Source: Candidatus Bathyarchaeota archaeon (GTDB lineage Archaea; Thermoproteota; Bathyarchaeia; Bathyarchaeales; WUQV01). Taken from it: a DNA stretch of 64,000 nt. How positions within the stretch are numbered: position 1 is the first letter of the stretch; the number at the start of each line of letters is the position of its first letter. Positions 1 through 64,000 of this stretch are shown here, piece after piece. A program made the translations under genes and the position numbers. Location: positions 10,879-74,878 of the forward strand of contig JAGGVF010000012.1 in the NCBI GenBank assembly GCA_021158125.1, read 5' to 3'. The notes under the pieces are model-generated. The model saw nothing but the letters and a program-made list of their open reading frames with translations, searched no databases and was not told the DNA's origin.

Positions 1-395
1 GTTATGGCGAAAATTTTGCACTTTCTCTTATATGCTTCAATAAAAGCTGTTAAAGTTTCCTCGGTCTCCCCAGAATAGCTTATGGCAAAAACAACTGAAT
101 CTTCGTTGACGTAGGCGGGTAATTCGTAGTCGTTGCAGGTTTCAATGGGAATTGGACTTTTCTCTAAAAGCCAGTCCCTTAAAAGTTCTCCGCCTATAGA
201 GGAGCCGCCCATGCCGAGGACAACTATTCTTTCGCATTTCGTGTAATCTCTTGGAAATTCGGCTTCTCTGGCAAGTTTTATTGCGTCAGCAGTTATCTTA
301 TCTGTTTTAAGGCAAATGTTGAGCATGCCGTCCTTGTCTATTCGACTAATTTTCTTAACATCGTCAAGCAACTGCGTATTTGGCAGAATAATCAC
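1..395 (-). CDS. Bifunctional phosphoglucose/phosphomannose isomerase (SIS domain), N-terminal part; runs off the window start
   Basis: Manual translation from GTG at 395 (not in ORF track): ...RIDKDGML...IVVLGMGGSSIGGELLRDW...ELPAYV...ISYSGETEETL; GMGGS and SYSGxTEET are PGI/PMI motifs. Confidence 0.85.
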   Translation of the reverse strand, partial: MIILPNTQLLDDVKKISRIDKDGMLNICLKTDKITADAIKLAREAEFPRDYTKCERIVVLGMGGSSIGGELLRDWLLEKSPIPIETCNDYELPAYVNEDSVVFAISYSGETEETLTAFIEAYKRKCKIFAI

Positions 396-601
396 CAGCT
401 ATAATAATGTGGATTAAAAATAAAAGTCTAAGGAACAACTTTAAGGAATGAAAGAATTTGACAATAAGCTCAGACTTGACAACGCATGGCTCCAGCCATT
501 TTTACCCATTTTTACTCATTTTCCATCATTGCCCTCTTTTCCTAATTAAGCTTAGCCGAAATTAGATTTATTAGTATGATAGTGCTCTAACTTGCTTCAA
601 G

Positions 602-1393
602 GTGACCGCTTTGATTGACGAAGCAACAGTTACGAGAAACATTATTGAAAAAGCCGCAAAGGACTGGATTGACCTATCCGAAGTTGACGTTGTCGTAGTT
701 GGCGCCGGCCCGTCCGGATTAACTGCAGCGTACTATCTGGCCAAAGCAGGATTAAAAACAGTTGTATTTGAAAGAAAACTGTCCTTCGGCGGAGGAATAG
801 GCGGGGGCGGAATGCTATTCCACAAAGTTGTAGTTCAGTCACCAGCAGACCAAATTTTAAGGGAAATGGGATGCAAACTCGAAAAGGTTGAAGAAAACCT
901 CTTTGTAGCCGACGCGTCAGCTATGATTGCTAAACTGGCGAACAGCGCCATAGACGCTGGAGCAAAAGTAATCTTCGGAGTAACAGTGGACGACGTCATA
1001 TTCAGAGATGGAGAAAAACCGCAAATTTTAGGAGTAGTCGTCCAATGGACGGCGGTAATAATGTCCGGCATCCACGTCGACCCGTTAGGGATTAAAGCAA
1101 AAGCTGTCATAGACTGCACAGGCCACGAAGCTGAAGTTCTATCCGTAGCTTCAAGAAAAATTCCGGAATTAAACCTGCTCATTAAAGGGGAAAAGTCCAT
1201 GTGGACTATTGAAGCTGAAAAATCTACTGTTGAGAAAACTGGGGAGGTATGCCCAGGATTATATGCCGCTGGAATGGCTGTTGCCGCCTTGCATAATACT
1301 CCTAGAATGGGGCCGATTTTCGGGGGAATGTTGCTTAGCGGGAAGAAAATCGCTGAACTGGTCATTGAAAAACTTAAAGGCGAAAAAGAATAG
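602..1393 (+). CDS. thi4: Thiazole synthase Thi4, His-type (sulfide-dependent)
   Basis: GAGPSG dinucleotide motif, [37 protein letters not shown]. Confidence 0.93.
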
Positions 1394-1466
1394 CATAGAA
1401 ATAAGGCATAAAGGCTTTTCATGTACATTTTTAGGGTTCTTAATAGTTATTAATGTAGGGAACTTT

Positions 1467-2249
1467 ATGCTTTCTCCAACCGTTGAAGTGGAAGTTAAGA
1501 AAATTGACTTGCTAAGGAATATGGCGAAAAAAGTGAAGGAGCATGTTGCAACCGAAGTTCCAGTGAACATTTATGTCAACAATAAAAAGGTGGCTACATT
1601 GTTTTCGTTGCCAACTAAATTGAAGGAGTTAGGAGTTGGGTGGATTCTAAGCCAAGCAATAGTAAAGTCCATTAATGAAGTAATTGACGTTAAACTTGAA
1701 GAGAACAATGTAAGGATAACGTGCAAAGGAGAAGTTGAACCCAGAATAAAGGCGGCCAAAACCTTAACAGTGATAGATTCCTCAACAGAAGACTTCCTCT
1801 TCTTAATCGACCGGATAGCCAAGCCCTTTGTTTCCTCAAACTACAAAGTTGATGCAAGGGAAATTTTACGTTTTGCTAAAGTGCTTAATCAGAAATCCAG
1901 CTTATTTAGGCTAACAGGCGGAGTGCATTCGGCTGCGCTTTTTCAGAATGGAAGTTTAGTGGCTTTCGCTGAGGATGTTGGCAGACATAATGCGGTTGAC
2001 AAGGTTATCGGTATAGCGGCCTTAAAGAAAGTCGATTTTTCAAGATGCGTCCTACTTAGCAGTGGCAGGCAGCCGGCAAACATGGTTTTAAAGGCTGCCC
2101 GTGTGGGAGTGCCAATAGTTGCATCTATTGCAGGCCCAGTATATTCTGGAATTGAAGCTGCCTTAAAAACTGGAGTTACATTAGTGTGTTTTGTCAGAGG
2201 AGAAAGATTAAATGTTTATAGCTTTCCAGAAAGGGTGCTAGTAGCTTAA
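1467..2249 (+). CDS. fdhD: FdhD/NarQ-family formate dehydrogenase accessory protein (lacks the CGxC motif)
   Basis: TGGVHSAAL, EDVGRHNAVDKVIG, SSGR, GVTLVCFVRG; ATG 1467 preferred because the ORF-track start overlaps thi4. Confidence 0.8.
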   Translation: MLSPTVEVEVKKIDLLRNMAKKVKEHVATEVPVNIYVNNKKVATLFSLPTKLKELGVGWILSQAIVKSINEVIDVKLEENNVRITCKGEVEPRIKAAKTLTVIDSSTEDFLFLIDRIAKPFVSSNYKVDAREILRFAKVLNQKSSLFRLTGGVHSAALFQNGSLVAFAEDVGRHNAVDKVIGIAALKKVDFSRCVLLSSGRQPANMVLKAARVGVPIVASIAGPVYSGIEAALKTGVTLVCFVRGERLNVYSFPERVLVA

Positions 2250-2258
2250 ATTTTGGAA

Positions 2259-3374
2259 TTATTTGAAAATTTTTACTGGTTTTCCTAGGAGCTTTGCGTC
2301 AAAGGACAGAATTCCGAGGCCGTTCTTTTTCGGAAGAGTTCGCTTCGAATCTTTCAGTTTTGCCCCGCCTCTTTTAACTAATTTGTCTTTTAGGAGTAAG
2401 TCTGAGTCAAGGTCTGCATATTGAACGTTTTTGGTGGCTGCTGCGAAGTGCACTGCAGCTGTTATGCCAAGGTTTGATTCTCCCATGCATCCGACCATGC
2501 ATGGAATTTTGGCTGCTTCGGCTATTGCTGCGATTTTCATTGCCTTCCATATTCCTCCGCTTTTCATTAGTTTTATGTTTATTAGGTCGACTGCTTCGGC
2601 TTTTATGGCTTTTAGGGCGTCTTCTGGCGAGTGAACGGTTTCGTCTGCCATAACTGGGATGGAAGAGTTCTTTCTTACGGTTGCTAATCCTTTGATGTCT
2701 TCTGCCTTAACTGGTTGTTCTACAAACTGTACATTGTATTTTTCAATTTTCTTTAGAACATCTATTGCCTCTTTCGGTTTCCATCCTTGGTTTGCATCAA
2801 TTCTAATTTGGATTTCTGAACCAACTGCTTCACGGATTCTTTTAGTTCTCTCAACATCCTCTGAGGGGTTAACCCCAACCTTCACTTTTAAAGCCTTAAA
2901 TCCCCTCTTAACAGCTTTAACAGCGTCTTTCGCCATTTCCTTTGGACTTTTTATTCCTAAGGTTATGTCGGTGAAGACTTCGTCGCGGTAGCCGCCCAGA
3001 AGTGCGGAAATACGTCTTCGAGTTTTTCTACCGATGATGTCGAATATGGCCATGTCAACTGCGGCTTTTGCGCTGGTGTTACCCTTAATGAGGTTGTCCA
3101 TTGTTTCTATTATTTGCTCTATCTTGAATGGGCACATTCCAATGAGTTTTGGCCCAATTTTGTTTAGGGCTTTAACAACTGTTTCCGGAGTTTCATTTGT
3201 GATTCTGAAGCTTGGAGAGGCTTCACCCCATCCTTGAACCCCGAAGTCGGTTACCACTCTTACAACTATGTTCTCGCTTTTCGTACTAGTTCCAAGAGCT
3301 ATTCGAAACGGCTCAACATAACTTAGAGAAACCCTATAAACTTCTATTCTTTCTATCCCCAACTTAAGCACCAA
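2259..3374 (-). CDS. Dipeptide epimerase (enolase superfamily, MLE subgroup)
   Basis: LKVKVG (KxK), DANQG, EQP, ADE, NIKLMK, GCM and DLD motifs. Confidence 0.85.
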   Translation of the reverse strand: MVLKLGIERIEVYRVSLSYVEPFRIALGTSTKSENIVVRVVTDFGVQGWGEASPSFRITNETPETVVKALNKIGPKLIGMCPFKIEQIIETMDNLIKGNTSAKAAVDMAIFDIIGRKTRRRISALLGGYRDEVFTDITLGIKSPKEMAKDAVKAVKRGFKALKVKVGVNPSEDVERTKRIREAVGSEIQIRIDANQGWKPKEAIDVLKKIEKYNVQFVEQPVKAEDIKGLATVRKNSSIPVMADETVHSPEDALKAIKAEAVDLINIKLMKSGGIWKAMKIAAIAEAAKIPCMVGCMGESNLGITAAVHFAAATKNVQYADLDSDLLLKDKLVKRGGAKLKDSKRTLPKKNGLGILSFDAKLLGKPVKIFK

Positions 3375-3413
3375 TTGTTAAGAAGTTAACACTGATTTCA
3401 GAAAAGCTTTATC

Positions 3414-4673
3414 CTATACGGTTTTCCTTTTCAGCTTTCTCAACTTCCTAAATTTTATCCTTGCAGTTAGAATCTTCTCAGTCGCAAAGAATTTCGCCGC
3501 AACGTATAGAATTACAACCGTAAATATCGAAACGTAGACTATTCCACCTATTGCCATCAAATAGTTTCCAGTTACAGCTGCCCTAGCAGCAAGTATCGGA
3601 TGAGAATAAGGTATTGCCAAAATCAAAATTTGTAAAGGAAGCGAAAGCGAAAAAACGTCTGTGTACATTAGTAGAAACATTGGAATGAATATTAAGGGGT
3701 AAATGTAGCCTACGATCGCTTGGGCGCTCCTGACATCTTCTGTGAAAGCGGATATTACAACAGCTAAGGCAAGTGCCGAAAGTAGGGAAACAAATAGAGA
3801 AATGCCCATCAGAACATAGCCCAGAAGACTTGGAGCTAAACCCAGTTCGGCTAGGTCTACTCCAACCTCTGTGGGAACAAAAGTGAACATTTCACCCATA
3901 TAGTAGGTAAATCCGATAAGGTAGGCTACCGCCCCAAGTAATGCAACAAAAATCGAGCCGAAAAGCTTACCCATTAATATAGTAAAGCGATTAATTGGAA
4001 GACTAAGCAAAGTTTCAAGGGTTTTCTCCTCCTTTTCAGAGGCAACCGACGTTGCAGCCAACTGCATAGCAAGAACAATTATAATTGAAAGGGCAATCGG
4101 CGTCGCAACATATTGAGACATGGCCAAGTTAAAAAGCACCTCGGGAGGAATCGGTAGCGGTTTTCCTTTAACAACAGAGTTTTTGGAAACCGTGAAAGGA
4201 TCTGGAGCCCACAGCCTCTTTACCATTTCAATCATGGAGTTCACAGCCTCTGAACGTGCACTCTCAACCATTCCGGAACCACTGTAAACGCTGTAAGTCT
4301 TAAGCTGAGCCTTTTCCCCTTCAGTTACGTTTTGGCTAAACCCTTTCGGAATAACTATTAAATCCGTAAGATTGTAAATTTGCATTTGCTGTACAGCTTG
4401 GCTTTCGTCAGAAGCATTTATGACCGTAACGTTTGCGCCTAGACCTATTAAATTCTCAATTAACGCCTGGCTCCAATTTCCATTGTCAAGGTCGGCTACT
4501 CCAACAGTAACTTGTTTAACGCTTTCCTGAACTTGTGTAAAAATAGACTGCATTGCAAAACCCATTATCGGAAACATTATTAAGGGAACTATAATCATTC
4601 CCAGCAGTATTCTCGGATCTCTAATAAGCTCCTTAACTTCTTTCGAAATAATGGCCTTCAGATCTCTAAGCAT
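3414..4673 (-). CDS. ABC-2/NatB-like exporter permease
   Basis: KEVKELIRDPR N-terminus, extracytoplasmic domain, SVASEKEEKTLETLLSLP, multiple TM segments; overlaps ATPase gene. Confidence 0.85.
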   Translation of the reverse strand: MLRDLKAIISKEVKELIRDPRILLGMIIVPLIMFPIMGFAMQSIFTQVQESVKQVTVGVADLDNGNWSQALIENLIGLGANVTVINASDESQAVQQMQIYNLTDLIVIPKGFSQNVTEGEKAQLKTYSVYSGSGMVESARSEAVNSMIEMVKRLWAPDPFTVSKNSVVKGKPLPIPPEVLFNLAMSQYVATPIALSIIIVLAMQLAATSVASEKEEKTLETLLSLPINRFTILMGKLFGSIFVALLGAVAYLIGFTYYMGEMFTFVPTEVGVDLAELGLAPSLLGYVLMGISLFVSLLSALALAVVISAFTEDVRSAQAIVGYIYPLIFIPMFLLMYTDVFSLSLPLQILILAIPYSHPILAARAAVTGNYLMAIGGIVYVSIFTVVILYVAAKFFATEKILTARIKFRKLRKLKRKTV

Positions 4674-5403
4674 GGCCCGTCACCTTAACAAAGACTTCTT
4701 CTAGGTTTTCGGCATTATATTCAGATTTAAGCTTCTCAGGAGAACCTTCAGCCACTATTTTCCCTTTATTTATTAATGCAACCCTATCGCATAGATACTC
4801 AACTTCCAACATGTTGTGACTAGAAAGCAGAACAGTAACTCCGAATTCCTCCACGTATCTTTTAATTATATTTCTAACATGAAAAGAATGTACAACGTCT
4901 AATCCGCTTGTTGGTTCATCCAAAACTGCAAGTTTGGGCTTAATCATCAAAGCCCTTGCAACCAAAAGCCTACGTTTCATCCCCTTACTGTAAGTCTTAA
5001 TTCTATCATAGAGCCTTTCACCTAAACCAGAAATTTCAGCCGCTTGCTCAACCATACTTCTAATTTCATCCCTGTTACCAGCGCTAAAACTGGCCATAAA
5101 CTCCAAATACTCCATTCCGGAAAGATTCTTATAGGCTCCAGCCTCTTCGGGAAGGTAACTTATAAGCCTACGAACTTCCTCAGCCTTGCTTACAACGTCT
5201 AATCCAAAAACTTTCACACTGCCAGAAGTAGGCAAAAGCAAAGTGGCAATTATCCTTAAAGATGTTGTTTTTCCAGCGCCATTAGGCCCTATAAGCCCGT
5301 AAATCTCCCCTTTTTCAACGTTAAAGGTTAACCCGTCTAAAGCCCGAACATTACCAAAGACTTTAACTAAATTATTAACTTCAACAGCGGCCATAGCATC
5401 CAC
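4666..5403 (-). CDS. ABC transporter ATP-binding protein (NatA/CcmA-like)
   Basis: GPNGAGKT, YSKGM signature, LDEP, SSH. Confidence 0.92.
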   Translation of the reverse strand: MDAMAAVEVNNLVKVFGNVRALDGLTFNVEKGEIYGLIGPNGAGKTTSLRIIATLLLPTSGSVKVFGLDVVSKAEEVRRLISYLPEEAGAYKNLSGMEYLEFMASFSAGNRDEIRSMVEQAAEISGLGERLYDRIKTYSKGMKRRLLVARALMIKPKLAVLDEPTSGLDVVHSFHVRNIIKRYVEEFGVTVLLSSHNMLEVEYLCDRVALINKGKIVAEGSPEKLKSEYNAENLEEVFVKVTGHA

Positions 5404-5553
5404 CGAAGCTTGTTTACCTTTTAAGAGAGCATATTTAAACTTTTAGTTCTTCAAACGGATAACCCTCAGAATATTCCAGCATTCTTTTTCAAATTTTGAA
5501 CATTACCAAAACTCGACAAACAGAAAATAATAAAAGGTTTTGAATGTTTATCG

Positions 5554-6570
5554 CTAAGGTTTCCATGAAGCGAGGTCTTCTGCTACTTTCGCCACCATAT
5601 CCACGCCTAAAATCTCAGTTTCGTATAATGGAATTATTGCTCTAACCATGGGCCAAAGATCTCTCTTAATTATTTTCAAGTAGCCCTCTTGTTCCTTAAA
5701 CTTGTTAGTTAAATACTCGGAGACCTTTTTTCTCTTTACAAGTTCTTCAGGAATAACTTGGTTTACGATAACCCCGCCAGTTGGTATATTGAAACCTTGA
5801 ACCATCCCAATGAACCTCTTAACAACAGCTATTGGAAGCGCTAAGGGCAATGTTACGAAGAAGAAAGCCGTTCTTTCCGGATCGTTAAATATTTCTTTAG
5901 CTTTCTTTATTCTTTCGTTCATTTCAAGCAGATCGGCGATCAACGGGTCCTTTTTGACTTCTTCTTGAACTTTTTCCTTTCTAAATGATAGTTTCACCCT
6001 TAGGGAAAGCGCTTCTTTTCTGCTCTTTATCATTCGGCTTAGCCAGAGCCCGTAAATTTTGCTTAGTCCGAGAAGTCTAACTGCGTTGGCGACTGCCGCT
6101 GTGTCAAAAACTATTCTGTCGTATTCCTCAGCTTTGTTCAGCATTATCTCCATGGTTTCGTCAAACATTGCGCTCTCTTCGAAAGCCGGGTTAGTTGACG
6201 CTATATCCACGAATTCGTCGGCTTTCATTGAGATGTCTGCCCATTTCAGAAACATTCTAAGCTTTTCTGCAAGTTGGGCTTTATACTTCTCCTTCCTTTC
6301 GGTTATATCAACTTCGATTGCATAAAGGTTCTTTGCGCCTTTTACTGGTTTAACTACGCCTCCTGTTAAGTCCTGTTGAAACAGACTGGAAAGCGAATGA
6401 ACAGGGTTTAAGGAGGCTAGCAGAACTTTTTCTCCCTTTGAAGCAAAGTGGTAGGCTATGCCCGCGGCGGCTATGGTTTTTCCTACTCCGCCTTTTCCTC
6501 CAGTGAACATAAATTTTAATTTCGGATGCGTTTCAACAAATTTGCTAAAGGTTACATGTTCTTTTGGCAA
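5554..6570 (-). CDS. ArsA/Get3-family ATPase, catalytically degenerate copy
   Basis: GGKGGVGKT intact; switch I SLNPVHSL (normally STDPAHS); switch II DTAAVAN (normally DTAPTGH). Start probably TTG 6570 behind GGAGG, just after the upstream stop. Confidence 0.85.
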   Translation of the reverse strand: MPKEHVTFSKFVETHPKLKFMFTGGKGGVGKTIAAAGIAYHFASKGEKVLLASLNPVHSLSSLFQQDLTGGVVKPVKGAKNLYAIEVDITERKEKYKAQLAEKLRMFLKWADISMKADEFVDIASTNPAFEESAMFDETMEIMLNKAEEYDRIVFDTAAVANAVRLLGLSKIYGLWLSRMIKSRKEALSLRVKLSFRKEKVQEEVKKDPLIADLLEMNERIKKAKEIFNDPERTAFFFVTLPLALPIAVVKRFIGMVQGFNIPTGGVIVNQVIPEELVKRKKVSEYLTNKFKEQEGYLKIIKRDLWPMVRAIIPLYETEILGVDMVAKVAEDLASWKP

Positions 6571-6572
6571 AA

Positions 6573-7577
6573 TTATATACCTCCTACTTCCCAAGGTTTT
6601 TCAAAAAGGTATTCTGCCACTTTTGCAATCATTTTGAATCCTTTAGGTTCTCTGTCGAACATGGGAACTATTGCTCTAACGTATTCTCCAAGTTCCTTCT
6701 TGATTTCCTCCATGTACATTTGCTGCATTTTTATTCTGTTCCTTAAGAAGTCGCTTAAATCTTCTCTTTCAAGCAGTGAAACAGGATAGACTTGGTTTAC
6801 TATTACTCCGCTGAGGGTTATGCCCAATTTTTCGAACATTTCCAAGGCTCTTTTTGTATCCAAAATCGCCATTTTTTCGGGTATTAAAACCATGAAAAAG
6901 GCTGTTGTGTCGGGGTTCGTTAAGGTTTCTCTGAAGAAGTCAAGTTTTGATCTGATATCTCTTAGTTCGTCAAGTATTGCGTCTCTTCTTTCTATTTCTC
7001 CGCCTCTGATTACTGCTTCGGCTTCTTTTAGTTCTGCGGCTTTCCTCCTCGCTTCTTCCATTTTGTCTATCCAAGCGTCAAGTATGGTTGCCATACTGAT
7101 CATTCTGACTCCGTGGCCAAAAGGTGGCATATCAAAAATGTAAAGGTCATATTTCCCTGCAGATAGGAGTTCAGCCATGGCGTCGTATGTTGCACTTTCG
7201 TACATGGCTGGTTCGGAAGCAGCTGTTTTTATGTATTCGTCTATTTCTGCGGGTAATTCGTCGATTTTGTACATTTCCTTTATTTGGTTTCGCACATGCT
7301 CTTGAAACTCGGCTATCCTCTTATCTCCGTCAATTTCAACAGCGTAAAGGTTTGGTTGAAGCTCTTGTTCACCTTTTCCAAATAAATCTCTTTCAAAGAC
7401 GTCGGTTAGTGAAGCTTGGGGGTCTGTACTGAAACATATGACTTTTTTCTTTTGTTTTGCAAACCAGTAGGCTGTTGCAGCGCTTGCAGTGGTTTTTCCG
7501 AGGCCGCCTTTGCCAGCGTATACTATGACTCTTAGTTTTGGGTGTTTCTGAATGAATTCTTTGAGGGACATCACCAA
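6573..7577 (-). CDS. ArsA/Get3-family ATPase, canonical motifs
   Basis: AGKGGLGKTT, STDPQASL, DMPPFGH, LIPEKMAILDT, VIVNQV. Confidence 0.88.
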   Translation of the reverse strand: MVMSLKEFIQKHPKLRVIVYAGKGGLGKTTASAATAYWFAKQKKKVICFSTDPQASLTDVFERDLFGKGEQELQPNLYAVEIDGDKRIAEFQEHVRNQIKEMYKIDELPAEIDEYIKTAASEPAMYESATYDAMAELLSAGKYDLYIFDMPPFGHGVRMISMATILDAWIDKMEEARRKAAELKEAEAVIRGGEIERRDAILDELRDIRSKLDFFRETLTNPDTTAFFMVLIPEKMAILDTKRALEMFEKLGITLSGVIVNQVYPVSLLEREDLSDFLRNRIKMQQMYMEEIKKELGEYVRAIVPMFDREPKGFKMIAKVAEYLFEKPWEVGGI

Positions 7578-7589
7578 GTTGTTTTCCTC

Positions 7590-7877
7590 CTAGTAGAGCA
7601 TGTCCGTTACGTCTTTTTCTTGCAAAAGTTGCCGTTTCCAAGATTTAATATTGGGTAGGGCGTAGGGTAGCAGTTTCAGTGAATAGTATGGTGGTAGAAT
7701 GGGCAGTCCAAGCATATCTCCCAGAGTGATGAGCATGAAAAGGTTTTCCATGAGCATTCTCTGTTTTAGCATTTGCCTAACAACTACATGGGAGGCCATT
7801 CCATAGAAAGTTTCTTTAAGGGCTCTTTTAGCCTCGCCAAAAATCTTTTTTTCCTCTTTTTCCTTTTTGTTCGGCAT
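7590..7877 (-). CDS. Small CstA/ArsA-associated protein A
   Basis: 95 aa; core LFMLITLGDMLGLPILPPYYSLKLLPY; paralog of 7958-8236; same strand as the ATPases, 12 bp from the next gene. Confidence 0.7.
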   Translation of the reverse strand: MPNKKEKEEKKIFGEAKRALKETFYGMASHVVVRQMLKQRMLMENLFMLITLGDMLGLPILPPYYSLKLLPYALPNIKSWKRQLLQEKDVTDMLY

Positions 7878-7957
7878 CGAATTTCGCCTCTATACAGATA
7901 GAATTACCTATATTTTATTTAAGTTTATTTCAAATAGTTTACTATGTAAATGTTTCA

Positions 7958-8236
7958 TTAAGCACTTTCTGAAACTTTCTCAAAGAAATCCTTATCTTTT
8001 AAGGTCTCTTTTTTCCATAGTTCTATAAAAGGAAAGAAATACGGTAACAGCTTATACTTATAAATTGGCGGCAGCAGTGGCAGTCCAAGCATGTCTCCAT
8101 AAAGGAGAGTCATAAAAGTAAAGTTATGAGTCATAATCTGTTTTCTAATAACCTCTACGTGACCGTGAACTGTGAATCCATAAATAAAGTCGGAAAGAGC
8201 CTTTTTTAATCGGCTTTTAATCTCTGCAAAATTCAA
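7958..8236 (-). CDS. Small CstA/ArsA-associated protein B
   Basis: 92 aa; core FMTLLYGDMLGLPLLPPIYKYKLLPY aligns with protein A. Confidence 0.7.
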   Translation of the reverse strand: MNFAEIKSRLKKALSDFIYGFTVHGHVEVIRKQIMTHNFTFMTLLYGDMLGLPLLPPIYKYKLLPYFFPFIELWKKETLKDKDFFEKVSESA

Positions 8237-8317
8237 CCATTAACGCCTCTACCATTTAATGGAAGTATTAAGATTTAAATCCTATGCTAATTAGATTAAT
8301 CTTCGAAGTGAACAGTT

Positions 8318-8872
8318 GTGGGAAGAACGGGGAAAAAGGACGTACTCGTAGAATGTAGAAACTTGCTTATGGGCAACGCGGAGTTTCTAAGATTCAAAGT
8401 TCCAGAAGAATGGAATGTTGGCCCTGTTCCATTTGAAACCGATGTTGAAAACTGGACTGAAATAAATGGAAAAACTTGGGTGACGAAAGGCCAAACCCGA
8501 GTTCACATAGTTCTGGGTGAAAAAAGAAGGCGAATTGATCTTTTAGTGAAAGCTAAGGGTTATAATAAAAAATTCGATGTTGAAAACTGGCTAGAGAAAA
8601 AAAGGAGAAAAATTGAAGACGCAAAAGGAAGAAAAATGAAGAAAACTGGATTTCTACTTGTAAAAGACCATAAACTGCCGTACATAATTTATTCTAGAAC
8701 ACGGAAAAAGTTTGGACTTTTCGGGAAGGAAAATGAAGAGGTGCTTTTGAACGCAGTTTTGAAATGTGAAAAAACATCTAGGATAATATTCTTAGATGCT
8801 CATCTAAATTTTGACGATAATGAATTAATAGATACCCTACTTGATGTTCTTTCGACCTTTACGTGCCATTGA
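8318..8872 (+). CDS. Hypothetical basic soluble protein
   Basis: 184-aa ORF filling the gap between neighbours; FKVPEEW motif, C-terminal CH. Confidence 0.55.
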   Translation: MGRTGKKDVLVECRNLLMGNAEFLRFKVPEEWNVGPVPFETDVENWTEINGKTWVTKGQTRVHIVLGEKRRRIDLLVKAKGYNKKFDVENWLEKKRRKIEDAKGRKMKKTGFLLVKDHKLPYIIYSRTRKKFGLFGKENEEVLLNAVLKCEKTSRIIFLDAHLNFDDNELIDTLLDVLSTFTCH

Positions 8873-18515: not shown

Positions 18516-19661
18516 ATGTTAGCAGCATCTGGTTCAGCCTTAGCTTCAGTATTTGTCAAGCTTTCACAGTTTGGCCAAGACACAATAGGATGGATTCTAA
18601 CTCTCGTCTTCTACATTTTCCTAGCCATATCAATACTTTATGGACAGAGAATCCAACTTTACGTTTGGCTCAGAGAAGTTGAAGGTTCACTTTTCAAGCT
18701 TAAGCGAATAAGGGATGAAGGTCGAAGAATAGCTATAGAGACAATTAAGGAAATAGGGAAACCAACAGATGATCCGACCGAGCATGTTGATAGATTTCTC
18801 GAATACTTCACCATACAACCAGTAAGCATGGACCCAGCGGGAGTTGTGTGGAAGCTTGAGCACATACTTGACGTAAGAGACAACAGATTCAAAGACGAAG
18901 TAAAACTGATGGCGCCAGCAGCCGACGAAACCCAAATCAACAATCTGGAGAACACACTAGAAGCGGCTTTAGCCCTAAACATGATATACAAGATTATAAG
19001 GCACTACTACCTGCTCGGAAAGAAAACTCTAAGCCTCTACATCATAATGCAGCTCCAGATGATAATGCCTATGATAATGCGTGAAGCCGAAGCCTACGCA
19101 AGCGCCCTGAAAGCATTTGCCTACGGACAACCCATAGGCGACGGGGCAGGAGCACTTGTAGCCGCCAAACTCATGAGAGGCTACCAGAAAAGAAAAATCG
19201 CAAAAGATGTAGTAGTCGCAACCGTTCCAATCGAAGGAAGAACCGCCTACGTCCTCAAAGCAGAAGGCCCAGGAGGAAACGTTGGAAAGCCAGGAGAAGC
19301 AATAAAACAGCTGATTGAAGAAAATGAAGGAAAAGTTGCCTCCATAATAGTTGTTGACGCCGCCCTAAAACTTGAAGGAGAAAAAACAGGAGAAGTAGCC
19401 GAAGGAATAGGAGTTGCAATAGGCGGTCCAGGAGTAGAACAATTCAAGGTTGAGGAAAGCCTACTCAAATATAAGGTTCCAATAAACGCCATCATAATTA
19501 AGGAGGATATAGCCGACGCCGTTTCACCCATGAGAAAGGAAATATTCGAAGCGGCGGAAAACGCCATAAAACGAATTAAAAGGTTAATCAAGGAAAGAAC
19601 AAAAGAAGGAGATATTGTTATAATAACAGGGGTGGGAAACACAATTGGCATTGGACAGTGA
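18516..19661 (+). CDS. DUF1512-family membrane protein
   Basis: N-terminal TM; GQPIGDGAGALVA, GPGGNVG, VVDAALKLEGE, GVGNTIGIGQ. Confidence 0.85.
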   Translation: MLAASGSALASVFVKLSQFGQDTIGWILTLVFYIFLAISILYGQRIQLYVWLREVEGSLFKLKRIRDEGRRIAIETIKEIGKPTDDPTEHVDRFLEYFTIQPVSMDPAGVVWKLEHILDVRDNRFKDEVKLMAPAADETQINNLENTLEAALALNMIYKIIRHYYLLGKKTLSLYIIMQLQMIMPMIMREAEAYASALKAFAYGQPIGDGAGALVAAKLMRGYQKRKIAKDVVVATVPIEGRTAYVLKAEGPGGNVGKPGEAIKQLIEENEGKVASIIVVDAALKLEGEKTGEVAEGIGVAIGGPGVEQFKVEESLLKYKVPINAIIIKEDIADAVSPMRKEIFEAAENAIKRIKRLIKERTKEGDIVIITGVGNTIGIGQ

Positions 19662-20052
19662 GAAAATGGAACGTTCACCAGAAGTTAAGATATCAACCAT
19701 TTTTCTGATAGTCGTATTCCTAACTCTCATACTTTCCTTCATAGCGATTTACATGTCCATCTACCAGTTCATATTGGGATACGAAGCTGAAGCCTTAAGC
19801 TGGCTACTGATAGGTTTTATAGGGCTCTCAGTTTCAACCTACATGCTCTACCAAACTAGAAGACGAGTTAGAATCTCAATAAGACCCAAAATAGTGATGA
19901 CCACCCTTCTCTGCGAGAAATGCGGATTCAAAAATCTAAGGGAATTCAAACGGGGAGACTATGTTTTTAAAGAAACAGACGAAAAATGTCCAAAATGCAA
20001 CGAAAACATGTACATAGCAGCCATATACAGGGAAGTAAAAGAAACAAAGTGA
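19645..20052 (+). CDS. Two-TM protein with C-terminal zinc ribbon
   Basis: Two TMs, CEKCG...CPKC; overlaps DUF1512 gene. Confidence 0.75.
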   Translation: MALDSEKMERSPEVKISTIFLIVVFLTLILSFIAIYMSIYQFILGYEAEALSWLLIGFIGLSVSTYMLYQTRRRVRISIRPKIVMTTLLCEKCGFKNLREFKRGDYVFKETDEKCPKCNENMYIAAIYREVKETK

Positions 20053-20958
20053 TTACTCAGTTAAAACTTCACAGCTGTTCTTCTTAATTAAAACCGTATG
20101 TTCAGCCTGGGCAACAACCTTTCTGCTGACTTCAACGAATATTGGATAGCTTACAAGACTCTTTGAAGAAAGCAGTTCTCTAAAGGCTGAATTGTGGCTT
20201 TGCTTTGGAACAACTCCGATGAGCCATCTCTCAGCAAAGGGCAAAGTCCTAAAATTCTTCTCTATAAAAGCCAAAAGCTTCTTTGCATGAACTCCCCTCA
20301 AACTTTTCTTCTTATGAAATCTGAAAATAGTTATTTCCTTACCGTTTTCAACTTTCCCAACGGCTTCCCTAAGGGTTACGAAGGGTTCAATTGCGAAAAT
20401 GTCTCCTTCTCTAAGTTTAAACCCGAAGAAGTGAGGAACATTGGGCAAGGATTTTCCGGCATGAACCAGAAATCTTCCAACACTATGTCCAGTAAGGTTT
20501 GAGATAGGCTTGAATCCCCTACTAACAATTGTTTTTTGAATAACTGAACCGAAACTTGAACTTGAAACTCCGTCTCTGAGGAACTCTATGCCCTTTCGCA
20601 AAGCTTCCTCAGCCGTTTTTACAAGTTCTGCATATTTCGAATTGAATGAAACAGTTGTCGCAGTGTCTGCAACGTAACCGTCAACATGAACGCCGATATC
20701 TATTTTCACAACTGCCCCTTTGGGGATAGTTCGTTTATCGTTTGGAGGCGAAGTGTAGTGAGCTGCTATTTCATTTATTGAAACATTGCATGGAAAAGCA
20801 GGCTTTCCACCCTTCTTCCTTATTAGATTCTCAGCCCTCTCACAAACTTCAATTATCGGCATTCCCTCTTTAACGTAACCTCTCATTTCCCTCCTAACTT
20901 CAGCTGCAATCTTCCCCGCTTGCTTAAACTTTTCTAAAGCTTCCCTCGCCACAGGCAT
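20053..20958 (-). CDS. map: Methionine aminopeptidase type II
   Basis: AAHYT, DIGVHVDG..ADTA, NLTGHS, AIEPF, QAEHT. Confidence 0.95.
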   Translation of the reverse strand: MPVAREALEKFKQAGKIAAEVRREMRGYVKEGMPIIEVCERAENLIRKKGGKPAFPCNVSINEIAAHYTSPPNDKRTIPKGAVVKIDIGVHVDGYVADTATTVSFNSKYAELVKTAEEALRKGIEFLRDGVSSSSFGSVIQKTIVSRGFKPISNLTGHSVGRFLVHAGKSLPNVPHFFGFKLREGDIFAIEPFVTLREAVGKVENGKEITIFRFHKKKSLRGVHAKKLLAFIEKNFRTLPFAERWLIGVVPKQSHNSAFRELLSSKSLVSYPIFVEVSRKVVAQAEHTVLIKKNSCEVLTE

Positions 20959-21026
20959 TCTTCCACACGCGTTTCATTTAAATGCTTGAATTGTTAAAAA
21001 TGTTTAGATTATTTGGAGGTTGGCAA

Positions 21027-21698
21027 ATGGCAAGGATTAGGTGGCTAGGCCACGCGGGATTCGAAATAAATTTTGAAGACAAAATAGTTTTGGTTGACCC
21101 CTGGCTTAATGGAAACCCGAAAGCTGCATGCAAACCATCAGACATAGAAAAAGCAGACATAGTCTGCGTTACACACGATCATGGAGATCACCTTGGTGAT
21201 TCAGTTGAAATATGCAAAAGAACAGGCGCAACTTTCATTGGAACATACGAACTGGCAAATTATGCCCAGAAACACGGCGTTGAAAACACCATGGGCTTTA
21301 ATATAGGAGGCTCAGTTGAAATTAAAGGAATACGCATAACCATGGTTCAAGCTTTCCACACAAGTGGAAGCGGAGCTCCAACAGGCTTTATAATTAGCGG
21401 AGAAGGAAAAACCGTTTATCATGCAGGCGACACCGGAATCTTTGGAGATATGAAGCTAATAGGGGAACTCTACAAGCCCCATGTCGCCTTGCTTCCAATA
21501 GGTGACTACTACACCATGGGAGCTTTTCAAGCCTCTGAAGCTGTACGGCTAATTAAGCCAAAAATAGTTGTGCCGATGCATTACATGACATTCCCAGTTC
21601 TAGCGCAATCAGCAGAGGAATTCCTAAGGCTTGTTAAGGAAAAAACTCCGGAAGTTAAGGTTGTAGTGCTTAACCCTGGTGAATCCTTCGAGTTCTAA
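21027..21698 (+). CDS. UPF0173 metallo-beta-lactamase-fold hydrolase
   Basis: WLGHAG, THDHGDH, YHAGDT, PMHY; ATG 21027 behind GGAGGT. Confidence 0.88.
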   Translation: MARIRWLGHAGFEINFEDKIVLVDPWLNGNPKAACKPSDIEKADIVCVTHDHGDHLGDSVEICKRTGATFIGTYELANYAQKHGVENTMGFNIGGSVEIKGIRITMVQAFHTSGSGAPTGFIISGEGKTVYHAGDTGIFGDMKLIGELYKPHVALLPIGDYYTMGAFQASEAVRLIKPKIVVPMHYMTFPVLAQSAEEFLRLVKEKTPEVKVVVLNPGESFEF

Positions 21699-22252
21699 TG
21701 TGAAGGTTTAACTGTCTCGTCGCTTAGGGTTGCAAATAAATCTCCACCTAGATGATAGATTAACTTAGCTTTCTTAATATCGAATGTTCCATTGAATATT
21801 CCATCATCAGCGTAGGCGGCAACCACTTCGCCTATAAACAATGTGTGATCTCCAGCGGCTATCTGCTGATAGAGTCTACACTCCAAATGAGCCACACATT
21901 CTTTTATTATTGGAACTTTAACTACCTTTGCAGGGGCGGGAGTCAAATTTGTCTTTTCAAATTTGTCAACGTTTCTTCCTGAAACTCTTCCGCAATAAAG
22001 TGTTTCGTTAACGAGTTTCATACTTGGAATGTTGACCACAAACTCCCTGGTTTCCTCTATTAGTCCATGAGAATATCTTTTGGGAGCAATGCTTATTGCA
22101 ATCAGAGGCGGATTTGCCGAAACAGGCATAGACCAAGCCAAAGTAATGATGTTAGCTTTTCCCTCGCCGTCAGCACAAGTTACAAGTATAGTGTTTCTCG
22201 GATGCAAAAGCCTATAGGCCATACCTAAATCAATATCAACTTTCTCAGCCAA
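21695..22252 (-). CDS. Flavin reductase-like FMN-binding protein
   Basis: REFVVNIP, SGRNVDKF, AHLECRL, GDHTLFIGEV. Confidence 0.88.
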   Translation of the reverse strand: MAEKVDIDLGMAYRLLHPRNTILVTCADGEGKANIITLAWSMPVSANPPLIAISIAPKRYSHGLIEETREFVVNIPSMKLVNETLYCGRVSGRNVDKFEKTNLTPAPAKVVKVPIIKECVAHLECRLYQQIAAGDHTLFIGEVVAAYADDGIFNGTFDIKKAKLIYHLGGDLFATLSDETVKPSH

Positions 22253-22451
22253 TTTGTACTCCTCCTAAGCTTATTCTGTAATAATCCTTCAGAAAATTTA
22301 AGTACATCCCTTAACTTTCTCTCTTTAGGTGCATAAGCTGGACTGGCCCTAATCCTTCACGAAAATTCTCTTTTTGTTTTAGTTAGAATAGAGCCTAAAC
22401 TTAAAAACGTTTTAAACCTATTAAAACTGCAAAACTTGGAGGAGAAAATGT

Positions 22452-23564
22452 TTGTCTAAAAATGAGAAGGAAAAAACTAGACTTGACCCTTGGGGAATAA
22501 CAGAAATCCAAGACTACGAAAGGCTTTACAGAGAATTTGGAATAAAACCCTTCAAACCATTGCTTCAGGAAATCCCCGAACCCAACATGTTCATGAGACG
22601 CGGAATAATCTTCGGCCACAGAGACTTCGAAAGAATAGTTGAGGCAATAAAGAACAATGGAGAATTCGCCGTTCTAAGCGGAATAAAACCAACAGGAGAA
22701 TTCCACCTAGGCACATTAATGACTGCAAGAGAAATAATCTACTTCCAAAAGCAAGGGGCAAAAACATTCTACTGCGTAGCCGATGTTGAAGCCTACGAGG
22801 ACAACAACATCCCACTTGAGAAAAGCGAAAAAATAGCGGTTGGGAACATAGCCGACGTACTCGCCTTAGGGCTTGACCCGAAAAAAGCCTACATTTACAG
22901 GCAGTCAAAGGAAATGAGGGTTCGCGACTTCGCTCTAATTTTCGCCAGGAAAGTAACTTTGGCAACCATGAAAGCCATATATGGAGAACGCAACATAGGT
23001 CTATACGTTTCGGCTTTAATCCAAGCCGGAGACATTCTACTACCGCAACACAAAGACTTCGGCGGACCAAAACCGACAGTTGTGCCAGTTGGAATTGACC
23101 AAGACCCCCATTTAAGATTCACGCGGGACTTAGCCCAGAAATTTAAAAGGAAATATGGATTTGTACTTCCATCATCAACCTATCACAAGCTCATAAAAGG
23201 GTTAGACGGCTCCCCCAAAATGAGTAAACGCAACCCAATGAGCTATTTCACGTTGCATGAACCGCCGGAAATGATAGCTAAAAAAATTTCAAACGCCTTC
23301 ACAGGTGGGAGGCCAACAGTTAAAGAACAACGTGAACTAGGTGGAATTCCAGAAATCTGCAGCGTTTATGCAATAAACATGTTCCACTTCATGGAAAATG
23401 ATGAAGAAGTCATCAAACTCTACAACGACTGCAAATCTGGAAACATAATTTGCGGAGAATGCAAACAAAGGACAATAGAAATAGTTCTAAGGTTCATTAG
23501 AAACTTGGAGGAGAAGAGGAAAAAATTCATCGATAAGGCGAGGGAAATTCTCCAAGTAGAGTAA
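22452..23564 (+). CDS. trpS: Tryptophanyl-tRNA synthetase
   Basis: SGIKPTGEFHLG, VPVGIDQDPH, KMSKR, AFTGGR. Confidence 0.95.
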   Translation: MSKNEKEKTRLDPWGITEIQDYERLYREFGIKPFKPLLQEIPEPNMFMRRGIIFGHRDFERIVEAIKNNGEFAVLSGIKPTGEFHLGTLMTAREIIYFQKQGAKTFYCVADVEAYEDNNIPLEKSEKIAVGNIADVLALGLDPKKAYIYRQSKEMRVRDFALIFARKVTLATMKAIYGERNIGLYVSALIQAGDILLPQHKDFGGPKPTVVPVGIDQDPHLRFTRDLAQKFKRKYGFVLPSSTYHKLIKGLDGSPKMSKRNPMSYFTLHEPPEMIAKKISNAFTGGRPTVKEQRELGGIPEICSVYAINMFHFMENDEEVIKLYNDCKSGNIICGECKQRTIEIVLRFIRNLEEKRKKFIDKAREILQVE

Positions 23565-23790
23565 AATGGAAATTCAAAACAAAACATAAATAGCCTAATT
23601 AAGTATTAACTTGCGTGGTGAAGTGATGCCCCGCCAATTTCCCACACTCTAACACCTAATCTTCTTCAGAAAAACCGTGGAGTAAACTCCGAATTTTTGC
23701 TGAACAAAATTCTTCAGCAGAACTTTTATCCTAAAAACATTAAACTAGACTACCAAATCAAAACTTTACGTCTAAACAGTTTAAGGAGAA

Positions 23791-25311
23791 ATGTCAATGA
23801 TTGAACTTCGTGAAAACGAGCAAAAAACAATAGCAGCTTTACGAGAGCTAGGTGGAAAAGCAACAGTTGACCAAATAGTTACTTCAACTGGATTGGCGCA
23901 TGCAGCAGTCATGCGTGCAGCACTTTCACTTTCAACAAACGGTTTAGTGAAAATTAGCGAGAAAAGGCAGTCTTTCGCGAAAATAACTCGTGAAGGCATA
24001 GACTACGCAGAGCAAGGTTTACCTGAAAGACGTCTGCTTAACGCTTTGCTTAAACTGGGCGGCGAGGCCGACGTGAACAAAGTAGCAAAAAAGGTGAAGT
24101 TTGATAGGAAGTTGCTTTCCATAGCCCTAGGATGGCTTCACCGCAAGGGTTGGGCCAAACTTGACAAAAAAACAGGATTTCTGAAAGCTTTAAGTAAGAA
24201 ACCGCCGCCAGGGGAAGATGAAAAACTTCTTGCCATGTTAAAAGAGAAGAAAAAACTAGACATTGAAGATTTAGACTCTAAACTAAAAGAGACAGCCTAC
24301 AATCTTAAAAGTCGAAAACTCATTGAAGTCGAGGAAAAAACCGTTAGGTGGCTTGAACTAACCGAGGCCGGATGGAAACTTGCAAGACGCAAATTCAAAG
24401 TTATAAAAGAGATAAGCCAACTAACACCTGAACTCATAGTTTCCGGTAAATGGCGAGAAGTAAAACTGAGAAAATTCAACGTAGTTGCCCCTGGCCCGCT
24501 GGTTCATCCCGGAAAACTTCATCCTGTTCAGCAAGTTATTCAGCTTGTTAGGGAAATTTTCCTTGAAATGGGCTTTACTGAAATTCGCGGGCCCATAGTT
24601 GAAACTGCATTTTGGAACTTTGATGCGTTGTTCCAGCCTCAAGACCATCCAGCAAGGGAAATGCACGACACGTTCTACCTAAAATACCCAAGCGAAGGAA
24701 AACTTCCAGCAAAGAAAATAGTTAGGTATGTTGCCAAAACTCATGAAGACGGCTGGAAAACCGGCTCGATTGGTTGGCACTATAAATGGAGCGCAGAAGA
24801 AGCCAAGAAACTCATTTTGAGAACGCATACAACTGCAACTACTATTAGGTATTTAGCGAAGCATAAGAAGCCTCCAGTGAGGGTTTTCTCCGTTGACCGC
24901 GTCTACAGAAATGAAAAGCTTGACTACAAGCATTTAGCCGAGTTCCATCAAATAGACGGAGTAATAATGGACAGAAAAGTTACATTCAGAGACCTTATTG
25001 GCACTTTGAAAGAGTTTTACCGAAAACTTGGCTTACCTAAAGTTCAGTTTTGGCCAGTTTACTTCCCCTACACGGAGCCTTCAGCTCAAGCAATGGTTTA
25101 TGTCCCACAATATAAGGCATGGTTTGAACTCGCCGGAATGGGAATGTTCCGCCCAGAAGTTCTAAAGCCCCTCGGCATAAAATGCCCAGTTCTCGCTTGG
25201 GGCGCAAGCCTAGAAAGGCTAGCCATGCTGAAGTACGGAATTGAAGACATCCGCTTCTTATATAAAAACGATTTAGGATGGATTAGGAGGACTCCGGTTT
25301 GCCAGTTATAA
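23791..25311 (+). CDS. pheS: Phenylalanyl-tRNA synthetase alpha subunit (archaeal long form)
   Basis: WNFDALFQPQDHPAREMHDTF, LRTHTT, HLAEFHQ, FPYTEPS. Confidence 0.96.
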   Translation: MSMIELRENEQKTIAALRELGGKATVDQIVTSTGLAHAAVMRAALSLSTNGLVKISEKRQSFAKITREGIDYAEQGLPERRLLNALLKLGGEADVNKVAKKVKFDRKLLSIALGWLHRKGWAKLDKKTGFLKALSKKPPPGEDEKLLAMLKEKKKLDIEDLDSKLKETAYNLKSRKLIEVEEKTVRWLELTEAGWKLARRKFKVIKEISQLTPELIVSGKWREVKLRKFNVVAPGPLVHPGKLHPVQQVIQLVREIFLEMGFTEIRGPIVETAFWNFDALFQPQDHPAREMHDTFYLKYPSEGKLPAKKIVRYVAKTHEDGWKTGSIGWHYKWSAEEAKKLILRTHTTATTIRYLAKHKKPPVRVFSVDRVYRNEKLDYKHLAEFHQIDGVIMDRKVTFRDLIGTLKEFYRKLGLPKVQFWPVYFPYTEPSAQAMVYVPQYKAWFELAGMGMFRPEVLKPLGIKCPVLAWGASLERLAMLKYGIEDIRFLYKNDLGWIRRTPVCQL

Positions 25312-26981
25312 GCCTAAATCAAAAACGTTTCAGCAAGTTACTTGGAAAAGAAATTTCAATTCAAGAAATGGCTAAAAATCTTCCATGGCTCGGCCTGGAT
25401 ATAGAGGAAGTTGGAACAGATTACATCCGAGTGGAGTATAATCCAAACCGCATAGATTTCTCTAGCCATGCTGGAATTGTAAGGGCTCTTAAAGGAATGC
25501 TTGAACTTGAACTTGGAATGCCAAATTACAAGGTTAATTTTGGAAAAACAGTTCTGAACGTTGACAAATCCGTTTCTGAGGTTAGGCCATACATTGCAAG
25601 CGCCGTTATTCGCGGTTTGAAACTTGACGATGAAGCGGTTAAGGAACTTATGGAAATGCAAGAAGATTTACACTGGGGAGTTGGGCGAAACAGAAAGAAA
25701 GCCTCAATAGGCGTACACAACCTTGACGCTGTAAAGCCTCCGTTCACCTACACAACCGCAGACCCCGACGAAGTAAAATTCGTTCCATTAGATAAATCAG
25801 AAAAGATGAGTTTGAGGGATATTCTTGAAAAACATGAAAAGGGAATTGCTTTTCGTCACCTGATAGACTGGGCGCCCCGCTATCCGCTTCTAATAGACAA
25901 AAACGGAGACGTACTTTCCTTACCACCCATAATAAACGGTGAACTCACACGCGTAACAGAGGAAACTAAAAATCTTTTCATCGACGTAACTGGAACCGAC
26001 TGGAACGCTGTTGTTAAAAGCCTAAACGTTCTCGTTACAGCCTTGGCAGACATGGGAGGCCAAATAGAATCTGTTACAGTCAAATATCCTGAACGCAGGT
26101 TCGTTTCACCGGACTTGTCCCCGCAGAAAATGAAGCTTAGAATAAAATACGCAAACAAGCTTTTGGGTTTAAAGCTCAAGGAAGAAGAAGTCATAAAATG
26201 TCTTAGAAAGTGCAGGTTAGACGCTGTTAAAGCTGGAAATGGCATTTTAGAAGTTGCAGTTCCACCTTATCGAACGGACATTCTACATGAGGTTGACTTG
26301 GTTGAAGAGGTTGCAATAGGCTATGGCTACTACAAGCTTGAGCCCACTCTGCCGCCGACGAAAACAGCTGGTGAACAACACCCAATAAGCGTACTTGCAA
26401 ATGCTGCCAGACAAATCATGATTGGGCTGGGATTTACAGAAGTTATGAACTTTATCCTCACAAATGGGACAGTGCACTACTCAAAGATGAGGCTTAAGTC
26501 CGGAAAAGCTGTTAGGCTCGCCAATCCAGTTTCAGCTGAATACTCCATTACCCGCGAGTGGCTTCTACCAAGCCTAATGAAAAATTTAAGCGACAACAAA
26601 CATGAGAGTTATCCCCAACGATTATTCGAAGTTTCAGACATAATAACTGCTGACTTAAGAAGAGAAACCAGAAGCCAGCGTAGACTACATTTAGCAGCTG
26701 TCTCCGCGCATGCAAACGCAAATTATACAGAAATACGTTCAGTTATAGACGCATTACTGGCAAACTTAGGCCTAAAAAACTGGAAAGTTAAAGAGGCTAA
26801 ACATCCAAGCTTTCTAGATGGAAGAACGGCTCAAATATTCTATAAGAATAGGAAAATTGGGATATTAGGCGAAATACACCCAGAAGCCCTAGAAAACTTC
26901 GAACTAGAAAATCCAGTTGCAGCCTTCGAAATAGACCTTGAAAAGCTTTTAGAGCAAAATAGCCGAAGCTTTACTTTCTAA
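25299..26981 (+). CDS. pheT: Phenylalanyl-tRNA synthetase beta subunit
   Basis: PNRIDF, QEDLH, SLPPIING, PPYRTDILHEVDLVEEVAIGYG, GEIHP. Confidence 0.96.
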   Translation: MPVISLNQKRFSKLLGKEISIQEMAKNLPWLGLDIEEVGTDYIRVEYNPNRIDFSSHAGIVRALKGMLELELGMPNYKVNFGKTVLNVDKSVSEVRPYIASAVIRGLKLDDEAVKELMEMQEDLHWGVGRNRKKASIGVHNLDAVKPPFTYTTADPDEVKFVPLDKSEKMSLRDILEKHEKGIAFRHLIDWAPRYPLLIDKNGDVLSLPPIINGELTRVTEETKNLFIDVTGTDWNAVVKSLNVLVTALADMGGQIESVTVKYPERRFVSPDLSPQKMKLRIKYANKLLGLKLKEEEVIKCLRKCRLDAVKAGNGILEVAVPPYRTDILHEVDLVEEVAIGYGYYKLEPTLPPTKTAGEQHPISVLANAARQIMIGLGFTEVMNFILTNGTVHYSKMRLKSGKAVRLANPVSAEYSITREWLLPSLMKNLSDNKHESYPQRLFEVSDIITADLRRETRSQRRLHLAAVSAHANANYTEIRSVIDALLANLGLKNWKVKEAKHPSFLDGRTAQIFYKNRKIGILGEIHPEALENFELENPVAAFEIDLEKLLEQNSRSFTF

Positions 26982-27582
26982 ATCCATTTATAACGGCTAC
27001 TAGGAAGAGTATGGAATAAAAAATGTGCGGAGGCATCAATAACGGCGGTACATCTATGGGAAAACATAAGAACGCTGGAAAAACCACAGCAAAGATAGGT
27101 ATTATCAGAATTAAATTTGATGGATTCTTATCGAAAATTTTCAAATAATCTTTGCTTACTACGAAAATGACAACCAACGCTATGAAAGCCAACCATTCGG
27201 TGGTTATGTTTTGTAGGCTTTTAATGCCTATTTCCATACCGTATTGGTGCGTTGTTATAGGCCACAAAAGCTGAATTCTCCCCCCGGCAAAAAAGTCTCC
27301 TATTAGAGGATGCTGAACAATAGCTAAAAGGTACGGGATAGCCTTCTTTCCGTAAACAGCGAAAATAGGGATAAAAACTATGAATGCCGCCAAAATCGAA
27401 TGTGTGGGGCCCCTATGCTCAACAAATGGAATCAGAATATCCACATCTGGGATAACGGACAAAGTAAATATTAACGGAATGTTGATTTCAGTTCTCAAGA
27501 TTTTAGCTGCCAATTTGCCAATTACGTATCCAAGCGACATGTGACCTACAGCATACGATTTGTCTTCCTCCCTTCCTTCCAA
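26971..27582 (-). CDS. YdjM/LexA-binding-type membrane metal-dependent hydrolase
   Basis: GH near N-terminus, IPDVD, HRGPTHS, QH...GD, LLWP; TM segments. Confidence 0.75.
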   Translation of the reverse strand: MEGREEDKSYAVGHMSLGYVIGKLAAKILRTEINIPLIFTLSVIPDVDILIPFVEHRGPTHSILAAFIVFIPIFAVYGKKAIPYLLAIVQHPLIGDFFAGGRIQLLWPITTHQYGMEIGIKSLQNITTEWLAFIALVVIFVVSKDYLKIFDKNPSNLILIIPIFAVVFPAFLCFPIDVPPLLMPPHIFYSILFLVAVINGFRK

Positions 27583-28005
27583 ACTACCCTTCGAATTTAA
27601 TAAGTTTATGGATCAGTTCATTCAGAAAGCTTAGATAAGCTTCTACGTGAAAGATCCTAGCAAACATAAATACTGAGAAGCGTTATCTGATTAATTGATG
27701 GCCACAAAAAGAAACGTATGGGGGGAAAAGAAAGCCAGCTGCACCTTACACGAAGGCGGAGCTAAACAGGCTTATCAAAAGCTTATACCCTCCGCTTTTC
27801 GACGTCGACAAAGGCTTCGTAATCCTCGACGTTTTTCTTCACGCACTTGTTGAGCAAGACCCTCCTTTATCAATAGAAGTTTCCTCAATTAAGGTTTCAT
27901 CTAACAATTACGAAAGCCAACGTGAACTTTTCCGTTGGTAAACGACAACTTTTTTATTATTCAGATTCGAATTAAGATTTGTGTTTATTACTGAGTTGAT
28001 CATTT

Positions 28006-28263
28006 ATGGGAAGACGGTCTCGCATTGACGTTCTTATAGAAATCCTAACCGAAGCCCTTAACGAATGCAGCAAAACTAGAATAATGTATAGATGCAACCT
28101 AAATTATAAATGCTTTAACCGATACTTGAAAGAACTTCTGGAGAAAGATTTAATTGTTAAAATTGAAAGGTCATCAAGAAAAACCGAGCTTTACAAGACC
28201 TCAGAGAAAGGCAGAGAACTTCTTCAAGTTTTAAAAAGAGCTAAAAAACTAACTAGTGGCTAA
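28006..28263 (+). CDS. Small winged-helix regulator (RS..I..IL...KT.IMY..NL family)
   Basis: RRSRIDVLIEIL...KTRIMYRCNLNY...YKTSEKG. Confidence 0.82.
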   Translation: MGRRSRIDVLIEILTEALNECSKTRIMYRCNLNYKCFNRYLKELLEKDLIVKIERSSRKTELYKTSEKGRELLQVLKRAKKLTSG

Positions 28264-28477
28264 TTTTATCGCAGTTCTCTTCGATTAGGAAGACCCATTC
28301 CTCACATATCCTTACAGAATTCAGTTCCTCGTCAAATTGAATTATGTTTGCCTTTGCAAATAACCTAGCTACCTCAATTAGCTTGCCGTATTCAACATTG
28401 ATTATTTGGGCAATTTCATTTAAGCTATGCCACCTGCCGTCTCTCAGCACAGCGAAAAATTCGTCAAGTTTATTCAA
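28253..28477 (-). CDS. Small HTH protein
   Basis: LRDGRWHSLNEIAQ helix-turn-helix pattern. Confidence 0.6.
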   Translation of the reverse strand: MNKLDEFFAVLRDGRWHSLNEIAQIINVEYGKLIEVARLFAKANIIQFDEELNSVRICEEWVFLIEENCDKISH

Positions 28478-28830
28478 CTTTTATCGTTTACAAATTGCAC
28501 TTGGCAATATTTTAATGAATAAGAAGCTTAAATATAGATTTTTCATTTAAAATTTCTATTTTTCCAATATTTTTGTTCTATAGTGCCAATTTTGAACATA
28601 AAATTCCTTTTCACTTACTTGTTTGAGTTTATCACAACTTGTTTAATTTCGGTAGAACTATTAGAAAATAAAAATAATTTTCTAGAAGACTGGTCTATAT
28701 GTTTCATACTTATCACTTTAAATAAGGCCTTTTCGATAATAATAAAATAACTGAGGGGAGAGGTTAACTAGCCTAAAAATCCGCTATCGCTTCCGCTTCC
28801 GTCAGGGAGGGAATAATCTTAGACGATAAT

Positions 28831-29223
28831 GTGAAGAAATGGATGGAATTTCGTAGGAAGCTTAAAGAGGAATGGAAAAGGCTGTGGCGCGAAAGGTTTG
28901 ACGACAAGGTTAGGGCTGAAGGAATAGCTGCTAAAAATTATCCTCTCCTCTATGTCGAACGCGGAACGGTCATAGTTGCAACAAGGAAGTACAAGCCGCC
29001 AAGCTTTTCGGAAATAGTGAAGTTCTGGGCTGAAAACTTTAAAATCTTCGAAGAATCAAGGATTTTCCCCCCGCATCCAAGCGTGGGGGGATGGAGAAAG
29101 TTCATTAAAACCCATCTGACAAAGCATAAATCCGCCAGAAGAAACGCATATGAAGAAGAAAAACAGAGGAAGGCTAAGCTCCAGCTGAAGAAAGGGGGAA
29201 GAGGCTGGCTTCACAGCTTTTAA
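28831..29223 (+). CDS. Hypothetical basic protein
   Basis: 130-aa ORF, W/R/K rich, heads the + strand island operon. Confidence 0.65.
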   Translation: MKKWMEFRRKLKEEWKRLWRERFDDKVRAEGIAAKNYPLLYVERGTVIVATRKYKPPSFSEIVKFWAENFKIFEESRIFPPHPSVGGWRKFIKTHLTKHKSARRNAYEEEKQRKAKLQLKKGGRGWLHSF

Positions 29224-29265
29224 ACCTATTTTAGGCTCTATTTTAGGCTTTTAGGAGTAGTTCTC

Positions 29266-29571
29266 ATGAAGTATAGGAGTAAATTAAACATTATAGCCGA
29301 TATTTTAAAGGCTGCAGAGAACGGTTCAAAGAAGACTAGGATAATGTACTTAGCCAACCTCAGCTACCGTCTGCTTGAAAAGTATTTAGTTAAGGTCATT
29401 AAGGCCGATCTTCTACGGCACAACGGGGAGGTGTACGAACTGACGGAAAAAGGAAGGATTTTTCTAGAAAAGTTTAGGGATTATTCTGAAAAAGTGTCTA
29501 GGATCAGAAAGGAAGTTGAAATCATAAAGTTTGAGAGGCAAGTTCTTGAGCAAATGTGCGAAATTGCTTAA
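29266..29571 (+). CDS. Small winged-helix regulator, paralog of 28006-28263
   Basis: YRSKLNIIADIL...KTRIMYLANLSY...YELTEKG. Confidence 0.82.
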   Translation: MKYRSKLNIIADILKAAENGSKKTRIMYLANLSYRLLEKYLVKVIKADLLRHNGEVYELTEKGRIFLEKFRDYSEKVSRIRKEVEIIKFERQVLEQMCEIA

Positions 29572-30685
29572 ACTGCCAGAGGAGTTATTATTGTCAGAGG
29601 TAAAGAAAACTTCATTCATCATTGTTCTAAGCATCCTTCTACTTGCATTTTACCTAAACTTTTTACCGCAAGCGTTATCCTATACTCAAGAGGAAGCATA
29701 TCAGGCTCTCACTACTGTGCATCAAACAATCGTAAACTGTTACGGGGCAACTGTAGCGGCTGAAAAGGCTGGAGCGAACATTACGGGATTAACTACAACT
29801 CTTAACGAGGCTGGAAAGCTATATTCAAAGGCCCTTCTAGCCAGGAAAAACGAAGACTACAATTTAACGGTGCAGTTGGTCAACGAATGTTTAGGAAAAC
29901 TTGACGGCTTCATCGAAAAAGCGAACACTTTAAGGATAAATGCCTTGGAGAAAGGTTATTGGGATTCCATCTACAATATTGTATGTTCCAGTGTTGGAGC
30001 AGTTGTAATAATCTGTATAGCGTTCATAATTTGGTCTTTATTGAAAAAGAGGCATTTAAGTGGAAGGCTTAAAGTAAACCCGGAAAATTACAAAGCCATA
30101 TTCATAACTGTAACTTTCGTTTCAGCCCTGCTTGTGGCTTCACCAGCATTAAGCCGAGTACTTGTCTACCCCCGAACCGAATTCTTCACGGAGCTTTGGA
30201 TTTTGGATTCAAATCATAAAGCCGAAAACTACCCATTTAACATTTCAAGCAATCAGGATTACAGCATTTATCTAGGCGTAGGAAACCATCTGGGATATTG
30301 CGCTTACTACATGGTTCAAGTAAAGTTTAGGAATGAAAGCCAACCAGCTCCAACCAGTTTGGGGCCTATTGAAAAACGAAGTCCAAGCAGCCTACAGCCG
30401 CTTTACAACTTTACACTTTTTGTAGCAGACGAAGACGTTTGGGAGACGCCGTTAACTTTCTCATTTCATTATTATGAAAACGCTTCGAGAGTCAAAGTGA
30501 ACAAAATAGTTTTAAACGGGCTGTCTCTAAGCCTAAACAATCAACTTGTTGCGTGGAACTCCTCAAGAAACGGATATTACGGATTTCTCTTCTTCGAGCT
30601 TTGGCTCTACAACTCAACTGTCGACAGTTTTGATTATCATGGACGTTACGTTGGGCTTTGGCTAAACATGACAGTTTCATCTTGA
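29531..30685 (+). CDS. Membrane/secreted helical domain joined to a DUF1616-like domain
   Basis: C-terminal half FFTELWILD...AENYP...YLGVGNHLG...FELW; start uncertain. Confidence 0.65.
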   Translation: MRGKFLSKCAKLLKLPEELLLSEVKKTSFIIVLSILLLAFYLNFLPQALSYTQEEAYQALTTVHQTIVNCYGATVAAEKAGANITGLTTTLNEAGKLYSKALLARKNEDYNLTVQLVNECLGKLDGFIEKANTLRINALEKGYWDSIYNIVCSSVGAVVIICIAFIIWSLLKKRHLSGRLKVNPENYKAIFITVTFVSALLVASPALSRVLVYPRTEFFTELWILDSNHKAENYPFNISSNQDYSIYLGVGNHLGYCAYYMVQVKFRNESQPAPTSLGPIEKRSPSSLQPLYNFTLFVADEDVWETPLTFSFHYYENASRVKVNKIVLNGLSLSLNNQLVAWNSSRNGYYGFLFFELWLYNSTVDSFDYHGRYVGLWLNMTVSS

Positions 30686-30706
30686 AATTCACGTAAAACG
30701 GAGAAT

Positions 30707-31690
30707 TTGAATTTGAAAATCGCTGTTGTCGGAATGGGAAAGATGGGCCTATTACATACCAGTATTTTAAACGTAATTCCAGAGGTTGAACTTACTGCAA
30801 TTTGCGATAAAAGCTTTCTCATTCGAAAGTTTCTGAAGAAAGTCTTTAAAGAAATAGTCGTCACAAACGATGTTGATGCACTTCACAAGTTTGATCTAGA
30901 CGCAGTTTACATAACGACCCCCATAGCTTCCCATTATCACATTGCGAAGACCATATATACAGAGAATATTGCCCCTAACCTTTTCATCGAGAAAACTCTC
31001 GCCTCAAACTTCAAAGAAGCAAGAGAACTCTGCGAATTAGCTCAAGACGCAGGCGGCGTGAACATGGTTGGCTACATGAGACGATTCGCCGTAACCTTCC
31101 AGAAAGCCAAGAACTTATTAGAAGAGAAGGCTATTGGCAAAATTCTATCTTTCAAAGCCTACGCGTATTCTTCAGACTTTTACGGAAAGGAAAAATGTTC
31201 TAAAGCCCACACTTCCAACGTTGGAGTTTTGAGGGATTTAGGCTGCCATGCAATAGACCTAGCGTTATGGTTCTTCGGAGAGCTCAAAGTGGAAAAAGCC
31301 AAAGTAGAATCTATGGTAAGCCGTAACGCTGAGGATTCCGCACATATCAAATTTGCAGGTTCTAACGGTGTGCTCGGTGAGCTTAAAGTTTCAAGATGTG
31401 TAGATAAATATCGCATGCCAGAAGTTGGATTTCTAATTGAAGGCTCCCAAGGCGTTATAGATGTGAACGATGACAAACTGGAACTAATTTTAAACAGCGG
31501 AAAAACTCGTGGATGGTTTAGACACGACTTAAACGACACTGTAGAATTTTGGCTTGGAGCACCAGAATATTTCCGAGAAGATAAGCATTTCGTAGAATCC
31601 GTGCTTCATAAAAGCCCAGCGGAACCGAACTTTCAGACAAGCGCAAAAGTTGACTATTTAATCGATGAAATTAAAGCAAAGGCGGAATAA
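30707..31690 (+). CDS. Gfo/Idh/MocA oxidoreductase
   Basis: VVGMGKMG, FIEKTLA, VGYMRRF, DLGCHAID. Confidence 0.85.
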   Translation: MNLKIAVVGMGKMGLLHTSILNVIPEVELTAICDKSFLIRKFLKKVFKEIVVTNDVDALHKFDLDAVYITTPIASHYHIAKTIYTENIAPNLFIEKTLASNFKEARELCELAQDAGGVNMVGYMRRFAVTFQKAKNLLEEKAIGKILSFKAYAYSSDFYGKEKCSKAHTSNVGVLRDLGCHAIDLALWFFGELKVEKAKVESMVSRNAEDSAHIKFAGSNGVLGELKVSRCVDKYRMPEVGFLIEGSQGVIDVNDDKLELILNSGKTRGWFRHDLNDTVEFWLGAPEYFREDKHFVESVLHKSPAEPNFQTSAKVDYLIDEIKAKAE

Positions 31691-31691
31691 A

Positions 31692-32594
31692 ATGAAAACT
31701 GAAGAGAAAGCCTTTCTCGTTGGAGACAACCCATTTCACGGTATAAGCCACCTCTCTCAGGAAAGAAGCAGAGCCAGAGGAGATACGCCTACTAACCCCG
31801 AGTATGCCGCCGAGCTAATATGGATTTCGCTTGAAAACGGTGCGAACGGATTCATGTTTTCGGTAAGCGAAAAAACGCTTTCAATTTTAACTCATCTACG
31901 AAGAAAACGAACAGCTAATCGCCTAAGTTTATACGCTATTGTGCCGTACGCTTACGAATACGTAAGATTAGCTGGCAAAGTTGGAGGAATCCCAGGTCTA
32001 GCCAAGAAAATTATCAAGCAAATAGTTTTCTCTGGAAATTTTAATGCAATGGCTTCAGGTCTGAAAGGTGTTTTGAAGTCGGATTTAAATTCGCTCGTAA
32101 AAACTTATTTGTCATACGAAATTTCGAGGATAAAATCTTCAGCTGGCAAACAAACGGAATTAGACAGCGTCATTCTCCACCAACTAATAACAGACATGTG
32201 TTTAGCATTTAATCTAGAATGGATTTTTAAGCTATACGTAGATTTTATGCTCAAAAACAGACTAAAGCCGGGATTCAACACCGGAAATTTTGCCTTACTC
32301 GCCAAGAAGTTTAAAAAATGGAAGATAAACCTAGAAGACATCATGATAGCCGCCCCATTTAACAAGATTGGTTTCCAGATGGTTCCTTCAAAAGAAAAAT
32401 GTGAAAAGGCATTAGCTGAAATGCCTAAACCGAACGTTCTAGCAATAAGCGTATTAGCTGCGGGATATCTAAAGCCAGAAGAAGCAATAGACTACATAGC
32501 TCGTCTACCAAACATAAAGGGAGTAGCTGTAGGAGTATCAAAAGAACGCCATGCACATGAAACTTTCAGATTGCTTAAAGAAAAGCTATGCTAG
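31692..32594 (+). CDS. Hypothetical protein, possible truncated TIM-barrel/aldo-keto-reductase-like
   Basis: LVGDNPFHGISH N-terminus, LAISVLAAGYL near C-terminus; ATG 31692 abuts upstream stop. Confidence 0.55.
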   Translation: MKTEEKAFLVGDNPFHGISHLSQERSRARGDTPTNPEYAAELIWISLENGANGFMFSVSEKTLSILTHLRRKRTANRLSLYAIVPYAYEYVRLAGKVGGIPGLAKKIIKQIVFSGNFNAMASGLKGVLKSDLNSLVKTYLSYEISRIKSSAGKQTELDSVILHQLITDMCLAFNLEWIFKLYVDFMLKNRLKPGFNTGNFALLAKKFKKWKINLEDIMIAAPFNKIGFQMVPSKEKCEKALAEMPKPNVLAISVLAAGYLKPEEAIDYIARLPNIKGVAVGVSKERHAHETFRLLKEKLC

Positions 32595-32601
32595 TTTAAA
32601 G
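32595..32601 (+). promoter_or_regulatory. TATA box for tRNA-Cys
   Basis: TTTAAAG at about -29 to -23 of tRNA start. Confidence 0.5.
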
Positions 32602-32623
32602 TTTACACTTCAGATTTAAATGC

Positions 32624-32696
32624 GCCGGGGTGACCGAGGATTAGGTGGCGGCTTGCAGAGCCGTTTACGTTGGTGAAAATCCAACCCCCGGCTCCA
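32624..32696 (+). tRNA. tRNA-Cys(GCA), atypical D and T loops, CCA encoded
   Basis: GCCGGGG/CCCCGGC acceptor, U discriminator, GCGGC-TTGCAGA-GCCGT anticodon arm, GTTGG-TGAAAAT-CCAAC T arm. Confidence 0.85.
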
Positions 32697-32709
32697 ATTC
32701 TAACGTAAG

Positions 32710-33822
32710 ATGAGTGATAGTATGGATAAGAGGCGTAAGATTGCTTGGCTTGAGGAAAAAATTAATGCCATGCATTCCTTTAGAGGTTCCCTCCTTAGCT
32801 ATGTCAGTTCTTCTAGAACCTTAAAATCCAACATGCTAAAATTGGATGCCAACGAAAACTATTTTGTGGATCCAAACTTTCTAAAGAATTTACTCCTAGA
32901 AGCATTAAAGGAAGTCGATTTAAGGCTTTATAATCCCGGTGTAACTGTTGAGTTAAAGGAGGCTTTAGCTAGGTACCTCGGCATACCTGCTGGATGCATT
33001 GGAGTTGGCGGTGGAAGCGAACATTTAATTGACTCTCTTATTCAGCATTTCTTGGAAAGTGGTGATGAAGCTGTTTCTATTGTGCCAAGCTTCTTCATGT
33101 ACGAAAAGCGCGTTCGATTGAAAGGAGCTAAGTTAGTCAGCGTCCCTCTAAAGGAAGATTTGTCTATTGATGTTGATGAAGTTCTTAGAAGTTGCTCCAA
33201 CAAAACCAAGCTTATTTTCATTTGTTCTCCCAATAATCCCACCGGAAATCAATTTAGCTGGGAGAGTATCGAGGCTTTAGCTGACAACTGTTCGGCAATT
33301 ATAGTAGTAGATGAAGCCTACATTGAGTTTGGAGATGGCTCTATCTGCCCGAAGGCAGTTGAAAAGGAGAACATTCTTGTGGTAAGAACTTTCTCTAAGG
33401 CTTTCGGTTCAGCCGGATTGCGTTTTGGTTATTTTGCTGCATGTGAGGATCTAGCTTCAGCACTTTCTGAAGTTATTCCCTATACCGTAAGTACGCTCGT
33501 GGGCTGTTTTGTTATTAAGTTGTTAGGTAAATTCGAGGTTGTAAGAAACTGGATAGATGAGATTAAAAGGGAGCGTAAAAGGCTAATAGAAAAGCTGCGT
33601 TCTATCAACGGAATCAAAGTTTTGGATTCTAAGGCAAATTTTGTTACCTTCAGACCTAATAGAGATGCCGACAGAATTTACAACGGACTTCTAGGCAAGG
33701 GGATAGCTATTAAGAATCTTGGCGCTTTGCCGGTTATTGGACATTGTTTGAGGGTAACGGTTGGCCTTCCGGAGATGAATTATATTTTTCTGAAGTATTT
33801 GCGTGAGATTTTAGTCGGCTAG
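32710..33822 (+). CDS. Class II PLP enzyme (HisC/CobD-like aminotransferase or decarboxylase)
   Basis: LDANEN, SPNNPTG, DEAY, RTFSKAFGSAGLRFGY. Confidence 0.85.
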   Translation: MSDSMDKRRKIAWLEEKINAMHSFRGSLLSYVSSSRTLKSNMLKLDANENYFVDPNFLKNLLLEALKEVDLRLYNPGVTVELKEALARYLGIPAGCIGVGGGSEHLIDSLIQHFLESGDEAVSIVPSFFMYEKRVRLKGAKLVSVPLKEDLSIDVDEVLRSCSNKTKLIFICSPNNPTGNQFSWESIEALADNCSAIIVVDEAYIEFGDGSICPKAVEKENILVVRTFSKAFGSAGLRFGYFAACEDLASALSEVIPYTVSTLVGCFVIKLLGKFEVVRNWIDEIKRERKRLIEKLRSINGIKVLDSKANFVTFRPNRDADRIYNGLLGKGIAIKNLGALPVIGHCLRVTVGLPEMNYIFLKYLREILVG

Positions 33823-33844
33823 GCTTTTTTGTGGTTGATGGTTT

Positions 33845-34681
33845 ATGGCTGATGTTGAGATTAAGCTGGCTAACATTAGGCATCATGATGTTGAGGCTGA
33901 GTTTTTTGAGAAGGCTCATCCTGAGGGTTCAAGCCTTTATGAGCGATCTAGGGTTTCGCGGAGCTTGGCATATATTCTTCAGCTGTCGAATGGTAGGGAG
34001 GTATGCGTTGATGTCGGCTGCGGAACGGGATTTGTTACAGCTTTTGAATTGCCTTTTTACAGGATGGTTGTAGCAACGGATATTTCCAGGCGTATGCTCG
34101 AAGCCGCCAAGAAAAGATTGGGAAGTTTTGGTTCTTTAAACCTTGTTTTGTGCGATGCTGAGTTCCTGCCCTTTAAAGACGGTGTTGCTGATTTAGTTTC
34201 GGTTTCCTCCGTTTTGCATCATTTGCCTAAGCCCTCTAGTTGTTTGAGGGAGGTTTCGCGGGTTTTGAAGAAGGGTGGTTTTGTCTATATTACTCGTGAG
34301 CCTAGTTTTCAGCGTTTTAGGCGTTTTTTCGACTTTTTCGATGGATTTGTTGTGCGGAAGTTTTTGAGGTTTATGAGCATTTTGCGGTTGCATCGAGAAG
34401 ATTTGTCGGTGAGCTTAGAGCCTCGTTTGGAAGGCTTGGATTATGGCAAGGTTGACGTTCATTATTCGAGAGGTTTTCACTTCGGTACTCTGTCCAATTT
34501 TCTTTCAAGCGAAGGTTTTGATGTTGCGTCTGCCTATTCATATCATTGGATTTATCCAGACTCTAATAGAGGCTGGCTTCAAACCCTTTTAACTAAGAGT
34601 AATTTTTTGATTGAAAAACTTCCGCTTGCCAATAGATTTGGGAGATATGTTTGCGTTATCGCAACCAAGGAGAGTCTTTAG
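33845..34681 (+). CDS. Class I SAM methyltransferase
   Basis: VDVGCGTG, DAEFLPF, SSVLHHL, LKKGG. Confidence 0.85.
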   Translation: MADVEIKLANIRHHDVEAEFFEKAHPEGSSLYERSRVSRSLAYILQLSNGREVCVDVGCGTGFVTAFELPFYRMVVATDISRRMLEAAKKRLGSFGSLNLVLCDAEFLPFKDGVADLVSVSSVLHHLPKPSSCLREVSRVLKKGGFVYITREPSFQRFRRFFDFFDGFVVRKFLRFMSILRLHREDLSVSLEPRLEGLDYGKVDVHYSRGFHFGTLSNFLSSEGFDVASAYSYHWIYPDSNRGWLQTLLTKSNFLIEKLPLANRFGRYVCVIATKESL

Positions 34682-35604
34682 ATACGAGGAAAAGGTTTAG
34701 ATGGCCAGTGAAACTTATATTAGCACGATTCTTTCTATCACAGTTTTCTTCAATACTTTTTTGCAGGTATTTGAAGCAGTTCGCGTATAAGCGTGGAAGA
34801 TCCGTGCAGACAGGTTACGATAAAATTTTTCAAAAATTTGAGAGTTCAGATGTTTGGAAAGAGCTTTGTTCTCAAGTTTTCGGGGAATATTTGGGACAAT
34901 ACAGCTTTACTGACACAAAGCAGATTGATTTTCTTGTAGACAAGCTTAATATTACATCAAAAAGCCGAGTTTTAGATTTAGCTTGTGGACTTGGCGGCTT
35001 AAGCTGTTATCTTGCTAGAATCTCTGGATGCCAGATCGTAGGTTTAGATATTTCTTCAGTGGCCGTTAAATTTGCAAATCAGCGTGCAATGCTTGAGGGT
35101 CTTAAGGGTCGTGCAGTTTTTAGGGTTGGAATACTGCCTGAACTACCTTTTCCAAGTGAATATTTTGATGCCATAGTGAGTATTGATAGCATTTATGGTA
35201 TTCCTGATAAAGGCCAGTTATTTAGAGAATGCTTTAGAGTTTTAAAGCCGGGTGGGCGTATTGGTTTTTACACACTTTATAAGCGTGGAGATTTCTCATT
35301 AATTGCCGCTCTTAATTCCCGTGCACTTTATTGGTTTCCCTTGAAATCTTACAATGCTCTACTTTGGCAGACTGGTTTTAGAAGAATATTAAAGATTGAT
35401 ATGACTGCTGAATTTGTACAGCTTGCAAGGATATGGATTAGGGCGATAAGTCTTAAGAAGCGTTTGCTTGAGAAAGAGTTGGGCAAAGATGTAACGAATG
35501 GATTATTAAAAGGAGATATCTTGGTGGCTTTGAAGTTAGCCGAAGCGGGACTTATTGGGAGAGCTTTCTTTTATGGGGAAAAACCAGTAACGGGTTTGTG
35601 GTGA
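34651..35604 (+). CDS. Class I SAM methyltransferase (amine N-methyltransferase-like)
   Basis: YLGQYSF, VLDLACGLGG, RVLKPGGRIGF; start uncertain. Confidence 0.8.
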   Translation: MRYRNQGESLDTRKRFRWPVKLILARFFLSQFSSILFCRYLKQFAYKRGRSVQTGYDKIFQKFESSDVWKELCSQVFGEYLGQYSFTDTKQIDFLVDKLNITSKSRVLDLACGLGGLSCYLARISGCQIVGLDISSVAVKFANQRAMLEGLKGRAVFRVGILPELPFPSEYFDAIVSIDSIYGIPDKGQLFRECFRVLKPGGRIGFYTLYKRGDFSLIAALNSRALYWFPLKSYNALLWQTGFRRILKIDMTAEFVQLARIWIRAISLKKRLLEKELGKDVTNGLLKGDILVALKLAEAGLIGRAFFYGEKPVTGLW

Positions 35605-35608
35605 AAAT

Positions 35609-36973
35609 TTGAATTTAAGGGATTATTTAGAAGTTGGGAATAATGGCCATTTGATTCTTCGCGGAGTTGATTTGGTGGAGCTTACGGATAAATACGGGAC
35701 TCCTCTTTTTGTTTTTGATGAGGTTACGCTTGTTGAGAATTTTGAGAGGTTTAGGAAGGCTTTTGAAAGCCTTTATCCGAAGGTGATTGTTTGTTATTCT
35801 GTTAAGACAAATAATAATTTGGCTATCTGCAGCATTCTTTGCGAGAAAGGGGCGTATGCGGAAGTTTCTTCTGAGCTGGACTTACATATAGCCTTAAAGG
35901 CTGGATTTCCAGGAGAAAGAATAATTTACGATGGACCTTTTAAGTCTGAAGAAGCGTTAAGGATGGCTGTTAATGAGAATGTTTTGCTTATAAATGTTGA
36001 GTCTTTTGCCGAGATGAAGAGGCTGAATAGAGTTGCTGGAGAGTTAAATGTAAAGCAAGCTATTGGTTTAAGGGTTAACTCCTTTAAAGACCCCGGCCTC
36101 TCTAAGTATTTTAGTTTAAATAAACTCGTTAATGCGGCCTATGGCAATCTTGAAGGTAAGTTTGGTTTTTGCTTAGATGAGGCATATGCAGCTTTTGAAA
36201 AGGCTTTGAAATTTGAAAATTTGAGTGTTGAAGGGATCATGACTCATCCTTATCGGCAGGCCGCTAAAGTGCTGTTGCCCTTGATGCATAAACTTCGCAA
36301 GGGTTTAGGAATTGAATTTAAGTATCTTAATGTTGGAGGAGGCTTTTATTCAGGAGACGTCCGTTTTGTTGGTGGTAAAGAGCTTATTTTAGATTTCCTA
36401 AGGCGAAAAATTAAGCTTAAATCGAAATTGAGCACGGAAGTTGATGTTCCAAGCATTGAGTCTGTCGCGAAGATGCTCGTGAATGATATTAAACAGGGCT
36501 TGAAAGAGTTACCAGAGCCGATTTTGATTGTTGAGCCTGGGCGTTTTATTGCTTCTTCAGCTGGTCTTTTACTTGTGCGGGTTGACCACATTAAGAATGC
36601 CGGTGGATGTAAGTGGGCTTTTGTGGATGGAGGAACAAATCTTCTTCCAAGGTTTGATGCTGTTGAACTAAGGAAAGTTATAATTGCAAACAAGGCTTCT
36701 GATGACCCTTGTGAGGAGTATTACATCTCTGGACCGTTGCTTTACTCTGATGATTTCATAACCTTAAAAGCTTCACTTCCTGAACTACGCGAGGGCGATG
36801 TTCTTACAATTTTATGCTGTGGAGCCTACACGCTGTCTAGGTCTAATCAGTTTCTGTATCCGCGTCCAGCCGCAGTTTTGGTAAGATCAAAAGGTGAGGT
36901 AATGGTTATTCGGGAAAGGGAAACCTTTGAGGATGTTTTATGTAAGGACCGCAATATTCGAATTAAGCAATAA
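35609..36973 (+). CDS. Fold-type III PLP decarboxylase (LysA/Orn/Arg family), divergent
   Basis: GTPLFV, YSVKTN, GKFG, NVGGG, EPGRF, DGGTN, GAYT. Confidence 0.85.
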   Translation: MNLRDYLEVGNNGHLILRGVDLVELTDKYGTPLFVFDEVTLVENFERFRKAFESLYPKVIVCYSVKTNNNLAICSILCEKGAYAEVSSELDLHIALKAGFPGERIIYDGPFKSEEALRMAVNENVLLINVESFAEMKRLNRVAGELNVKQAIGLRVNSFKDPGLSKYFSLNKLVNAAYGNLEGKFGFCLDEAYAAFEKALKFENLSVEGIMTHPYRQAAKVLLPLMHKLRKGLGIEFKYLNVGGGFYSGDVRFVGGKELILDFLRRKIKLKSKLSTEVDVPSIESVAKMLVNDIKQGLKELPEPILIVEPGRFIASSAGLLLVRVDHIKNAGGCKWAFVDGGTNLLPRFDAVELRKVIIANKASDDPCEEYYISGPLLYSDDFITLKASLPELREGDVLTILCCGAYTLSRSNQFLYPRPAAVLVRSKGEVMVIRERETFEDVLCKDRNIRIKQ

Positions 36974-36989
36974 CTGGTTGATGTTCTAA

Positions 36990-38228
36990 TTGATCAAGGG
37001 TGGAGTTTTAGTTGCTGAGGGGGAAAATCCGGTTGCAATTCCTATTATAAGATCTCTGGCTGGAAAAGGCGTTAACGTAACCGCCATGGCAGGTACAATG
37101 CGCCCTTTCGCTCGGCTCTCAAAGTATTGCAGTAATCTAATTTTGGTTCCTTCGATGACCCGTGAAAAGGAATATGCTGCTACCGTGGAGAAAATTGTTA
37201 AGAAGATTAAGTTTGATGCGCTTTTTCCAATTTTTGAGTGGTCTTTAATCCCCATTTCCAAGAATAGGGACAGGATAGGCCGTTATGTCAGGATTCCAAT
37301 AGCGAGTCACGAAGCCATTCTTAGATGCTATGATAAACTTTCAACTTTGAAACTGGCTATGGAAAAAGATGTTCCAGTTCCTAAAACCTACCTTGTGCAT
37401 AATTTTTCGGAGCTTAGGAAAGTTGCAGAGGAGATAACTTATCCTGCCGTGGTTAAACCTCGTTGGTCCATGGTTTGGCAGGGTGATAAGGCATATTATA
37501 GAAGGGGTGGTTTTGTTAACTCTCCGGAAGAGCTTATTGCCACATACATCAGTATACATCGTTATTTCCCTTTTCCAATGATCCAAGAGTATGTCCCTGG
37601 AATCAACTTTTCAGTAGCCGCCCTATACAATAACGGTAGGCCCAGAGCTTTCTGTTGCATAAAGGTTTATAGGGCTTGGCCTCCGACTGGTGGTAACAGC
37701 TGTTATCGGGAAAGCGTTGAGTTGGATAATGGAATGAGGGCTTTTTCTGAGCGATTGCTTGGAGCTTTAGATTGGCATGGAATTGCTGAGGTTGAGTTTA
37801 GACTAGATGCGAGGGATAATGTTCCCAAACTGATGGAGATTAACCCCCGCTTTTGGGGCTCTTTGTGTGTAGCCATTAAGGCCGGAGTTGATTTTCCTTA
37901 TATGCTTTATCGCATTGCTGTAGACGGCGATATAAACGGAGTATTCAGTTATAAAATTGGCGTTAAAGGAAGGTACTTAGAACAAGAGCTCTTGTATATT
38001 ATTAGCATGTTATTTCAAGGTAAAACTTTTAATCCTAGCGTTAAAGGTGGAAGGCTGAAGGCTTTGATGAATTGGCTCAGGTTTTATGAACATGGACTTT
38101 TTTACGACTTGTTTGAATGGGATGATCCCGCTCCTTTCCTTTACAATTTTTTTTCTTGTCCTTTTGGGCTGATGAGACTCTTTCGGGGTAAAAACTATGC
38201 TTGGGGCGAGCCGGGCGTTCGTCATTAA
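36990..38228 (+). CDS. ATP-grasp carboxylate-amine ligase
   Basis: YPAVVKP, MIQEYVPG, WHGIAEVEFR, LMEINPRFWGS, GVDFP. Confidence 0.88.
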   Translation: MIKGGVLVAEGENPVAIPIIRSLAGKGVNVTAMAGTMRPFARLSKYCSNLILVPSMTREKEYAATVEKIVKKIKFDALFPIFEWSLIPISKNRDRIGRYVRIPIASHEAILRCYDKLSTLKLAMEKDVPVPKTYLVHNFSELRKVAEEITYPAVVKPRWSMVWQGDKAYYRRGGFVNSPEELIATYISIHRYFPFPMIQEYVPGINFSVAALYNNGRPRAFCCIKVYRAWPPTGGNSCYRESVELDNGMRAFSERLLGALDWHGIAEVEFRLDARDNVPKLMEINPRFWGSLCVAIKAGVDFPYMLYRIAVDGDINGVFSYKIGVKGRYLEQELLYIISMLFQGKTFNPSVKGGRLKALMNWLRFYEHGLFYDLFEWDDPAPFLYNFFSCPFGLMRLFRGKNYAWGEPGVRH

Positions 38229-38243
38229 CCTTGAAGGCGGAAA

Positions 38244-39314
38244 GTGAGAGGTATGAGCGGAGATATTACCATAGATTTTAGTCCCTCAAAGCAAGTGTGG
38301 GATGCTTTTTTGTCCGAATTCGGCGTGGGGAATCTTCAGCAATCTTATGAGTATGGTGAGGTAGCCAAGATGATTAATTCTCACACTAGGGTTGTGCGGC
38401 TCTTAGCCTTAGAGGGGGACACGCCAGTAGGCTTAGCACAGGCCAGATACAATAGAAGGTTTGGTTTTGGGGGCCGTTTGGAGATTGGTGGAGTTTATGG
38501 TTATGGACCCGTTGTTGGCGATAGCTTTGACAAAGATAGGGTTTTAATTGAATTAATTACTTCTATGGAGAGATTAGCCGTTAAGGATAGGGTTTGCGAA
38601 TCCTTCGTTTTTACGTTAGAGAGGATTGATGTTTTAGAAAGGCTTGGCTACGCTTTTGAAAAGACTTTTAATGTTTATAGGGTTGGGCTTCAGAATGGGA
38701 TTGAAGACTTATGGAGGCGGATTGCCCATAACAAAAGAAGGAATATTAAAAAGGCACAGTCGCATGGTGTTGATGTAATTTGTAGCACGAAGCTTGGGGA
38801 TTTAGATGCCTTCTATGAAATGCATGCGCTTTCTGGTAAAAGGATTGGGTTCGTCCCCCATCCACATGGATACTTTGCCTCCTTTCTGAAAGTCTTCGGT
38901 GTATCCGGTAGGGTCAGGGTTTTTCTGGCGTTTTTTGGCGGTAAACCTGTTGCCGGCGTTTTTGTCGTCGTTCATGGCGACACTGCGTACGCTTTGGGCG
39001 CTGGCTCCCGTAAAGAAGCTTGGTGCGTTAGACCGAACGATATAGTTCACTGGAAGGCAATGGAGTGGGCGTGTAACGAGGGGCTTTCCTACTATCATAT
39101 GGGTTTTGTTTCTGAACCTCCGCCCAGCCAAGGCTCGGAGGGTTGGGGTCTGTGGAGATGGAAGAGGGAGTGGAATGGAACCCTCCAGAACGTTCATGTT
39201 TACCATAAGGTTTTGATGCCTAGGTTTAAGAAGTTCCTGCTAAACCCCTACGAGAAAGTCTACAATATAGCCAGTAAGCTTCGCTTCTATTTGAGTCGAG
39301 ATGACTTGTTGTGA
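38244..39314 (+). CDS. FemAB/FemX-like GNAT-fold transferase
   Basis: LQQSYEYG, KRRNIKKA, F..FYEM, PNDIVHWKAMEWA, GLWRWKREW. Confidence 0.75.
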   Translation: MRGMSGDITIDFSPSKQVWDAFLSEFGVGNLQQSYEYGEVAKMINSHTRVVRLLALEGDTPVGLAQARYNRRFGFGGRLEIGGVYGYGPVVGDSFDKDRVLIELITSMERLAVKDRVCESFVFTLERIDVLERLGYAFEKTFNVYRVGLQNGIEDLWRRIAHNKRRNIKKAQSHGVDVICSTKLGDLDAFYEMHALSGKRIGFVPHPHGYFASFLKVFGVSGRVRVFLAFFGGKPVAGVFVVVHGDTAYALGAGSRKEAWCVRPNDIVHWKAMEWACNEGLSYYHMGFVSEPPPSQGSEGWGLWRWKREWNGTLQNVHVYHKVLMPRFKKFLLNPYEKVYNIASKLRFYLSRDDLL

Positions 39315-40300
39315 AAAAGGTTAATTTAGGAATTGTAGGGCTAGGTTTTCAAGGAAAAATTCATCTTCGCAATTGCCTTCGTATAGGAAATGCTAAAGTT
39401 TTAGGTGTTGCAGACATTTCTGATAAAGCCTTAAATTACGCTAGGAAATTTGGTGTAAAGAATGTTTACAGAAATTACGAGGATTTACTAAAAGATAAGG
39501 ATTTGGACGCTGTTATTTTAAGTTTACCGAATTTTCTTCATATGGAAAGTGTGGTTAGGGCTGCTGAGGAGGGAAAGGACATCTTTCTTGAAAAGCCCCT
39601 TGCAAGGAATTTGGAAGAAGGGGAGAAAATTGTGTCTGCTGTTGAGAAAGCGGGCGTCAGGTTGATGATGGGTTTTGATTTGAGGTTTCACCCCGTTTTG
39701 AGGGAATTGCGTAATAAAATAGATGAGGGATACTTTGGTGAGGTTCAGGTTGCAGAAGCCACTAATGTCAGCGGTGGCCCCTTCTCTCTGCGAAGCGATA
39801 GATTGGGACCGGTTCCAGTGTCTTCTTGGTGGTTTGAAGAGGAGTTGGTAGGTGGCGGCGCCTTGTTGGATCTTGGCTCCCACATGATTGACTTATTAAC
39901 ATGGTATTTCGGTGAGGTTGATCATGTTGAATGTTTTTTGAAGTACATGTTTAACTTGGATGTTGAAGACGCTGCCACATGTCTTTTAAAGTTTAGGAAG
40001 GGCCCCTTAGCAACCGTTAAGGTGGGATGGTTTTCTAAGGACTTTATACAGTCAATTCAATTGTGCGGAACTGCGAGGAATTTATATGTGCCCATATCCG
40101 GCTCTAAAGCTTTAGGTAAGATTTGGAAGGACTTAAAAAGGAAGGTTGGTTTGTACAATTCTGATCCCTACTATTTAGAGATTAAATACTTTGTAAACTG
40201 CCTACAGAGAGATGAAAACCCTGTCCCTTCTGAAAAGGAAGGCTTAAAATCCTTACGGCTGATTTTAAGTGCCTATGAAAGCTATCGTAAAAACTCGTGA
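39311..40300 (+). CDS. Gfo/Idh/MocA oxidoreductase
   Basis: IVGLGFQG, FLEKPLA, GFDLRF, GGGALLDLGSHMID. Confidence 0.88.
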   Translation: MKKVNLGIVGLGFQGKIHLRNCLRIGNAKVLGVADISDKALNYARKFGVKNVYRNYEDLLKDKDLDAVILSLPNFLHMESVVRAAEEGKDIFLEKPLARNLEEGEKIVSAVEKAGVRLMMGFDLRFHPVLRELRNKIDEGYFGEVQVAEATNVSGGPFSLRSDRLGPVPVSSWWFEEELVGGGALLDLGSHMIDLLTWYFGEVDHVECFLKYMFNLDVEDAATCLLKFRKGPLATVKVGWFSKDFIQSIQLCGTARNLYVPISGSKALGKIWKDLKRKVGLYNSDPYYLEIKYFVNCLQRDENPVPSEKEGLKSLRLILSAYESYRKNS

Positions 40301-40315
40301 AAACATGATGCGAGA

Positions 40316-41206
40316 TTGGGTATTTTGAGTAAAGTAAGCTTTGTTAAAGCCTCTAATGGCGATCGTGAAGCCGTAAAGGAGGCTATGTTGAAATCTTTGA
40401 GATTGATAAATTTTGAGTTTAATAGAAATGTCGAGAAAATAGTCATTAAACCTAACATGTGCTATTACTTTCATCCCTCGACGGGCGAAGTGACAGATCC
40501 ACGGTTTGTCAGCGTTTTGATTGATGTTTTAAGGGGAGGATTCGGAAAAGATGTGGAAATATTTGTTGTAGAGTCGGACGCGTCTGCAATGAAGTGCAAA
40601 TACGTCTTTCACATGCTTGGGTATGATGTGATGGCTAAAGAAAAGGATGTTAGGCTCGTTAATTTAAGCGAAGAAAAATATAGAATTGTAAATGTTCAAC
40701 TAAATAAAGCGGATTTTAATTTTCATGTTCCAGAGCTCTTTTACGATTGTGATTTGGTGATTAACGTTCCTAAGTTGAAGTATATGACGGATGTGAAGAT
40801 CACTTGTGCCTTAAAAAACATGTTTGGATGTAACGCCTACGCCAAGAAATTTATTTATCATCATGCTTTAAACGAGGCAATTGTTGCGATTAACAAGCTG
40901 ATTAAAACGGATTTGGTGGTCGTTGATGGTTTAGTTGTTAGTGGAAGATACACCAAAAAATTAAATTTGGTGATGTCAAGCATGGATCCGGTCGCCTTAG
41001 ACGCAGCCGCATCTAAAATATTGGGATTCAACCCAAAATCTGTGAAGCAAATAGTTTTGGCCTCTCAGGTGGGGTTAGGTTCCATAGACTTTACTCCTGT
41101 TGGAGATTATTATTACGCGATTAGAGAGTTTCCAAGAAAGAGATGGAAAGATAATGTGCGGGATGCAATTGCAGCTGTGTATTTACGTGTTTTTCGTGAA
41201 ACCTAG
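40316..41206 (+). CDS. DUF362-family protein
   Basis: IVIKPN, VTDP, VINVPKLK, CALKNMFG, DPVALDA. Confidence 0.8.
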   Translation: MGILSKVSFVKASNGDREAVKEAMLKSLRLINFEFNRNVEKIVIKPNMCYYFHPSTGEVTDPRFVSVLIDVLRGGFGKDVEIFVVESDASAMKCKYVFHMLGYDVMAKEKDVRLVNLSEEKYRIVNVQLNKADFNFHVPELFYDCDLVINVPKLKYMTDVKITCALKNMFGCNAYAKKFIYHHALNEAIVAINKLIKTDLVVVDGLVVSGRYTKKLNLVMSSMDPVALDAAASKILGFNPKSVKQIVLASQVGLGSIDFTPVGDYYYAIREFPRKRWKDNVRDAIAAVYLRVFRET

Positions 41207-41221
41207 CCTTTTAAGAGGATA

Positions 41222-42388
41222 ATGAGCTTGAGGGTGAACCAGGTTAACGATTTTGATGCTTTAAGAGAAGAATGGAACACTTTTTTAAAAAAGAACATTT
41301 TAGGGGACAATGTGTTCCTTACATGGGAATGGCTGTCTACTTGGTGGAAGTATTTTGGTGAGCGAAGAAAACTTCTTCTCTTGACCGTTGAAGATGAAAA
41401 TAAAATTGTCGCAATTGCCCCGCTTATGCTTTCAAAGTATAAATTACCGTTTTTGGGAAGCGTCAAAAAAATAGAGTTCTTGGGGGTTAGGCACTCAGAT
41501 TATAACAATTTTATTATTTCCGAGAAGGAAAGAGAATGTATGAGACTGATTACGGACTATCTGATTGATGTTATTGCTGATTGGGATTGGATTGAGCTTA
41601 AAGAAATCCCAGAAAACGCTGAAAACTTTGATGTTTTGGAAAAATTATTCTCAGACGTTTCACCAGATTTAAAAATTAGAAAAAGAGTATGTAACGTATG
41701 CCCTTATATCCCTCTGCCAGACTCATTCGATCTTTTAATGAAAAGATTGAAGAAGAATATGAGGCAAAACCTGAATAAGTATTTGAGGAGAATTAAGAAG
41801 CATCATAAAGTAGAATTAAAGCGATACGACGAGGGTGGTTTTAGCGTTAAAGAGGGAATGAAAGTTTTTTTTGAGCTTCATGAAAAACGGTGGGCTTTAA
41901 AGGGTTTGCCCGGGGCCTTCAAAAGTGAAAAGGCCTTTCTGAACTTTCATATGGATATTGCTCAACTTTTCGCAGATAAAGGTTGGTTAGGTCTTTATTT
42001 TTTAATGGCAAATGATGAACCTATAGCGGCTCAGTACAACTTTGAATACTATAGAAAAATGTATTATTATCTTGGCGGGTTTAATCCGCAATTTTCTAAC
42101 TATTCGGTCGGCAACTTGCTAACGATGTTTGTTTTAGATAGATGTATCCGGAGGGGATTCAAGGAGTATGATATGATGAGAGGTAATGAGCAGTATAAGC
42201 TGTTTTGGACAAATACTTGCAGAAGAAATTTTGAAGTAAGGCTGGTGCCAAACGGATTGACAAGAAAATTCTATGATTGGTTGACATGGAGTAGTACCGT
42301 TAGTAGTTTAGCGGGAAAACTGAAACTCTCATTAAAAAGAGAGATTATGTCTAATAATAGTTCTTCGGGGCATTTTGATGAGCAATAA
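41222..42388 (+). CDS. GNAT (CelD/BcsL-like, Acetyltransf_6) transferase
   Basis: FLTWEWLSTWW, IAPLM, SDYN, SVGNLL, YDMMRGNEQYK. Confidence 0.85.
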   Translation: MSLRVNQVNDFDALREEWNTFLKKNILGDNVFLTWEWLSTWWKYFGERRKLLLLTVEDENKIVAIAPLMLSKYKLPFLGSVKKIEFLGVRHSDYNNFIISEKERECMRLITDYLIDVIADWDWIELKEIPENAENFDVLEKLFSDVSPDLKIRKRVCNVCPYIPLPDSFDLLMKRLKKNMRQNLNKYLRRIKKHHKVELKRYDEGGFSVKEGMKVFFELHEKRWALKGLPGAFKSEKAFLNFHMDIAQLFADKGWLGLYFLMANDEPIAAQYNFEYYRKMYYYLGGFNPQFSNYSVGNLLTMFVLDRCIRRGFKEYDMMRGNEQYKLFWTNTCRRNFEVRLVPNGLTRKFYDWLTWSSTVSSLAGKLKLSLKREIMSNNSSSGHFDEQ

Positions 42389-43094
42389 AAAGAGGATTAT
42401 AGTCTTCGCGCCCCATCCAGACGATGAAACATTTGGCTGCGGGGGCACAATAGCCAAGAAGATAAGCGAGGGGCATGAAGTTTATGTAGTTATTATGACA
42501 GATGGAAGATACGCGTTTCTCAATGTTTTAGGCATAGAAAAGGATCCGACTCCTGAAGAGCTTAAAGAGATCAGAATGCAAGAGGTTAAAAAGGCAACGG
42601 AAATTCTCGGAGTCCCTGAAGGTAATTTGATTTTTCTGAATTTTATCGACGGAACCCTAGAAGATAATAAGGAAGCCGCTGAAGAAAAGGTAATTAATAT
42701 TTTACGCGAAAAACGTCCTGATGAAGTTTATTTACCATATAGGGGGGATGGCCACCCAGATCACCGCGCCGCGTACAAAATTGTAAAAAATGCGATTAGA
42801 AAACTGCAAATTTCTCCCGTCTGCTATGAATACTCGATTACGCATAGGTTTGCCCGGCTTGGGCGCTTAATTGATGCCTTTCTTGATTTTGTTTTTGGGA
42901 TCAAAAAGGTATATGTCGATATTTCAGAATTTCTGGACGTTAAAAAGCTTGCGATTATGAAATTTAAATCCGAGTTGACGGTTGTTTCGGCTAGGCAGCG
43001 TAAACCTATCGTAGCCAGTGTTGAAAAGTTTGAAAATAACGGAGAAATGTTTCGCGTAGAGAAAAAATGCTACAAAAAATCTGATTTAACTTAG
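42375..43094 (+). CDS. PIG-L family deacetylase
   Basis: APHPDDETFGCGG, TDG, HPDH. Confidence 0.9.
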   Translation: MMSNKKRIIVFAPHPDDETFGCGGTIAKKISEGHEVYVVIMTDGRYAFLNVLGIEKDPTPEELKEIRMQEVKKATEILGVPEGNLIFLNFIDGTLEDNKEAAEEKVINILREKRPDEVYLPYRGDGHPDHRAAYKIVKNAIRKLQISPVCYEYSITHRFARLGRLIDAFLDFVFGIKKVYVDISEFLDVKKLAIMKFKSELTVVSARQRKPIVASVEKFENNGEMFRVEKKCYKKSDLT

Positions 43095-43109
43095 AAGTAG
43101 CGATTTGAA

Positions 43110-44222
43110 ATGTTAGAGTTTATATTTTTATGTTTTCTCTCCATGTTCTTAGGAACTTACCTAGCTTACTTTTTCTATATTAGAAAACATGTTAGAAGGA
43201 CTTGGGATATTAAGGTAGATGAAAGATTCGAGCCTGAAGTATCAATTTTAATTCCTGTTCATAATGAAGAAGCAAATATTGAGTCGAAGCTAGAAAATAT
43301 AAAGAAGGTTTCGTATCCGAGAGAGAAAATGGAAATAATAGTCGTGGACGACGCTTCAAACGACAGAACCATCGAAAAAATTGAGAATTTTATGCAGAAG
43401 CACTCGAAGTTAAATATTAGACTAGTGAGGCAGAATCCGCGAGCTGGAAAATCGGCGGCGTTGAACAAAGCATTACGCGTATCTACTAAACCTATTGTGA
43501 TAGTTTCTGATGCTGACACGAAATGGCCTCCAGATATTCTTCGAAAGGCACTGCCCTTTTTGGCTGATCCAAAAGTTGGCGCCGTTACTGGAAGAGGCGT
43601 GAATACGAACGTCAAAACGTCTTGGGTGACTAAAGCTGAAGAATCGTACCTTCAACTTGCCAATTTTATTAGGCTTGGTGAATCAAAAATCCATTCAACT
43701 ATAAGATTTGAAGGCGGATTCTGCGCTTATAAGCGCGATGCTTTTGATGCCTTTGATTGCGAAACAGGCTCTGATGATTCCGGAACTGCGTTAAAAGTTG
43801 TTTCTAGAGGCTACCGAAGCATAATGGCTCCAGAAATAGTGTTTTATACAAGCTTTCCGCCAAGCTTCCTTGCAAAATTCAAAATTAAGCTTCGACGAGC
43901 TAATCAACTAATAGGTTTGTGGATTAAATGTCTAAAGCTCCTCTTAAAAAGGCGACTCTCTCTGCCTAAAAGAATAGCGATACCAGAAATAACTTTATTC
44001 ATCTTTGATCCTATAATCTTACTCATATCAATTCTTAGCGGTGTAGCCTTAATAGTACTGAATCCGCTTTCTCCACTTAGCCTAGCGATTATCTTCTCTG
44101 TATTGGGATTGACGATTTTCGCGAGGCATGTTTTCGTTGAACTTATCATTGACAACATAATTCTGATAAGTGCTTTAATGACGTACATATTCAGGCGGCG
44201 ATATGTCGCCTGGGGAAAATGA
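43110..44222 (+). CDS. GT2 glycosyltransferase with TM segments
   Basis: LIPVHNEE, VVDDAS, GKSAALN, SDAD. Confidence 0.88.
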   Translation: MLEFIFLCFLSMFLGTYLAYFFYIRKHVRRTWDIKVDERFEPEVSILIPVHNEEANIESKLENIKKVSYPREKMEIIVVDDASNDRTIEKIENFMQKHSKLNIRLVRQNPRAGKSAALNKALRVSTKPIVIVSDADTKWPPDILRKALPFLADPKVGAVTGRGVNTNVKTSWVTKAEESYLQLANFIRLGESKIHSTIRFEGGFCAYKRDAFDAFDCETGSDDSGTALKVVSRGYRSIMAPEIVFYTSFPPSFLAKFKIKLRRANQLIGLWIKCLKLLLKRRLSLPKRIAIPEITLFIFDPIILLISILSGVALIVLNPLSPLSLAIIFSVLGLTIFARHVFVELIIDNIILISALMTYIFRRRYVAWGK

Positions 44223-44278
44223 ATCAGCGATCTAGTGGTGGATTTGTTGAGTTTAGTTGGATTGGTTGAATGTAAAGA

Positions 44279-44596
44279 TTGAAGGTTAAGGATGAAGTTT
44301 TCGAGTTTTTAGTTCCTAAAGTAATTAAAAATGCTGATTTACGCGTGAATGTTCCGAAAGTGAAGTATATGACTTTCACAAAAATTTCGTGTGCTTTAAA
44401 AAATATTTTTGGCTGTAATCCTTACCCGAAAAAGTTCAAGTATCATCCTAAACTTGACGAGGTTATTGTCGCATTAAACAAGATTATGCCGTTCGATTTA
44501 TATTTTCTTGACGGTTTGATTGTTTGCGGTTCAAAAACTCTAAAGTTGGGACTTATAATGGCAAGTCAAGATCCGGTTGCAATGGATGCGGGTTGA
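44279..44596 (+). pseudogene. Internal fragment of a second DUF362 gene
   Basis: Aligns only to the middle of 40316-41206 (NVPKVKYM..ISCALKNIFGC...DPVAMDA); in-frame TAA just upstream, early stop. Confidence 0.7.
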
Positions 44597-45491
44597 TGTG
44601 ACTAAGCCTGTTGTGACAATTGGTATTTGCGTTAGGAATTGTGCTGGTACTTTACGTGACGCTATTGAAAGTGTTATGTCACAAGACTACCCGCATGAAC
44701 TCATAGAAGTAATCTTTGTTGATGACGGAAGCGAGGACGATACCCTCTCTATAATTGAAGAATATCGTGGAAAAATGGATATGAAAGTGAATATCTTTCA
44801 TCACAGATGGAAGGGACTTGGTTATTCTAGAAATGTTGTAGTATGGAATGCTTCTGGAAAATATATTATTTGGGTCGATGGTGATATGATCTTACCAAAG
44901 AGTCACGTTAGAAAACAAGTAGAATTCATGGAAAAAAATGTGAATGTAGGAATTGCTAAGGCGAAGCATGGTTTTTTCCCAAGAAATAAATTAGTCGCTG
45001 TATTGGAGAATTTACCTTACATGGTTTTGGATTATGAAAGTAATAAGGTTAAGCTAGGAATGCTTGGAACAGGAGGGTCAATCTACCGTGTTGAAGCTAT
45101 AAGAGAAGTGGGGGGTTTTGATGAAAGTATAAAGGGAGCTGGTGAAGATCTGGATGCAGCAAGACGAATATTAATGAAAGGTTGGCAATTTGGGCGCTCA
45201 AACGCAATGTTTTTTGAACGACGAAGAGAGACGTGGAAAGCTCTCTGGACTGAATATTTTTGGTGGGGATACAGCATGCGTCAAGTACTAAAGGAGAATA
45301 AAGGTCTTGTTATTCTTTATAAAATGACACCTTTATTTGGTTTTCTTGCAGGAATTTTATATTCCCTCAAGGCCTATAAGTTAACTCGTTGGAAATCAGC
45401 TTTTTTGCTTCCTCTTCAGTTTATTTTTAAGCTTACTGCTTGGTGGGTAGGCTATATAAAAAGTCGCGCTAAATTTGGAGAGTTAAAGTAG
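44577..45491 (+). CDS. GT2 glycosyltransferase
   Basis: VDDGSED, IWVDGD, GFDESIKGAGED; true start may be 44586 or 44598. Confidence 0.88.
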   Translation: MQWMRVDVTKPVVTIGICVRNCAGTLRDAIESVMSQDYPHELIEVIFVDDGSEDDTLSIIEEYRGKMDMKVNIFHHRWKGLGYSRNVVVWNASGKYIIWVDGDMILPKSHVRKQVEFMEKNVNVGIAKAKHGFFPRNKLVAVLENLPYMVLDYESNKVKLGMLGTGGSIYRVEAIREVGGFDESIKGAGEDLDAARRILMKGWQFGRSNAMFFERRRETWKALWTEYFWWGYSMRQVLKENKGLVILYKMTPLFGFLAGILYSLKAYKLTRWKSAFLLPLQFIFKLTAWWVGYIKSRAKFGELK

Positions 45492-45554
45492 CAAGTGCTT
45501 CAGCGTCTGATAGTGAGTTAAAATAGTCTGCTACTTTCCCGTGGAAGTTCTATC

Positions 45555-46466
45555 ATGAAGAGAAAATTTAAAGTAACCTTAGGTCTATGTGTTAAGAACG
45601 TTGAGAAAACTATTTCGTACACTATGTACAGTATACTTAATCAAAGGTTTCCCCACGAATTAATTGAATTAATTATCGTAGACGGACAAAGTCAGGATAA
45701 CACTATGAAAATCATTAATCGCTTTCTTTCAATATCTAAGATTAAAAGTAAGGTTTTCTTTGAGAATAAAGGGTTAGGTTTTGCCAGACAAAAAGTTGTG
45801 GACAATGCTTCGGCAGATTATATAATATGGGTCGATGGTGACGTGATCCTGCCTTACGATTATGTAGAAAAGCAAGTGAAATTTATGGATAAGCATCCTC
45901 GTGTGGCAATTGGTAGGGCTAGATATGGCATTTGGCCTCGAGCTAACATCATAGGTTTTTTGGAGAATATTCCCTTTGTGATAGAAACCCTAAAGCATGA
46001 TGGAGAAGTCCCTTTAGGAATCTGCGGCATTGCAGGAGCTATTTATAGGCTTGATGCAATAAGAGAAGCTAGTGGTTTCGATACGAATATTAAAGGTGCT
46101 GGTGAAGATACGGATCTGGCATATCGAATAATTGCAAAGGGGTGGTCAGCACGTCTAACTTCCGCAGTTTTCTATGAAATACGCAAAGAAAATTGGAAAG
46201 ACCTTTGGAAGGAGTACGATTGGTTGGGTTACGGTGGACATTTTATCTTTCATAAAAATACATCAATAATTAACCTTTACAAGATGACGCCCCTAGCAGG
46301 ATTTTTAGCAGGAGCTTTGAAATTGCCATTTGCATATATGTTAACGCATAAAAAGTGTGCAGCTTTATTGCCTTTCCATTATGCTTTCAAAAGGCTGGCA
46401 TGGTGTATAGGTTTTTTGAAAGCTCATTTTGATGGCTATGGGCATAGTCCTAATAAGCAAGTATAA
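45555..46466 (+). CDS. GT2 glycosyltransferase, paralog of preceding gene
   Basis: VDGQSQD, IWVDGD, GFDTNIKGAGED. Confidence 0.88.
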   Translation: MKRKFKVTLGLCVKNVEKTISYTMYSILNQRFPHELIELIIVDGQSQDNTMKIINRFLSISKIKSKVFFENKGLGFARQKVVDNASADYIIWVDGDVILPYDYVEKQVKFMDKHPRVAIGRARYGIWPRANIIGFLENIPFVIETLKHDGEVPLGICGIAGAIYRLDAIREASGFDTNIKGAGEDTDLAYRIIAKGWSARLTSAVFYEIRKENWKDLWKEYDWLGYGGHFIFHKNTSIINLYKMTPLAGFLAGALKLPFAYMLTHKKCAALLPFHYAFKRLAWCIGFLKAHFDGYGHSPNKQV

Positions 46467-46484
46467 AACTTACGAGTAAAAAGT

Positions 46485-47840
46485 TTAAGTAGCTCCTGAG
46501 ACAATCATTTCCTTCAATATCTGACCACCCTCATTCGGCGTAAAATTTGGGGCGCCTGAATGCAAGCGGAAGATGCCAGTTTCTCTCCACCAGAAAGCAA
46601 CATAACTAAGTTCCCACTCATTAAGAATTGCTAGGAAGCTCCGCCAAGCAGTCATCTCATGCTGGTATTCATCTCCCGACCAATCCATGTCGCAGCCACA
46701 TTCGCCAATTATTAAAGGCACATTTAATGTCTCACCAGCCCAATTAATTCCTTCATGCTCCAAAGCAACTTTAATATGGTCATACAAATACGGGAAGCTT
46801 GACCCATATTTTTCTTTTACGGATGGGGTAATGTACTGTCCAAAGCCGCCGTAAACTCTGTACACATGCGTGCTGTAAATCAAATTTCCTTCAGGGTCAG
46901 TAAGGTTTGAAGTGGCCGCTTGAAGCCAGTCATTAATAGGTTCACCCCAAGCGGCAAACGGTTGGCCTTGGTCGTCCTCGTAAACGTTGCAGTAAACGCC
47001 CATTTGCCACTGAAAAATTATCGGCTGGCTGGCTCCCGCTGCACGTATTGCGTTAATGCATAGTTGAGAACAGTTAAGCCATTCATTGAAGGCTGTGGGA
47101 GGGTCATTTCTGTTCGGTTCGTTCCACAGTTCAAACAGCACGTTCGGGTAATCCTTCAGTTCACCAGCTAACTCGCCCCACCAATCAGCGAAGTCCTGTT
47201 GGCTACCTATTATTGTGTCGGCGTCCGGGCTTCTTTGATAGGGGGGAAACGGCAACTGGTCTGGTTCAGCGCCCGTCCAGTAACATCTTATTGACCACGG
47301 AGCAATAATAACGTACATTCCTTTTTCCTCTGCAAAAGACAAAAGCCTTTTTATAGCTTCTCTGGCTGAAATGCTACAGTGTGGTGACGCTGGATGCCCA
47401 GAATCTGGGCCGATGTCGTATTTCACCAGTTCAACAGAAATAAATACACGAATAACGTTGATACCCCAACTTTTCATGACGTCAAGCTCCGCTTTAACAT
47501 TCTCATCTTTCCATAAAGTGTCCCCCATCCAAATGCCATCCGGGTCATCCACCATTTCAGCTTTATTTACACCCCTCAGTAAAACAACCTGGTTAAAGGA
47601 ATTCTTAATGTACCTCCCTTCAACATGTAATGGCGGAATTGTTCCTATTATGCCTGAATTCTTCACAGTTTCTTTGTCTGTTAAAATGGAAAACGAACTT
47701 GATGAGATTATTAATGCTGATGTAAGGATCGATATTACTACAACACTATAGAACCTTTCGTTTCTTAACGATTTGTAGTTTGATTTAATCCACATATTTG
47801 CCTTATGTAAAGCATCTTTCAGATTTTTAATTCTATGCAT
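46485..47840 (-). CDS. Membrane-anchored GH5 (cellulase superfamily) glycoside hydrolase
   Basis: N-terminal TM, LRGVN, FELWNEP acid/base, STHVY, IIGECG nucleophile, AFWW. Confidence 0.82.
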   Translation of the reverse strand: MHRIKNLKDALHKANMWIKSNYKSLRNERFYSVVVISILTSALIISSSSFSILTDKETVKNSGIIGTIPPLHVEGRYIKNSFNQVVLLRGVNKAEMVDDPDGIWMGDTLWKDENVKAELDVMKSWGINVIRVFISVELVKYDIGPDSGHPASPHCSISAREAIKRLLSFAEEKGMYVIIAPWSIRCYWTGAEPDQLPFPPYQRSPDADTIIGSQQDFADWWGELAGELKDYPNVLFELWNEPNRNDPPTAFNEWLNCSQLCINAIRAAGASQPIIFQWQMGVYCNVYEDDQGQPFAAWGEPINDWLQAATSNLTDPEGNLIYSTHVYRVYGGFGQYITPSVKEKYGSSFPYLYDHIKVALEHEGINWAGETLNVPLIIGECGCDMDWSGDEYQHEMTAWRSFLAILNEWELSYVAFWWRETGIFRLHSGAPNFTPNEGGQILKEMIVSGAT

Positions 47841-47975
47841 TATTTACTTTCCTCTTAATTATTAATGTATACTCGCTAATACATATATAGGCTGGGGCGA
47901 GTGTAATAAATCTTATGTCTTGCGATATTATATTGCCCCTTTAATTTTATTGACTCACTAGAAGAAGTGTAGCCA

Positions 47976-50096
47976 ATGAGCACATCCAACAATAAATCCG
48001 TAAATTTCCTAGCAACTATACTATTTTTAGAGCTTATATTCTGCCTTGCCATATTCTTAGACATTTCAATAGTTAGACAAGTTATTGGATTCCTATATCT
48101 ATCATTTGTCCCAGGATATATTATTCTTAAATTAATGGCAAATAAATCTAATATAATAGAAATAACCATTTTCTCGTTAGGCTTGAGCATTGCTTTTTTG
48201 ATGCTGATAGGACTTATTGTTAACATTTCTTGCCCATCACTCGGTATTTCACAGCCACTCTCATTGATCCCTTTAACAGTGGCACTTAATAGTTTTATAA
48301 CTTTGGGAGCCTTTATAGCCTATCTAAAAAGTGGTAAAGGAATAAATCTTTCCATGGTAAAAAACGTGCAGCTGCCCAAATCAACATTTTTGCTTCTTGC
48401 TCTCCCGGTTTTAAGCGTTATCGGAGCAATGTGGGTGAACATGTATGGAAATAATCTAATTTTACTGATTACAATAATAATTATTTCTCTCGTATTTCTC
48501 GGTGTTATCTTCAAAAGAAAGTCATCTTTAGACATTTATCCTTTAGCAATATTTATGATTTCTCTTTCTCTTCTCCTCCATTCTTCCCTTATATCCAATT
48601 ATATTGTTCCTTTGGGATCCGATGTTTCAGTTGAATATTTTGTCTTCGAAAATACTCAGAAAAATGCGTATTGGAACCCAAAGAACCCTTACTTTGGGCA
48701 TATAGGATATGGTAGGTTGCATTCGATGCTAAGTATCACCATTCTGCCGACAATCTATTCAACCTTATTAGAAATTGATCCAACCTGGGTGCTTAAGATA
48801 ATTTTTCCGCTGATATTTTCTTTTGTACCTTTAGGCTTATACCAGTTATATAAGGAGTATATAGGACAAAAGTACAGTTTTATATCGACCTTCTACTTCA
48901 TGGCTTATGAAACATTTTATGCCGAGATGTTAAGGCTAAACAGACAAATGATAGCGGAACTCTTCTTCATCTTGCTACTATTTAGCATCCTAAGTGATAA
49001 AATAAAAAAACCTACAAAAACCGTATACTTTATTCTTTTTAGCTTCAGTTTAATAACGTCGCATTATGGACTTTCAGAAATCTTTCTGTTTTTTATTTCT
49101 CTCACCCTTATTTCATTAATTATAATAAAAAGGCCTAGCAAGAACATAACTGTGAGCATGACTATTATATTTTTTGTTATAATGTTTGCATGGTACATTT
49201 ATATATCGAGTTCTGCTGTCTTCGATAGTTTATTGAATTACGCAGACTACGTCTACGATCAGTTAGATGAGTTTCTAAATCCGAGATCGAGAGGAAATAT
49301 TGTGTTGAGAGGCCTAGGATTGGAGGCACCTCCAACTGTCTGGAATGCAACTGGTAGGGCCTTTGCATATGCTACGCAACTCTTAGTTATGGTAGGCTTT
49401 GTTGGATTGTTAACAAAACGAGTAGAAACTTATTCTAGGGACTATTCCATACTTTCCTCAATATCCATGATATTTTTAGGAGCGCTCATATTGGTTCCGG
49501 GACTGGCGCAAACTATGAACATGACAAGGTTTTATCACATACTATTATTTTTCTTAGCACCGCTACTTGTGTTGGGAGCCGAGTTAATTGTTAAATTAAC
49601 CGTCAAGCGTCAAAAAAAGCTTGGATGCTTAATACTTCTATCAGTAGTTCTAGTACCATACTTTTTATTTCAGACCGGATTTGTATATGAGATCACTAAA
49701 AACCAAAGTTGGTCATTACCCTTAAGTAAATACCGAATGAACCCTATTTTCCTTAAAATAGCAATGAAGTATTTTGATGAATCTGAGGTGATGGGAGCCA
49801 TGTGGATACCAAAATACGGAGATCTTAATAGTTCTAAAACGTATGCAGATGCTCCGTCAACTTCAGCTCTTCTCAATGGTTATGGCATGATGATTTTCGG
49901 CGTCAATATGGGACGCCTATCGAATGTTACGTTAATTCCCTCGAATTCTTATATTTACCTAAATAAGTTGAATACGATAAACAATATTGTAGTAACTGAA
50001 AATTACCTATTGAACACTACGGAACTTAATGTACTCAATTCCTCAAATAAAATATATTCAAATGGTGAAAGTGAAATCTACCAACTAAATGAATGA
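47976..50096 (+). CDS. DUF2206-like polytopic membrane protein
   Basis: More than 15 TMs; FVPGY, SITILPTIYS, RQMIAELF, RFYH, KIYSNGE. Confidence 0.75.
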   Translation: MSTSNNKSVNFLATILFLELIFCLAIFLDISIVRQVIGFLYLSFVPGYIILKLMANKSNIIEITIFSLGLSIAFLMLIGLIVNISCPSLGISQPLSLIPLTVALNSFITLGAFIAYLKSGKGINLSMVKNVQLPKSTFLLLALPVLSVIGAMWVNMYGNNLILLITIIIISLVFLGVIFKRKSSLDIYPLAIFMISLSLLLHSSLISNYIVPLGSDVSVEYFVFENTQKNAYWNPKNPYFGHIGYGRLHSMLSITILPTIYSTLLEIDPTWVLKIIFPLIFSFVPLGLYQLYKEYIGQKYSFISTFYFMAYETFYAEMLRLNRQMIAELFFILLLFSILSDKIKKPTKTVYFILFSFSLITSHYGLSEIFLFFISLTLISLIIIKRPSKNITVSMTIIFFVIMFAWYIYISSSAVFDSLLNYADYVYDQLDEFLNPRSRGNIVLRGLGLEAPPTVWNATGRAFAYATQLLVMVGFVGLLTKRVETYSRDYSILSSISMIFLGALILVPGLAQTMNMTRFYHILLFFLAPLLVLGAELIVKLTVKRQKKLGCLILLSVVLVPYFLFQTGFVYEITKNQSWSLPLSKYRMNPIFLKIAMKYFDESEVMGAMWIPKYGDLNSSKTYADAPSTSALLNGYGMMIFGVNMGRLSNVTLIPSNSYIYLNKLNTINNIVVTENYLLNTTELNVLNSSNKIYSNGESEIYQLNE

Positions 50097-50126
50097 TTGA
50101 TATAATACTTTAATAGTATTTTTCTA

Positions 50127-51257
50127 ATGGTGATCAAACTGACTAACTTGCACCTCAAACACGTTACCGAAAAATCAACAGTTCAAAACACTAATCTCAT
50201 CTGCAATGCAGATGAGGTTGCAATAATTTTACTCACATACAACAGCGTATCAAAGCTTCAAAGATATTTTGACAAAGTGTTACACGGTCTCCTTGCGCAG
50301 GATTACTCTAACTTAAAAATATTCATAATTGATAACGGCTCAACAGACAATACCGTGGACTACGTGAAGATAAAAGGTAACGGTTATTTCAAGATTTTGC
50401 ACTTCAAAAAAAATCTTGGCTGGAGCGGAGGTAATAATAGAGGAGCAATTCTTTGTAGGAAATCTTCATTTTTATTTTTTATAAATGACGACGTTATCCT
50501 AGAAAATAATTGTGTAAGGGAACTAGTAAATTTCTTAAATAAAGAAAAGACGTTAGGTGCAGTTCAACCGCTAATTAAAAACAGAGATGGTAGCTTATTT
50601 TGCGGAGCTATCCTCAGCTTTTCAGGCCTTCCCCACCCAGTAACCAGACCTCCGAAACATCCATGGTTTGAAGTTTTTTACGCATCGGGAGCTGCTTTAT
50701 TTGTTAGAACCCGCTTATTTTTTGAAGTTGGAATGTTTGATGAAGATTTCTTCTTCTGGCGTGATGATGTAGATTTCTGTTGGAGATTAAGGCTTGCCGG
50801 TTACAAAGTAGCATGTTTTACAAGGGTAAAAGCACATCATTACGTAAGTGCTACACTTGGGGAGCACAATCCAATCATTAGTTATTATTTTACACGAAAT
50901 AACATTTGGCTTCTCGCAAAATGTTGTAGCCTTAAAAATTTCTTACTCAAATTTTTCATCTTTATTTTAGAAGTTTCTATGAACATCCCAGGCTTATTAT
51001 TAATTAAGGACTACAAGAGAGTCTTAAATATTATTAAAGGGGTATTAGACGGCTTATTTGGGCTAGGTAAAGCAATACTCAAGAAAAAGCGTATAATACG
51101 AAGAATAGAAGAAAGTAAAATTAATAAAATGACAAAAATATATTTCGACATTAGATACATGCTTTCTTTTTTCCTTAAGTTAAAAAGTAAATTAAATCTC
51201 TTTATTGCTCTGAAAAAGACGTTGAAAATGATGAAAAATTTGACTTCTAAACAATAG
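50127..51257 (+). CDS. GT2 glycosyltransferase (rhamnosyltransferase-like)
   Basis: IDNGSTD, NLGWSGGNN, FINDD, FDEDFF..DDVDFCWR. Confidence 0.88.
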   Translation: MVIKLTNLHLKHVTEKSTVQNTNLICNADEVAIILLTYNSVSKLQRYFDKVLHGLLAQDYSNLKIFIIDNGSTDNTVDYVKIKGNGYFKILHFKKNLGWSGGNNRGAILCRKSSFLFFINDDVILENNCVRELVNFLNKEKTLGAVQPLIKNRDGSLFCGAILSFSGLPHPVTRPPKHPWFEVFYASGAALFVRTRLFFEVGMFDEDFFFWRDDVDFCWRLRLAGYKVACFTRVKAHHYVSATLGEHNPIISYYFTRNNIWLLAKCCSLKNFLLKFFIFILEVSMNIPGLLLIKDYKRVLNIIKGVLDGLFGLGKAILKKKRIIRRIEESKINKMTKIYFDIRYMLSFFLKLKSKLNLFIALKKTLKMMKNLTSKQ

Positions 51258-51352
51258 ACAGCAACCATCTCTCAAAGATTAGACTTAGTGATGAGAATCA
51301 AGAAGGGTAGTTATAAATACAACGGCAAAGGTGTAGCCAAAGCTTAACTAGG

Positions 51353-52363
51353 GTGATAGAAACGGATATGCCCTTAGTTAGCATAATTATTCCATGTTAT
51401 AACTATGGCTGCTATTTAGCTGAGGCCATCGAAAGTGCTAGGGCACAAACGTACTTCAACATTGAGATCATCGTAATCGATGACGGCTCAACTGACAACA
51501 CAAAACAAGTCGCAAAACGTTATCCTGTAAAGTATTATTATCAAAAAAATCAGGGAAAAGGGGCCGCCTTAAATAATGGAGTCAGTCTATCGGAAGGCGA
51601 TTTTTTCCTTTGTCTAGACGCTGACGATAAACTTGCTCCCAGTTATGTTGAAAAGACTATGAAAGTGATGATGAAAAATTCTAAAATAGGATTTGTCTGC
51701 ACAGGTTCAAAGGTATGGAACGAAGACAGCAAGATTGAAGATATATGGATACCCCACAAAATATTTAGCAAATATGAGCTTATTTCAGGATGGGAAGGAA
51801 ACCTAGGTCCAGCGTTAATACGACGCGAGGCTTTTGATAATCTAGATTTTGGATACGACGTTCGCTTACCATTTCATTGGGATTTGGAAATTTGTCTTAG
51901 ATTACTTAGCAAAGGCTGGAAAATGGGAATAATCCCAGAACCGCTTCATTGGTACAGGCTTCATAAAGGTTCAATTAATTCTGATTCACGAAAAAATAAG
52001 GAACAACTTGAAAGAATCGTTGAATGGTATATAAGCAAGAGATATCCATGGTCGGTACTTTACAAGAATCTTTATGCTTTTTACAGAAATACGTTTGGTA
52101 GAGCAGCCACATTCATGCTGCATCCTATTGCATACTTTAAAGGAGTCAGGAAAAAAATTGAAGTAAATATGTTGGTAAAATCGAATTGTTGGAATAATTT
52201 GGAAGAATTCAAAAATGCCCAACAATTTCTTCGAGAGATTTTATTAACAGTTGACAGACAGATAAGGTGGTCATGGAACAGAAAATTAAATGATTATTAC
52301 GTAGAACGACTGAGGATATTAGAATCACGACTTCGAAGAATGTTACAGGGTAATCATATTTAA
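51353..52363 (+). CDS. GT2 glycosyltransferase
   Basis: IIPCYNYG, IDDGSTD, LDADD, WYRLH. Confidence 0.88.
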   Translation: MIETDMPLVSIIIPCYNYGCYLAEAIESARAQTYFNIEIIVIDDGSTDNTKQVAKRYPVKYYYQKNQGKGAALNNGVSLSEGDFFLCLDADDKLAPSYVEKTMKVMMKNSKIGFVCTGSKVWNEDSKIEDIWIPHKIFSKYELISGWEGNLGPALIRREAFDNLDFGYDVRLPFHWDLEICLRLLSKGWKMGIIPEPLHWYRLHKGSINSDSRKNKEQLERIVEWYISKRYPWSVLYKNLYAFYRNTFGRAATFMLHPIAYFKGVRKKIEVNMLVKSNCWNNLEEFKNAQQFLREILLTVDRQIRWSWNRKLNDYYVERLRILESRLRRMLQGNHI

Positions 52364-52417
52364 GATCGCGGTCAAGTAAAATTACTGCAAATGCAACTGC
52401 TGTGAGGTTTTTGTAAA

Positions 52418-53269
52418 ATGATAAAAAAAGTCGTCATCCCTGCGGCTGGATTAGGTACAAGACTGCTTCCTGCTACTAAGGAAATGCCCAAAGAGATGCT
52501 TCCTATATTTTGTATCGGGAAAAATGGAATAATTTATTTAAAACCGATGTTGCATGCAATTTTTGAGCAATTGTATAATGAGGGATTTAGAGAATTCGCC
52601 TTCATAGTTGGCAGAGGTAAAAGAGCAATTGAAGACTATTTCTCCCCAGACTATGACTTTGTACAATATCTTAAAAATAGGAACAAAAATGCCATGGCCC
52701 AAGAATTAAAAGAATTTTATGAGAAAATAAACAACTCAACTATAGTGTTTATAAATCAGCCAGTACCTAGGGGGTTTGGAGATGCGGTTTCTAAAGCCTC
52801 AATATTCACTCAAGAGGAGCCCTTCTTATTGCATGCAGGTGACGATTTAATAGTATCCCAAAACAATAATCATATAAAACGTATCATAAGAATTTTTGAT
52901 AACTTTAAAGCTGATGCCGTGTTTATGGTTGAAGAGGTTGAAGATCCAAGTAAATACGGCGTTATTAAAGGATACGAAGTCGAAAAGGGCATTTTTAAAG
53001 TTACTCAAGTTGTTGAGAAACCTAAGATGCCAATATCTAAATTTGCAATAATCGCGTTGTATGCCTTTAGACCGATGATTTATCAAGCCATCGAGAAGAC
53101 CCCACCAGATGAAAACGGCGAAATACAGTTGACAGATGCGCTTCAACTTATGATAGACTGGCAATATGATGTTTACGCTATTAAACTACAAAGAAATGAA
53201 AAGAGGATAGATATAGGAACTGCTGAGAGCTACTTTAAAACACTAAACAATGCAAAAATTTTCAAATAA
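52418..53269 (+). CDS. galU: UTP--glucose-1-phosphate uridylyltransferase
   Basis: VIPAAGLGTRLLPATKEMPKEMLP, RGFGDAV, VEKP, EIQLTDA, DIG. Confidence 0.88.
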   Translation: MIKKVVIPAAGLGTRLLPATKEMPKEMLPIFCIGKNGIIYLKPMLHAIFEQLYNEGFREFAFIVGRGKRAIEDYFSPDYDFVQYLKNRNKNAMAQELKEFYEKINNSTIVFINQPVPRGFGDAVSKASIFTQEEPFLLHAGDDLIVSQNNNHIKRIIRIFDNFKADAVFMVEEVEDPSKYGVIKGYEVEKGIFKVTQVVEKPKMPISKFAIIALYAFRPMIYQAIEKTPPDENGEIQLTDALQLMIDWQYDVYAIKLQRNEKRIDIGTAESYFKTLNNAKIFK

Positions 53270-53290
53270 AGGAATTTTTAGGAGATAATT

Positions 53291-54625
53291 ATGGTTAAAC
53301 AAGATGTATCCATAATTGGAGTTGGATATGTAGGTCTTTGCACAGCAATTGCATTTGCAAAAAAAGGCTATAGAGTAATAGCGGTGGATTATGACTATGA
53401 AAAGATAGCATTGGTAAAAAGAGGAATTCTTCCCTTTTACGAGAGAGGCTTAGAAACGGCATTAAAACATGTTCTAAAGAAAAATTGCCTAGAATGCAGC
53501 TTAAATTATGACGAGGCTATTCTTAAAACTGACATAACTTTTATCACGGTTGGAACTCCCAGTAAACCCGATGGAAGTATAGACTTACAGTATATTAAGA
53601 CATCTGCGCGTGAAATCGGAGATGCATTAAGGAAAAAGGAAGACTACCATTTAGTTGTCGTTAAAAGCACGGTTATACCGGGAACTACGGAAAACGTCGT
53701 CAAACCAATAATCGAAAAGTTTTCGGGAAAACAATGCGGAGATAAGTTTGGCATATGTGTAAATCCAGAATTTCTCCGTGAAGGAAGGGCGCTTCATGAC
53801 ACTCTAAATCCTGACCGCATAATTATTGGGGAATACGATAGAAGGTCGGGAGACACCCTAGAAAACTTCTATAGAAGGCTTCATGATGGAAAAATGTCTC
53901 CAGTCATTAGAACAAATCTTGCTACAGCGGAAATGATAAAGTATGCAAATAACGCCTTTCTGGCTACAAAAATCAGTTTTATAAACCAAATTGCCAATAT
54001 CTGCGAAAGAATAGAAGGAGTCGATGTAACTGTAGTTGCTAAAGCTATTGGATTAGACAAACGAATAGGCCCATTATTTCTAAATGCCGGAATAGGATAT
54101 GGAGGAAGTTGTCTCCCTAAGGACATTAAGGCACTTATAAACTTCTCTAAAAGTTTGGGGTACGAACCAAAGCTGTTAGAAGCTGTGGATTTAGTTAACG
54201 AAACTCAATGTCAGAGAGTTATCGATTTCTGTAAAAGTGTTTTAGGTAACATTAAGGGAAAACGAATAGCAATTCTCGGTTTGGCCTTCAAACCAGATAC
54301 CGACGATATACGAGGGGCTATTTCTATAAAGATCATTAAAGCCCTTCTGAGAGAGGAAGCCGACATAATAGCTTATGACCCAGCGGCTATGCATAACGTA
54401 AGGAAAAAGTTAGGTAACAGTATTAAATACGCCGACTCGCCGATAAATTGCATAAAAAATGCCGATTGCTGCATAATTGTTACAGAATGGGAACAATTTA
54501 AAAAGTTAAAACCCAACGAGTTTATACAAAATATGAGACGACCTTTCTTAATCGATGGAAGAAGAATTTTTGATCCGAAGAAGTATGGCTCAAAACTTGA
54601 ATTCAAAGCAATAGGTTTAGGTTAA
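53291..54625 (+). CDS. ugd: UDP-glucose/GDP-mannose 6-dehydrogenase
   Basis: IGVGYVG, VVKSTV.PG, NPEFLREG, KYANNAFLA, GGSCLPKD, FKPDTDD. Confidence 0.9.
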   Translation: MVKQDVSIIGVGYVGLCTAIAFAKKGYRVIAVDYDYEKIALVKRGILPFYERGLETALKHVLKKNCLECSLNYDEAILKTDITFITVGTPSKPDGSIDLQYIKTSAREIGDALRKKEDYHLVVVKSTVIPGTTENVVKPIIEKFSGKQCGDKFGICVNPEFLREGRALHDTLNPDRIIIGEYDRRSGDTLENFYRRLHDGKMSPVIRTNLATAEMIKYANNAFLATKISFINQIANICERIEGVDVTVVAKAIGLDKRIGPLFLNAGIGYGGSCLPKDIKALINFSKSLGYEPKLLEAVDLVNETQCQRVIDFCKSVLGNIKGKRIAILGLAFKPDTDDIRGAISIKIIKALLREEADIIAYDPAAMHNVRKKLGNSIKYADSPINCIKNADCCIIVTEWEQFKKLKPNEFIQNMRRPFLIDGRRIFDPKKYGSKLEFKAIGLG

Positions 54626-54681
54626 AATACTGATTATCCCCCTGAGCCCTCTGTTACGTATTTTTCGACAAGTGAGTTATT

Positions 54682-55746
54682 ATGGATCCAAAAGTTTCAA
54701 TTTTGTGGATAAACTATAACAGTTCCAGTTTCATAAATCTTGCATTAGAATCGCTGTATGCCATAAAAAATCTAGATTATCCAAATTACGAACTTATCAT
54801 AGTAGATAACGCATCTACCGATGATAGCTTGGAAATTATAAGTAAATTTGTTAAGAGCCACCAAATTAAAAGCAAAATTATTAGACTCGAAAAAAATGCT
54901 GGGTACACTGGTGGAAATAATGCAGCCTATAGGGCTAGAGATCCTGACAGCAAATACATAGTTCTTTTAAACAATGATGCAGTCCCGAAAAGAGACAGTT
55001 TAAGAAAATTAGTGAAAATTATGGAAAATGATGAATCCTTAGGGGCAGTTCAGGGCATCATCCTTAACTATGACGAAGAAACGATAGACACTGCTGGAGA
55101 TTATCTTAGTGAATTGTTTGATGCGCTTTCGCGTGGACAAGGAAGGAGGATTCAACCAAAGAGGGAAGTTTACGCCACATCCCCCGACGGCGCCTATTCA
55201 ATTTGTAGGGTTGAAGCCATTAAAAAGGCCATGGGTAGCGATAAGAGAATCTTCGACGATTTTATTTTTGCTTGTTTAGATGATTACATGTTAGGTCTAA
55301 GATTATGGAACAGCGGTTTTAAGGTAAAAGTAGTTTCGTTAATAACAGCCAAACATAAGAGAGGTTCGTCCTTTAAGAAGGTTACATTGCTGCAGTTTTA
55401 TCTTGGAGTAAGGAATTATATCGCACTTAACGAAATGTCCAATAGCAGATATAAAAATCTTCTTAGGATATTTTTTGTTAAGCAATTGTTTGTATACTTT
55501 TTATTTAGAATATTCAGGATTTTCGGTTTAAAAACCCAGCCGGACTGCAAGGAAGCGGCAGCAGTCTTCCTAAGAGCATTCATTGATGGAATAAGAATTG
55601 GCAGAATGAAGAGAAAACGTAAAGATACCGTTGACATGTATAAAGCACCAATTGTAAGAATCGAACCGTTGATAGCTTTCCTCGGAGTTATGACTAGCCC
55701 ACGGTTAATAGACGCCTACGTTAGAAAACAATTAGATAAGATATAA
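54682..55746 (+). CDS. GT2 glycosyltransferase
   Basis: VDNASTD, NAGYTGGNN, LLNND. Confidence 0.85.
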   Translation: MDPKVSILWINYNSSSFINLALESLYAIKNLDYPNYELIIVDNASTDDSLEIISKFVKSHQIKSKIIRLEKNAGYTGGNNAAYRARDPDSKYIVLLNNDAVPKRDSLRKLVKIMENDESLGAVQGIILNYDEETIDTAGDYLSELFDALSRGQGRRIQPKREVYATSPDGAYSICRVEAIKKAMGSDKRIFDDFIFACLDDYMLGLRLWNSGFKVKVVSLITAKHKRGSSFKKVTLLQFYLGVRNYIALNEMSNSRYKNLLRIFFVKQLFVYFLFRIFRIFGLKTQPDCKEAAAVFLRAFIDGIRIGRMKRKRKDTVDMYKAPIVRIEPLIAFLGVMTSPRLIDAYVRKQLDKI

Positions 55747-55845
55747 TAGTATAACCGTTCAGCGACAACTACCAAAATAAATACTTGTGCAACGTATACT
55801 CTTTTTATTATGTAATGTCTCGTCGTGTTGTTGGTTGGTGAATAA

Positions 55846-56379
55846 ATGGTTGTTTCAAGCGGAATAAAAACGTTCTCTCTCGAAGGTGTTAAAACCTACG
55901 ACTTAAATGTTCTAACTGACGAAAGAGGCTTCTTTGCTGAAGCTCTGAGACAAGATTGGAATGAATTGTTGGCCAATAAATGGATAGTCCAGGCTAACAT
56001 AAGTTTTAGCTATCCTAAAATAGTTCGAGCTTGGCATAAACATGAACGTGGTCAAGTAGATTACTTTCTGGTTCTTAAAGGAGCTGTCAAAATATGTGCG
56101 TATGATGATAAAACAGGAAAGCTTGTTGAGATAATTGCAAGCGAACATAAACCACGTATAGTTAGGATTCCCGGAAAGTATTGGCATGGCACAATGACGG
56201 TAGGTAATACTCCATCCTTGATAGTTTACTTTGTTGATAGACTCTACGACTATTATAATCCTGACGAAGTTAGAAGACCTTGGAATGATAAATCTATAAT
56301 CCCAACGGAAATCAACGGCAGAAAAGATGATCCACGTGTTGGTAAGCCTTGGGATTGGTTCTATCCACCCCATAAATAA
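55846..56379 (+). CDS. rmlC: dTDP-4-dehydrorhamnose 3,5-epimerase
   Basis: DERGFF, RAWHKH, WHG cupin motifs; rml context. Confidence 0.85.
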   Translation: MVVSSGIKTFSLEGVKTYDLNVLTDERGFFAEALRQDWNELLANKWIVQANISFSYPKIVRAWHKHERGQVDYFLVLKGAVKICAYDDKTGKLVEIIASEHKPRIVRIPGKYWHGTMTVGNTPSLIVYFVDRLYDYYNPDEVRRPWNDKSIIPTEINGRKDDPRVGKPWDWFYPPHK

Positions 56380-56391
56380 GGTGCTGATTTA

Positions 56392-57393
56392 ATGAAACTT
56401 TTAGTTACCGGAGGCCTAGGTTTCATAGGAAGCAACTTCATAAAGTATATGCTTAACAAACATAGAGACATTGCGATAATCAATGTTGACAAAATGTCTT
56501 ATGGCTCGAATCCTGCCAATCTGAAAGATCTCAAGACAGATCGAAGGTACTCATTCATAAAAGGAGATATATCTGACAGGAGATCTGTACAGAAACTAAT
56601 ATCAAATGTTGATGCCATAGTAAATATGGCTGCTGAAACACATGTTGACAGAAGCATTTCAGATCCATTACCCTTTCTATTAAGCAACACTATTGGCGTT
56701 TTCAATTTGCTTGAAGCGATTAGGAATGTTAACTCTAAAATTAGACTTGTACAGGTTTCAACTGACGAAGTTTACGGAAGCATACTTAGTGGCTCTTTCA
56801 AGGAAAATGCTTGCCTTATGCCCTCGAATCCCTATTCTGCGTCAAAGGCTTCAGCAGATATGTTCTGCCTAGCCTATTATCGAACTTACAATCTTAACAT
56901 CACAGTGACAAGATGCACAAACAATTTTGGACCATATCAGTTTCCAGAGAAGTTTATACCTAAGACTATTATCAGGGCTAGTATGAATCTGAAAGTTCCA
57001 CTATATGGTTCCGGAGCGAATATAAGGGATTGGATCTATGTGGTTGATCATTGTGAAGCTTTAGAAAAAGTATTGTTTTATGGAAAAGCTGGAGAAATTT
57101 ACAATATTTCCGCCGAAAACGAGTATTCAAACATAGAGATTGTAAAAATGATACTTGAAATAATGGATAAGCCAGAACACTTAATAAAATTTGTAACGGA
57201 TAGGCCCGGACACGATATGCGTTACTCTTTAGATTCAAGCAAAATTAGGAAAGAACTCGGATGGAACCCCGCTCACTCCTTCAAAGAGGCCCTAGAAGAA
57301 ACCATAAATTGGTATCTCGAAAACGGGTGGTGGTGGAGACCTTTGGCTACTGAAAGGATACTACATTCTACTCCATGGAAACTAAAGTGGTGA
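56392..57393 (+). CDS. rmlB: dTDP-glucose 4,6-dehydratase
   Basis: TGGLGFIGS, AAETHVDRS, VSTDEVYG, YSASK, QFPEK, DRPGHD. Confidence 0.95.
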   Translation: MKLLVTGGLGFIGSNFIKYMLNKHRDIAIINVDKMSYGSNPANLKDLKTDRRYSFIKGDISDRRSVQKLISNVDAIVNMAAETHVDRSISDPLPFLLSNTIGVFNLLEAIRNVNSKIRLVQVSTDEVYGSILSGSFKENACLMPSNPYSASKASADMFCLAYYRTYNLNITVTRCTNNFGPYQFPEKFIPKTIIRASMNLKVPLYGSGANIRDWIYVVDHCEALEKVLFYGKAGEIYNISAENEYSNIEIVKMILEIMDKPEHLIKFVTDRPGHDMRYSLDSSKIRKELGWNPAHSFKEALEETINWYLENGWWWRPLATERILHSTPWKLKW

Positions 57394-58310
57394 CTACGAT
57401 CTTGAAACTTCTAATCACTGGTGCCAGTGGATTATTTGGGTCCAAACTAGCTGAACTCGCCCTTACTAAAGACTATGAAGTTTACTCTTCATACAATCAG
57501 CACTTTCCTCAATGGGGAACTCCCATAAAAATGGACTTATTAGACAACAACGCTTGTAAAAAAGCTTTTGAAAGAATAAAGCCAGAAATAGTTGTACATT
57601 CAGCAGCATTAACCAACTTAGACTTATGCGAAAAAAACAGAGAATTAGCGTGGAAGGTTAACGTAGAAGGAACTAAGAAAATTCTAAACCTCTGTAAAAG
57701 GCACAGCGCCTTTCTCATATTTATTTCGACAGATTATGTTTTTAACGGAAATAAAGGGTTTTATTCAGAAAAGGACGAACCATTTCCCATAAATTATTAT
57801 GGATACACGAAGTTAAAGGCAGAAGAAATCATCAAAGGGAGTTTAGAGGAGTACTGTATAATTAGAACAAGCGTTATTTTTGGGTCTAGACCGGCTACTG
57901 GCAAGATAAACTTCGCATTATGGGTTCTTGAAAGTTTAAAGCAAAATAGAAAAATAGAAATTGTAACTGATCAGATAAATTCCCCAACGCTTAACACAAG
58001 TTTGGCAAGCATGACATTAGAAGTTGCTGAAAGACAATTAACCGAAGTTTTACATTTGGCTGGAGCTACTCCCATCAGTAGATACGAATTCGCAAGACTT
58101 CTTGCACAGGAATTTAATTTAAACCAAGAACTAATTCGGCCAACAACATCAGATAAAATAAATTGGATAGCAAAGAGGCCAAAAAATACATCTCTCAATG
58201 TAACTAAAGCTTTAAATTTATTGAAAAATAGGCCAATATGTATCCGGAAAGCTGTAAGACAACTAAAAAGCGAGCTAAGTTTGTATAAGAAAAATAATTG
58301 GACTTTTTAA
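57375..58310 (+). CDS. rmlD: dTDP-4-dehydrorhamnose reductase
   Basis: ITGASGLFG, ISTDYVF, YGYTK, TDQINSPT. Confidence 0.92.
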   Translation: METKVVTTILKLLITGASGLFGSKLAELALTKDYEVYSSYNQHFPQWGTPIKMDLLDNNACKKAFERIKPEIVVHSAALTNLDLCEKNRELAWKVNVEGTKKILNLCKRHSAFLIFISTDYVFNGNKGFYSEKDEPFPINYYGYTKLKAEEIIKGSLEEYCIIRTSVIFGSRPATGKINFALWVLESLKQNRKIEIVTDQINSPTLNTSLASMTLEVAERQLTEVLHLAGATPISRYEFARLLAQEFNLNQELIRPTTSDKINWIAKRPKNTSLNVTKALNLLKNRPICIRKAVRQLKSELSLYKKNNWTF

Positions 58311-58373
58311 TGGAAGTTATTGTTGCATTTAAACGGTTTTTCATGCAATGACGAAAAGACTAGAGGGAATTGT

Positions 58374-59435
58374 ATGAAAGGGATAATTCTTCATGGCGGA
58401 GCTGGGACAAGACTTAGACCTCTGACTTTTAGTGGACCAAAACAACTTATACCTGTAGCTAATAAACCGATCTCTCGATACGTATTGGAAGATCTTAGAG
58501 ACAACGGAATCAAGAACATCGCAATAATTCTTGGAAATATCTATCCGGAGAAAGTCATCAATTATTATGGCGACGGAAGTAAATTCGACGTGAAAATCAC
58601 GTATATACACCAAGGTGAACCAAAGGGGATAGCCCATGCGATCGGTCTATGTGAAGAATTTGTAAGCGAAGACAACTTCGTAGTTTACCTGGGGGATAAC
58701 TTACTTCAGTATGGTATAGGGAAATACCTGAGGAAATTCGAAAAGGGGAAGTATGACGGTTACATCCTTCTGAAAGAAGTCGAAGATCCCACCAGATTTG
58801 GTATCGCAAAGTTTGACGAAAAGGGAAAATTAGTGGATGTAATTGAAAAGCCTAAGCAGCCACCAAGTAACTATGCCATAATAGGAGTTTACTTCTTCAA
58901 GCCAACTGTCTTCGACATAATTAAACAGCTCAAGCCAAGCTGGAGAGGAGAGTACGAAATAACTGACGCAATAAGACTAATGATGAGGAAAGATTACAAT
59001 ATCGGATACGAAATTCTTGATGGTTGGTGGTTTGACACTGGAAAAAAGGATGACATACTCTACGTGAACAGCGTCATACTTGACGAAAGAATAAAACGGG
59101 ATATTAAAGGTGAAATATTTAATTCACGGGTTGACGGGCGCACCACCATAATGGAAGGAACAAAGATAATAAACAGCGTAGTTAGAGGCCCGTGTATAAT
59201 AGGCGGAAAATGCATAATACAGGATTCTTACATAGGTCCATACACAAGTATAGGAGATTGCACAAAAATCATAAAAAGTTCTGTACAGTACTCCGTAATT
59301 CTAGAAAACACCACAATACTGGAAATAGATAGATTAGAAGACAGTCTCATAGGAAGCAACGCAAAAATCTTTAAAAAAGGAAAAGGAAACACACTGCGCC
59401 TTCACATAGGGGACTACTCTGAACTTGCTCTTTGA
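58374..59435 (+). CDS. rmlA: Glucose-1-phosphate thymidylyltransferase, long form
   Basis: GGAGTRLRPLT..PKQL, YLGDN, SWRGEYEITD, WFDTG; ATG 58374. Confidence 0.93.
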   Translation: MKGIILHGGAGTRLRPLTFSGPKQLIPVANKPISRYVLEDLRDNGIKNIAIILGNIYPEKVINYYGDGSKFDVKITYIHQGEPKGIAHAIGLCEEFVSEDNFVVYLGDNLLQYGIGKYLRKFEKGKYDGYILLKEVEDPTRFGIAKFDEKGKLVDVIEKPKQPPSNYAIIGVYFFKPTVFDIIKQLKPSWRGEYEITDAIRLMMRKDYNIGYEILDGWWFDTGKKDDILYVNSVILDERIKRDIKGEIFNSRVDGRTTIMEGTKIINSVVRGPCIIGGKCIIQDSYIGPYTSIGDCTKIIKSSVQYSVILENTTILEIDRLEDSLIGSNAKIFKKGKGNTLRLHIGDYSELAL

Positions 59436-59616
59436 TACATCTTCTTTATTTTTCATGCAATATTTCACCCTCCATTTGTTCGATGCCCAAAAAAGTTGGT
59501 TTCGCTTTTGCAAGAATTTGGTTATACAGTTACACTTAACACTGACCTCCGGTTTATTTATGCATTCAAAAATGTTTCCATAGATTAACTACTACTTATT
59601 ATTCGGTTGATTAAGG

Positions 59617-60570
59617 ATGCATAGAGTCTTCTTAACTTTTGATGTTGAGGATTTCATAAACCCAAATGCTATTTTCGCACTTCAACGGATACTAGAACTC
59701 CTAGAAAAATATAATATAAGAGCCATATTTTTTATTACTGGTCATATGGCTGAAAAAATAAGTAATTATTCTGAAATAATTGAAAGATTAAAATATCACG
59801 AAATAGGTTATCATTCCTCAAGTCACTCGGTGCATCCAACAATTCCGGAATACACGGATGTAAAGAGCTATAAAAAAGCCTATGAAGAGTCTATTCGGAG
59901 AGAAACTTCGCATATAAACCCTCTTACCGGTAAAATCGAAAGAGATGGCGGAATACACTTTCTACAAGACCTATTTTATTCTAAGAAAATTCGGGCATTT
60001 AGGGCGCCGGGAATGTGCTGGACGCCGCCGCATCTTGAAGCCCTAAAGAGTCTAGGTATAGAACATGATTTCTCTACAAATCTTACTTGTTCAGAACTAG
60101 TTTCCTATAAGGGATTAACCTTCTACCCATATACAGTAACTCAGCAATGGAACGGTACAATTTACGATTATGAATGCCTACTCTTCTCAATTTTAAGAAA
60201 TAAAATAACTATCCTCGATTTACATCCAACCTTATTTGTAAATCGAATCGAATGGGATTTCATATACCGCAAAGGAAACCCAAAAAAACTCATGAATGTT
60301 CCGAAAAGGCCAAAGAAGGAAATACAAGAACTATTTAATAGTTTTGAACTCCTAATAAAAAGAATAGATTTCCTACGCAAAATTAAATTGATAAAAACCG
60401 ACCCTTCCTTTAGTGCCTCAAACAAAAAGTTAAGCATCAGAAAAAAACAAGTAAACAAGTGCTACGAAAAAAGCATGCAATGGGCCATAGGGTGCTTCAA
60501 TTATCACCCAAAATTCATTAAAAGTCATTTTGACTATTTTTTCCAAGAGGCCATGGTAACGCTTCAATAA
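59617..60570 (+). CDS. Polysaccharide deacetylase (CE4/NodB-like)
   Basis: LTFDVEDF, HEIGYHS..H, FRAPG. Confidence 0.78.
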   Translation: MHRVFLTFDVEDFINPNAIFALQRILELLEKYNIRAIFFITGHMAEKISNYSEIIERLKYHEIGYHSSSHSVHPTIPEYTDVKSYKKAYEESIRRETSHINPLTGKIERDGGIHFLQDLFYSKKIRAFRAPGMCWTPPHLEALKSLGIEHDFSTNLTCSELVSYKGLTFYPYTVTQQWNGTIYDYECLLFSILRNKITILDLHPTLFVNRIEWDFIYRKGNPKKLMNVPKRPKKEIQELFNSFELLIKRIDFLRKIKLIKTDPSFSASNKKLSIRKKQVNKCYEKSMQWAIGCFNYHPKFIKSHFDYFFQEAMVTLQ

Positions 60571-60579
60571 GGTGAATTC

Positions 60580-61698
60580 ATGCGAGTTTTGATGGTTTCT
60601 CCATGTTACTATCCTGTTAAGGGCGGTACGGAGACAACGGTCAGAAATCTAGCTATAGCCCTTAACAAGAATAAGATTCAAACAGATGTTATGGCGTTTA
60701 ACGTTGATCAAACGCGAAAACCGAGATGGCAGGGAAAAACTGAAAGAATCGATGGAATCGTCATCTACAGAATCCCTGCATTGGATTGGTTACCAATTAC
60801 ACATTCGGCTAGAGTGACAGCAGGAGTCAACTTTATACCAGGCAAATTTACGCATATACTAAAAAAATATGATGTCATTCATTTTCACGAGGTTGAATTC
60901 AGCTTCCCATTCTTCTCATTTTTCGTGAAAAAACCTAAGATAATTCATTTACATGGAATAGACTATAATTTTTTAAAGAGGCATCACATAAGCAGATTTT
61001 TACTAAAACATTTAGTTAAAGTGTACATTTCCATATCAAAACGAATGAAAAAGGAATTAATAAACCTAGGAGTCCCAGAAAACAGAATTATATACTTGCC
61101 CAACAGCATCGATGTAAATCACTTTAAACCTAAAAGAAGAAAACAAGAAAATATGCTCTTATTTGTTGGAAGAATAGCAGCAAGTAAAGGTCTGCATATC
61201 CTGATAAGATCTCTGCAACATTTGAAAGATAATGTTTGCTTGGTGATAATAGGCCCGCCGGACTGGGATGCTAACTATCACAAAAACATATTAAGAATGA
61301 TCGAAAAGGAAAATCGAAAACGAAAGCACGAAGTCCGCTATTTAGGGACCTTAGAGCCAACCAAACTGGCAGAATGGTACCAAAAAGCCTCACTTTTTAT
61401 CTTACCATCTTTCGCTGAAGGTTTCCCTGTTACGATTCTCGAGGCATTGGCGTGTGAGACTCCGGTGATAGCAACACCAGTAGGTGGAATTCCAGAAATA
61501 ATAAGAAACGGTGAAACTGGAATCTTAATTCGGCAAAATACCCCTGCTTATGTTGCAAAGGCAATACAATACTTGCTGGAAAATAGGGATGTTAGACTCC
61601 GGATGGGTCGAAAGGGACGAGAATATGTCGTAAGGAAGCATTCATTGGAAAATGTCTGCAAAAAATTACATGCAATATATAAACAACTGATTAATTGA
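60580..61698 (+). CDS. GT4 glycosyltransferase
   Basis: FVGR...KG, LPSFAEGFP..LEALACETPVIA..VGGIPE. Confidence 0.92.
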   Translation: MRVLMVSPCYYPVKGGTETTVRNLAIALNKNKIQTDVMAFNVDQTRKPRWQGKTERIDGIVIYRIPALDWLPITHSARVTAGVNFIPGKFTHILKKYDVIHFHEVEFSFPFFSFFVKKPKIIHLHGIDYNFLKRHHISRFLLKHLVKVYISISKRMKKELINLGVPENRIIYLPNSIDVNHFKPKRRKQENMLLFVGRIAASKGLHILIRSLQHLKDNVCLVIIGPPDWDANYHKNILRMIEKENRKRKHEVRYLGTLEPTKLAEWYQKASLFILPSFAEGFPVTILEALACETPVIATPVGGIPEIIRNGETGILIRQNTPAYVAKAIQYLLENRDVRLRMGRKGREYVVRKHSLENVCKKLHAIYKQLIN

Positions 61699-61734
61699 TG
61701 CCAGGAAAGCTGAAATTCAGCTAATTTCAAGATT

Positions 61735-63327
61735 GTGGGAACTGACGTGCAAAAAGCCCTAGAAATTGGAAGAAAATCTGCGACTGGGAGCCTTCAGCTA
61801 TTCATAGGTCAAGCATCCTCAACGATAATAATGGCTATAGGCACAATAATCTTGGCAAGGCTTTTAACAGAGGCAGAGTATGGACTATACTCCATAGCAT
61901 TAATTCCATCATACATGGCTATACTCTTTAGAGATTGGGGAGTCAACTCGGCTATAACTAAATTTACAGCCAGCCTTAGAGCTCAAAAAAATGAGGAAAA
62001 AGCCTACAAAATAATAAAAACAGGTTTAATATTCGAAGTAGCGACAGGGTTTATTCTTTCATTAATTCTTATTTCTCTTTCGGGCTTCATTGCTTCTACA
62101 GTTTTCAACCGTCCCAAATCTACGCCGCTTATAATGATTGCGTCAATCACTGTTTTCACTGGAGCATTGCAAACCGTGGCGCAATCAACATTTGTAGGCT
62201 TCGAAAGGATGGAGCTTAGCAGTCTAACAAACATATGTCAAGCCATAGTGAAAAGCGTTGCTACGCCGCTTCTTGTTTTAATAGGCTTCGGCACATTTGG
62301 GGCAACTTTAGGATACACAATTTCGTTTATGGTATCAGCCATTATAGCCTTAATAGTCCTCTATTTAACCATAATCAGGAAAATAAACATCAGAAATAGG
62401 GATTCTGGAGACTCAAGTACAATAAAAACTTTGAGAGAAATGCTTCATTACGGAGTCCCACTCTCGATATCATCCATTATAAGCGGGTTCCTTATACAAT
62501 TCTACGCCTTTATAATGGCAATTTACTGTACGGATGTCGCGATAGGAAATTACCAGGTAGCAAGCCAGTTCGCAACTATACTAACATTCTTTACAGTACC
62601 CATATGGACCGTGCTGTTTCCAGCTTTTTCCAAAATAAATCTGCAAGATGAAAACGAACTGCTCCAAACAGTTTTCACGTTCTCAATAAAATACACATCA
62701 TTAATTCTCGTCCCAACAACAATCGGTTTAATGATTTTATCGAAACCTTTGGTTGGCACGCTTTTCGGCGAAAAATGGACTCAGGCGCCGCTCTTCCTAA
62801 CGCTATACGTAATAAACAATCTCTTTGTTATATTCGGAAGCTTAACCCTTGGAAGCTTACTTGCGGGCATTGGAGAAACAAAAATGCAAATGAAATTAAG
62901 CCTAATAACCTTGACGGTGGGAATGCCGCTCTCGTTAATTCTCATACCGACGATGGGAATAATAGGGTTAATACTGACAACCATAATAGCCAACAAACCA
63001 AGCCTAGTGATAGGCCTATACTGGACCAGAAAGAAGTACAAGACCAAAATAGACATAAACTCATCATTAAGAATTCTTATAGCATCTGCAACAGCAGCTA
63101 CAGCAACATTTTTTGCTATAAACTTCACTACCTACGCCGATTGGATAGAGCTCATCATAGGAACCGCAGCATTCGCTACAACTTACCTAATAGCTACACC
63201 AACCATTGGAGCAGTAAACAAAAGCGACATAAACAACCTAAAAACAATGTTTTCAGGGTTAGGAGCGCTATCAAAATTAATAAATATTCCACTAAATTTC
63301 ATGGAAAAGATTCCAAACCTAATGTAA
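61735..63327 (+). CDS. Wzx/MOP-superfamily oligosaccharide flippase
   Basis: About 14 TMs, EAEYGLYS, IGNYQVA, LFPAFS. Confidence 0.88.
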   Translation: MGTDVQKALEIGRKSATGSLQLFIGQASSTIIMAIGTIILARLLTEAEYGLYSIALIPSYMAILFRDWGVNSAITKFTASLRAQKNEEKAYKIIKTGLIFEVATGFILSLILISLSGFIASTVFNRPKSTPLIMIASITVFTGALQTVAQSTFVGFERMELSSLTNICQAIVKSVATPLLVLIGFGTFGATLGYTISFMVSAIIALIVLYLTIIRKINIRNRDSGDSSTIKTLREMLHYGVPLSISSIISGFLIQFYAFIMAIYCTDVAIGNYQVASQFATILTFFTVPIWTVLFPAFSKINLQDENELLQTVFTFSIKYTSLILVPTTIGLMILSKPLVGTLFGEKWTQAPLFLTLYVINNLFVIFGSLTLGSLLAGIGETKMQMKLSLITLTVGMPLSLILIPTMGIIGLILTTIIANKPSLVIGLYWTRKKYKTKIDINSSLRILIASATAATATFFAINFTTYADWIELIIGTAAFATTYLIATPTIGAVNKSDINNLKTMFSGLGALSKLINIPLNFMEKIPNLM

Positions 63328-63599
63328 ACCAGCAACATTAAGAGATTACGAACTTGATATCTAGGGGCTAAAAATTCAGGTAATTAAAAGATTCGAAAAC
63401 AAATGCATAAACATTTAAACGCCACATTCTTAATTTTCCTACAGCTTTTTACATCAGCCGTATTCTCTTCTGTCTCCTGCGTAAAAACGCCTAAATTGAC
63501 AATCGTCTTAGCTTTTCGACAACATTTTTAAATATATTTAGAACCTTAGTGTACGAAGCTTTATTAGGCATCAAGTTAAATCTCCTTTGGTATAGTCAA

Positions 63600-64000
63600 A
63601 TGAGATTTTCTTATCAACCCATAGTTGATTTCACTCGACGCCACAAGAATACATTTCTTTTGATAATTGTAGTTATGCTGGTTACTGTTCTGCTTCAGAC
63701 CTTAATTTCAGTTTGGCTTAGCAGAAACAGTAATATTAGTCTTCCAAGCTTTGGAACAATCTACACGCTTCAAGCGGAGGTATATGGGGGTAGCCTAGAA
63801 GAACTGAGTAACGGTCAGAAGCTTATAGATTGGGGAACGGTCTACCCGGGAACCACTGTAAACAGAACGTTTAACGTGATAAGTAAAAGCAATGTTGAGG
63901 CTAAATTAATTATTAAGGCGACGAATTGGGTTTTCAATAATTCGAGGGGAGAAATAGTTGAAGGCCCAACCAACAAAACTGATTACATGACTCTTATTGC
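63600..64000 (+). CDS. Membrane-anchored surface protein, runs off the window end
   Basis: Manual translation from ATG 63600: MRFSYQ...RRHKNTFLLIIVVMLVTVLL...IDWGTVYPGTTVNRTF...ATNW; open to the end. Confidence 0.65.
   Translation, partial: MRFSYQPIVDFTRRHKNTFLLIIVVMLVTVLLQTLISVWLSRNSNISLPSFGTIYTLQAEVYGGSLEELSNGQKLIDWGTVYPGTTVNRTFNVISKSNVEAKLIIKATNWVFNNSRGEIVEGPTNKTDYMTLI

Follow-up and report, generated by a model that had tools for sequence, protein, structure and literature searches.

A tandem pair of Get3/ArsA-family ATPases with an invariant Asn in one copy as the probable asymmetric ATPase core of a CstA gene module

We describe two adjacent genes for ArsA/Get3-family ATPases whose products probably form a single asymmetric dimer with one hydrolytic site, acting as the ATPase core of a CstA module. 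The analysed sequence, referred to below as the window, is a stretch of 64,000 nucleotides from a Candidatus Bathyarchaeota archaeon, and all coordinates are those of the window. One paralogue, here termed the D-copy, retains the catalytic Asp of the family, whereas the other, the N-copy, carries Asn at the corresponding site. The two genes and their diagnostic motifs are located as follows.

5554..6570, minus strand: N-copy, an ArsA/Get3-family ATPase of 338 aa (PF02374, 200 bits; homologues are 338 aa)
6085..6105, minus strand: N-copy switch II, DTAAVAN, Asp156-Asn162
6406..6408, minus strand: N-copy Asn55, codon AAC, at the site of Get3 Asp57 and ArsA Asp45
6475..6501, minus strand: N-copy deviant Walker A motif GGKGGVGKT, with signature Lys26 and the P-loop intact
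6573..7577, minus strand: D-copy, an ArsA/Get3-family ATPase of 334 aa (PF02374, 228 bits)
7113..7133, minus strand: D-copy switch II, DMPPFGH
7422..7424, minus strand: D-copy Asp52, codon GAC, in switch I STDPQAS

The two proteins are paralogues with 33% identity, encoded by adjacent genes, and the genome has no other true ArsA/Get3 genes. Both belong to the superfamily, with the PF02374 scores listed above lying far over the cut-off of 24.3 bits and TIGR00345 scores of 202.5 bits for the N-copy and 225.4 bits for the D-copy (cut-off 135). The N-copy most likely starts at TTG 6570, which gives the length of its homologues, has GGAGG 9 nt upstream and lies 2 nt past the stop codon of the D-copy; TTG 6594 (346 aa) is probably not the start.

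The N-copy sequence contains GGKGGVGKT ... LLASLNPVHS and then FDTAAVANAVRLL, which spans Asp156-Asn162, and the D-copy contains AGKGGLGKT ... CFSTDPQAS together with FDMPPFGHG. The deviant Walker A motif, GKGGLGKT in the D-copy and GKGGVGKT in the N-copy, includes the signature Lys in both proteins and also in all orthologues. In the alignment the SLNPVHS of the N-copy stands against STDPAHS of 3zq6 and 5zme; in its switch II, Ala161 replaces the Gly of DTAPTGH, and Asn replaces the His in the window sequence. The D-copy still has the catalytic Asp together with Gly-His in switch II, and is itself off consensus, with DPQAS for DPAHS and DMPPFGH for DTAPTGH, so that the degeneration of the pair is complementary and not one-sided. 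The N-copy has no Cys and the D-copy has one, and both lack a CxxC motif and the ArsA Cys triad. An earlier note on this DNA had read SLNPVH with the AAC codon at 6406-6408, DTAAVAN and a Walker A Lys in one protein, and STDP and DMPPFGH in the other; it had also counted 0 and 1 Cys with no CxxC and no metalloid-binding Cys set. The motif readings are confirmed, and the residue counts agree.

The Asn is an ancient fixed change, neither decay nor a sequencing error. In a survey of 120 database homologues of the N-copy with at least 62% identity, it is invariant (120/120). A genome scan confirmed at least 542 loci, and the best 80 of them, reaching down to 50% identity and coming from many archaeal phyla as well as Chloroflexota, Bacillota and Actinomycetota, were analysed. 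Among these best 80 of the at least 542 loci, the N-copy has both the Asn and GKGGVGKT at every locus (80/80), and the partner D-copy retains its Asp, as S[TV]DPQAS, in 75/75. The earlier note had proposed examining whether the Asn is kept in orthologous pairs, with isolated decay or a sequencing error to be suspected if orthologues retain Asp; within the same best 80 of at least 542 loci, Asp occurs in the N-copy at 0/80 and is lost from the D-copy at 0/75, and the objection fails. The second change is equally strict, with Ala161 conserved in 100% of the N-copies against Gly154 in 100% of the D-copies, and altogether 14 alignment columns are conserved within both families yet differ between them. 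Mean pairwise identity is 0.549 for D-copies and 0.552 for N-copies, which indicates equal constraint; since purifying selection on the N-copy is as strong as that on the D-copy, the N-copy is not a decaying gene.

The two families also share their history. In a phylogenetic tree the N clade has support of 100 and the D clade 99, their sister relation has support of 96 and their topologies mirror each other, which shows that D and N arose from a single ancient duplication. Their distance matrices correlate with r = 0.95. The D-copy adjoins the N-copy at 80/80 loci (best 80 of at least 542), and across the loci compared the spacing from the D stop to the N start usually falls between -4 and +8 nt. 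Across 151 genomes of the class, the N type occurs in 11, with the D type immediately upstream in 11/11 and no unpaired case; D and N are thus an always-paired set.

Asn at this site is not wholly exclusive to the N-copy family. It is also found in one half of a few fused two-domain ArsA-like proteins (P0196, P0222), whose long branches fall in other parts of the tree, and the use of Asn as a unique marker of the N-copy family was rejected for this reason.

The D/N pair is the core of a cstA-cstX-cstY-arsA cluster, the remaining genes of which lie on the far side of the D-copy.

7590..7877, minus strand: CstX1, 95 aa, immediately preceding the D-copy in related loci; weak NF041419 match (E = 7e-8)
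7958..8236, minus strand: CstX2, 92 aa, a paralogue of CstX1 with 48% identity
8318..8872, plus strand: conserved protein of 184 aa with no known family, found by BLAST in 36/80 loci (best 80 of at least 542)
8837..9514, minus strand: CstY, 225 aa (start ATG 9514), with a membrane helix at the N terminus and an alpha/beta domain in the cytosol
9603..11321, plus strand: CstA-family transporter, the sole CstA-family gene in the genome

Of 33 loci whose flanks are complete, 30 have cstA and 3 lack it within 6 kb, and 31 have at least two small CstX paralogues. The core of CstX1, LFMLITLGDMLGxPxLPPYYSLKLLPY, is Pro-rich and moderately hydrophobic. A Pfam search with CstX, in which the threshold was raised to E <= 10, gave nothing credible (none at E <= 0.001), and the NCBIfam matches were weak and limited to 'cory-CC-star'. 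E. coli CstA requires a small partner, YbdD; no homology was established between CstX and YbdD/YjiX (DUF466) of E. coli. CstY has the CCDC47/TtfA fold: its model, with pLDDT 95.5, matches 7tm3_4 in a fold search (E = 3e-10, TMq 0.74) and also 6t84 (TtfA), and PF07946 matches 8/40 CstY orthologues. A sequence-profile search of PDB chains with CstY gave no match, and the link to CCDC47 comes from the fold search and Pfam only. Conservation of the ABC-2 transporter encoded downstream of the pair at 3414-5403 extends only to relative L009, at 93% identity, and this transporter is therefore not counted as a member of the module.

A cluster of this kind was described by Castillo and Saier (Int J Microbiol 2010:187373; PMC2963123), with cstA, a cstX of ~90 aa, a cstY of ~210 aa with one TMS in archaea, and a single-domain ArsA of ~330 aa. 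These authors assigned the ArsA homologues to clusters 14-18, of which cluster 15 holds tandem pairs, reported that adjacent ArsA paralogues of about 25-31% identity are sometimes present, and noted "D only substituted by N"; ars genes and metalloid Cys are lacking there as they are here. The window pair belongs to this CstA-associated group, with cstA (9603-11321), two cstX genes (7590-8236) and cstY (8837-9514) nearby and the same set in related loci. In the 2010 study, however, the ArsA homologues were treated as generic energisers of CstA, and D and N were recognised neither as two fixed, always-paired subunits nor by the hydrolysis-blocking changes of the N form; the CCDC47/TtfA fold of CstY was likewise unrecognised. 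No experiment on the CstA-linked ATPase cluster was found in the literature searched.

The arrangement of the two subunits was modelled with AlphaFold on an artificial fusion, the D-stop-N read-through chain of locus L011, whose pair is 73-75% identical to that of the window. A block-diagonal MAFFT alignment (1383 columns) put D rows onto the N half and was replaced by 7 paired read-through rows. The resulting model (pLDDT 73, pTM 0.59; the helical subdomains are its low-confidence parts, pLDDT 47-65) matches the two-domain ArsA structures 1f48, 1ihu and 9nbo over ~670 columns, with TMq 0.65-0.67 and TMt 0.75-0.82, and matches Get3 chains with TMt of about 0.8 per half, as expected of a Get3/ArsA fold. 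The model is compatible with an ArsA-like pseudo-dimer arrangement of the fused chain, which AlphaFold may simply recall from ArsA. A concatenated D+N query of 5.8 billion proteins returned no robust natural D-N fusion; the candidates P0123 and P0129 have garbled, out-of-frame junctions and are singletons, and were rejected as assembly or frameshift artefacts, as was an apparent CstX-D fusion, P0130, a singleton with a junction of the same kind. Complementary charges at the dimer axis were considered as well: the stretch standing in for the Get3 CxxC is acidic in the D-copy of the window and basic in its N-copy. Among 150 orthologues this pattern fails to hold and is frequently the other way round, and the idea was rejected.

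Because the Asn and Asp copies are fixed and paired and the fused L011 model superposes on ArsA, pairing, co-variation, complementary motif loss and model taken together are best read as a probable D-N heterodimer with a single hydrolytic site. The earlier note had proposed such an arrangement as an obligate heterodimer and is supported in part; the CstA context, the off-consensus motifs of the D-copy and the invariance of the Gly-to-Ala change in the N-copy had escaped it. The D-copy would supply the sole hydrolytic site, contributing in cis its P-loop, Asp52 and the switch II Gly-His, and the signature Lys of the N-copy would complete that site in trans. The N-copy retains an intact P-loop for ATP binding while presenting Asn in place of the water-activating Asp and Ala in place of the gamma-phosphate-sensing Gly, and with this combination the N site probably binds ATP without turnover. 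In Get3, Asp57 primes the attacking water (PMC10248533), and Get3(D57N) has been used as an ATP-bound trap (title of PDB entry 9ns5). By extrapolation from Get3 and ArsA mutants the Asn would abolish hydrolysis at the N site, where another residue might substitute; activity of the D-copy is assumed as well, its own motifs being off consensus. ATP held at the N site could act as a latch or a structural nucleotide that keeps the dimer together, much as the degenerate site does in heterodimeric ABC transporters. In such transporters (TM287/288, TAP1/2, CFTR) the consensus site turns over ATP, and the degenerate site has ATP stably bound and maintains contact between the two ATPase domains; the likeness is mechanistic only, the ATPase fold and the transporter architecture being unrelated. 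Genomic linkage suggests that the D/N pair is functionally coupled to CstA, and the D-N dimer would most likely link the binding and hydrolysis of ATP, by way of the two CstX proteins, to how CstA works, is gated or is assembled.

Comparison with known members of the superfamily places the pair apart from each of them. Get3/TRC40 proteins (3zq6, 3ug6, 2woj) share the fold and the deviant Walker A dimer architecture with the D/N pair, and the best solved single-domain relatives were retrieved with E = 6e-49 and 7e-47 in a sequence search of PDB chains. Get3, however, forms a homodimer whose two catalytic sites are equivalent, and has a broad client range and usually a Zn-binding CxxC, whereas the D/N pair consists of diverged subunits with dedicated small partners; where 3zq6 has CEFC the D/N proteins have SEYL and SDFL, and instead of the catalytic Asp in every Get3 subunit one subunit carries a natural equivalent of D57N. 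ArsA (1f48, 9nbo) joins two homologous but non-equivalent halves into a pseudo-dimer and docks on ArsB, a secondary carrier, and the D-N model superposes on it over its whole length. It differs in being a single fused chain with Asp and DTAPTGH in both halves, three metalloid-binding Cys and an ars operon. The earlier note's view that the pair is not an arsenite pump holds on several counts. The Cys triad (C113, C172 and C422 in E. coli ArsA) is missing, the neighbours are cstX, cstY and cstA in place of ars genes, and the ArsA equivalog profile TIGR04291 gives 91.8 and 102.1 bits for these single-domain proteins of 338 and 334 aa, against a cut-off of 650. No Acr3 is found in the genome, and two weak matches to the ArsB superfamily lie on other contigs.

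A further relative is the mycobacterial pair BagA/BagB (M. tuberculosis Rv3679/Rv3680; 6bs3-6bs5), adjacent Get3-like paralogues with no arsenic role that are related only distantly to D and N. Scores against the BagA profile NF053622 are 46.7 bits for the N-copy and 43.2 for the D-copy (cut-off 400), and against the BagB profile NF053621 they are 26.6 and 40.8 bits (cut-off 521). The BagAB-like pairs at loci L101 and L102 are asymmetric in another way: the BagB-like subunit has GSGGVGKT, without the signature Lys, and keeps the Asp, and the pairs have no CstA/CstX context. The two mycobacterial proteins reportedly form a heterodimeric ATPase complex.

Several other explanations of the pair have to be weighed. 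The products might form two homodimers that both serve the CstA module without pairing with each other, D2 as a cycling ATPase and N2 as an ATP-locked scaffold or sensor. The Get3, MinD and NifH relatives are homodimers, each copy retains the signature Lys and the P-loop, each could have its own CstX paralogue in keeping with the 2+2 gene content, and no natural fusion turned up among the 5.8 billion proteins; co-inheritance and translational coupling are equally compatible with two homodimers in one pathway. We nevertheless regard this arrangement as rather unlikely, for the complementary losses, which affect different canonical residues in each copy, would be easier to tolerate in a mixed dimer, the start/stop coupling is tight, the covariation of D and N is high, the fused model takes on an ArsA-like arrangement, and there are precedents in the Rv3679/Rv3680 pair and in the two-domain proteins with Asn in one half (P0196, P0222). 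It is also conceivable, if somewhat less so, that both sites of a heterodimer are catalytic and non-equivalent in the manner of ArsA A1/A2, the N-copy using another base or a residue donated by its partner. Conservation of the N-copy equals that of the D-copy, its nucleotide-binding elements are all in place, and NosGet3d has Glu at this position yet shows some activity (PMC10248533), but here the N-copy bears two invariant and classically hydrolysis-blocking changes (Asp to Asn and the Gly to Ala of switch II), Asn is incapable of acting as a base, and Get3 D57N is an ATP trap (9ns5).

A quite improbable alternative makes the pair a general targeting factor for tail-anchored proteins, an archaeal equivalent of Get3 with no specificity for CstA. 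Such a role would suit the only Get3-family genes of the genome, which among solved structures come nearest to archaeal Get3 (3zq6 and 3ug6) and whose neighbour CstY shares the fold of the membrane-protein biogenesis factor CCDC47. It fits poorly with the strict linkage to cstA and cstX in both archaea and bacteria, the patchy distribution (11/151 genomes of the class, unsuited to a housekeeping pathway), the missing CxxC and helical-subdomain segments which, read by eye, are charged or basic and not Met-rich and hydrophobic. Hardly any credence can be given to the remaining possibilities, that the Asn reflects isolated decay, a pseudogene or a sequencing error or that the pair is a split ArsA arsenite pump, as the database names 'arsenic transporter' and 'arsenite-transporting ATPase' carried by homologues would have it. 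The Asn is invariant in 200 independent sequences, in an intact frame under strong constraint, and a pump is contradicted by the absence of metalloid Cys, ArsA equivalog scores of 92 and 102 against 650, and the lack of Acr3 and of linked ArsB or ArsD.

If the heterodimer with one hydrolytic site is right, it would be a natural and ancient Get3/ArsA-class dimer, found across domains, that has given up one catalytic site, and a SIMIBI-ATPase counterpart of the degenerate-site ABC heterodimers. What is new here is bounded by the fact that the cluster and the D/N alternation were already on record in 2010 and that heterodimeric Get3-like pairs (BagAB) are known. The pair would offer a ready-made half-dead 'D57N' dimer for probing each nucleotide site of a Get3-type ATPase, and the arsenic-related names of its homologues amount to a widespread annotation error. 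The CstA-family transporter comes here with an ATPase pair, two microproteins and an anchor of the CCDC47/TtfA fold. On a speculative and doubtful extension, the module, counted as seven genes, may be an unrecognised prokaryotic machine common to archaea and bacteria. In it a Get3-fold heterodimer, one subunit of which stays permanently latched by ATP, would grip the two dedicated hydrophobic microproteins CstX1 and CstX2 and work at the membrane with the anchor CstY. It would either make the secondary carrier CstA an ATP-gated or ATP-driven importer, or bring about the insertion and assembly of CstA and CstX. The Get3 and CCDC47 folds are both at work in the biogenesis of membrane proteins in eukaryotes; as the two folds are co-encoded in these prokaryotes, the module could therefore bear on the origin of the membrane-protein biogenesis machinery.

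The window's source genome (Bathyarchaeia, 1.37 Mb, 98% complete) carries two adjacent ArsA/Get3 ATPase genes, referred to here as the D-copy, which has the catalytic Asp (Asp52, equivalent to Asp57 of Get3), and the N-copy, which has Asn at this site (Asn55). Together with two genes for small proteins, CstX1 and CstX2, they form a tight operon of four minus-strand genes. The genes considered are the following:

3414-5403, minus strand: ABC-2 type transporter (ATPase and permease), downstream of the N-copy
5554-6570, minus strand: N-copy, 338 aa
6573-7577, minus strand: D-copy, 334 aa
7590-7877, minus strand: CstX1, 95 aa, 48% identical to the 92-aa protein
7958-8236, minus strand: CstX2, 92 aa
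8318-8872, plus strand: 184-aa protein with no family match, recurrent in the module (36/80 loci by BLAST)
8837-9514, minus strand: CstY, of a ~220-aa class with one N-terminal membrane helix
9603-11321: CstA-family transporter, the sole CstA of the genome

The longest open reading frame listed for the N-copy, from TTG 6594, overlaps the D-copy. Because N-copy homologues are 338 aa long and GGAGG sits 9 nt before TTG 6570, the true start is probably TTG 6570, 2 nt past the D-copy stop. The 3' end of the gene for the 184-aa protein convergently overlaps that of cstY by ~36 nt. The ABC-2 transporter is common only to a 93%-identical relative (locus L009) and lies outside the conserved module.

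Both ATPases are assigned by their profile scores to the TRC40/GET3/ArsA superfamily (PF02374, 200 bits for the N-copy and 228 for the D-copy; TIGR00345, 202 and 225 bits, cut-off 135). They are 33% identical, and the genome contains no other true ArsA/Get3 gene. The N-copy reads GGKGGVGKT...LLASLNPVHS, with the AAC codon at 6406-6408, and FDTAAVANA, and the D-copy AGKGGLGKT...CFSTDPQAS and FDMPPFGHG, which agrees with the earlier note on SLNPVH, DTAAVAN and an intact signature Lys in the former and on STDP and DMPPFGH in the latter. The Asn aligns exactly with the Asp of STDPAHS in archaeal Get3 (3zq6) and Chlamydomonas ArsA1 (5zme), and in the same alignment SEYL stands in place of the Get3 CxxC (CEFC in 3zq6). 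Also correct was the note's count of no Cys in the N-copy and one in the D-copy, with neither the ArsA Cys set nor the Get3 CxxC. The N-copy retains the P-loop, the signature Lys, the Walker B Asp and the adenine-binding Asn of VNQ. The D-copy is non-canonical too, in that an invariant Ala replaces the His of DPAHS and the Thr-Ala of DTAP is gone; consequently, the degeneration of the two copies is, at the level of sequence, complementary. The two families differ at fourteen alignment columns that are conserved to at least 90% in each.

Decay or sequencing error as the source of the Asn is ruled out by its invariance. The patterns S-L-N-P-[VI]-H and D-[CT]-AAVANA are present in 120/120 of the best database homologues (62-100% identity). 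Our genome scan, with one genome per species, yielded at least 542 confirmed loci, the best 80 of which were analysed; these come from Thermoproteota (Bathyarchaeia, Pyrodictiaceae, Sulfolobales, Desulfurococcales), other archaea (Nitrososphaerota/Caldarchaeum, Thermoplasmata, Asgard lineages) and bacteria, namely Chloroflexota, Bacillota (Symbiobacterium, Thermaerobacter) and Actinomycetota. The earlier note had proposed looking for the Asn in orthologous pairs, and in these 80 loci the N-copy has S[LTF]NP[VI]HS in 80/80 and its partner S[TV]DPQAS in 75/75 readable cases, which marks the Asn as a fixed family trait. In switch II of the N-copy (variants DTAAVAN, DCAAVAN, DTAPTAN and DTAPVAH), Ala161 replaces the Gly of DTAPTGH and is 100% conserved, as is Gly154 of the D-copy. 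Both invariant substitutions in the N-copy, judged as residue changes, are of the kind that classically blocks hydrolysis in P-loop switches. The role of Get3 Asp57 in priming water is confirmed (PMC10248533), and the title of PDB entry 9ns5, 'Get3(D57N)-Get4/5 complex (ATP-bound)', illustrates D57N as an ATP trap. Within the 150 nearest 50%-identity representatives, an Asn at this position is confined to the N family and a few fused two-domain ArsA-like proteins.

A basic amphipathic segment, GLWLSRMIKSRKEALSLRVKLSFRK, occupies N-copy residues ~174-198 (window ~5977-6051, minus strand) in the helical subdomain. It is among the best-conserved non-catalytic stretches of the protein, nearly invariant in a 14-sequence alignment of close homologues, with a mean conservation of 0.80 for residues 179-198 over 79 N-copy sequences, and CstX, CstA or the membrane may dock there.

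The two copies travel together. In all 80 loci (the best 80 of at least 542) the gene immediately upstream of the N-copy is a D-copy, and the spacing from D stop to N start is mostly -4 to +8 nt. Constraint on the N-copy matches that on its partner (mean pairwise identities of 0.552 and 0.549, respectively), and D-D and N-N distances are correlated with r = 0.95. In a quick maximum-likelihood tree the N clade (SH-aLRT 100) and the D clade (99) have internal topologies that mirror one another, and together with the database protein P0186 they form a clade (96). These mirrored clades suggest that a single ancient duplication was followed by co-inheritance of the copies and their transfer as a module. 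Within the class, the N type is found in 11/151 genomes with the D type immediately upstream in 11/11, and none of the 151 has either type unpaired. P0186 itself, a single-copy relative of 315 aa whose STDPSHS and DTAPIGHT motifs are canonical, may reflect the state before duplication. Database proteins that appear as D-N or CstX-D fusions (P0123, P0129, P0130) have junctions that read as out-of-frame translation, and are probably frameshifted assemblies of high-GC bacteria rather than true fusions.

The pair differs from known ArsA/Get3 systems. ArsA of the arsenite pump has a Cys triad that both copies lack, and their scores against the ArsA equivalog model are 92 (N-copy) and 102 bits (D-copy) versus a cut-off of 650. 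The genome has no Acr3, and its sole ArsB-superfamily matches are weak and on other contigs. The pair is thus not an arsenic pump, as the earlier note held. The known Get3-like pair, a heterodimer, is BagA/BagB of M. tuberculosis (PDB 6bs3, Rv3679), whose models both copies score far under. In BagAB-like pairs of an actinobacterial genome, G003 (L101, 980-3192; L102, 1170-3259), the BagB-like subunit has GSGGVGKT, without the signature Lys, and keeps the Asp, an asymmetry that by its motifs follows a different route from that of the D/N pair. One BagA-like subunit of these loci has EVEG and the other EVDA. Of the fused two-domain ArsA-like proteins, P0196 has SVNPAHS and DMAAGAH in its N-terminal half and STDPQRS and DTAPTGH in its C-terminal half; P0222 has SINPSHS in its C-terminal half and keeps Asp in the other. 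Both branch away from the D/N clade, on long branches; their Asn seems to have an origin independent of that in the N-copy, and dimers with a single Asn site may therefore have evolved on more than one occasion. The D/N pair is not described in the Get3-diversity papers PMC6593721 and PMC10248533.

In seven related loci both genes share one reading frame and are parted by a single stop codon. We translated these seven pairs through the stop, aligned them and built a model of the L011 chain, which of the seven is nearest to ours (D-copy 75% and N-copy 73% identical). The model, of an artificially tethered chain from a shallow alignment of seven paired chains, is of moderate confidence (pLDDT 73, pTM 0.59), with pLDDT of 80-93 in the nucleotide-binding cores and 47-65 in the helical subdomains. 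Foldseek aligned it with full-length two-domain ArsA (1f48, 1ihu, 1ii0, 9nbo) over ~670 columns (TMq 0.65-0.67, TMt 0.75-0.82, rmsd 4.9-6.9 Å), whereas Get3 chains match one half only (TMq ~0.38). The modelled D and N halves are consequently placed as in the ArsA pseudo-dimer, which shows compatibility with such an arrangement, not a preference for it. The asymmetric heterodimer with one hydrolytic site proposed in the earlier note survives all tests run here; we infer that the copies would form hetero- rather than homodimers and that hydrolysis would be lost at the Asn site.

The earlier note did not recognise the pair as the core of an already known CstA module. Gene context was counted in all 80 loci (the best 80 of at least 542) and in the 33 whose flanks each span at least 4.5 kb. 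Immediately upstream of the D-copy is the gene for a highly conserved ~95-aa protein (75/80, counting any small paralogue within the locus), accompanied by those for a second small paralogue of greater divergence (60/80; 31/33 with full flanks) and a CstA-family transporter (66/80; 30/33). The BLAST-limited lower bounds are at least 39/80 and 21/33 for CstY and at least 36/80 and 18/33 for the ~180-aa protein of no family. All recurrent components are present in the window. The locus corresponds to the cstA-cstX-cstY-arsA cluster described in 2010 by Castillo and Saier, who reported 26 CstA-ArsA associations, CstX of ~90 aa and CstY of ~210 aa in archaea, adjacent ArsA paralogues (31% and 25% identity) in two organisms, and substitution of D only by N, and who proposed that the ArsA homologue energises CstA (PMC2963123). 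Two small proteins and two ATPases occur together in 31/33 full loci.

E. coli CstA requires a small partner, YbdD (PMC5847655); homology between CstX and YbdD could not be shown. The sole matches of CstX are weak, to the NCBIfam 'cory-CC-star' model (E = 7e-8 and 1.5e-3), and the window's CstX proteins do not end in Cys-Cys. We do not call them tail-anchored because their hydrophobic core, LFMLITLGDMLGLPILPPY, has 19-residue Kyte-Doolittle values of at most 1.44 (CstX1) or 1.16 (CstX2), less than is usually required of a transmembrane helix. Of the two CstX types, one invariably occupies the position just upstream of the D-copy and shows extreme conservation (...LFMLITLGDMLGxPxLPPYYSLRLLPY...WKRR).

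CstY consists of the N-terminal membrane helix and a cytosolic domain, and its AlphaFold model is very confident (pLDDT 95.5). The best structural matches are 7tm3_4, from a multipass-translocon entry (E = 3e-10, TMq 0.74), chains 9i78_4 and 6w6l_7, and mycobacterial TtfA (6t84), a trehalose-monomycolate transport factor according to the entry title. TtfA works with the MmpL3 transporter. We take the three translocon chains to be CCDC47, which agrees with independent Pfam matches to PF07946 (CCDC47) in 8/40 CstY orthologues. CstY, as modelled, would be a prokaryotic protein of the CCDC47/TtfA fold encoded beside Get3-fold ATPases. Since the gene cluster itself is already known, what is new here is the reading of the D/N dichotomy and this predicted fold of CstY.

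Follow-up and report, generated by a model that had tools for sequence, protein, structure and literature searches.

Gene content of the locus

The window is a 64,000-nt stretch from the genome of the host, G000, a member of the Bathyarchaeia from a hydrothermal vent, and coordinates refer to it unless a contig is named. It carries a glycan locus of co-oriented genes with an unusual tRNA gene embedded among them. The features are:

29531-30685, + strand: DUF1616 membrane protein (Pfam PF07760); the conserved genes of the locus start here
30707-31690, + strand: GFO/IDH/MocA sugar oxidoreductase (Pfam PF01408/PF22725), at the same position in G023 and G387
31692-32594, + strand: conserved 300-aa protein, predicted TIM barrel (AF2, Foldseek); the ORF was listed from 31665, and the homologues have 300 aa
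32596-32602, + strand: TTTAAAG, possible TATA box, 22-28 nt 5′ of the tRNA (sequence reading)
32624-32696, + strand: atypical tRNA-Cys(GCA) with encoded CCA (ARAGORN, Rfam, sequence reading, orthologues, covariation)
32710-33822, + strand: HisC/CobD-like class I/II PLP aminotransferase (Pfam PF00155; NCBIfam hisC at 286 bits, barely over the cut-off)
33845-34681 and 34651-35604, + strand: two SAM methyltransferases (Pfam Methyltransf_11/25)
35609-36973, + strand: PLP decarboxylase of the Orn/DAP/Arg family (Pfam PF02784/PF00278)
36990-38228, + strand: ATP-grasp ligase (Pfam PF15632/PF02655)
38244-39314, + strand: FemAB-like tandem GNAT, group A (GNAT-A; Pfam FemAB, Acetyltransf_6)
39311-40300 and 40316-41206, + strand: GFO/IDH/MocA oxidoreductase and DUF362 protein (Pfam)
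41222-42388, + strand: FemAB-like tandem GNAT, group B (GNAT-B; Acetyltransf_6, Pfam PF13480)
42375-43094, + strand: PIG-L/LmbE-type de-N-acetylase (Pfam PF02585, 119.6 bits), its first 14 nt shared with the end of GNAT-B
43110-44222, + strand: GT2 glycosyltransferase following the GNAT-B/PIG-L pair (Pfam PF00535)

An earlier, sequence-only reading of this DNA had placed the tRNA at the head of a module. The short spacing on which it drew is real, the next ORF beginning at 32710, 13 nt past the CCA; the head position is not, as the tRNA is embedded in the middle of a longer locus whose upstream neighbours are conserved equally with the downstream ones. The gene immediately 5′ of the tRNA encodes the 300-aa protein in G000, G023, G385, G387, and G400, and the DUF1616 protein in G295 and G215, while in L134 a small module is inserted between the 300-aa protein gene and the tRNA downstream of it. 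The 300-aa protein has no match in Pfam or NCBIfam and has 1970 homologues at about 70% identity; in Foldseek, its AF2 model (pLDDT 77.7) weakly resembles aldo-keto reductases and ketose epimerases.

Downstream of the tRNA, the decarboxylase matches the lysA-like and exosortase-associated decarboxylase models of NCBIfam, both under the cut-off. The GFO/IDH/MocA and DUF362 pair (39311-41206) recurs in G215, G387, G400, and G100, and the GNAT-B/PIG-L pairing in G387 and G215. An equivalent GT2 of 370 aa occupies the position after this pair in G387, and further GT2 genes follow 44222 in the window, to about 52400.

Structure of the atypical tRNA-Cys

ARAGORN calls a tRNA-Cys(GCA) at 32624-32696 on the + strand, and the gene scores 50.8 bits against Rfam RF00005 (gathering score 29). 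The acceptor stem reads GCCGGGG/CCCCGGC and is followed by U73 and the encoded CCA; the D stem is ACC/GGU with G13.A22, the anticodon loop UUGCAGA, and the variable loop 4 nt. The T stem is GUUGG/CCAAC, so that pairs 50-64 and 51-63 are both U-A. The D loop, AGGAUU, has 6 nt and lacks G18G19, and the T loop is UGAAAAU, with G55 and A56. ARAGORN, Rfam, and sequence reading thus agree with the earlier description of intact stems, GCA anticodon, U73, and CCA, and the two loops and the U-A pairs were read identically. The TTTAAAG upstream, judged by its sequence and position, is a plausible candidate for an archaeal TATA box. The locus was not found in any RNA run.

In translating tRNAs, the universal elbow nucleotides are G18, G19, U54, U55, and C56, a set from which this tRNA departs. 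The genome has 43 tRNA genes, of which it alone has a T arm other than G/A-GTTCRA; all 42 others keep GTTC there, together with U55, C56, and G18G19. The determinants recognized by CysRS are the GCA anticodon and U73, and both are present.

It had been left to be checked whether the genome holds a second, canonical tRNA-Cys. Such a gene lies on another contig (C4:64976-65050), with the D loop AGCGGUU and the T loop UUCAAAU, and the atypical gene is therefore not the sole copy. The same holds for the other carrier genomes tested, about 18 in number, each of which contains a canonical-type tRNA-Cys (the candidate in G118 is uncertain), and every canonical tRNA-Cys examined from the order retains U55, C56, and G18G19. 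G000 has one CysRS, and a search of its genome for SepRS found none; G215 and G348 carry SepRS plus an additional, truncated CysRS-like gene.

Conservation and covariation

The atypical tRNA-Cys forms a conserved family of paralogs, with some 20 copies from metagenome contigs, a single "Aenigmatarchaeota" MAG, and six families belonging to one order of Bathyarchaeia. A scan of the whole collection for the exact T arm returned six Bathyarchaeia genomes and a single "Aenigmatarchaeota" MAG with the same synteny. Among the intact atypical copies, the GCA anticodon and U73 are invariant, G55 occurs in each of the 19 and G18G19 in none, CCA is encoded in 16 of 19, and the variable loop has 4 nt in all save that of G023, where 5 are readable. 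U55 and C56 of the T loop are replaced by G55 and by A or C at 56, the latter apparently in covariation with a base of the D loop. Without exception, canonical copies have G-C at pair 51-63, where all atypical copies have U-A or C-G, and pair 50-64 is C.A in four atypical copies; reading such T-stem pairs in terms of elongation-factor binding applies bacterial EF-Tu rules, whose carry-over to aEF1A is assumed.

In an alignment of 14 atypical sequences, 97.9% of the cells are paired and double (compensatory) changes occur at 6 pairs; none of 500 shuffles matched the observed pairing, the number of double-change cells, or the covariation score. Compensatory changes are found in all four stems. 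Between strain variants, the 73-nt tRNA has 1-3 changes, whereas each 64-nt flank shows 6 substitutions as well as indels. The compensatory changes, the invariant GCA and U73, and this low divergence relative to the flanks indicate, as far as sequence comparison can tell, that the atypical tRNA-Cys is under selection rather than in decay, as had been proposed.

A decaying pseudogene, or the relic of an element integrated at a tRNA-Cys attachment site, is for the same reasons scarcely credible. Decayed copies do exist (G310 and G254a), toxin-antitoxin-like genes are inserted alongside on some contigs, and glycan islands are often mobile. However, the truly decayed copies look unlike the intact ones; the gene studied here is full-length, belongs to a family with compensatory changes in all its stems, differs little between strains, and shares its derived loops with copies from six families; and no integrase domain was found among the flanking genes scanned. 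The copies of G215 and G348, each with U37, a mismatched pair in the anticodon stem, and another at C50.A64, could be decaying.

That the tRNA is an ordinary extra isodecoder used in translation, with tolerated loop changes and a position in a glycan locus due to nothing more than historical chance, the tRNA having travelled with the island, is rather improbable. For it speak the preservation of all stems and of the CysRS-type identity elements, the UUC T loop retained by the tRNA-Cys copies at the loci of G032 and G101, and the many GNAT-B loci that do without such a tRNA. Against this stand the presence of U55, C56, and G18G19 in 42 of 42 other tRNAs and in all the examined canonical tRNA-Cys of the order, the maintenance of the derived state over six families and always at one locus, and the replacement of U33 by C33 in one atypical copy.

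A further explanation, very unlikely in our opinion, is a tRNA-shaped RNA element that never acts as a donor: either a site at which RNase P/Z cuts the transcript of the operon in two, or a device that senses Cys charging and adjusts expression of the locus. Same-strand genes on both sides, very short spacers such as the 13 nt to the next ORF, and the two atypical copies that flank one GNAT gene in G301, G231, and L155 would suit such an element. Nonetheless, a processing signal alone needs neither the invariant GCA and U73 nor the CCA encoded in most intact copies, and we know of no T-box-like sensor in archaea.

Linkage to Fem-like GNAT genes

In 14 of the 14 loci with downstream sequence, the tRNA is followed on its own strand by one to three FemAB-like GNAT genes, at distances of 60 nt to 11.5 kb. 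The possibility that the odd loops characterize the tRNA-Cys of this lineage regardless of context is not borne out: they were found only in glycan-locus copies upstream of FemAB-like GNATs. The expected tracking of tRNA and FemAB-like genes across genomes holds in one direction, from tRNA to GNAT, and is loose in the other, the tRNA being absent from the majority of related GNAT loci. The protein encoded at 38244, which the sequence-only reading had proposed as partner, is not the most constant one. This is GNAT-B, the second GNAT (41222-42388), which is coupled to the PIG-L deacetylase and has orthologues in nearly all tRNA-bearing loci. Among 400 genomes of the order, an orthologue of GNAT-B is present in 11 of 16 tRNA carriers vs 48 of 384 others (Fisher p = 7e-7). 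No GNAT group is common to every tRNA locus, group B being missing from G100.

Conversely, 48 GNAT-B-positive genomes of the order have no atypical tRNA, only 2 of 80 metagenomic GNAT-B loci carry it, and at L133, a closely related orthologous locus, the site expected for the tRNA is occupied by a toxin-antitoxin-like insert. This weak association from GNAT to tRNA implies that the GNATs do not require the atypical tRNA.

Identity of the transferases and the deacetylase

GNAT-A matches PF02388 (FemAB) at 52.6 bits (cut-off 24) and, by phmmer, the FemX proteins of Staphylococcus aureus (6snr, E 1.6e-7) and Weissella viridescens (1ne9, E 4e-4); its scores against the NCBIfam models pepcterm_femAB and FemX are far under the equivalog cut-offs. 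GNAT-B matches only PF13480 in Pfam and gave no match in a sequence search of the PDB. Its AF2 model (pLDDT 85.5) retrieves FemX and FemA as the top eight Foldseek matches, followed by Sbb17/Sba18 and MprF, with a TMq of 0.49-0.60 to these proteins vs 0.35-0.42 to acetyl-CoA tandem GNATs. In its predicted structure, GNAT-B is thus a tandem GNAT whose fold is nearest to that of the solved Fem enzymes. We know of no proven donor for Acetyltransf_6/CelD-type proteins. The best NCBIfam matches of the deacetylase (42375-43094) are BshB1, at 97.9 bits vs a cut-off of 182.5, and MshB, at 45.7 vs 224, scores that mark it as a member of the PIG-L superfamily only and not as a BshB1 or MshB equivalog.

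A putative cysteine donor for glycan synthesis

The reading that we favor, with a probability of about 0.55, is that the atypical tRNA serves as a cysteine donor dedicated to its locus, for glycan building and not for protein synthesis. Charging, the transfer reaction, its acceptor, and the exclusion from translation are steps that we infer. The gene would encode a functional second tRNA-Cys belonging to the surrounding glycan locus and transcribed from its own promoter within the operon. Having kept the features expected for the single CysRS (GCA anticodon, U73, acceptor stem, and CCA), it would be charged with cysteine by this enzyme, and the Cys-tRNA would be the aminoacyl donor to one or more of the downstream FemAB-type tandem-GNAT transferases. 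These may place the cysteinyl group on a free sugar amine, which could arise either by the action of the PIG-L deacetylase on GlcNAc laid down by the adjacent GT2 or through the GFO oxidoreductase and the aminotransferase. With its altered elbow and T stem, the tRNA would hold this Cys-tRNA pool partly or wholly off aEF1A and the ribosome, and competition for it between glycan synthesis and translation would be avoided, as it is in staphylococci.

Alternatively, the tRNA might be a carrier onto which Cys (or Sep, in genomes bearing SepRS) is loaded and then altered by enzymes of the locus (the HisC-like PLP enzyme, the decarboxylase, the methyltransferases, or radical SAM enzymes), the GNAT delivering a non-proteinogenic acyl group. 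We regard this as unlikely. Points in its favor are that the HisC/CobD-like gene directly follows the tRNA in G000, G023, G295, and G101, and probably, from its N-terminal sequence, in G385; that the companion enzymes, which differ between loci, are of amino-acid type (decarboxylase, Asn-synthase-like, ATP-grasp, radical SAM/SPASM); that a carrier barred from the ribosome would account for the strong divergence of the elbow; and that SepRS and the extra CysRS-like gene occur in two carriers, G215 and G348. Against it, these tailoring enzymes vary while the tRNA and GNAT-B/PIG-L are constant, enzymes acting on aminoacyl-tRNA of the SepCysS, GatCAB, or SelA type were not seen in the locus, and G000 itself has no SepRS.

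Comparison with known systems

A dedicated tRNA in a Fem context has so far been described only for glycine tRNAs in staphylococci. The non-proteinogenic (NP) tRNA-Gly species of these bacteria, which are kept out of translation, are devoid of both G18G19 and U55 (PMC13443448). The atypical tRNA-Cys lacks the same nucleotides, which upholds the parallel drawn in the earlier note. Like NP1-3, which serve FmhB/FemA/FemB, the archaeal tRNA is an extra isoacceptor beside proteinogenic copies, its T stem is altered, and its presumed users are Fem-type tandem GNATs that would bring an aminoacyl group to a cell-envelope polymer. The differences are that the host is an archaeon and not a Gram-positive bacterium, the amino acid Cys and not Gly, and the likely acceptor a sugar amine in a glycan locus instead of the lipid II peptide. 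Moreover, the archaeal gene lies within the operon of its presumed users, G55 is nearly universal with position 56 apparently co-varying with a D-loop base, and the archaeal case is read from genes.

Cysteinyl-glucosamine amide is the thiol unit of mycothiol and bacillithiol. In these pathways, a glycosyltransferase and a PIG-L/LmbE deacetylase (MshB/BshB) act before Cys is joined to the freed glucosamine amine, and it is BshB1 and MshB that the deacetylase of the window matches best, although far under the family cut-offs. We tentatively suggest, as a possible but unlikely outcome, that the conserved core of GT2, PIG-L, Fem-like GNAT, and tRNA-Cys builds the same amide in a tRNA-dependent manner. 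If so, these anaerobic vent archaea would possess a thiol-bearing glycan on their surface, a glycolipid, or a thiol of low molecular weight, and the dedicated tRNA would shield translation from the drain of Cys-tRNA. In the known pathways, however, Cys is added by an ATP-dependent CysRS paralog (MshC) or by BshC, with no part for a tRNA or a Fem-like GNAT, and the archaeal locus, with its many GT2 genes, resembles a polymer locus; the resemblance is one of gene logic only.

The protein most similar to GNAT-B in structure is W. viridescens FemX (7z5y, E 3.3e-12, TMq 0.59), a UDP-MurNAc-pentapeptide:L-Ala transferase that is also a direct sequence match of GNAT-A. This enzyme differs in its substrates, which are the ordinary tRNA-Ala and a nucleotide precursor of peptidoglycan; to our knowledge, archaea of the Bathyarchaeia group have no murein. 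In the Sbb17/Sba18 system, enzymes of Fem-like GNAT fold acylate the amine of an amino sugar with an amino acid drawn from aminoacyl-tRNA (PMC12945691). This system belongs to bacterial secondary metabolism and draws Gly-tRNA from the normal pool, with no dedicated tRNA. The two structures (9wqx and 9wqy) are among the best structural matches of GNAT-B, with an E of about 4e-10 and a TMt of 0.69-0.70, at a sequence identity of about 10%.

The atypical tRNA-Cys gene

The single intron-less tRNA gene detected by ARAGORN in the window is a tRNA-Cys(GCA) at 32624-32696 (+), which, with a probability of about 55%, would be a dedicated cysteine donor for the glycan locus in which it lies, a reading that joins observed genomic facts to an inferred chemistry. 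The gene attains 50.8 bits with the Rfam tRNA model (gathering score 29), and its cloverleaf, folded alone, reaches -33.3 kcal/mol (z = -2.8). The parts of the molecule are:

Acceptor stem (+ strand): GCCGGGG/CCCCGGC, with U73 and an encoded CCA
Positions 8 and 9 and D stem: U8, G9, then ACC/GGU with G13.A22
D loop: AGGAUU, 6 nt
Anticodon arm: stem GCGGC/GCCGU, loop UUGCAGA
Variable loop: UUAC, 4 nt
T arm: stem GUUGG/CCAAC, loop UGAAAAU

The structural details described in the sequence-only reading (stems, GCA, U73, CCA, loops and T-stem pairs) were all correct, as was the gap of 13 nt between the tRNA and the next ORF (32710), and a candidate for the TATA box that it had proposed, TTTAAAG, is present 22-28 nt 5' of the tRNA. 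In the whole genome (1.37 Mb, 22 contigs, 98% complete), scanned by a new ARAGORN run with intron detection, 43 tRNA genes were found, among which the atypical tRNA-Cys alone has a T arm other than G/A-GTTCRA. A tRNA-Trp(CCA) with a 65-nt intron at window 18057-18198 (-), equivalent to C11:28935-29076, was detected only with intron detection and is absent from the first scan of the window.

A spare copy and its presumed charging

A second, canonical tRNA-Cys(GCA) is present in the same genome (C4:64976-65050). Its acceptor stem is identical to that of the atypical gene, its D loop is AGCGGUU and its T loop UUCAAAU; from the canonical to the atypical copy, compensatory changes are found in three stems (10-25 G-C to A-U, 31-39 G-C to C-G, and 51-63 G-C to U-A), and the paralogs are also distinct in the elbow-forming loop positions. 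A canonical-type tRNA-Cys occurs in every carrier genome tested, the candidate of G118 being less certain. In three related genomes, the canonical gene adjoins that of CysRS (G215:C10:3029-3090, G348:C1:291094-291124, and G400:C4:18015-18044), the atypical copy being found in the glycan locus instead.

One CysRS (C12:17234-18625; 544.7 bits, above the cut-off) is encoded in the genome of the window, where the search for SepRS returned a PheRS cross-hit alone, and charging of the tRNA by SepRS in this organism was therefore rejected. G215 and G348, the atypical tRNAs of which carry an anticodon-stem mismatch and U37, have two extra genes each, one of them a bona fide SepRS and the other a truncated CysRS-like gene; the extra-gene sites are G215:C27:25630-26856 and G348:C1:1403048-1404283, the G348 copy with one in-frame TAA. 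A class Ib aaRS (Trp/Tyr type) and the PheRS alpha and beta genes lie at window 22452-26981 (+), a few kb 5' of the glycan locus, and no link between these genes and the tRNA was seen.

The encoded CCA was ruled out as a special feature in the genome of the window, in which 41 of the 43 tRNA genes encode it. It is remarkable only in two other families of the order, f2 and f9 (genomes G023, G295, G385, and G387): unlike most atypical copies (16/19), the canonical tRNA-Cys genes there do without an encoded CCA. Either the island derives from a lineage in which CCA is encoded, or the CCA-adding enzyme acts poorly on a tRNA with the altered elbow.

A conserved family of atypical copies

BLAST searches of relatives revealed a copy with the same loops in G023, which belongs to another family, flanked, as in the window, by the 300-aa gene on one side and the aminotransferase on the other. 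Pattern searches in 400 genomes of one Bathyarchaeia order yielded 16 real carriers from six families, a match in G305 being discarded as a chance one inside an ORF; further copies, some of them paired, came from the surroundings of downstream-GNAT orthologues, and more were found on metagenome contigs with R1, a covariance model of the atypical tRNA built in this analysis. ARAGORN alone overlooks the copies of G215, G348, and G310, for which Rfam or R1 is required. In a scan of all prokaryotes (one genome per species) with an exact pattern that joined the T arm to the acceptor strand, matches were obtained in six Bathyarchaeia genomes and in one MAG labelled Aenigmatarchaeota, in which synteny is conserved; four bacterial matches, about as many as expected by chance, contain no tRNA.

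The alignment comprises about 20 distinct copies. GCA and U73 are kept in all intact copies; among the intact atypical ones, G55 is present in 19/19 and G18G19 in none, the variable loop has 4 nt in almost all, and U-A or C-G takes the place of the canonical G-C at 51-63 without exception. The T loops are UGAAAAU, UGAAAAC, UGAAAGU, UGAAACU, UGCAAAU, UGCAACU, and UGCGAAU. Over 14 atypical sequences the cloverleaf is 97.9% paired with 6 pairs changed on both sides, and none of 500 shuffles did as well as the real sequences in pairing, in double-change cell count or in covariation score. Strains from vent metagenomes show 1-3 differences in the 73-nt tRNA against six substitutions plus indels per 64-nt flank. 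Decayed copies look distinct, such as that of G310, with a broken acceptor stem and the anticodon lost, and G254a, with broken stems.

That the gene is an ordinary isodecoder serving translation is unlikely, that it acts as a processing or sensing element is quite improbable, and that it is a pseudogene or integration relic is very hard to credit, since the elements of Cys identity never vary in intact copies, six families have kept the derived loops and the location is exclusive to the glycan locus. The anticodon loop is relaxed in some copies (C33 in G400; U37 and a stem mismatch in G215 and G348), which is compatible with a non-decoding role and could alternatively reflect early decay. The sequence-only reading had also raised the possibility that a U19-A56 pair replaces G19-C56. 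Base 56 does follow the D loop in the expected way (among the last three D-loop positions, U is usual in A56 copies and G in C56 copies), a signal that is only suggestive because the copies are phylogenetically clustered.

Two locus-embedded copies, L113:7083-7154 (G032) and L118:9599-9672 (G101), lack G18G19, have a U51 T stem and keep the UUC T loop, and may represent intermediate stages in how the atypical family diverged; both genomes also have a canonical tRNA-Cys.

The glycan locus and its linkage to the tRNA

According to Pfam, the tRNA is inside one long co-oriented glycan locus:

5' of the tRNA: DUF1616, GFO/IDH/MocA oxidoreductase, 300-aa predicted TIM-barrel protein (31692-32594, +)
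After the tRNA, first block: HisC-like aminotransferase, two methyltransferases, PLP decarboxylase, ATP-grasp ligase
Second block: FemAB-like tandem GNAT-A (38244-39314), GFO/IDH/MocA oxidoreductase, DUF362 (40316-41206), FemAB-like tandem GNAT-B (41222-42388), PIG-L deacetylase (42375)
Last block: several GT2 glycosyltransferases, DUF2206 membrane protein, sugar-nucleotide enzymes

The tailoring genes vary in other genomes and include Asn-synthase-like, radical SAM/SPASM, and small GNAT genes. In the loci with downstream sequence, Fem-like GNAT genes are always found 3' of the tRNA on the same strand: immediately after it (G387, G400, G215, G348, and G301), at 1.3 kb (G118, G231, and L155) or at 4-11.5 kb (the window's genome, G295, G097, G254, L134, and G100). 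Four genomes in which the contig end adjoins the tRNA (G023, G385, G075, and G377) were left out of this tally. Three groups of GNAT were distinguished, of which group B, whose gene is coupled to those of the PIG-L protein and a GT2, is shared by the tRNA loci with the sole exception of G100, where two other Acetyltransf_6 genes are found. A GNAT-B orthologue occurs in 11/16 carriers vs 48/384 other genomes of the 400-genome sample (p = 7e-7). In all loci with downstream sequence, the atypical copies track FemAB-like genes; in the opposite direction the association is loose, since the atypical tRNA is absent from the majority of GNAT-B loci (present in only 2/80 metagenomic loci), and a strict one-to-one link is ruled out.

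Two atypical copies surround a single GNAT-B gene in L106 (G301:C4; 12977-13050 and 15140-15213, identical in G301), and likewise in L104 (G231) and L155, which points to a tRNA-GNAT unit having been duplicated locally. In the vicinity of GNAT-B loci, tRNA-Pro, tRNA-Asn, and tRNA-Leu also occur (L110, L147, and L201). Two of the tRNA-Pro genes were examined and have the usual form, with T arms GGTTCAAATCC; no analogous dedicated tRNA for another amino acid was seen.

The Fem-like enzymes

GNAT-A matches in sequence the FemX proteins of S. aureus (6snr, E 1.6e-7) and W. viridescens (E 4e-4), and the PEP-CTERM FemAB model below its cut-off. For GNAT-B, neither the single sequence nor a profile matched PDB sequences. 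Its AlphaFold model (pLDDT 85.5, pTM 0.84) is nearest to FemX (7z5y, E 3.3e-12, TMq 0.59), FemA, and S. aureus FemX, followed by Sbb17 and Sba18, which are tRNA-dependent aminoacyl transferases of the amino sugar streptothrisamine, and by MprF/aaPGS domains, which are aa-tRNA-dependent. Tandem GNATs that use acetyl-CoA (VipF, MshD, and a glucosamine N-acetyltransferase) fit worse (TMq 0.35-0.42); as modelled, the GNAT-B fold is closest to aminoacyl-tRNA users. For tRNA-dependent aminoacylation of a sugar amine there is thus a biochemical precedent, Orf11 of BD-12 (PMC12945691). The PIG-L protein most resembles BshB/MshB deacetylases, with scores far below both cut-offs.

Proposed role and precedents

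In the proposed mechanism, the single CysRS would charge the spare tRNA, which the changed elbow (18, 19, 55, and 56) and the changed 51-63 pair would exclude from translation, and a Fem-like GNAT would hand its Cys to a sugar amine that would come either from deacetylation by the PIG-L protein or from the oxidoreductase acting with the aminotransferase. This mirrors the staphylococcal NP tRNA-Gly, which has likewise lost G18G19 and U55 and stays out of translation for want of strong EF-Tu determinants (PMC13443448). A rather unlikely version, which refines rather than contradicts this scheme, has the acyl group altered while the tRNA carries it, prior to its transfer.

The dedicated Cys donor would be a variant of a known principle, Fem transferases with a non-proteinogenic tRNA. 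In the literature searched, dedicated non-translating tRNAs amount essentially to one case, the staphylococcal tRNA-Gly; the full-text search returned no dedicated tRNA-Cys, no Fem-linked tRNA in archaea and no aminoacyl-tRNA-dependent (cysteinyl) decoration of archaeal glycans. The tRNA-Cys genes within SepRS/SepCysS operons of Bathyarchaeota (Mukai et al., 2017) have a different context. If the reading is true, this would be a second, independent case, differing in domain of life, amino acid and acceptor, with the tRNA gene built into the operon that encodes its presumed users; splitting the tRNA pool between ribosome and envelope synthesis would be a recurring solution, archaeal glycans would receive cysteinyl, aminoacyl-tRNA-dependent decoration, and the large, uncharacterised Acetyltransf_6/CelD family would gain a testable donor. 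The natural variant series, from UUC-keeping copies through G55 with A56 or C56 to decayed copies, constitutes a data set for the elbow and T-stem features that separate ribosomal from non-ribosomal tRNA use.

Other features of the locus

The 300-aa protein has no family assignment and is among the most conserved products of the locus, with 1970 homologues at ~70% identity. It is predicted to be a TIM barrel with weak aldo-keto-reductase/epimerase similarity, and was ruled out as a tRNA-related factor on account of these matches and of how very widespread the protein is. A 98-aa fragment at window 44300-44593 (+), equivalent to C11:55178-55471, lies between two GT2 genes, is 58% identical to the DUF362 gene and probably remains, as a pseudogene, from a module that was duplicated. 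On two metagenome contigs (L133:3210-3510 and L134:1690-2220), small antitoxin/toxin-like ORFs are located between the 300-aa gene and the tRNA position; in L133, a close orthologous locus, the tRNA is absent and this insert occupies its spot. None of the RNA-seq runs searched contained the locus, and the DNA runs that do are hydrothermal-vent and sediment metagenomes.

Follow-up and report, generated by a model that had tools for sequence, protein, structure and literature searches.

What might an archaeon do with an aminotransferase, a decarboxylase, an amide ligase and a de-N-acetylase, all packed into one run of genes within a glycan locus? The question arises from a 64,000-nt stretch of a Bathyarchaeial genome (the window), in which ten open reading frames (g1 to g10; Table 1) lie on one strand between positions 32710 and 43094, where neighbours overlap or lie no more than 22 nt apart. 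Their assignment by Pfam and NCBIfam searches, together with the ORF listing, bears out an earlier note on this DNA, which had described a tightly packed run of named families followed by a GT2. All matches to functionally defined NCBIfam models are below cut-off, except for a marginal hisC match. Judged from its genes, the module probably serves to decorate a cell-surface sugar with groups derived from amino acids.

Gene content, conservation and surroundings

The module recurs at about 16 independent loci in Bathyarchaeia, Helarchaeota and Hodarchaeales, and its genes are co-conserved, in keeping with the earlier proposal of a dedicated tailoring module in a glycan locus. It is rare, conserved and patchily distributed among archaea, occurring in about 1% of sampled Bathyarchaeia (4 of 401). 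All 14 module loci that reach far enough to include g11 have an orthologue of it, and the g7-g8 pair (Gfo-DUF362) is kept in most loci, often twice. Methylation is accessory rather than core: g2-type methyltransferases are present in 9 of 16 loci (here and in L008, L012, G132, L081-L084 and L086) and g3-type ones in three, with orthologues only in L008 and L083. The N-methylated product once proposed is unsupported, as is N-methylation over O- or S-methylation. The ATP-grasp ligase g5 is likewise a variable component, with close orthologues in L008, L010, L012, L013, L082 and L086, distant relatives (22-36%) in G132, L011 and L081, and none found in L015, L016, L024, L084 or L085. At the corresponding position L015 has an AsnB-like amidotransferase, a replacement that points to carboxylate activation. 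In L083 the order is tRNA, HisC-like gene, methyltransferase, decarboxylase, methyltransferase, with no Fem gene within 10 kb, an arrangement that counts against the pathway proposed below.

The neighbours form a glycan locus with DUF1616, more GT2s, GH5, DUF2206, a nucleotidyltransferase, UGD, RmlB and RmlD. HTH_45 genes are also found upstream of the module in L008 and L082-L086, and a DUF1616 gene lies directly upstream of the tRNA or HisC-like gene in L010, L015, G132 (L079), L082 and L083. Downstream, orthologues of further GT2s follow the module in L010, L012, L013, L016, L024, L084 and L085; the GH5 gene has an orthologue in L015 (50% identical), and a cellulase-family gene is present in L086. 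The UGD gene had suggested uronic acids as acceptors, but none of the other loci checked has one within 10 kb of its module, and that suggestion is left without comparative support. GfoA, which matches the models for UDP-GlcNAc 3-dehydrogenase and inositol 2-dehydrogenase weakly, is paired with the 309-aa protein in L010, L012, L013, L024 and L084-L086, and both occur, apart, in L015. The 309-aa protein has orthologues in module loci at 54-78% identity and no match in Pfam, NCBIfam or PDB; by hhalign it is unrelated to DUF362. The truncated DUF362 paralogue after g11 appears to be the remnant of a second Gfo-DUF362 pair, intact at the corresponding position in L012 and L085; in L008 the second pair is intact and lies upstream of the g11 orthologue.

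Table 1. Genes of the module and its neighbours, with positions in the window.
Feature	Position	Strand	Family or assignment
HTH_45 winged-helix regulator	29266-29571	+	PF14947, 82 bits; upstream of locus
DUF1616 membrane protein	29531-30685	+	PF07760
GfoA	30707-31690	+	second Gfo/Idh/MocA oxidoreductase (Pfam)
309-aa conserved protein	31665-32594	+	no assigned family; GfoA partner
tRNA-Cys(GCA) paralogue	32624-32696	+	ARAGORN
g1	32710-33822	+	Aminotran_1_2, hisC-like; HisC-family PLP enzyme, module-specific paralogue
g2	33845-34681	+	class I SAM methyltransferase; Methyltransf_11
g3	34651-35604	+	class I SAM methyltransferase; Methyltransf_11/25/31
g4	35609-36973	+	Orn/DAP/Arg decarboxylase; fold-III PLP, 'GPLLY' subfamily
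g5	36990-38228	+	ATP-grasp amide ligase; ATPgrasp_Ter + ATP-grasp_3
g6	38244-39314	+	Fem-family aminoacyl-tRNA transferase homologue; FemAB + Acetyltransf_6
g7	39311-40300	+	Gfo/Idh/MocA oxidoreductase, paired with g8
g8	40316-41206	+	DUF362, PF04015; LarA-racemase-like fold
g9	41222-42388	+	Acetyltransf_6, PF13480; predicted second Fem-fold (tandem GNAT) transferase
g10	42375-43094	+	PIG-L/LmbE-type de-N-acetylase, PF02585
g11	43110-44222	+	membrane GT2, synthase type; GT2 Pfam models
Truncated DUF362 paralogue	44279-44596	+	58% identical to g8 residues 134-231
Two further GT2 glycosyltransferases	44577-46466	+	Pfam
GH5 glycoside hydrolase	46485-47840	-	PF00150; within locus

Two PLP enzymes apart from housekeeping HisC and LysA

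The aminotransferase and decarboxylase could be ordinary HisC and LysA that merely adjoin a glycan cluster: in a 98% complete genome nothing else matches the hisC and lysA models, or nothing else so well, and g1 barely clears the hisC cut-off (TIGR01141, 286 bits against 276.6). The earlier note had raised the same concern, and g1 and g4 are indeed the only such genes in the genome, but they are not housekeeping, since hisD and dapB are both absent from the genome (controls responded in each case) and both genes belong to module-specific lineages. They are co-conserved with the module and, across 401 Bathyarchaeia, their lineages stand apart from ordinary HisC and LysA. Module copies of g1 are 55-65% identical, whereas ordinary Bathyarchaeial HisC reaches at most 45%, and one genome (G270) holds both. 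The distribution of g4 is bimodal over the same 401, with module-type sequences (at least 56% identical) in 4 genomes and a next best of 38%; these 4 also hold module-type g1. The g4 protein falls below the TIGR01048 cut-off (270 bits against 297.9); its closest solved structural neighbours are DAP decarboxylases, and its matches include BtrK, FslC and DokD. Its invariant GPLLY stands where the sole aligned DAP decarboxylase (2p3e) has GPICE, so that g4 is without the Cys-Glu found there, and among its homologues GPLL[YF] occurs in about 100 of 120, GPLCY in one and GPxCE in none. The g4 protein is related to DAP decarboxylase without being LysA. The housekeeping reading is already contradicted, and we regard it as highly improbable.

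Transferases, a tRNA-Cys paralogue and candidate sugar-modifying enzymes

A FemAB-like protein and a CelD-like GNAT had been noted before; the families stand, but the Fem-type nature of both GNAT-type genes had gone unrecognized; it shows in sequence and motif for g6 and in fold for g9. The g6 protein matches PF02388 (52.6 bits), and its family profile matches FmhB (6snr) over both lobes (E=5e-20), with GLWRWKREW aligned to FmhB GLWAFKKVW at the aromatic-Lys position; 97 of 117 homologues carry WRWK. The catalytic lysine of FemX is Lys305, and its neighbour Phe304 is common to all Fem transferases (PMC9723616). By these marks g6 is a Fem transferase and keeps the catalytic aromatic-Lys pair. 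For g9, the best Foldseek matches of an AF2 model (pLDDT 75) are FemX, FemA, FmhB, MprF and the aminoacyl-tRNA-dependent Sba18 and Sbb17, which act on the amino sugar streptothrisamine (PMC12945691), and Y325 and K326 are invariant. Acetyl-CoA-dependent tandem GNATs are matched as well, with weaker scores, which counts against our preferred explanation, and g9 is predicted to be Fem-type by fold only. The presence of two Fem-type proteins points towards aminoacyl transfer from tRNA and away from generic ligation.

A tRNA-Cys(GCA) gene, which the earlier note did not list, ends 13 nt before g1. The genome has one other tRNA-Cys, a canonical one on contig C4, and canonical copies also exist elsewhere in G000, G004, G005 and G006. 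The genome has one CysRS gene and no SepRS. The T-loop of the module tRNA reads TGAAAAT in place of the canonical TTCAAAT, the canonical D-loop GG is not kept, and the D-loop change is common to all eight aligned module copies, whose stem substitutions compensate for one another. Every full module copy retains the GCA anticodon and the T preceding the encoded CCA, which we take to be CysRS identity elements. Of the 11 loci with a HisC-like gene, 8 have the tRNA upstream of it, at a spacing of 13-35 nt.

The families of the remaining enzymes uphold the claim that several amide-forming enzymes accompany a deacetylase able in principle to free a sugar amine. In g10 the motifs HPDDE and HPDH are readable in the translation, in which neither a signal peptide nor a membrane segment can be made out by eye; it matches PF02585 (119.6 bits), and its best NCBIfam model is BshB1 (97.9 bits, under cut-off). 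Near full-length matches of g11 to PgaC_IcaA (93 bits) and NodC (74 bits), both under cut-off, suggest a resemblance to the PgaC/IcaA and NodC synthases. Weak matches of g7 are to UDP-GlcNAc 3-dehydrogenase (141 bits) and IolG (138 bits). The top 18 Foldseek matches of the g8 AF2 model (pLDDT 85.5) all belong to the LarA superfamily; DUF362 shares a Pfam clan with DUF2088, the LarA N-terminal domain (PMC11770544), and LarC is absent from the genome.

A proposed pathway, its alternatives and its relatives

We give roughly an even chance to a glycan-tailoring module in two halves, A and B, in which a HexNAc unit loses its N-acetyl group and then receives an acyl group from aminoacyl-tRNA; the donor, acceptor, order of steps and product are what we infer. 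Submodule B would consist of the ATP-grasp enzyme, the Fem-type g6, Gfo/DUF362, the Fem-fold g9, PIG-L and the PgaC/NodC-like GT2. The last of these, g11, would produce a HexNAc-containing chain or lipid-linked precursor, from which cytoplasmic g10 may remove one N-acetyl group. One or both Fem-fold transferases could then acylate the amine thus exposed, or another amine assembled on it. Such a route would follow the logic of NodC/NodB/NodA, or of MshB with subsequent addition of Cys. The donor would most likely be Cys-tRNA, the module's paralogue being charged by the single CysRS, and the altered D-loop/T-loop corner should keep this tRNA out of translation, as with the staphylococcal non-proteogenic tRNA-Gly for FmhB/FemA/FemB. 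Submodule A (tRNA-Cys, the HisC-like PLP enzyme, SAM methyltransferases as an option and the 'GPLLY' decarboxylase) would make or remodel an amine derived from an amino acid, perhaps with this unit held on a tether (as a parallel, see BtrK and FslC), and the ATP-grasp ligase, or the AsnB-like enzyme in one variant, may form a further amide on a carboxylate.

Some features of the tRNA count against this pathway: it is absent from 5 of the 14 module loci with the upstream region available, its presence tracks the HisC-like gene and not the Fem genes, and 3 of 9 module tRNAs keep the canonical TTC T-loop. The tRNA-like gene could instead be a duplicate in decay that has been retained for promoter activity or to mark the operon's first mRNA for processing by RNase P/RNase Z. 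It would then supply no amino acid, and the Fem-fold enzymes would use ordinary cellular aminoacyl-tRNAs or acyl-CoA. The five loci without the tRNA and its association with the HisC-like gene fit this account, as do the 13 nt to the g1 start codon, which makes co-transcription probable, and the state of some copies (a 6-nt anticodon loop in L083, only a 5' half in L016, a degenerate copy in L012b). Yet GCA and the T before CCA persist even with the shortened loop, the stems are compensated, the shared D-loop change looks selected rather than random, and the tRNA survives in L084, where the HisC-like gene has itself decayed, and we judge a decaying duplicate decidedly unlikely.

It is also unlikely, in our estimate, that the module yields a small soluble compound instead of decorating a polymer, the compound being a low-molecular-weight thiol of the mycothiol/bacillithiol type (a Cys-GlcN conjugate) or an aminoglycoside-like pseudo-oligosaccharide with an aminoacyl side chain (compare butirosin and streptothricin BD-12). 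Such a product would suit BshB1 as the best named model for g10, Cys as the implied donor, the weak BshC-like (Cys-adding enzyme) gene that adjoins two PIG-L genes in a Helarchaeota locus and suits the tailoring pathway as well, the presence among the solved structures matched by g4 of BtrK, which in the BtrJ/BtrK pairing joins such a decarboxylase to an ATP-grasp enzyme, the weak inositol dehydrogenase matches of the Gfo/Idh/MocA genes, and the aminoacylation of an amino sugar by a Fem-like enzyme in BD-12 biosynthesis (PMC12945691). However, the module always lies among several GT2s, including the synthase-type membrane GT2, with DUF1616, DUF2206 and GH5 or GHL10 genes nearby; presence in so few of the sampled Bathyarchaeia is unlike a core redox buffer; neither a BshA/MshA-type GT4 nor BshC/MshC is found in the window; and the thiol-pathway models are all below cut-off.

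The favored pathway, aminoacyl tailoring of a surface glycan, has several partial counterparts. In mycothiol and bacillithiol synthesis, MshB/BshB deacetylates and Cys is then added by MshC/BshC; here too a PIG-L/LmbE de-N-acetylase is linked with an implied Cys addition to the freed sugar amine, and one more GNAT-type enzyme has its parallel in the MshD of mycothiol synthesis. Besides the missing ligase and GT4, the module differs in that the Cys donor would be tRNA-bound, the setting is a multi-GT2 surface-glycan locus and the genes are rare among relatives. In the Nod-factor core, NodC is the synthase, NodB deacetylates one residue and NodA re-N-acylates it; a synthase-type GT2 that matches NodC, de-N-acetylation and then a different acyl group give a likeness of logic only, the deacetylase here being PIG-L and not NodB type and the donor presumably aminoacyl-tRNA rather than acyl-ACP. 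The XrtA/PEP-CTERM EPS loci, bacterial where this host is archaeal, similarly combine in a polysaccharide locus a DAP-decarboxylase-like PLP enzyme (TIGR03099), FemAB-like protein (TIGR03019), AsnB-like amidotransferase (TIGR03108) and polysaccharide deacetylase (TIGR03006), and these models are among the best named ones for several module proteins, all under family cut-offs; to our knowledge this accessory set is itself uncharacterized. The Campylobacter jejuni HS:2 capsule proteins Cj1436 and Cj1437 are, we presume, HisC relatives. In the glucuronamide pathway of that capsule (Cj1435-Cj1438, Cj1441), PLP enzymes make a small amine that an ATP-dependent amidoligase joins to a sugar carboxylate after polymerization, a scheme comparable to the module (PMC11800397). 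Both loci contain UGD, although here the gene is not conserved alongside the module within 10 kb; this locus showed no HAD phosphatase, and the capsule locus has no Fem enzymes, PIG-L or tRNA.

Orf11/Sba18/Sbb17 of streptothricin-type BD-12 synthesis have the Fem fold and pass an aminoacyl group from tRNA to an amino-sugar amine (PMC12945691; PDB 9wqw-9wqy), and their structures are among the best g9 fold matches at about 12% sequence identity; theirs is a bacterial secondary-metabolite pathway that uses Gly-tRNA, for which the review reports no dedicated tRNA (PMC12945691). We found an arrangement comparable to an oddly built tRNA owned by a module only in the literature on staphylococci, where the FmhB/FemA/FemB system likewise combines a Fem family with the conserved aromatic-Lys pair and an extra isoacceptor, with TGx in the T-loop (TGC or TGT in the non-proteogenic tRNA-Gly genes) for TTC and a changed D-loop, beside a canonical copy and a single synthetase (PMC7826273). 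In contrast to staphylococci, the host here is an archaeon without murein, the tRNA is tRNA-Cys rather than tRNA-Gly, its use is a prediction and its gene is part of the operon, a glycan amine takes the place of lipid II as presumed acceptor, and the module adds PLP enzymes, a PIG-L enzyme and Gfo/DUF362 pairs.

The module and its glycan locus

The window spans 10879-74878 of contig C11 in a genome of 1.37 Mb that is 98% complete. In the module, ten ORFs on the same strand (g1-g10) overlap or stand no more than 22 nt apart in the ORF listing and lead into a GT2 gene, g11. The Pfam and NCBIfam assignments (see table) match exactly the families listed by the earlier note, and its placement of the genes inside a glycan locus is correct because the flanks carry DUF1616, a second Gfo/Idh/MocA gene (GfoA), further GT2s, GH5, DUF2206, a nucleotidyltransferase, UGD, RmlB, and RmlD. 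The genes are also co-conserved, a point on which that reading depended, with the module present in about 16 independent loci. The recurring set comprises the decarboxylase, the Fem-type g6, PIG-L, one or two Gfo-DUF362 pairs, and a g11-type GT2, and individual loci lack one or more members: a Hodarchaeales locus (L081) is without PIG-L and g9, a Helarchaeota locus (L011) is without g9 and DUF362, and L086 is without a g6 orthologue. A HisC-like gene is found in 11 module loci and as a remnant in L084. The ATP-grasp gene is variable, its position being taken in L015 by an AsnB-like amidotransferase, and so are the methyltransferases, with a g2-type gene in 9 of 16 loci and a g3-type gene in three, which leaves the proposed methylation an unsupported detail. 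The general idea of a tailoring module in a glycan locus is right, but the suggestion of uronic acids as acceptors finds no support, since UGD is present in the window but in ten other loci is not found at up to 10 kb from the module, ruling out synteny as an argument for it.

Table. Coordinates and assignments of features in the window and in homologous loci
Feature	Locus	Position	Assignment	Source
Three aminoacyl-tRNA synthetase genes	Window	22452-26981	Class I Trp/Tyr-type; PheRS alpha; PheRS beta	
GfoA	Window	30707-31690	Gfo/Idh/MocA	
309-aa protein	Window	31665-32594		
Module tRNA	Window	32624-32696 (+)	tRNA-Cys(GCA)	ARAGORN
g1-g10	Window	32710-43094	Ten packed genes	ORF listing
g1	Window		HisC-type class I/II aminotransferase	Pfam, NCBIfam
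g2, g3	Window		SAM methyltransferases	Pfam, NCBIfam
g4	Window		Fold-III PLP decarboxylase	Pfam, NCBIfam
g5	Window		ATP-grasp	Pfam, NCBIfam
g6	Window		FemAB and Acetyltransf_6	Pfam, NCBIfam
g7	Window		Gfo/Idh/MocA	Pfam, NCBIfam
g8	Window		DUF362	Pfam, NCBIfam
g9	Window		Acetyltransf_6	Pfam, NCBIfam
g10	Window		PIG-L	Pfam, NCBIfam
g11	Window	43110-44222	GT2	Pfam
105-aa ORF	Window	44279-44596	DUF362 paralogue fragment, 58% identity to g8 residues 134-231	
569-aa protein	L011	5197-6906	Weak but significant match to BshC N-terminal Rossmann-like domain, E=2e-5	
Two tRNA genes	L012	479-552; 5094-5165	tRNA-Cys-like	
AsnB-like gene	L015	5596-7473	Amidotransferase; best model XrtA/PEP-CTERM amidotransferase	
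Deacetylase gene	L015	16962-17810	XrtA-type polysaccharide deacetylase with DUF3473, 261 bits against a cut-off of 276	
tRNA gene	L083	7852-7925	Module-type, tRNA-Cys-like, 6-nt anticodon loop (CCGCAG)	
tRNA gene and 82-aa ORF	L084	6290-6633	Atypical tRNA-Cys; ORF joining N- and C-terminal HisC-like pieces	

The remaining proteins of the module are described here by family. The AlphaFold2 model of g8 (pLDDT 85.5) resembles LarA-superfamily structures only, which make up all of the top 18 Foldseek matches at TM-scores of 0.42-0.50, and the Pfam clan of DUF362 also includes DUF2088, the LarA N-terminal domain (PMC11770544). LarC (TIGR00299) was not found in the window's genome by a search that was positive in six control genomes; a nickel-pincer cofactor for g8 is therefore unlikely, and we set aside DUF362 as a nickel-pincer enzyme. 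The PIG-L motifs of g10 are intact, with no export signal evident in the translation read by eye, and g11 has near full-length matches to PgaC/IcaA and NodC, below the cut-offs of both. The conserved 309-aa protein, the partner of GfoA, is never far from a Gfo/Idh/MocA gene in module loci and has many invariant residues, including GDNPF..ISHLSQE; it has no Pfam, NCBIfam, or PDB relative, and hhalign ruled out a divergent DUF362. The 105-aa ORF downstream of g11 appears to be what is left of a second Gfo-DUF362 pair, which is intact at a corresponding position in L012 and L085 and intact too in L008, but upstream of its g11 orthologue. The aminoacyl-tRNA synthetase genes precede the module by about 6-10 kb, a closeness that is probably coincidence.

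The HisC-like aminotransferase and the GPLLY decarboxylase

The earlier note had allowed that g1 and g4 might be the housekeeping HisC and LysA. In favor of this, g1 is the sole match in the genome above the hisC cut-off, passed marginally (TIGR01141, 286.4 bits against 276.55), and g4 is the sole lysA-like gene, although it falls below the LysA equivalog cut-off (TIGR01048, 270.1 bits against 297.9). The housekeeping explanation is ruled out by missing partner genes and separate lineages. Neither hisD nor dapB was found in the window's genome, with the same searches responding in 14 and 11 control genomes, respectively. Across 401 evenly sampled Bathyarchaeia genomes, a g4-type decarboxylase (at least 56% identity and at least 526 bits) occurs only in the window's genome and in G407, G132, and G270, the next best match having 38% identity and 213 bits; the g1-type enzyme (55-65% identity) occurs in the same four, against at most 45% identity for ordinary HisC. 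The module HisC copies group on their own, and both kinds occur in G270. g1 thus stands apart from HisC both in pathway (no hisD) and in orthology (grouping away from the lineage's ordinary HisC). Its C-terminal ANF..R and LRVTVG stretches are conserved in the aligned HisC structures.

The substrate pocket of LysA generally carries the motif GP(I/L)CE(S/T)GD. All nine aligned module decarboxylases have GPLLY where the best-matching solved diaminopimelate (DAP) decarboxylase, 2p3e, has GPICETGD, and HPY where it has HIGS. About 100 of 120 database homologues of g4 (at least 51% identity) carry GPLL[YF] and a single one GPLCY, and GPxCE occurs in none of them. Solved relatives of this clade include enzymes named for conjugated substrates, such as BtrK (glutamyl-ACP) and FslC (N-citrylornithine). 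By every LysA test applied, whether equivalog score, DAP pathway, or pocket motif, g4 appears not to be LysA. Its subfamily has more than 100 database proteins, many of them annotated "diaminopimelate decarboxylase". For these proteins, and for the "histidinol-phosphate aminotransferases" linked to them, a different function is probable, and such mislabels would distort amino-acid pathway reconstructions for the affected genomes.

A spare tRNA-Cys gene

The module tRNA gene, absent from the earlier reading, is an addition of this analysis; its 3' end lies 13 nt upstream of the g1 start codon. The genome has two tRNA-Cys genes, a canonical copy on contig C4 and the altered module copy, which has the T-loop TGAAAAT in place of TTCAAAT and a D-loop without the canonical GG. 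We aligned eight module copies with four canonical copies, the L084 gene being a ninth module copy. GG is present in the D-loop of all four canonical copies; in all eight module copies, A stands in place of the first G. The T-loop triplet is TGA in four of the eight (window, L010, L012a, and L015) and in L084, TTA in L082, and a retained TTC in L024, L083, and the G132 locus. The stem differences are compensatory changes, and the alignment retains the GCA anticodon and the T preceding the encoded CCA, which we take to be CysRS identity elements. The genome has one CysRS, encoded on contig C12 at 17234-18625, and SepRS was not found in it, ruling out charging with phosphoserine.

This arrangement, an extra isoacceptor with a canonical copy alongside and a single synthetase, is that of the staphylococcal non-proteogenic tRNA-Gly genes; the likeness extends to a TGx T-loop triplet, TGA in the window copy and TGC or TGT replacing TTC in staphylococci (PMC7826273). 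In these sequence-level features the module tRNA is a candidate non-proteogenic isoacceptor. By the account of that paper, S. aureus and S. epidermidis are the only species in which additional tRNAs favored for peptidoglycan synthesis have come to light (PMC7826273).

Eight of the 11 loci having the HisC-like gene carry the tRNA-Cys directly upstream of it; L016 has only the 5' half, and L013 and L086 have none. The three loci with no HisC-like gene have no tRNA either, and L084 keeps the tRNA beside an internally deleted HisC remnant, whose 82-aa ORF looks like an internal-deletion pseudogene. In L083 the tRNA heads a stand-alone HisC-methyltransferase-decarboxylase-methyltransferase unit; Fem, PIG-L, and GT2 genes are all lacking within 10 kb of it. 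L012 has two tRNA-Cys-like genes, one preceding the HisC-like gene and the other, more degenerate, preceding the decarboxylase.

A tRNA gene may also mark an integration site at an island border. This reading is ruled out by the lack of partial tRNA repeats within the window and by canonical tRNA-Cys genes elsewhere (as also in genomes G004, G005, and G006), and is further countered by the position of the tRNA inside the locus, downstream of DUF1616 and GfoA, with upstream neighbors that differ among loci. A strict atypical T-loop pattern, too narrow for a census of the paralogue, found real tRNAs only in the window's genome and G407 among the 401 Bathyarchaeia genomes. Two further ARAGORN calls considered as spare tRNAs, tRNA-Gly(ACC) of 90 nt and tRNA-Phe(AAA) of 99 nt, are probably misread intron-containing genes.

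Fem-type transferases and a possible tailoring scheme

g6 scores above the FemAB threshold (PF02388, 52.6 bits against 24), and in a profile comparison the match of its family to S. aureus FmhB (6snr) spans both lobes (E=5e-20). GLWRWKREW in g6 aligns with GLWAFKKVW in FmhB, with WRWK over WAFK, placing a Trp-Lys at the Phe-Lys position of Fem enzymes; WRWK is found in 97 of 117 g6 homologues. FemX has Lys305 as a catalytic residue and Phe304 as a residue conserved across all Fem transferases (PMC9723616). By sequence and motif, g6 thus belongs to the Fem family. g9 matches only PF13480, not PF02388, and has no sequence match among solved structures. Its AlphaFold2 model (pLDDT 75) is closest in Foldseek to FemX (E=2e-12), then FemA, FmhB, and Sba18/Sbb17, with MprF also among the best, and so predicts a tandem-GNAT Fem fold. 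Sba18/Sbb17 are aminoacyl-tRNA-dependent enzymes crystallized with streptothrisamine, an amino sugar for which tRNA-dependent aminoacylation is documented (PMC12945691). That 2026 review of aminoacyl-tRNA-dependent enzymes in natural-product biosynthesis nowhere uses the word "archaea"; no paper in the literature searched joins Bathyarchaeota with FemAB, and searches on exosortase-linked FemAB and decarboxylase genes and on the Bathyarchaeia envelope gave nothing useful.

The main additions to the earlier reading are a tRNA-dependent mechanism and the spare tRNA-Cys. Best supported is a tailoring scheme, whose mechanism we infer, in which a synthase-type GT2 would make a HexNAc-containing product or precursor, PIG-L would remove the N-acetyl group, and a Fem-type enzyme would acylate the freed amine with an aminoacyl group from the module tRNA, most likely Cys. 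Further amide and amine chemistry would follow from the ATP-grasp (or AsnB-like) enzyme, the HisC-like enzyme, the GPLLY decarboxylase, and the optional methyltransferases. Modification should precede export, by analogy with lipid II and FemX, because every tailoring enzyme looks cytoplasmic and several would depend on ATP, PLP, SAM, or charged tRNA. Against the scheme, the tRNA goes with the HisC-like gene and not with the Fem genes, is missing from five module loci, and heads the L083 unit with no Fem gene nearby, and UGD is not co-conserved. Alternatively, a non-proteinogenic residue could be built on the elbow-altered tRNA-Cys, which would act as a dedicated carrier kept off the ribosome: the HisC-like PLP enzyme would remodel Cys-tRNA, for example by beta-substitution to a lanthionine-like thioether, the GPLLY enzyme would decarboxylate its free amino-acid end to a thialysine-like amine, SAM methyltransferases would methylate this, and Fem-type enzymes would at last transfer the completed cationic residue to a de-N-acetylated sugar. 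Such a route fits the tracking of the HisC-like gene by the tRNA, the stand-alone L083 unit, whose tRNA with its 6-nt anticodon loop should not decode, and the absence from g4 of the Cys-Glu that the aligned DAP decarboxylase has at the corresponding site, yet we regard it as quite improbable as a whole. Under the four-step scheme, the module would extend the principle of a dedicated tRNA and aminoacyl transfer to archaea, to cysteine, and to glycan decoration, and would make the surface chemistry of Bathyarchaeia and of some Asgard archaea, the majority known from metagenome-assembled genomes only, accessible to testing.

Four other systems resemble the module in logic or gene content, but it reaches the curated thresholds of none of them. 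In mycothiol and bacillithiol synthesis, deacetylation by MshB or BshB is followed by Cys addition; BshB1 (97.9 bits against 182.5) and MshB (45.7 against 224) fall short here, and no BshC or MshC was seen among the window proteins scanned. The one weak BshC N-terminal match is in L011, where it adjoins two PIG-L genes and a Fem-type gene; BshC being the Cys-adding enzyme of bacillithiol, this gives a second, independent hint of cysteine. For the XrtA/PEP-CTERM accessory gene set, to our knowledge uncharacterized, all scores likewise stay below the equivalog cut-offs: the decarboxylase model for g4 (TIGR03099, 125.6 against 478), the FemAB model for g6 (TIGR03019, 58.6 against 260), and in L015 the amidotransferase (TIGR03108, 290 against 817) and deacetylase (TIGR03006, 261 against 276) models. 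NodC/NodB/NodA is a further parallel, as is glucuronamide formation in C. jejuni (PMC11800397), from which the module differs in that UGD is not co-conserved, within 10 kb, with its amine-making enzymes and amidoligase in ten other loci. A 556-aa protein on a 2.1 kb metagenome contig (P0057) fuses a SAM methyltransferase to a Fem-type domain with 49% identity to g6, which hints at methylation and Fem transfer in one pathway.
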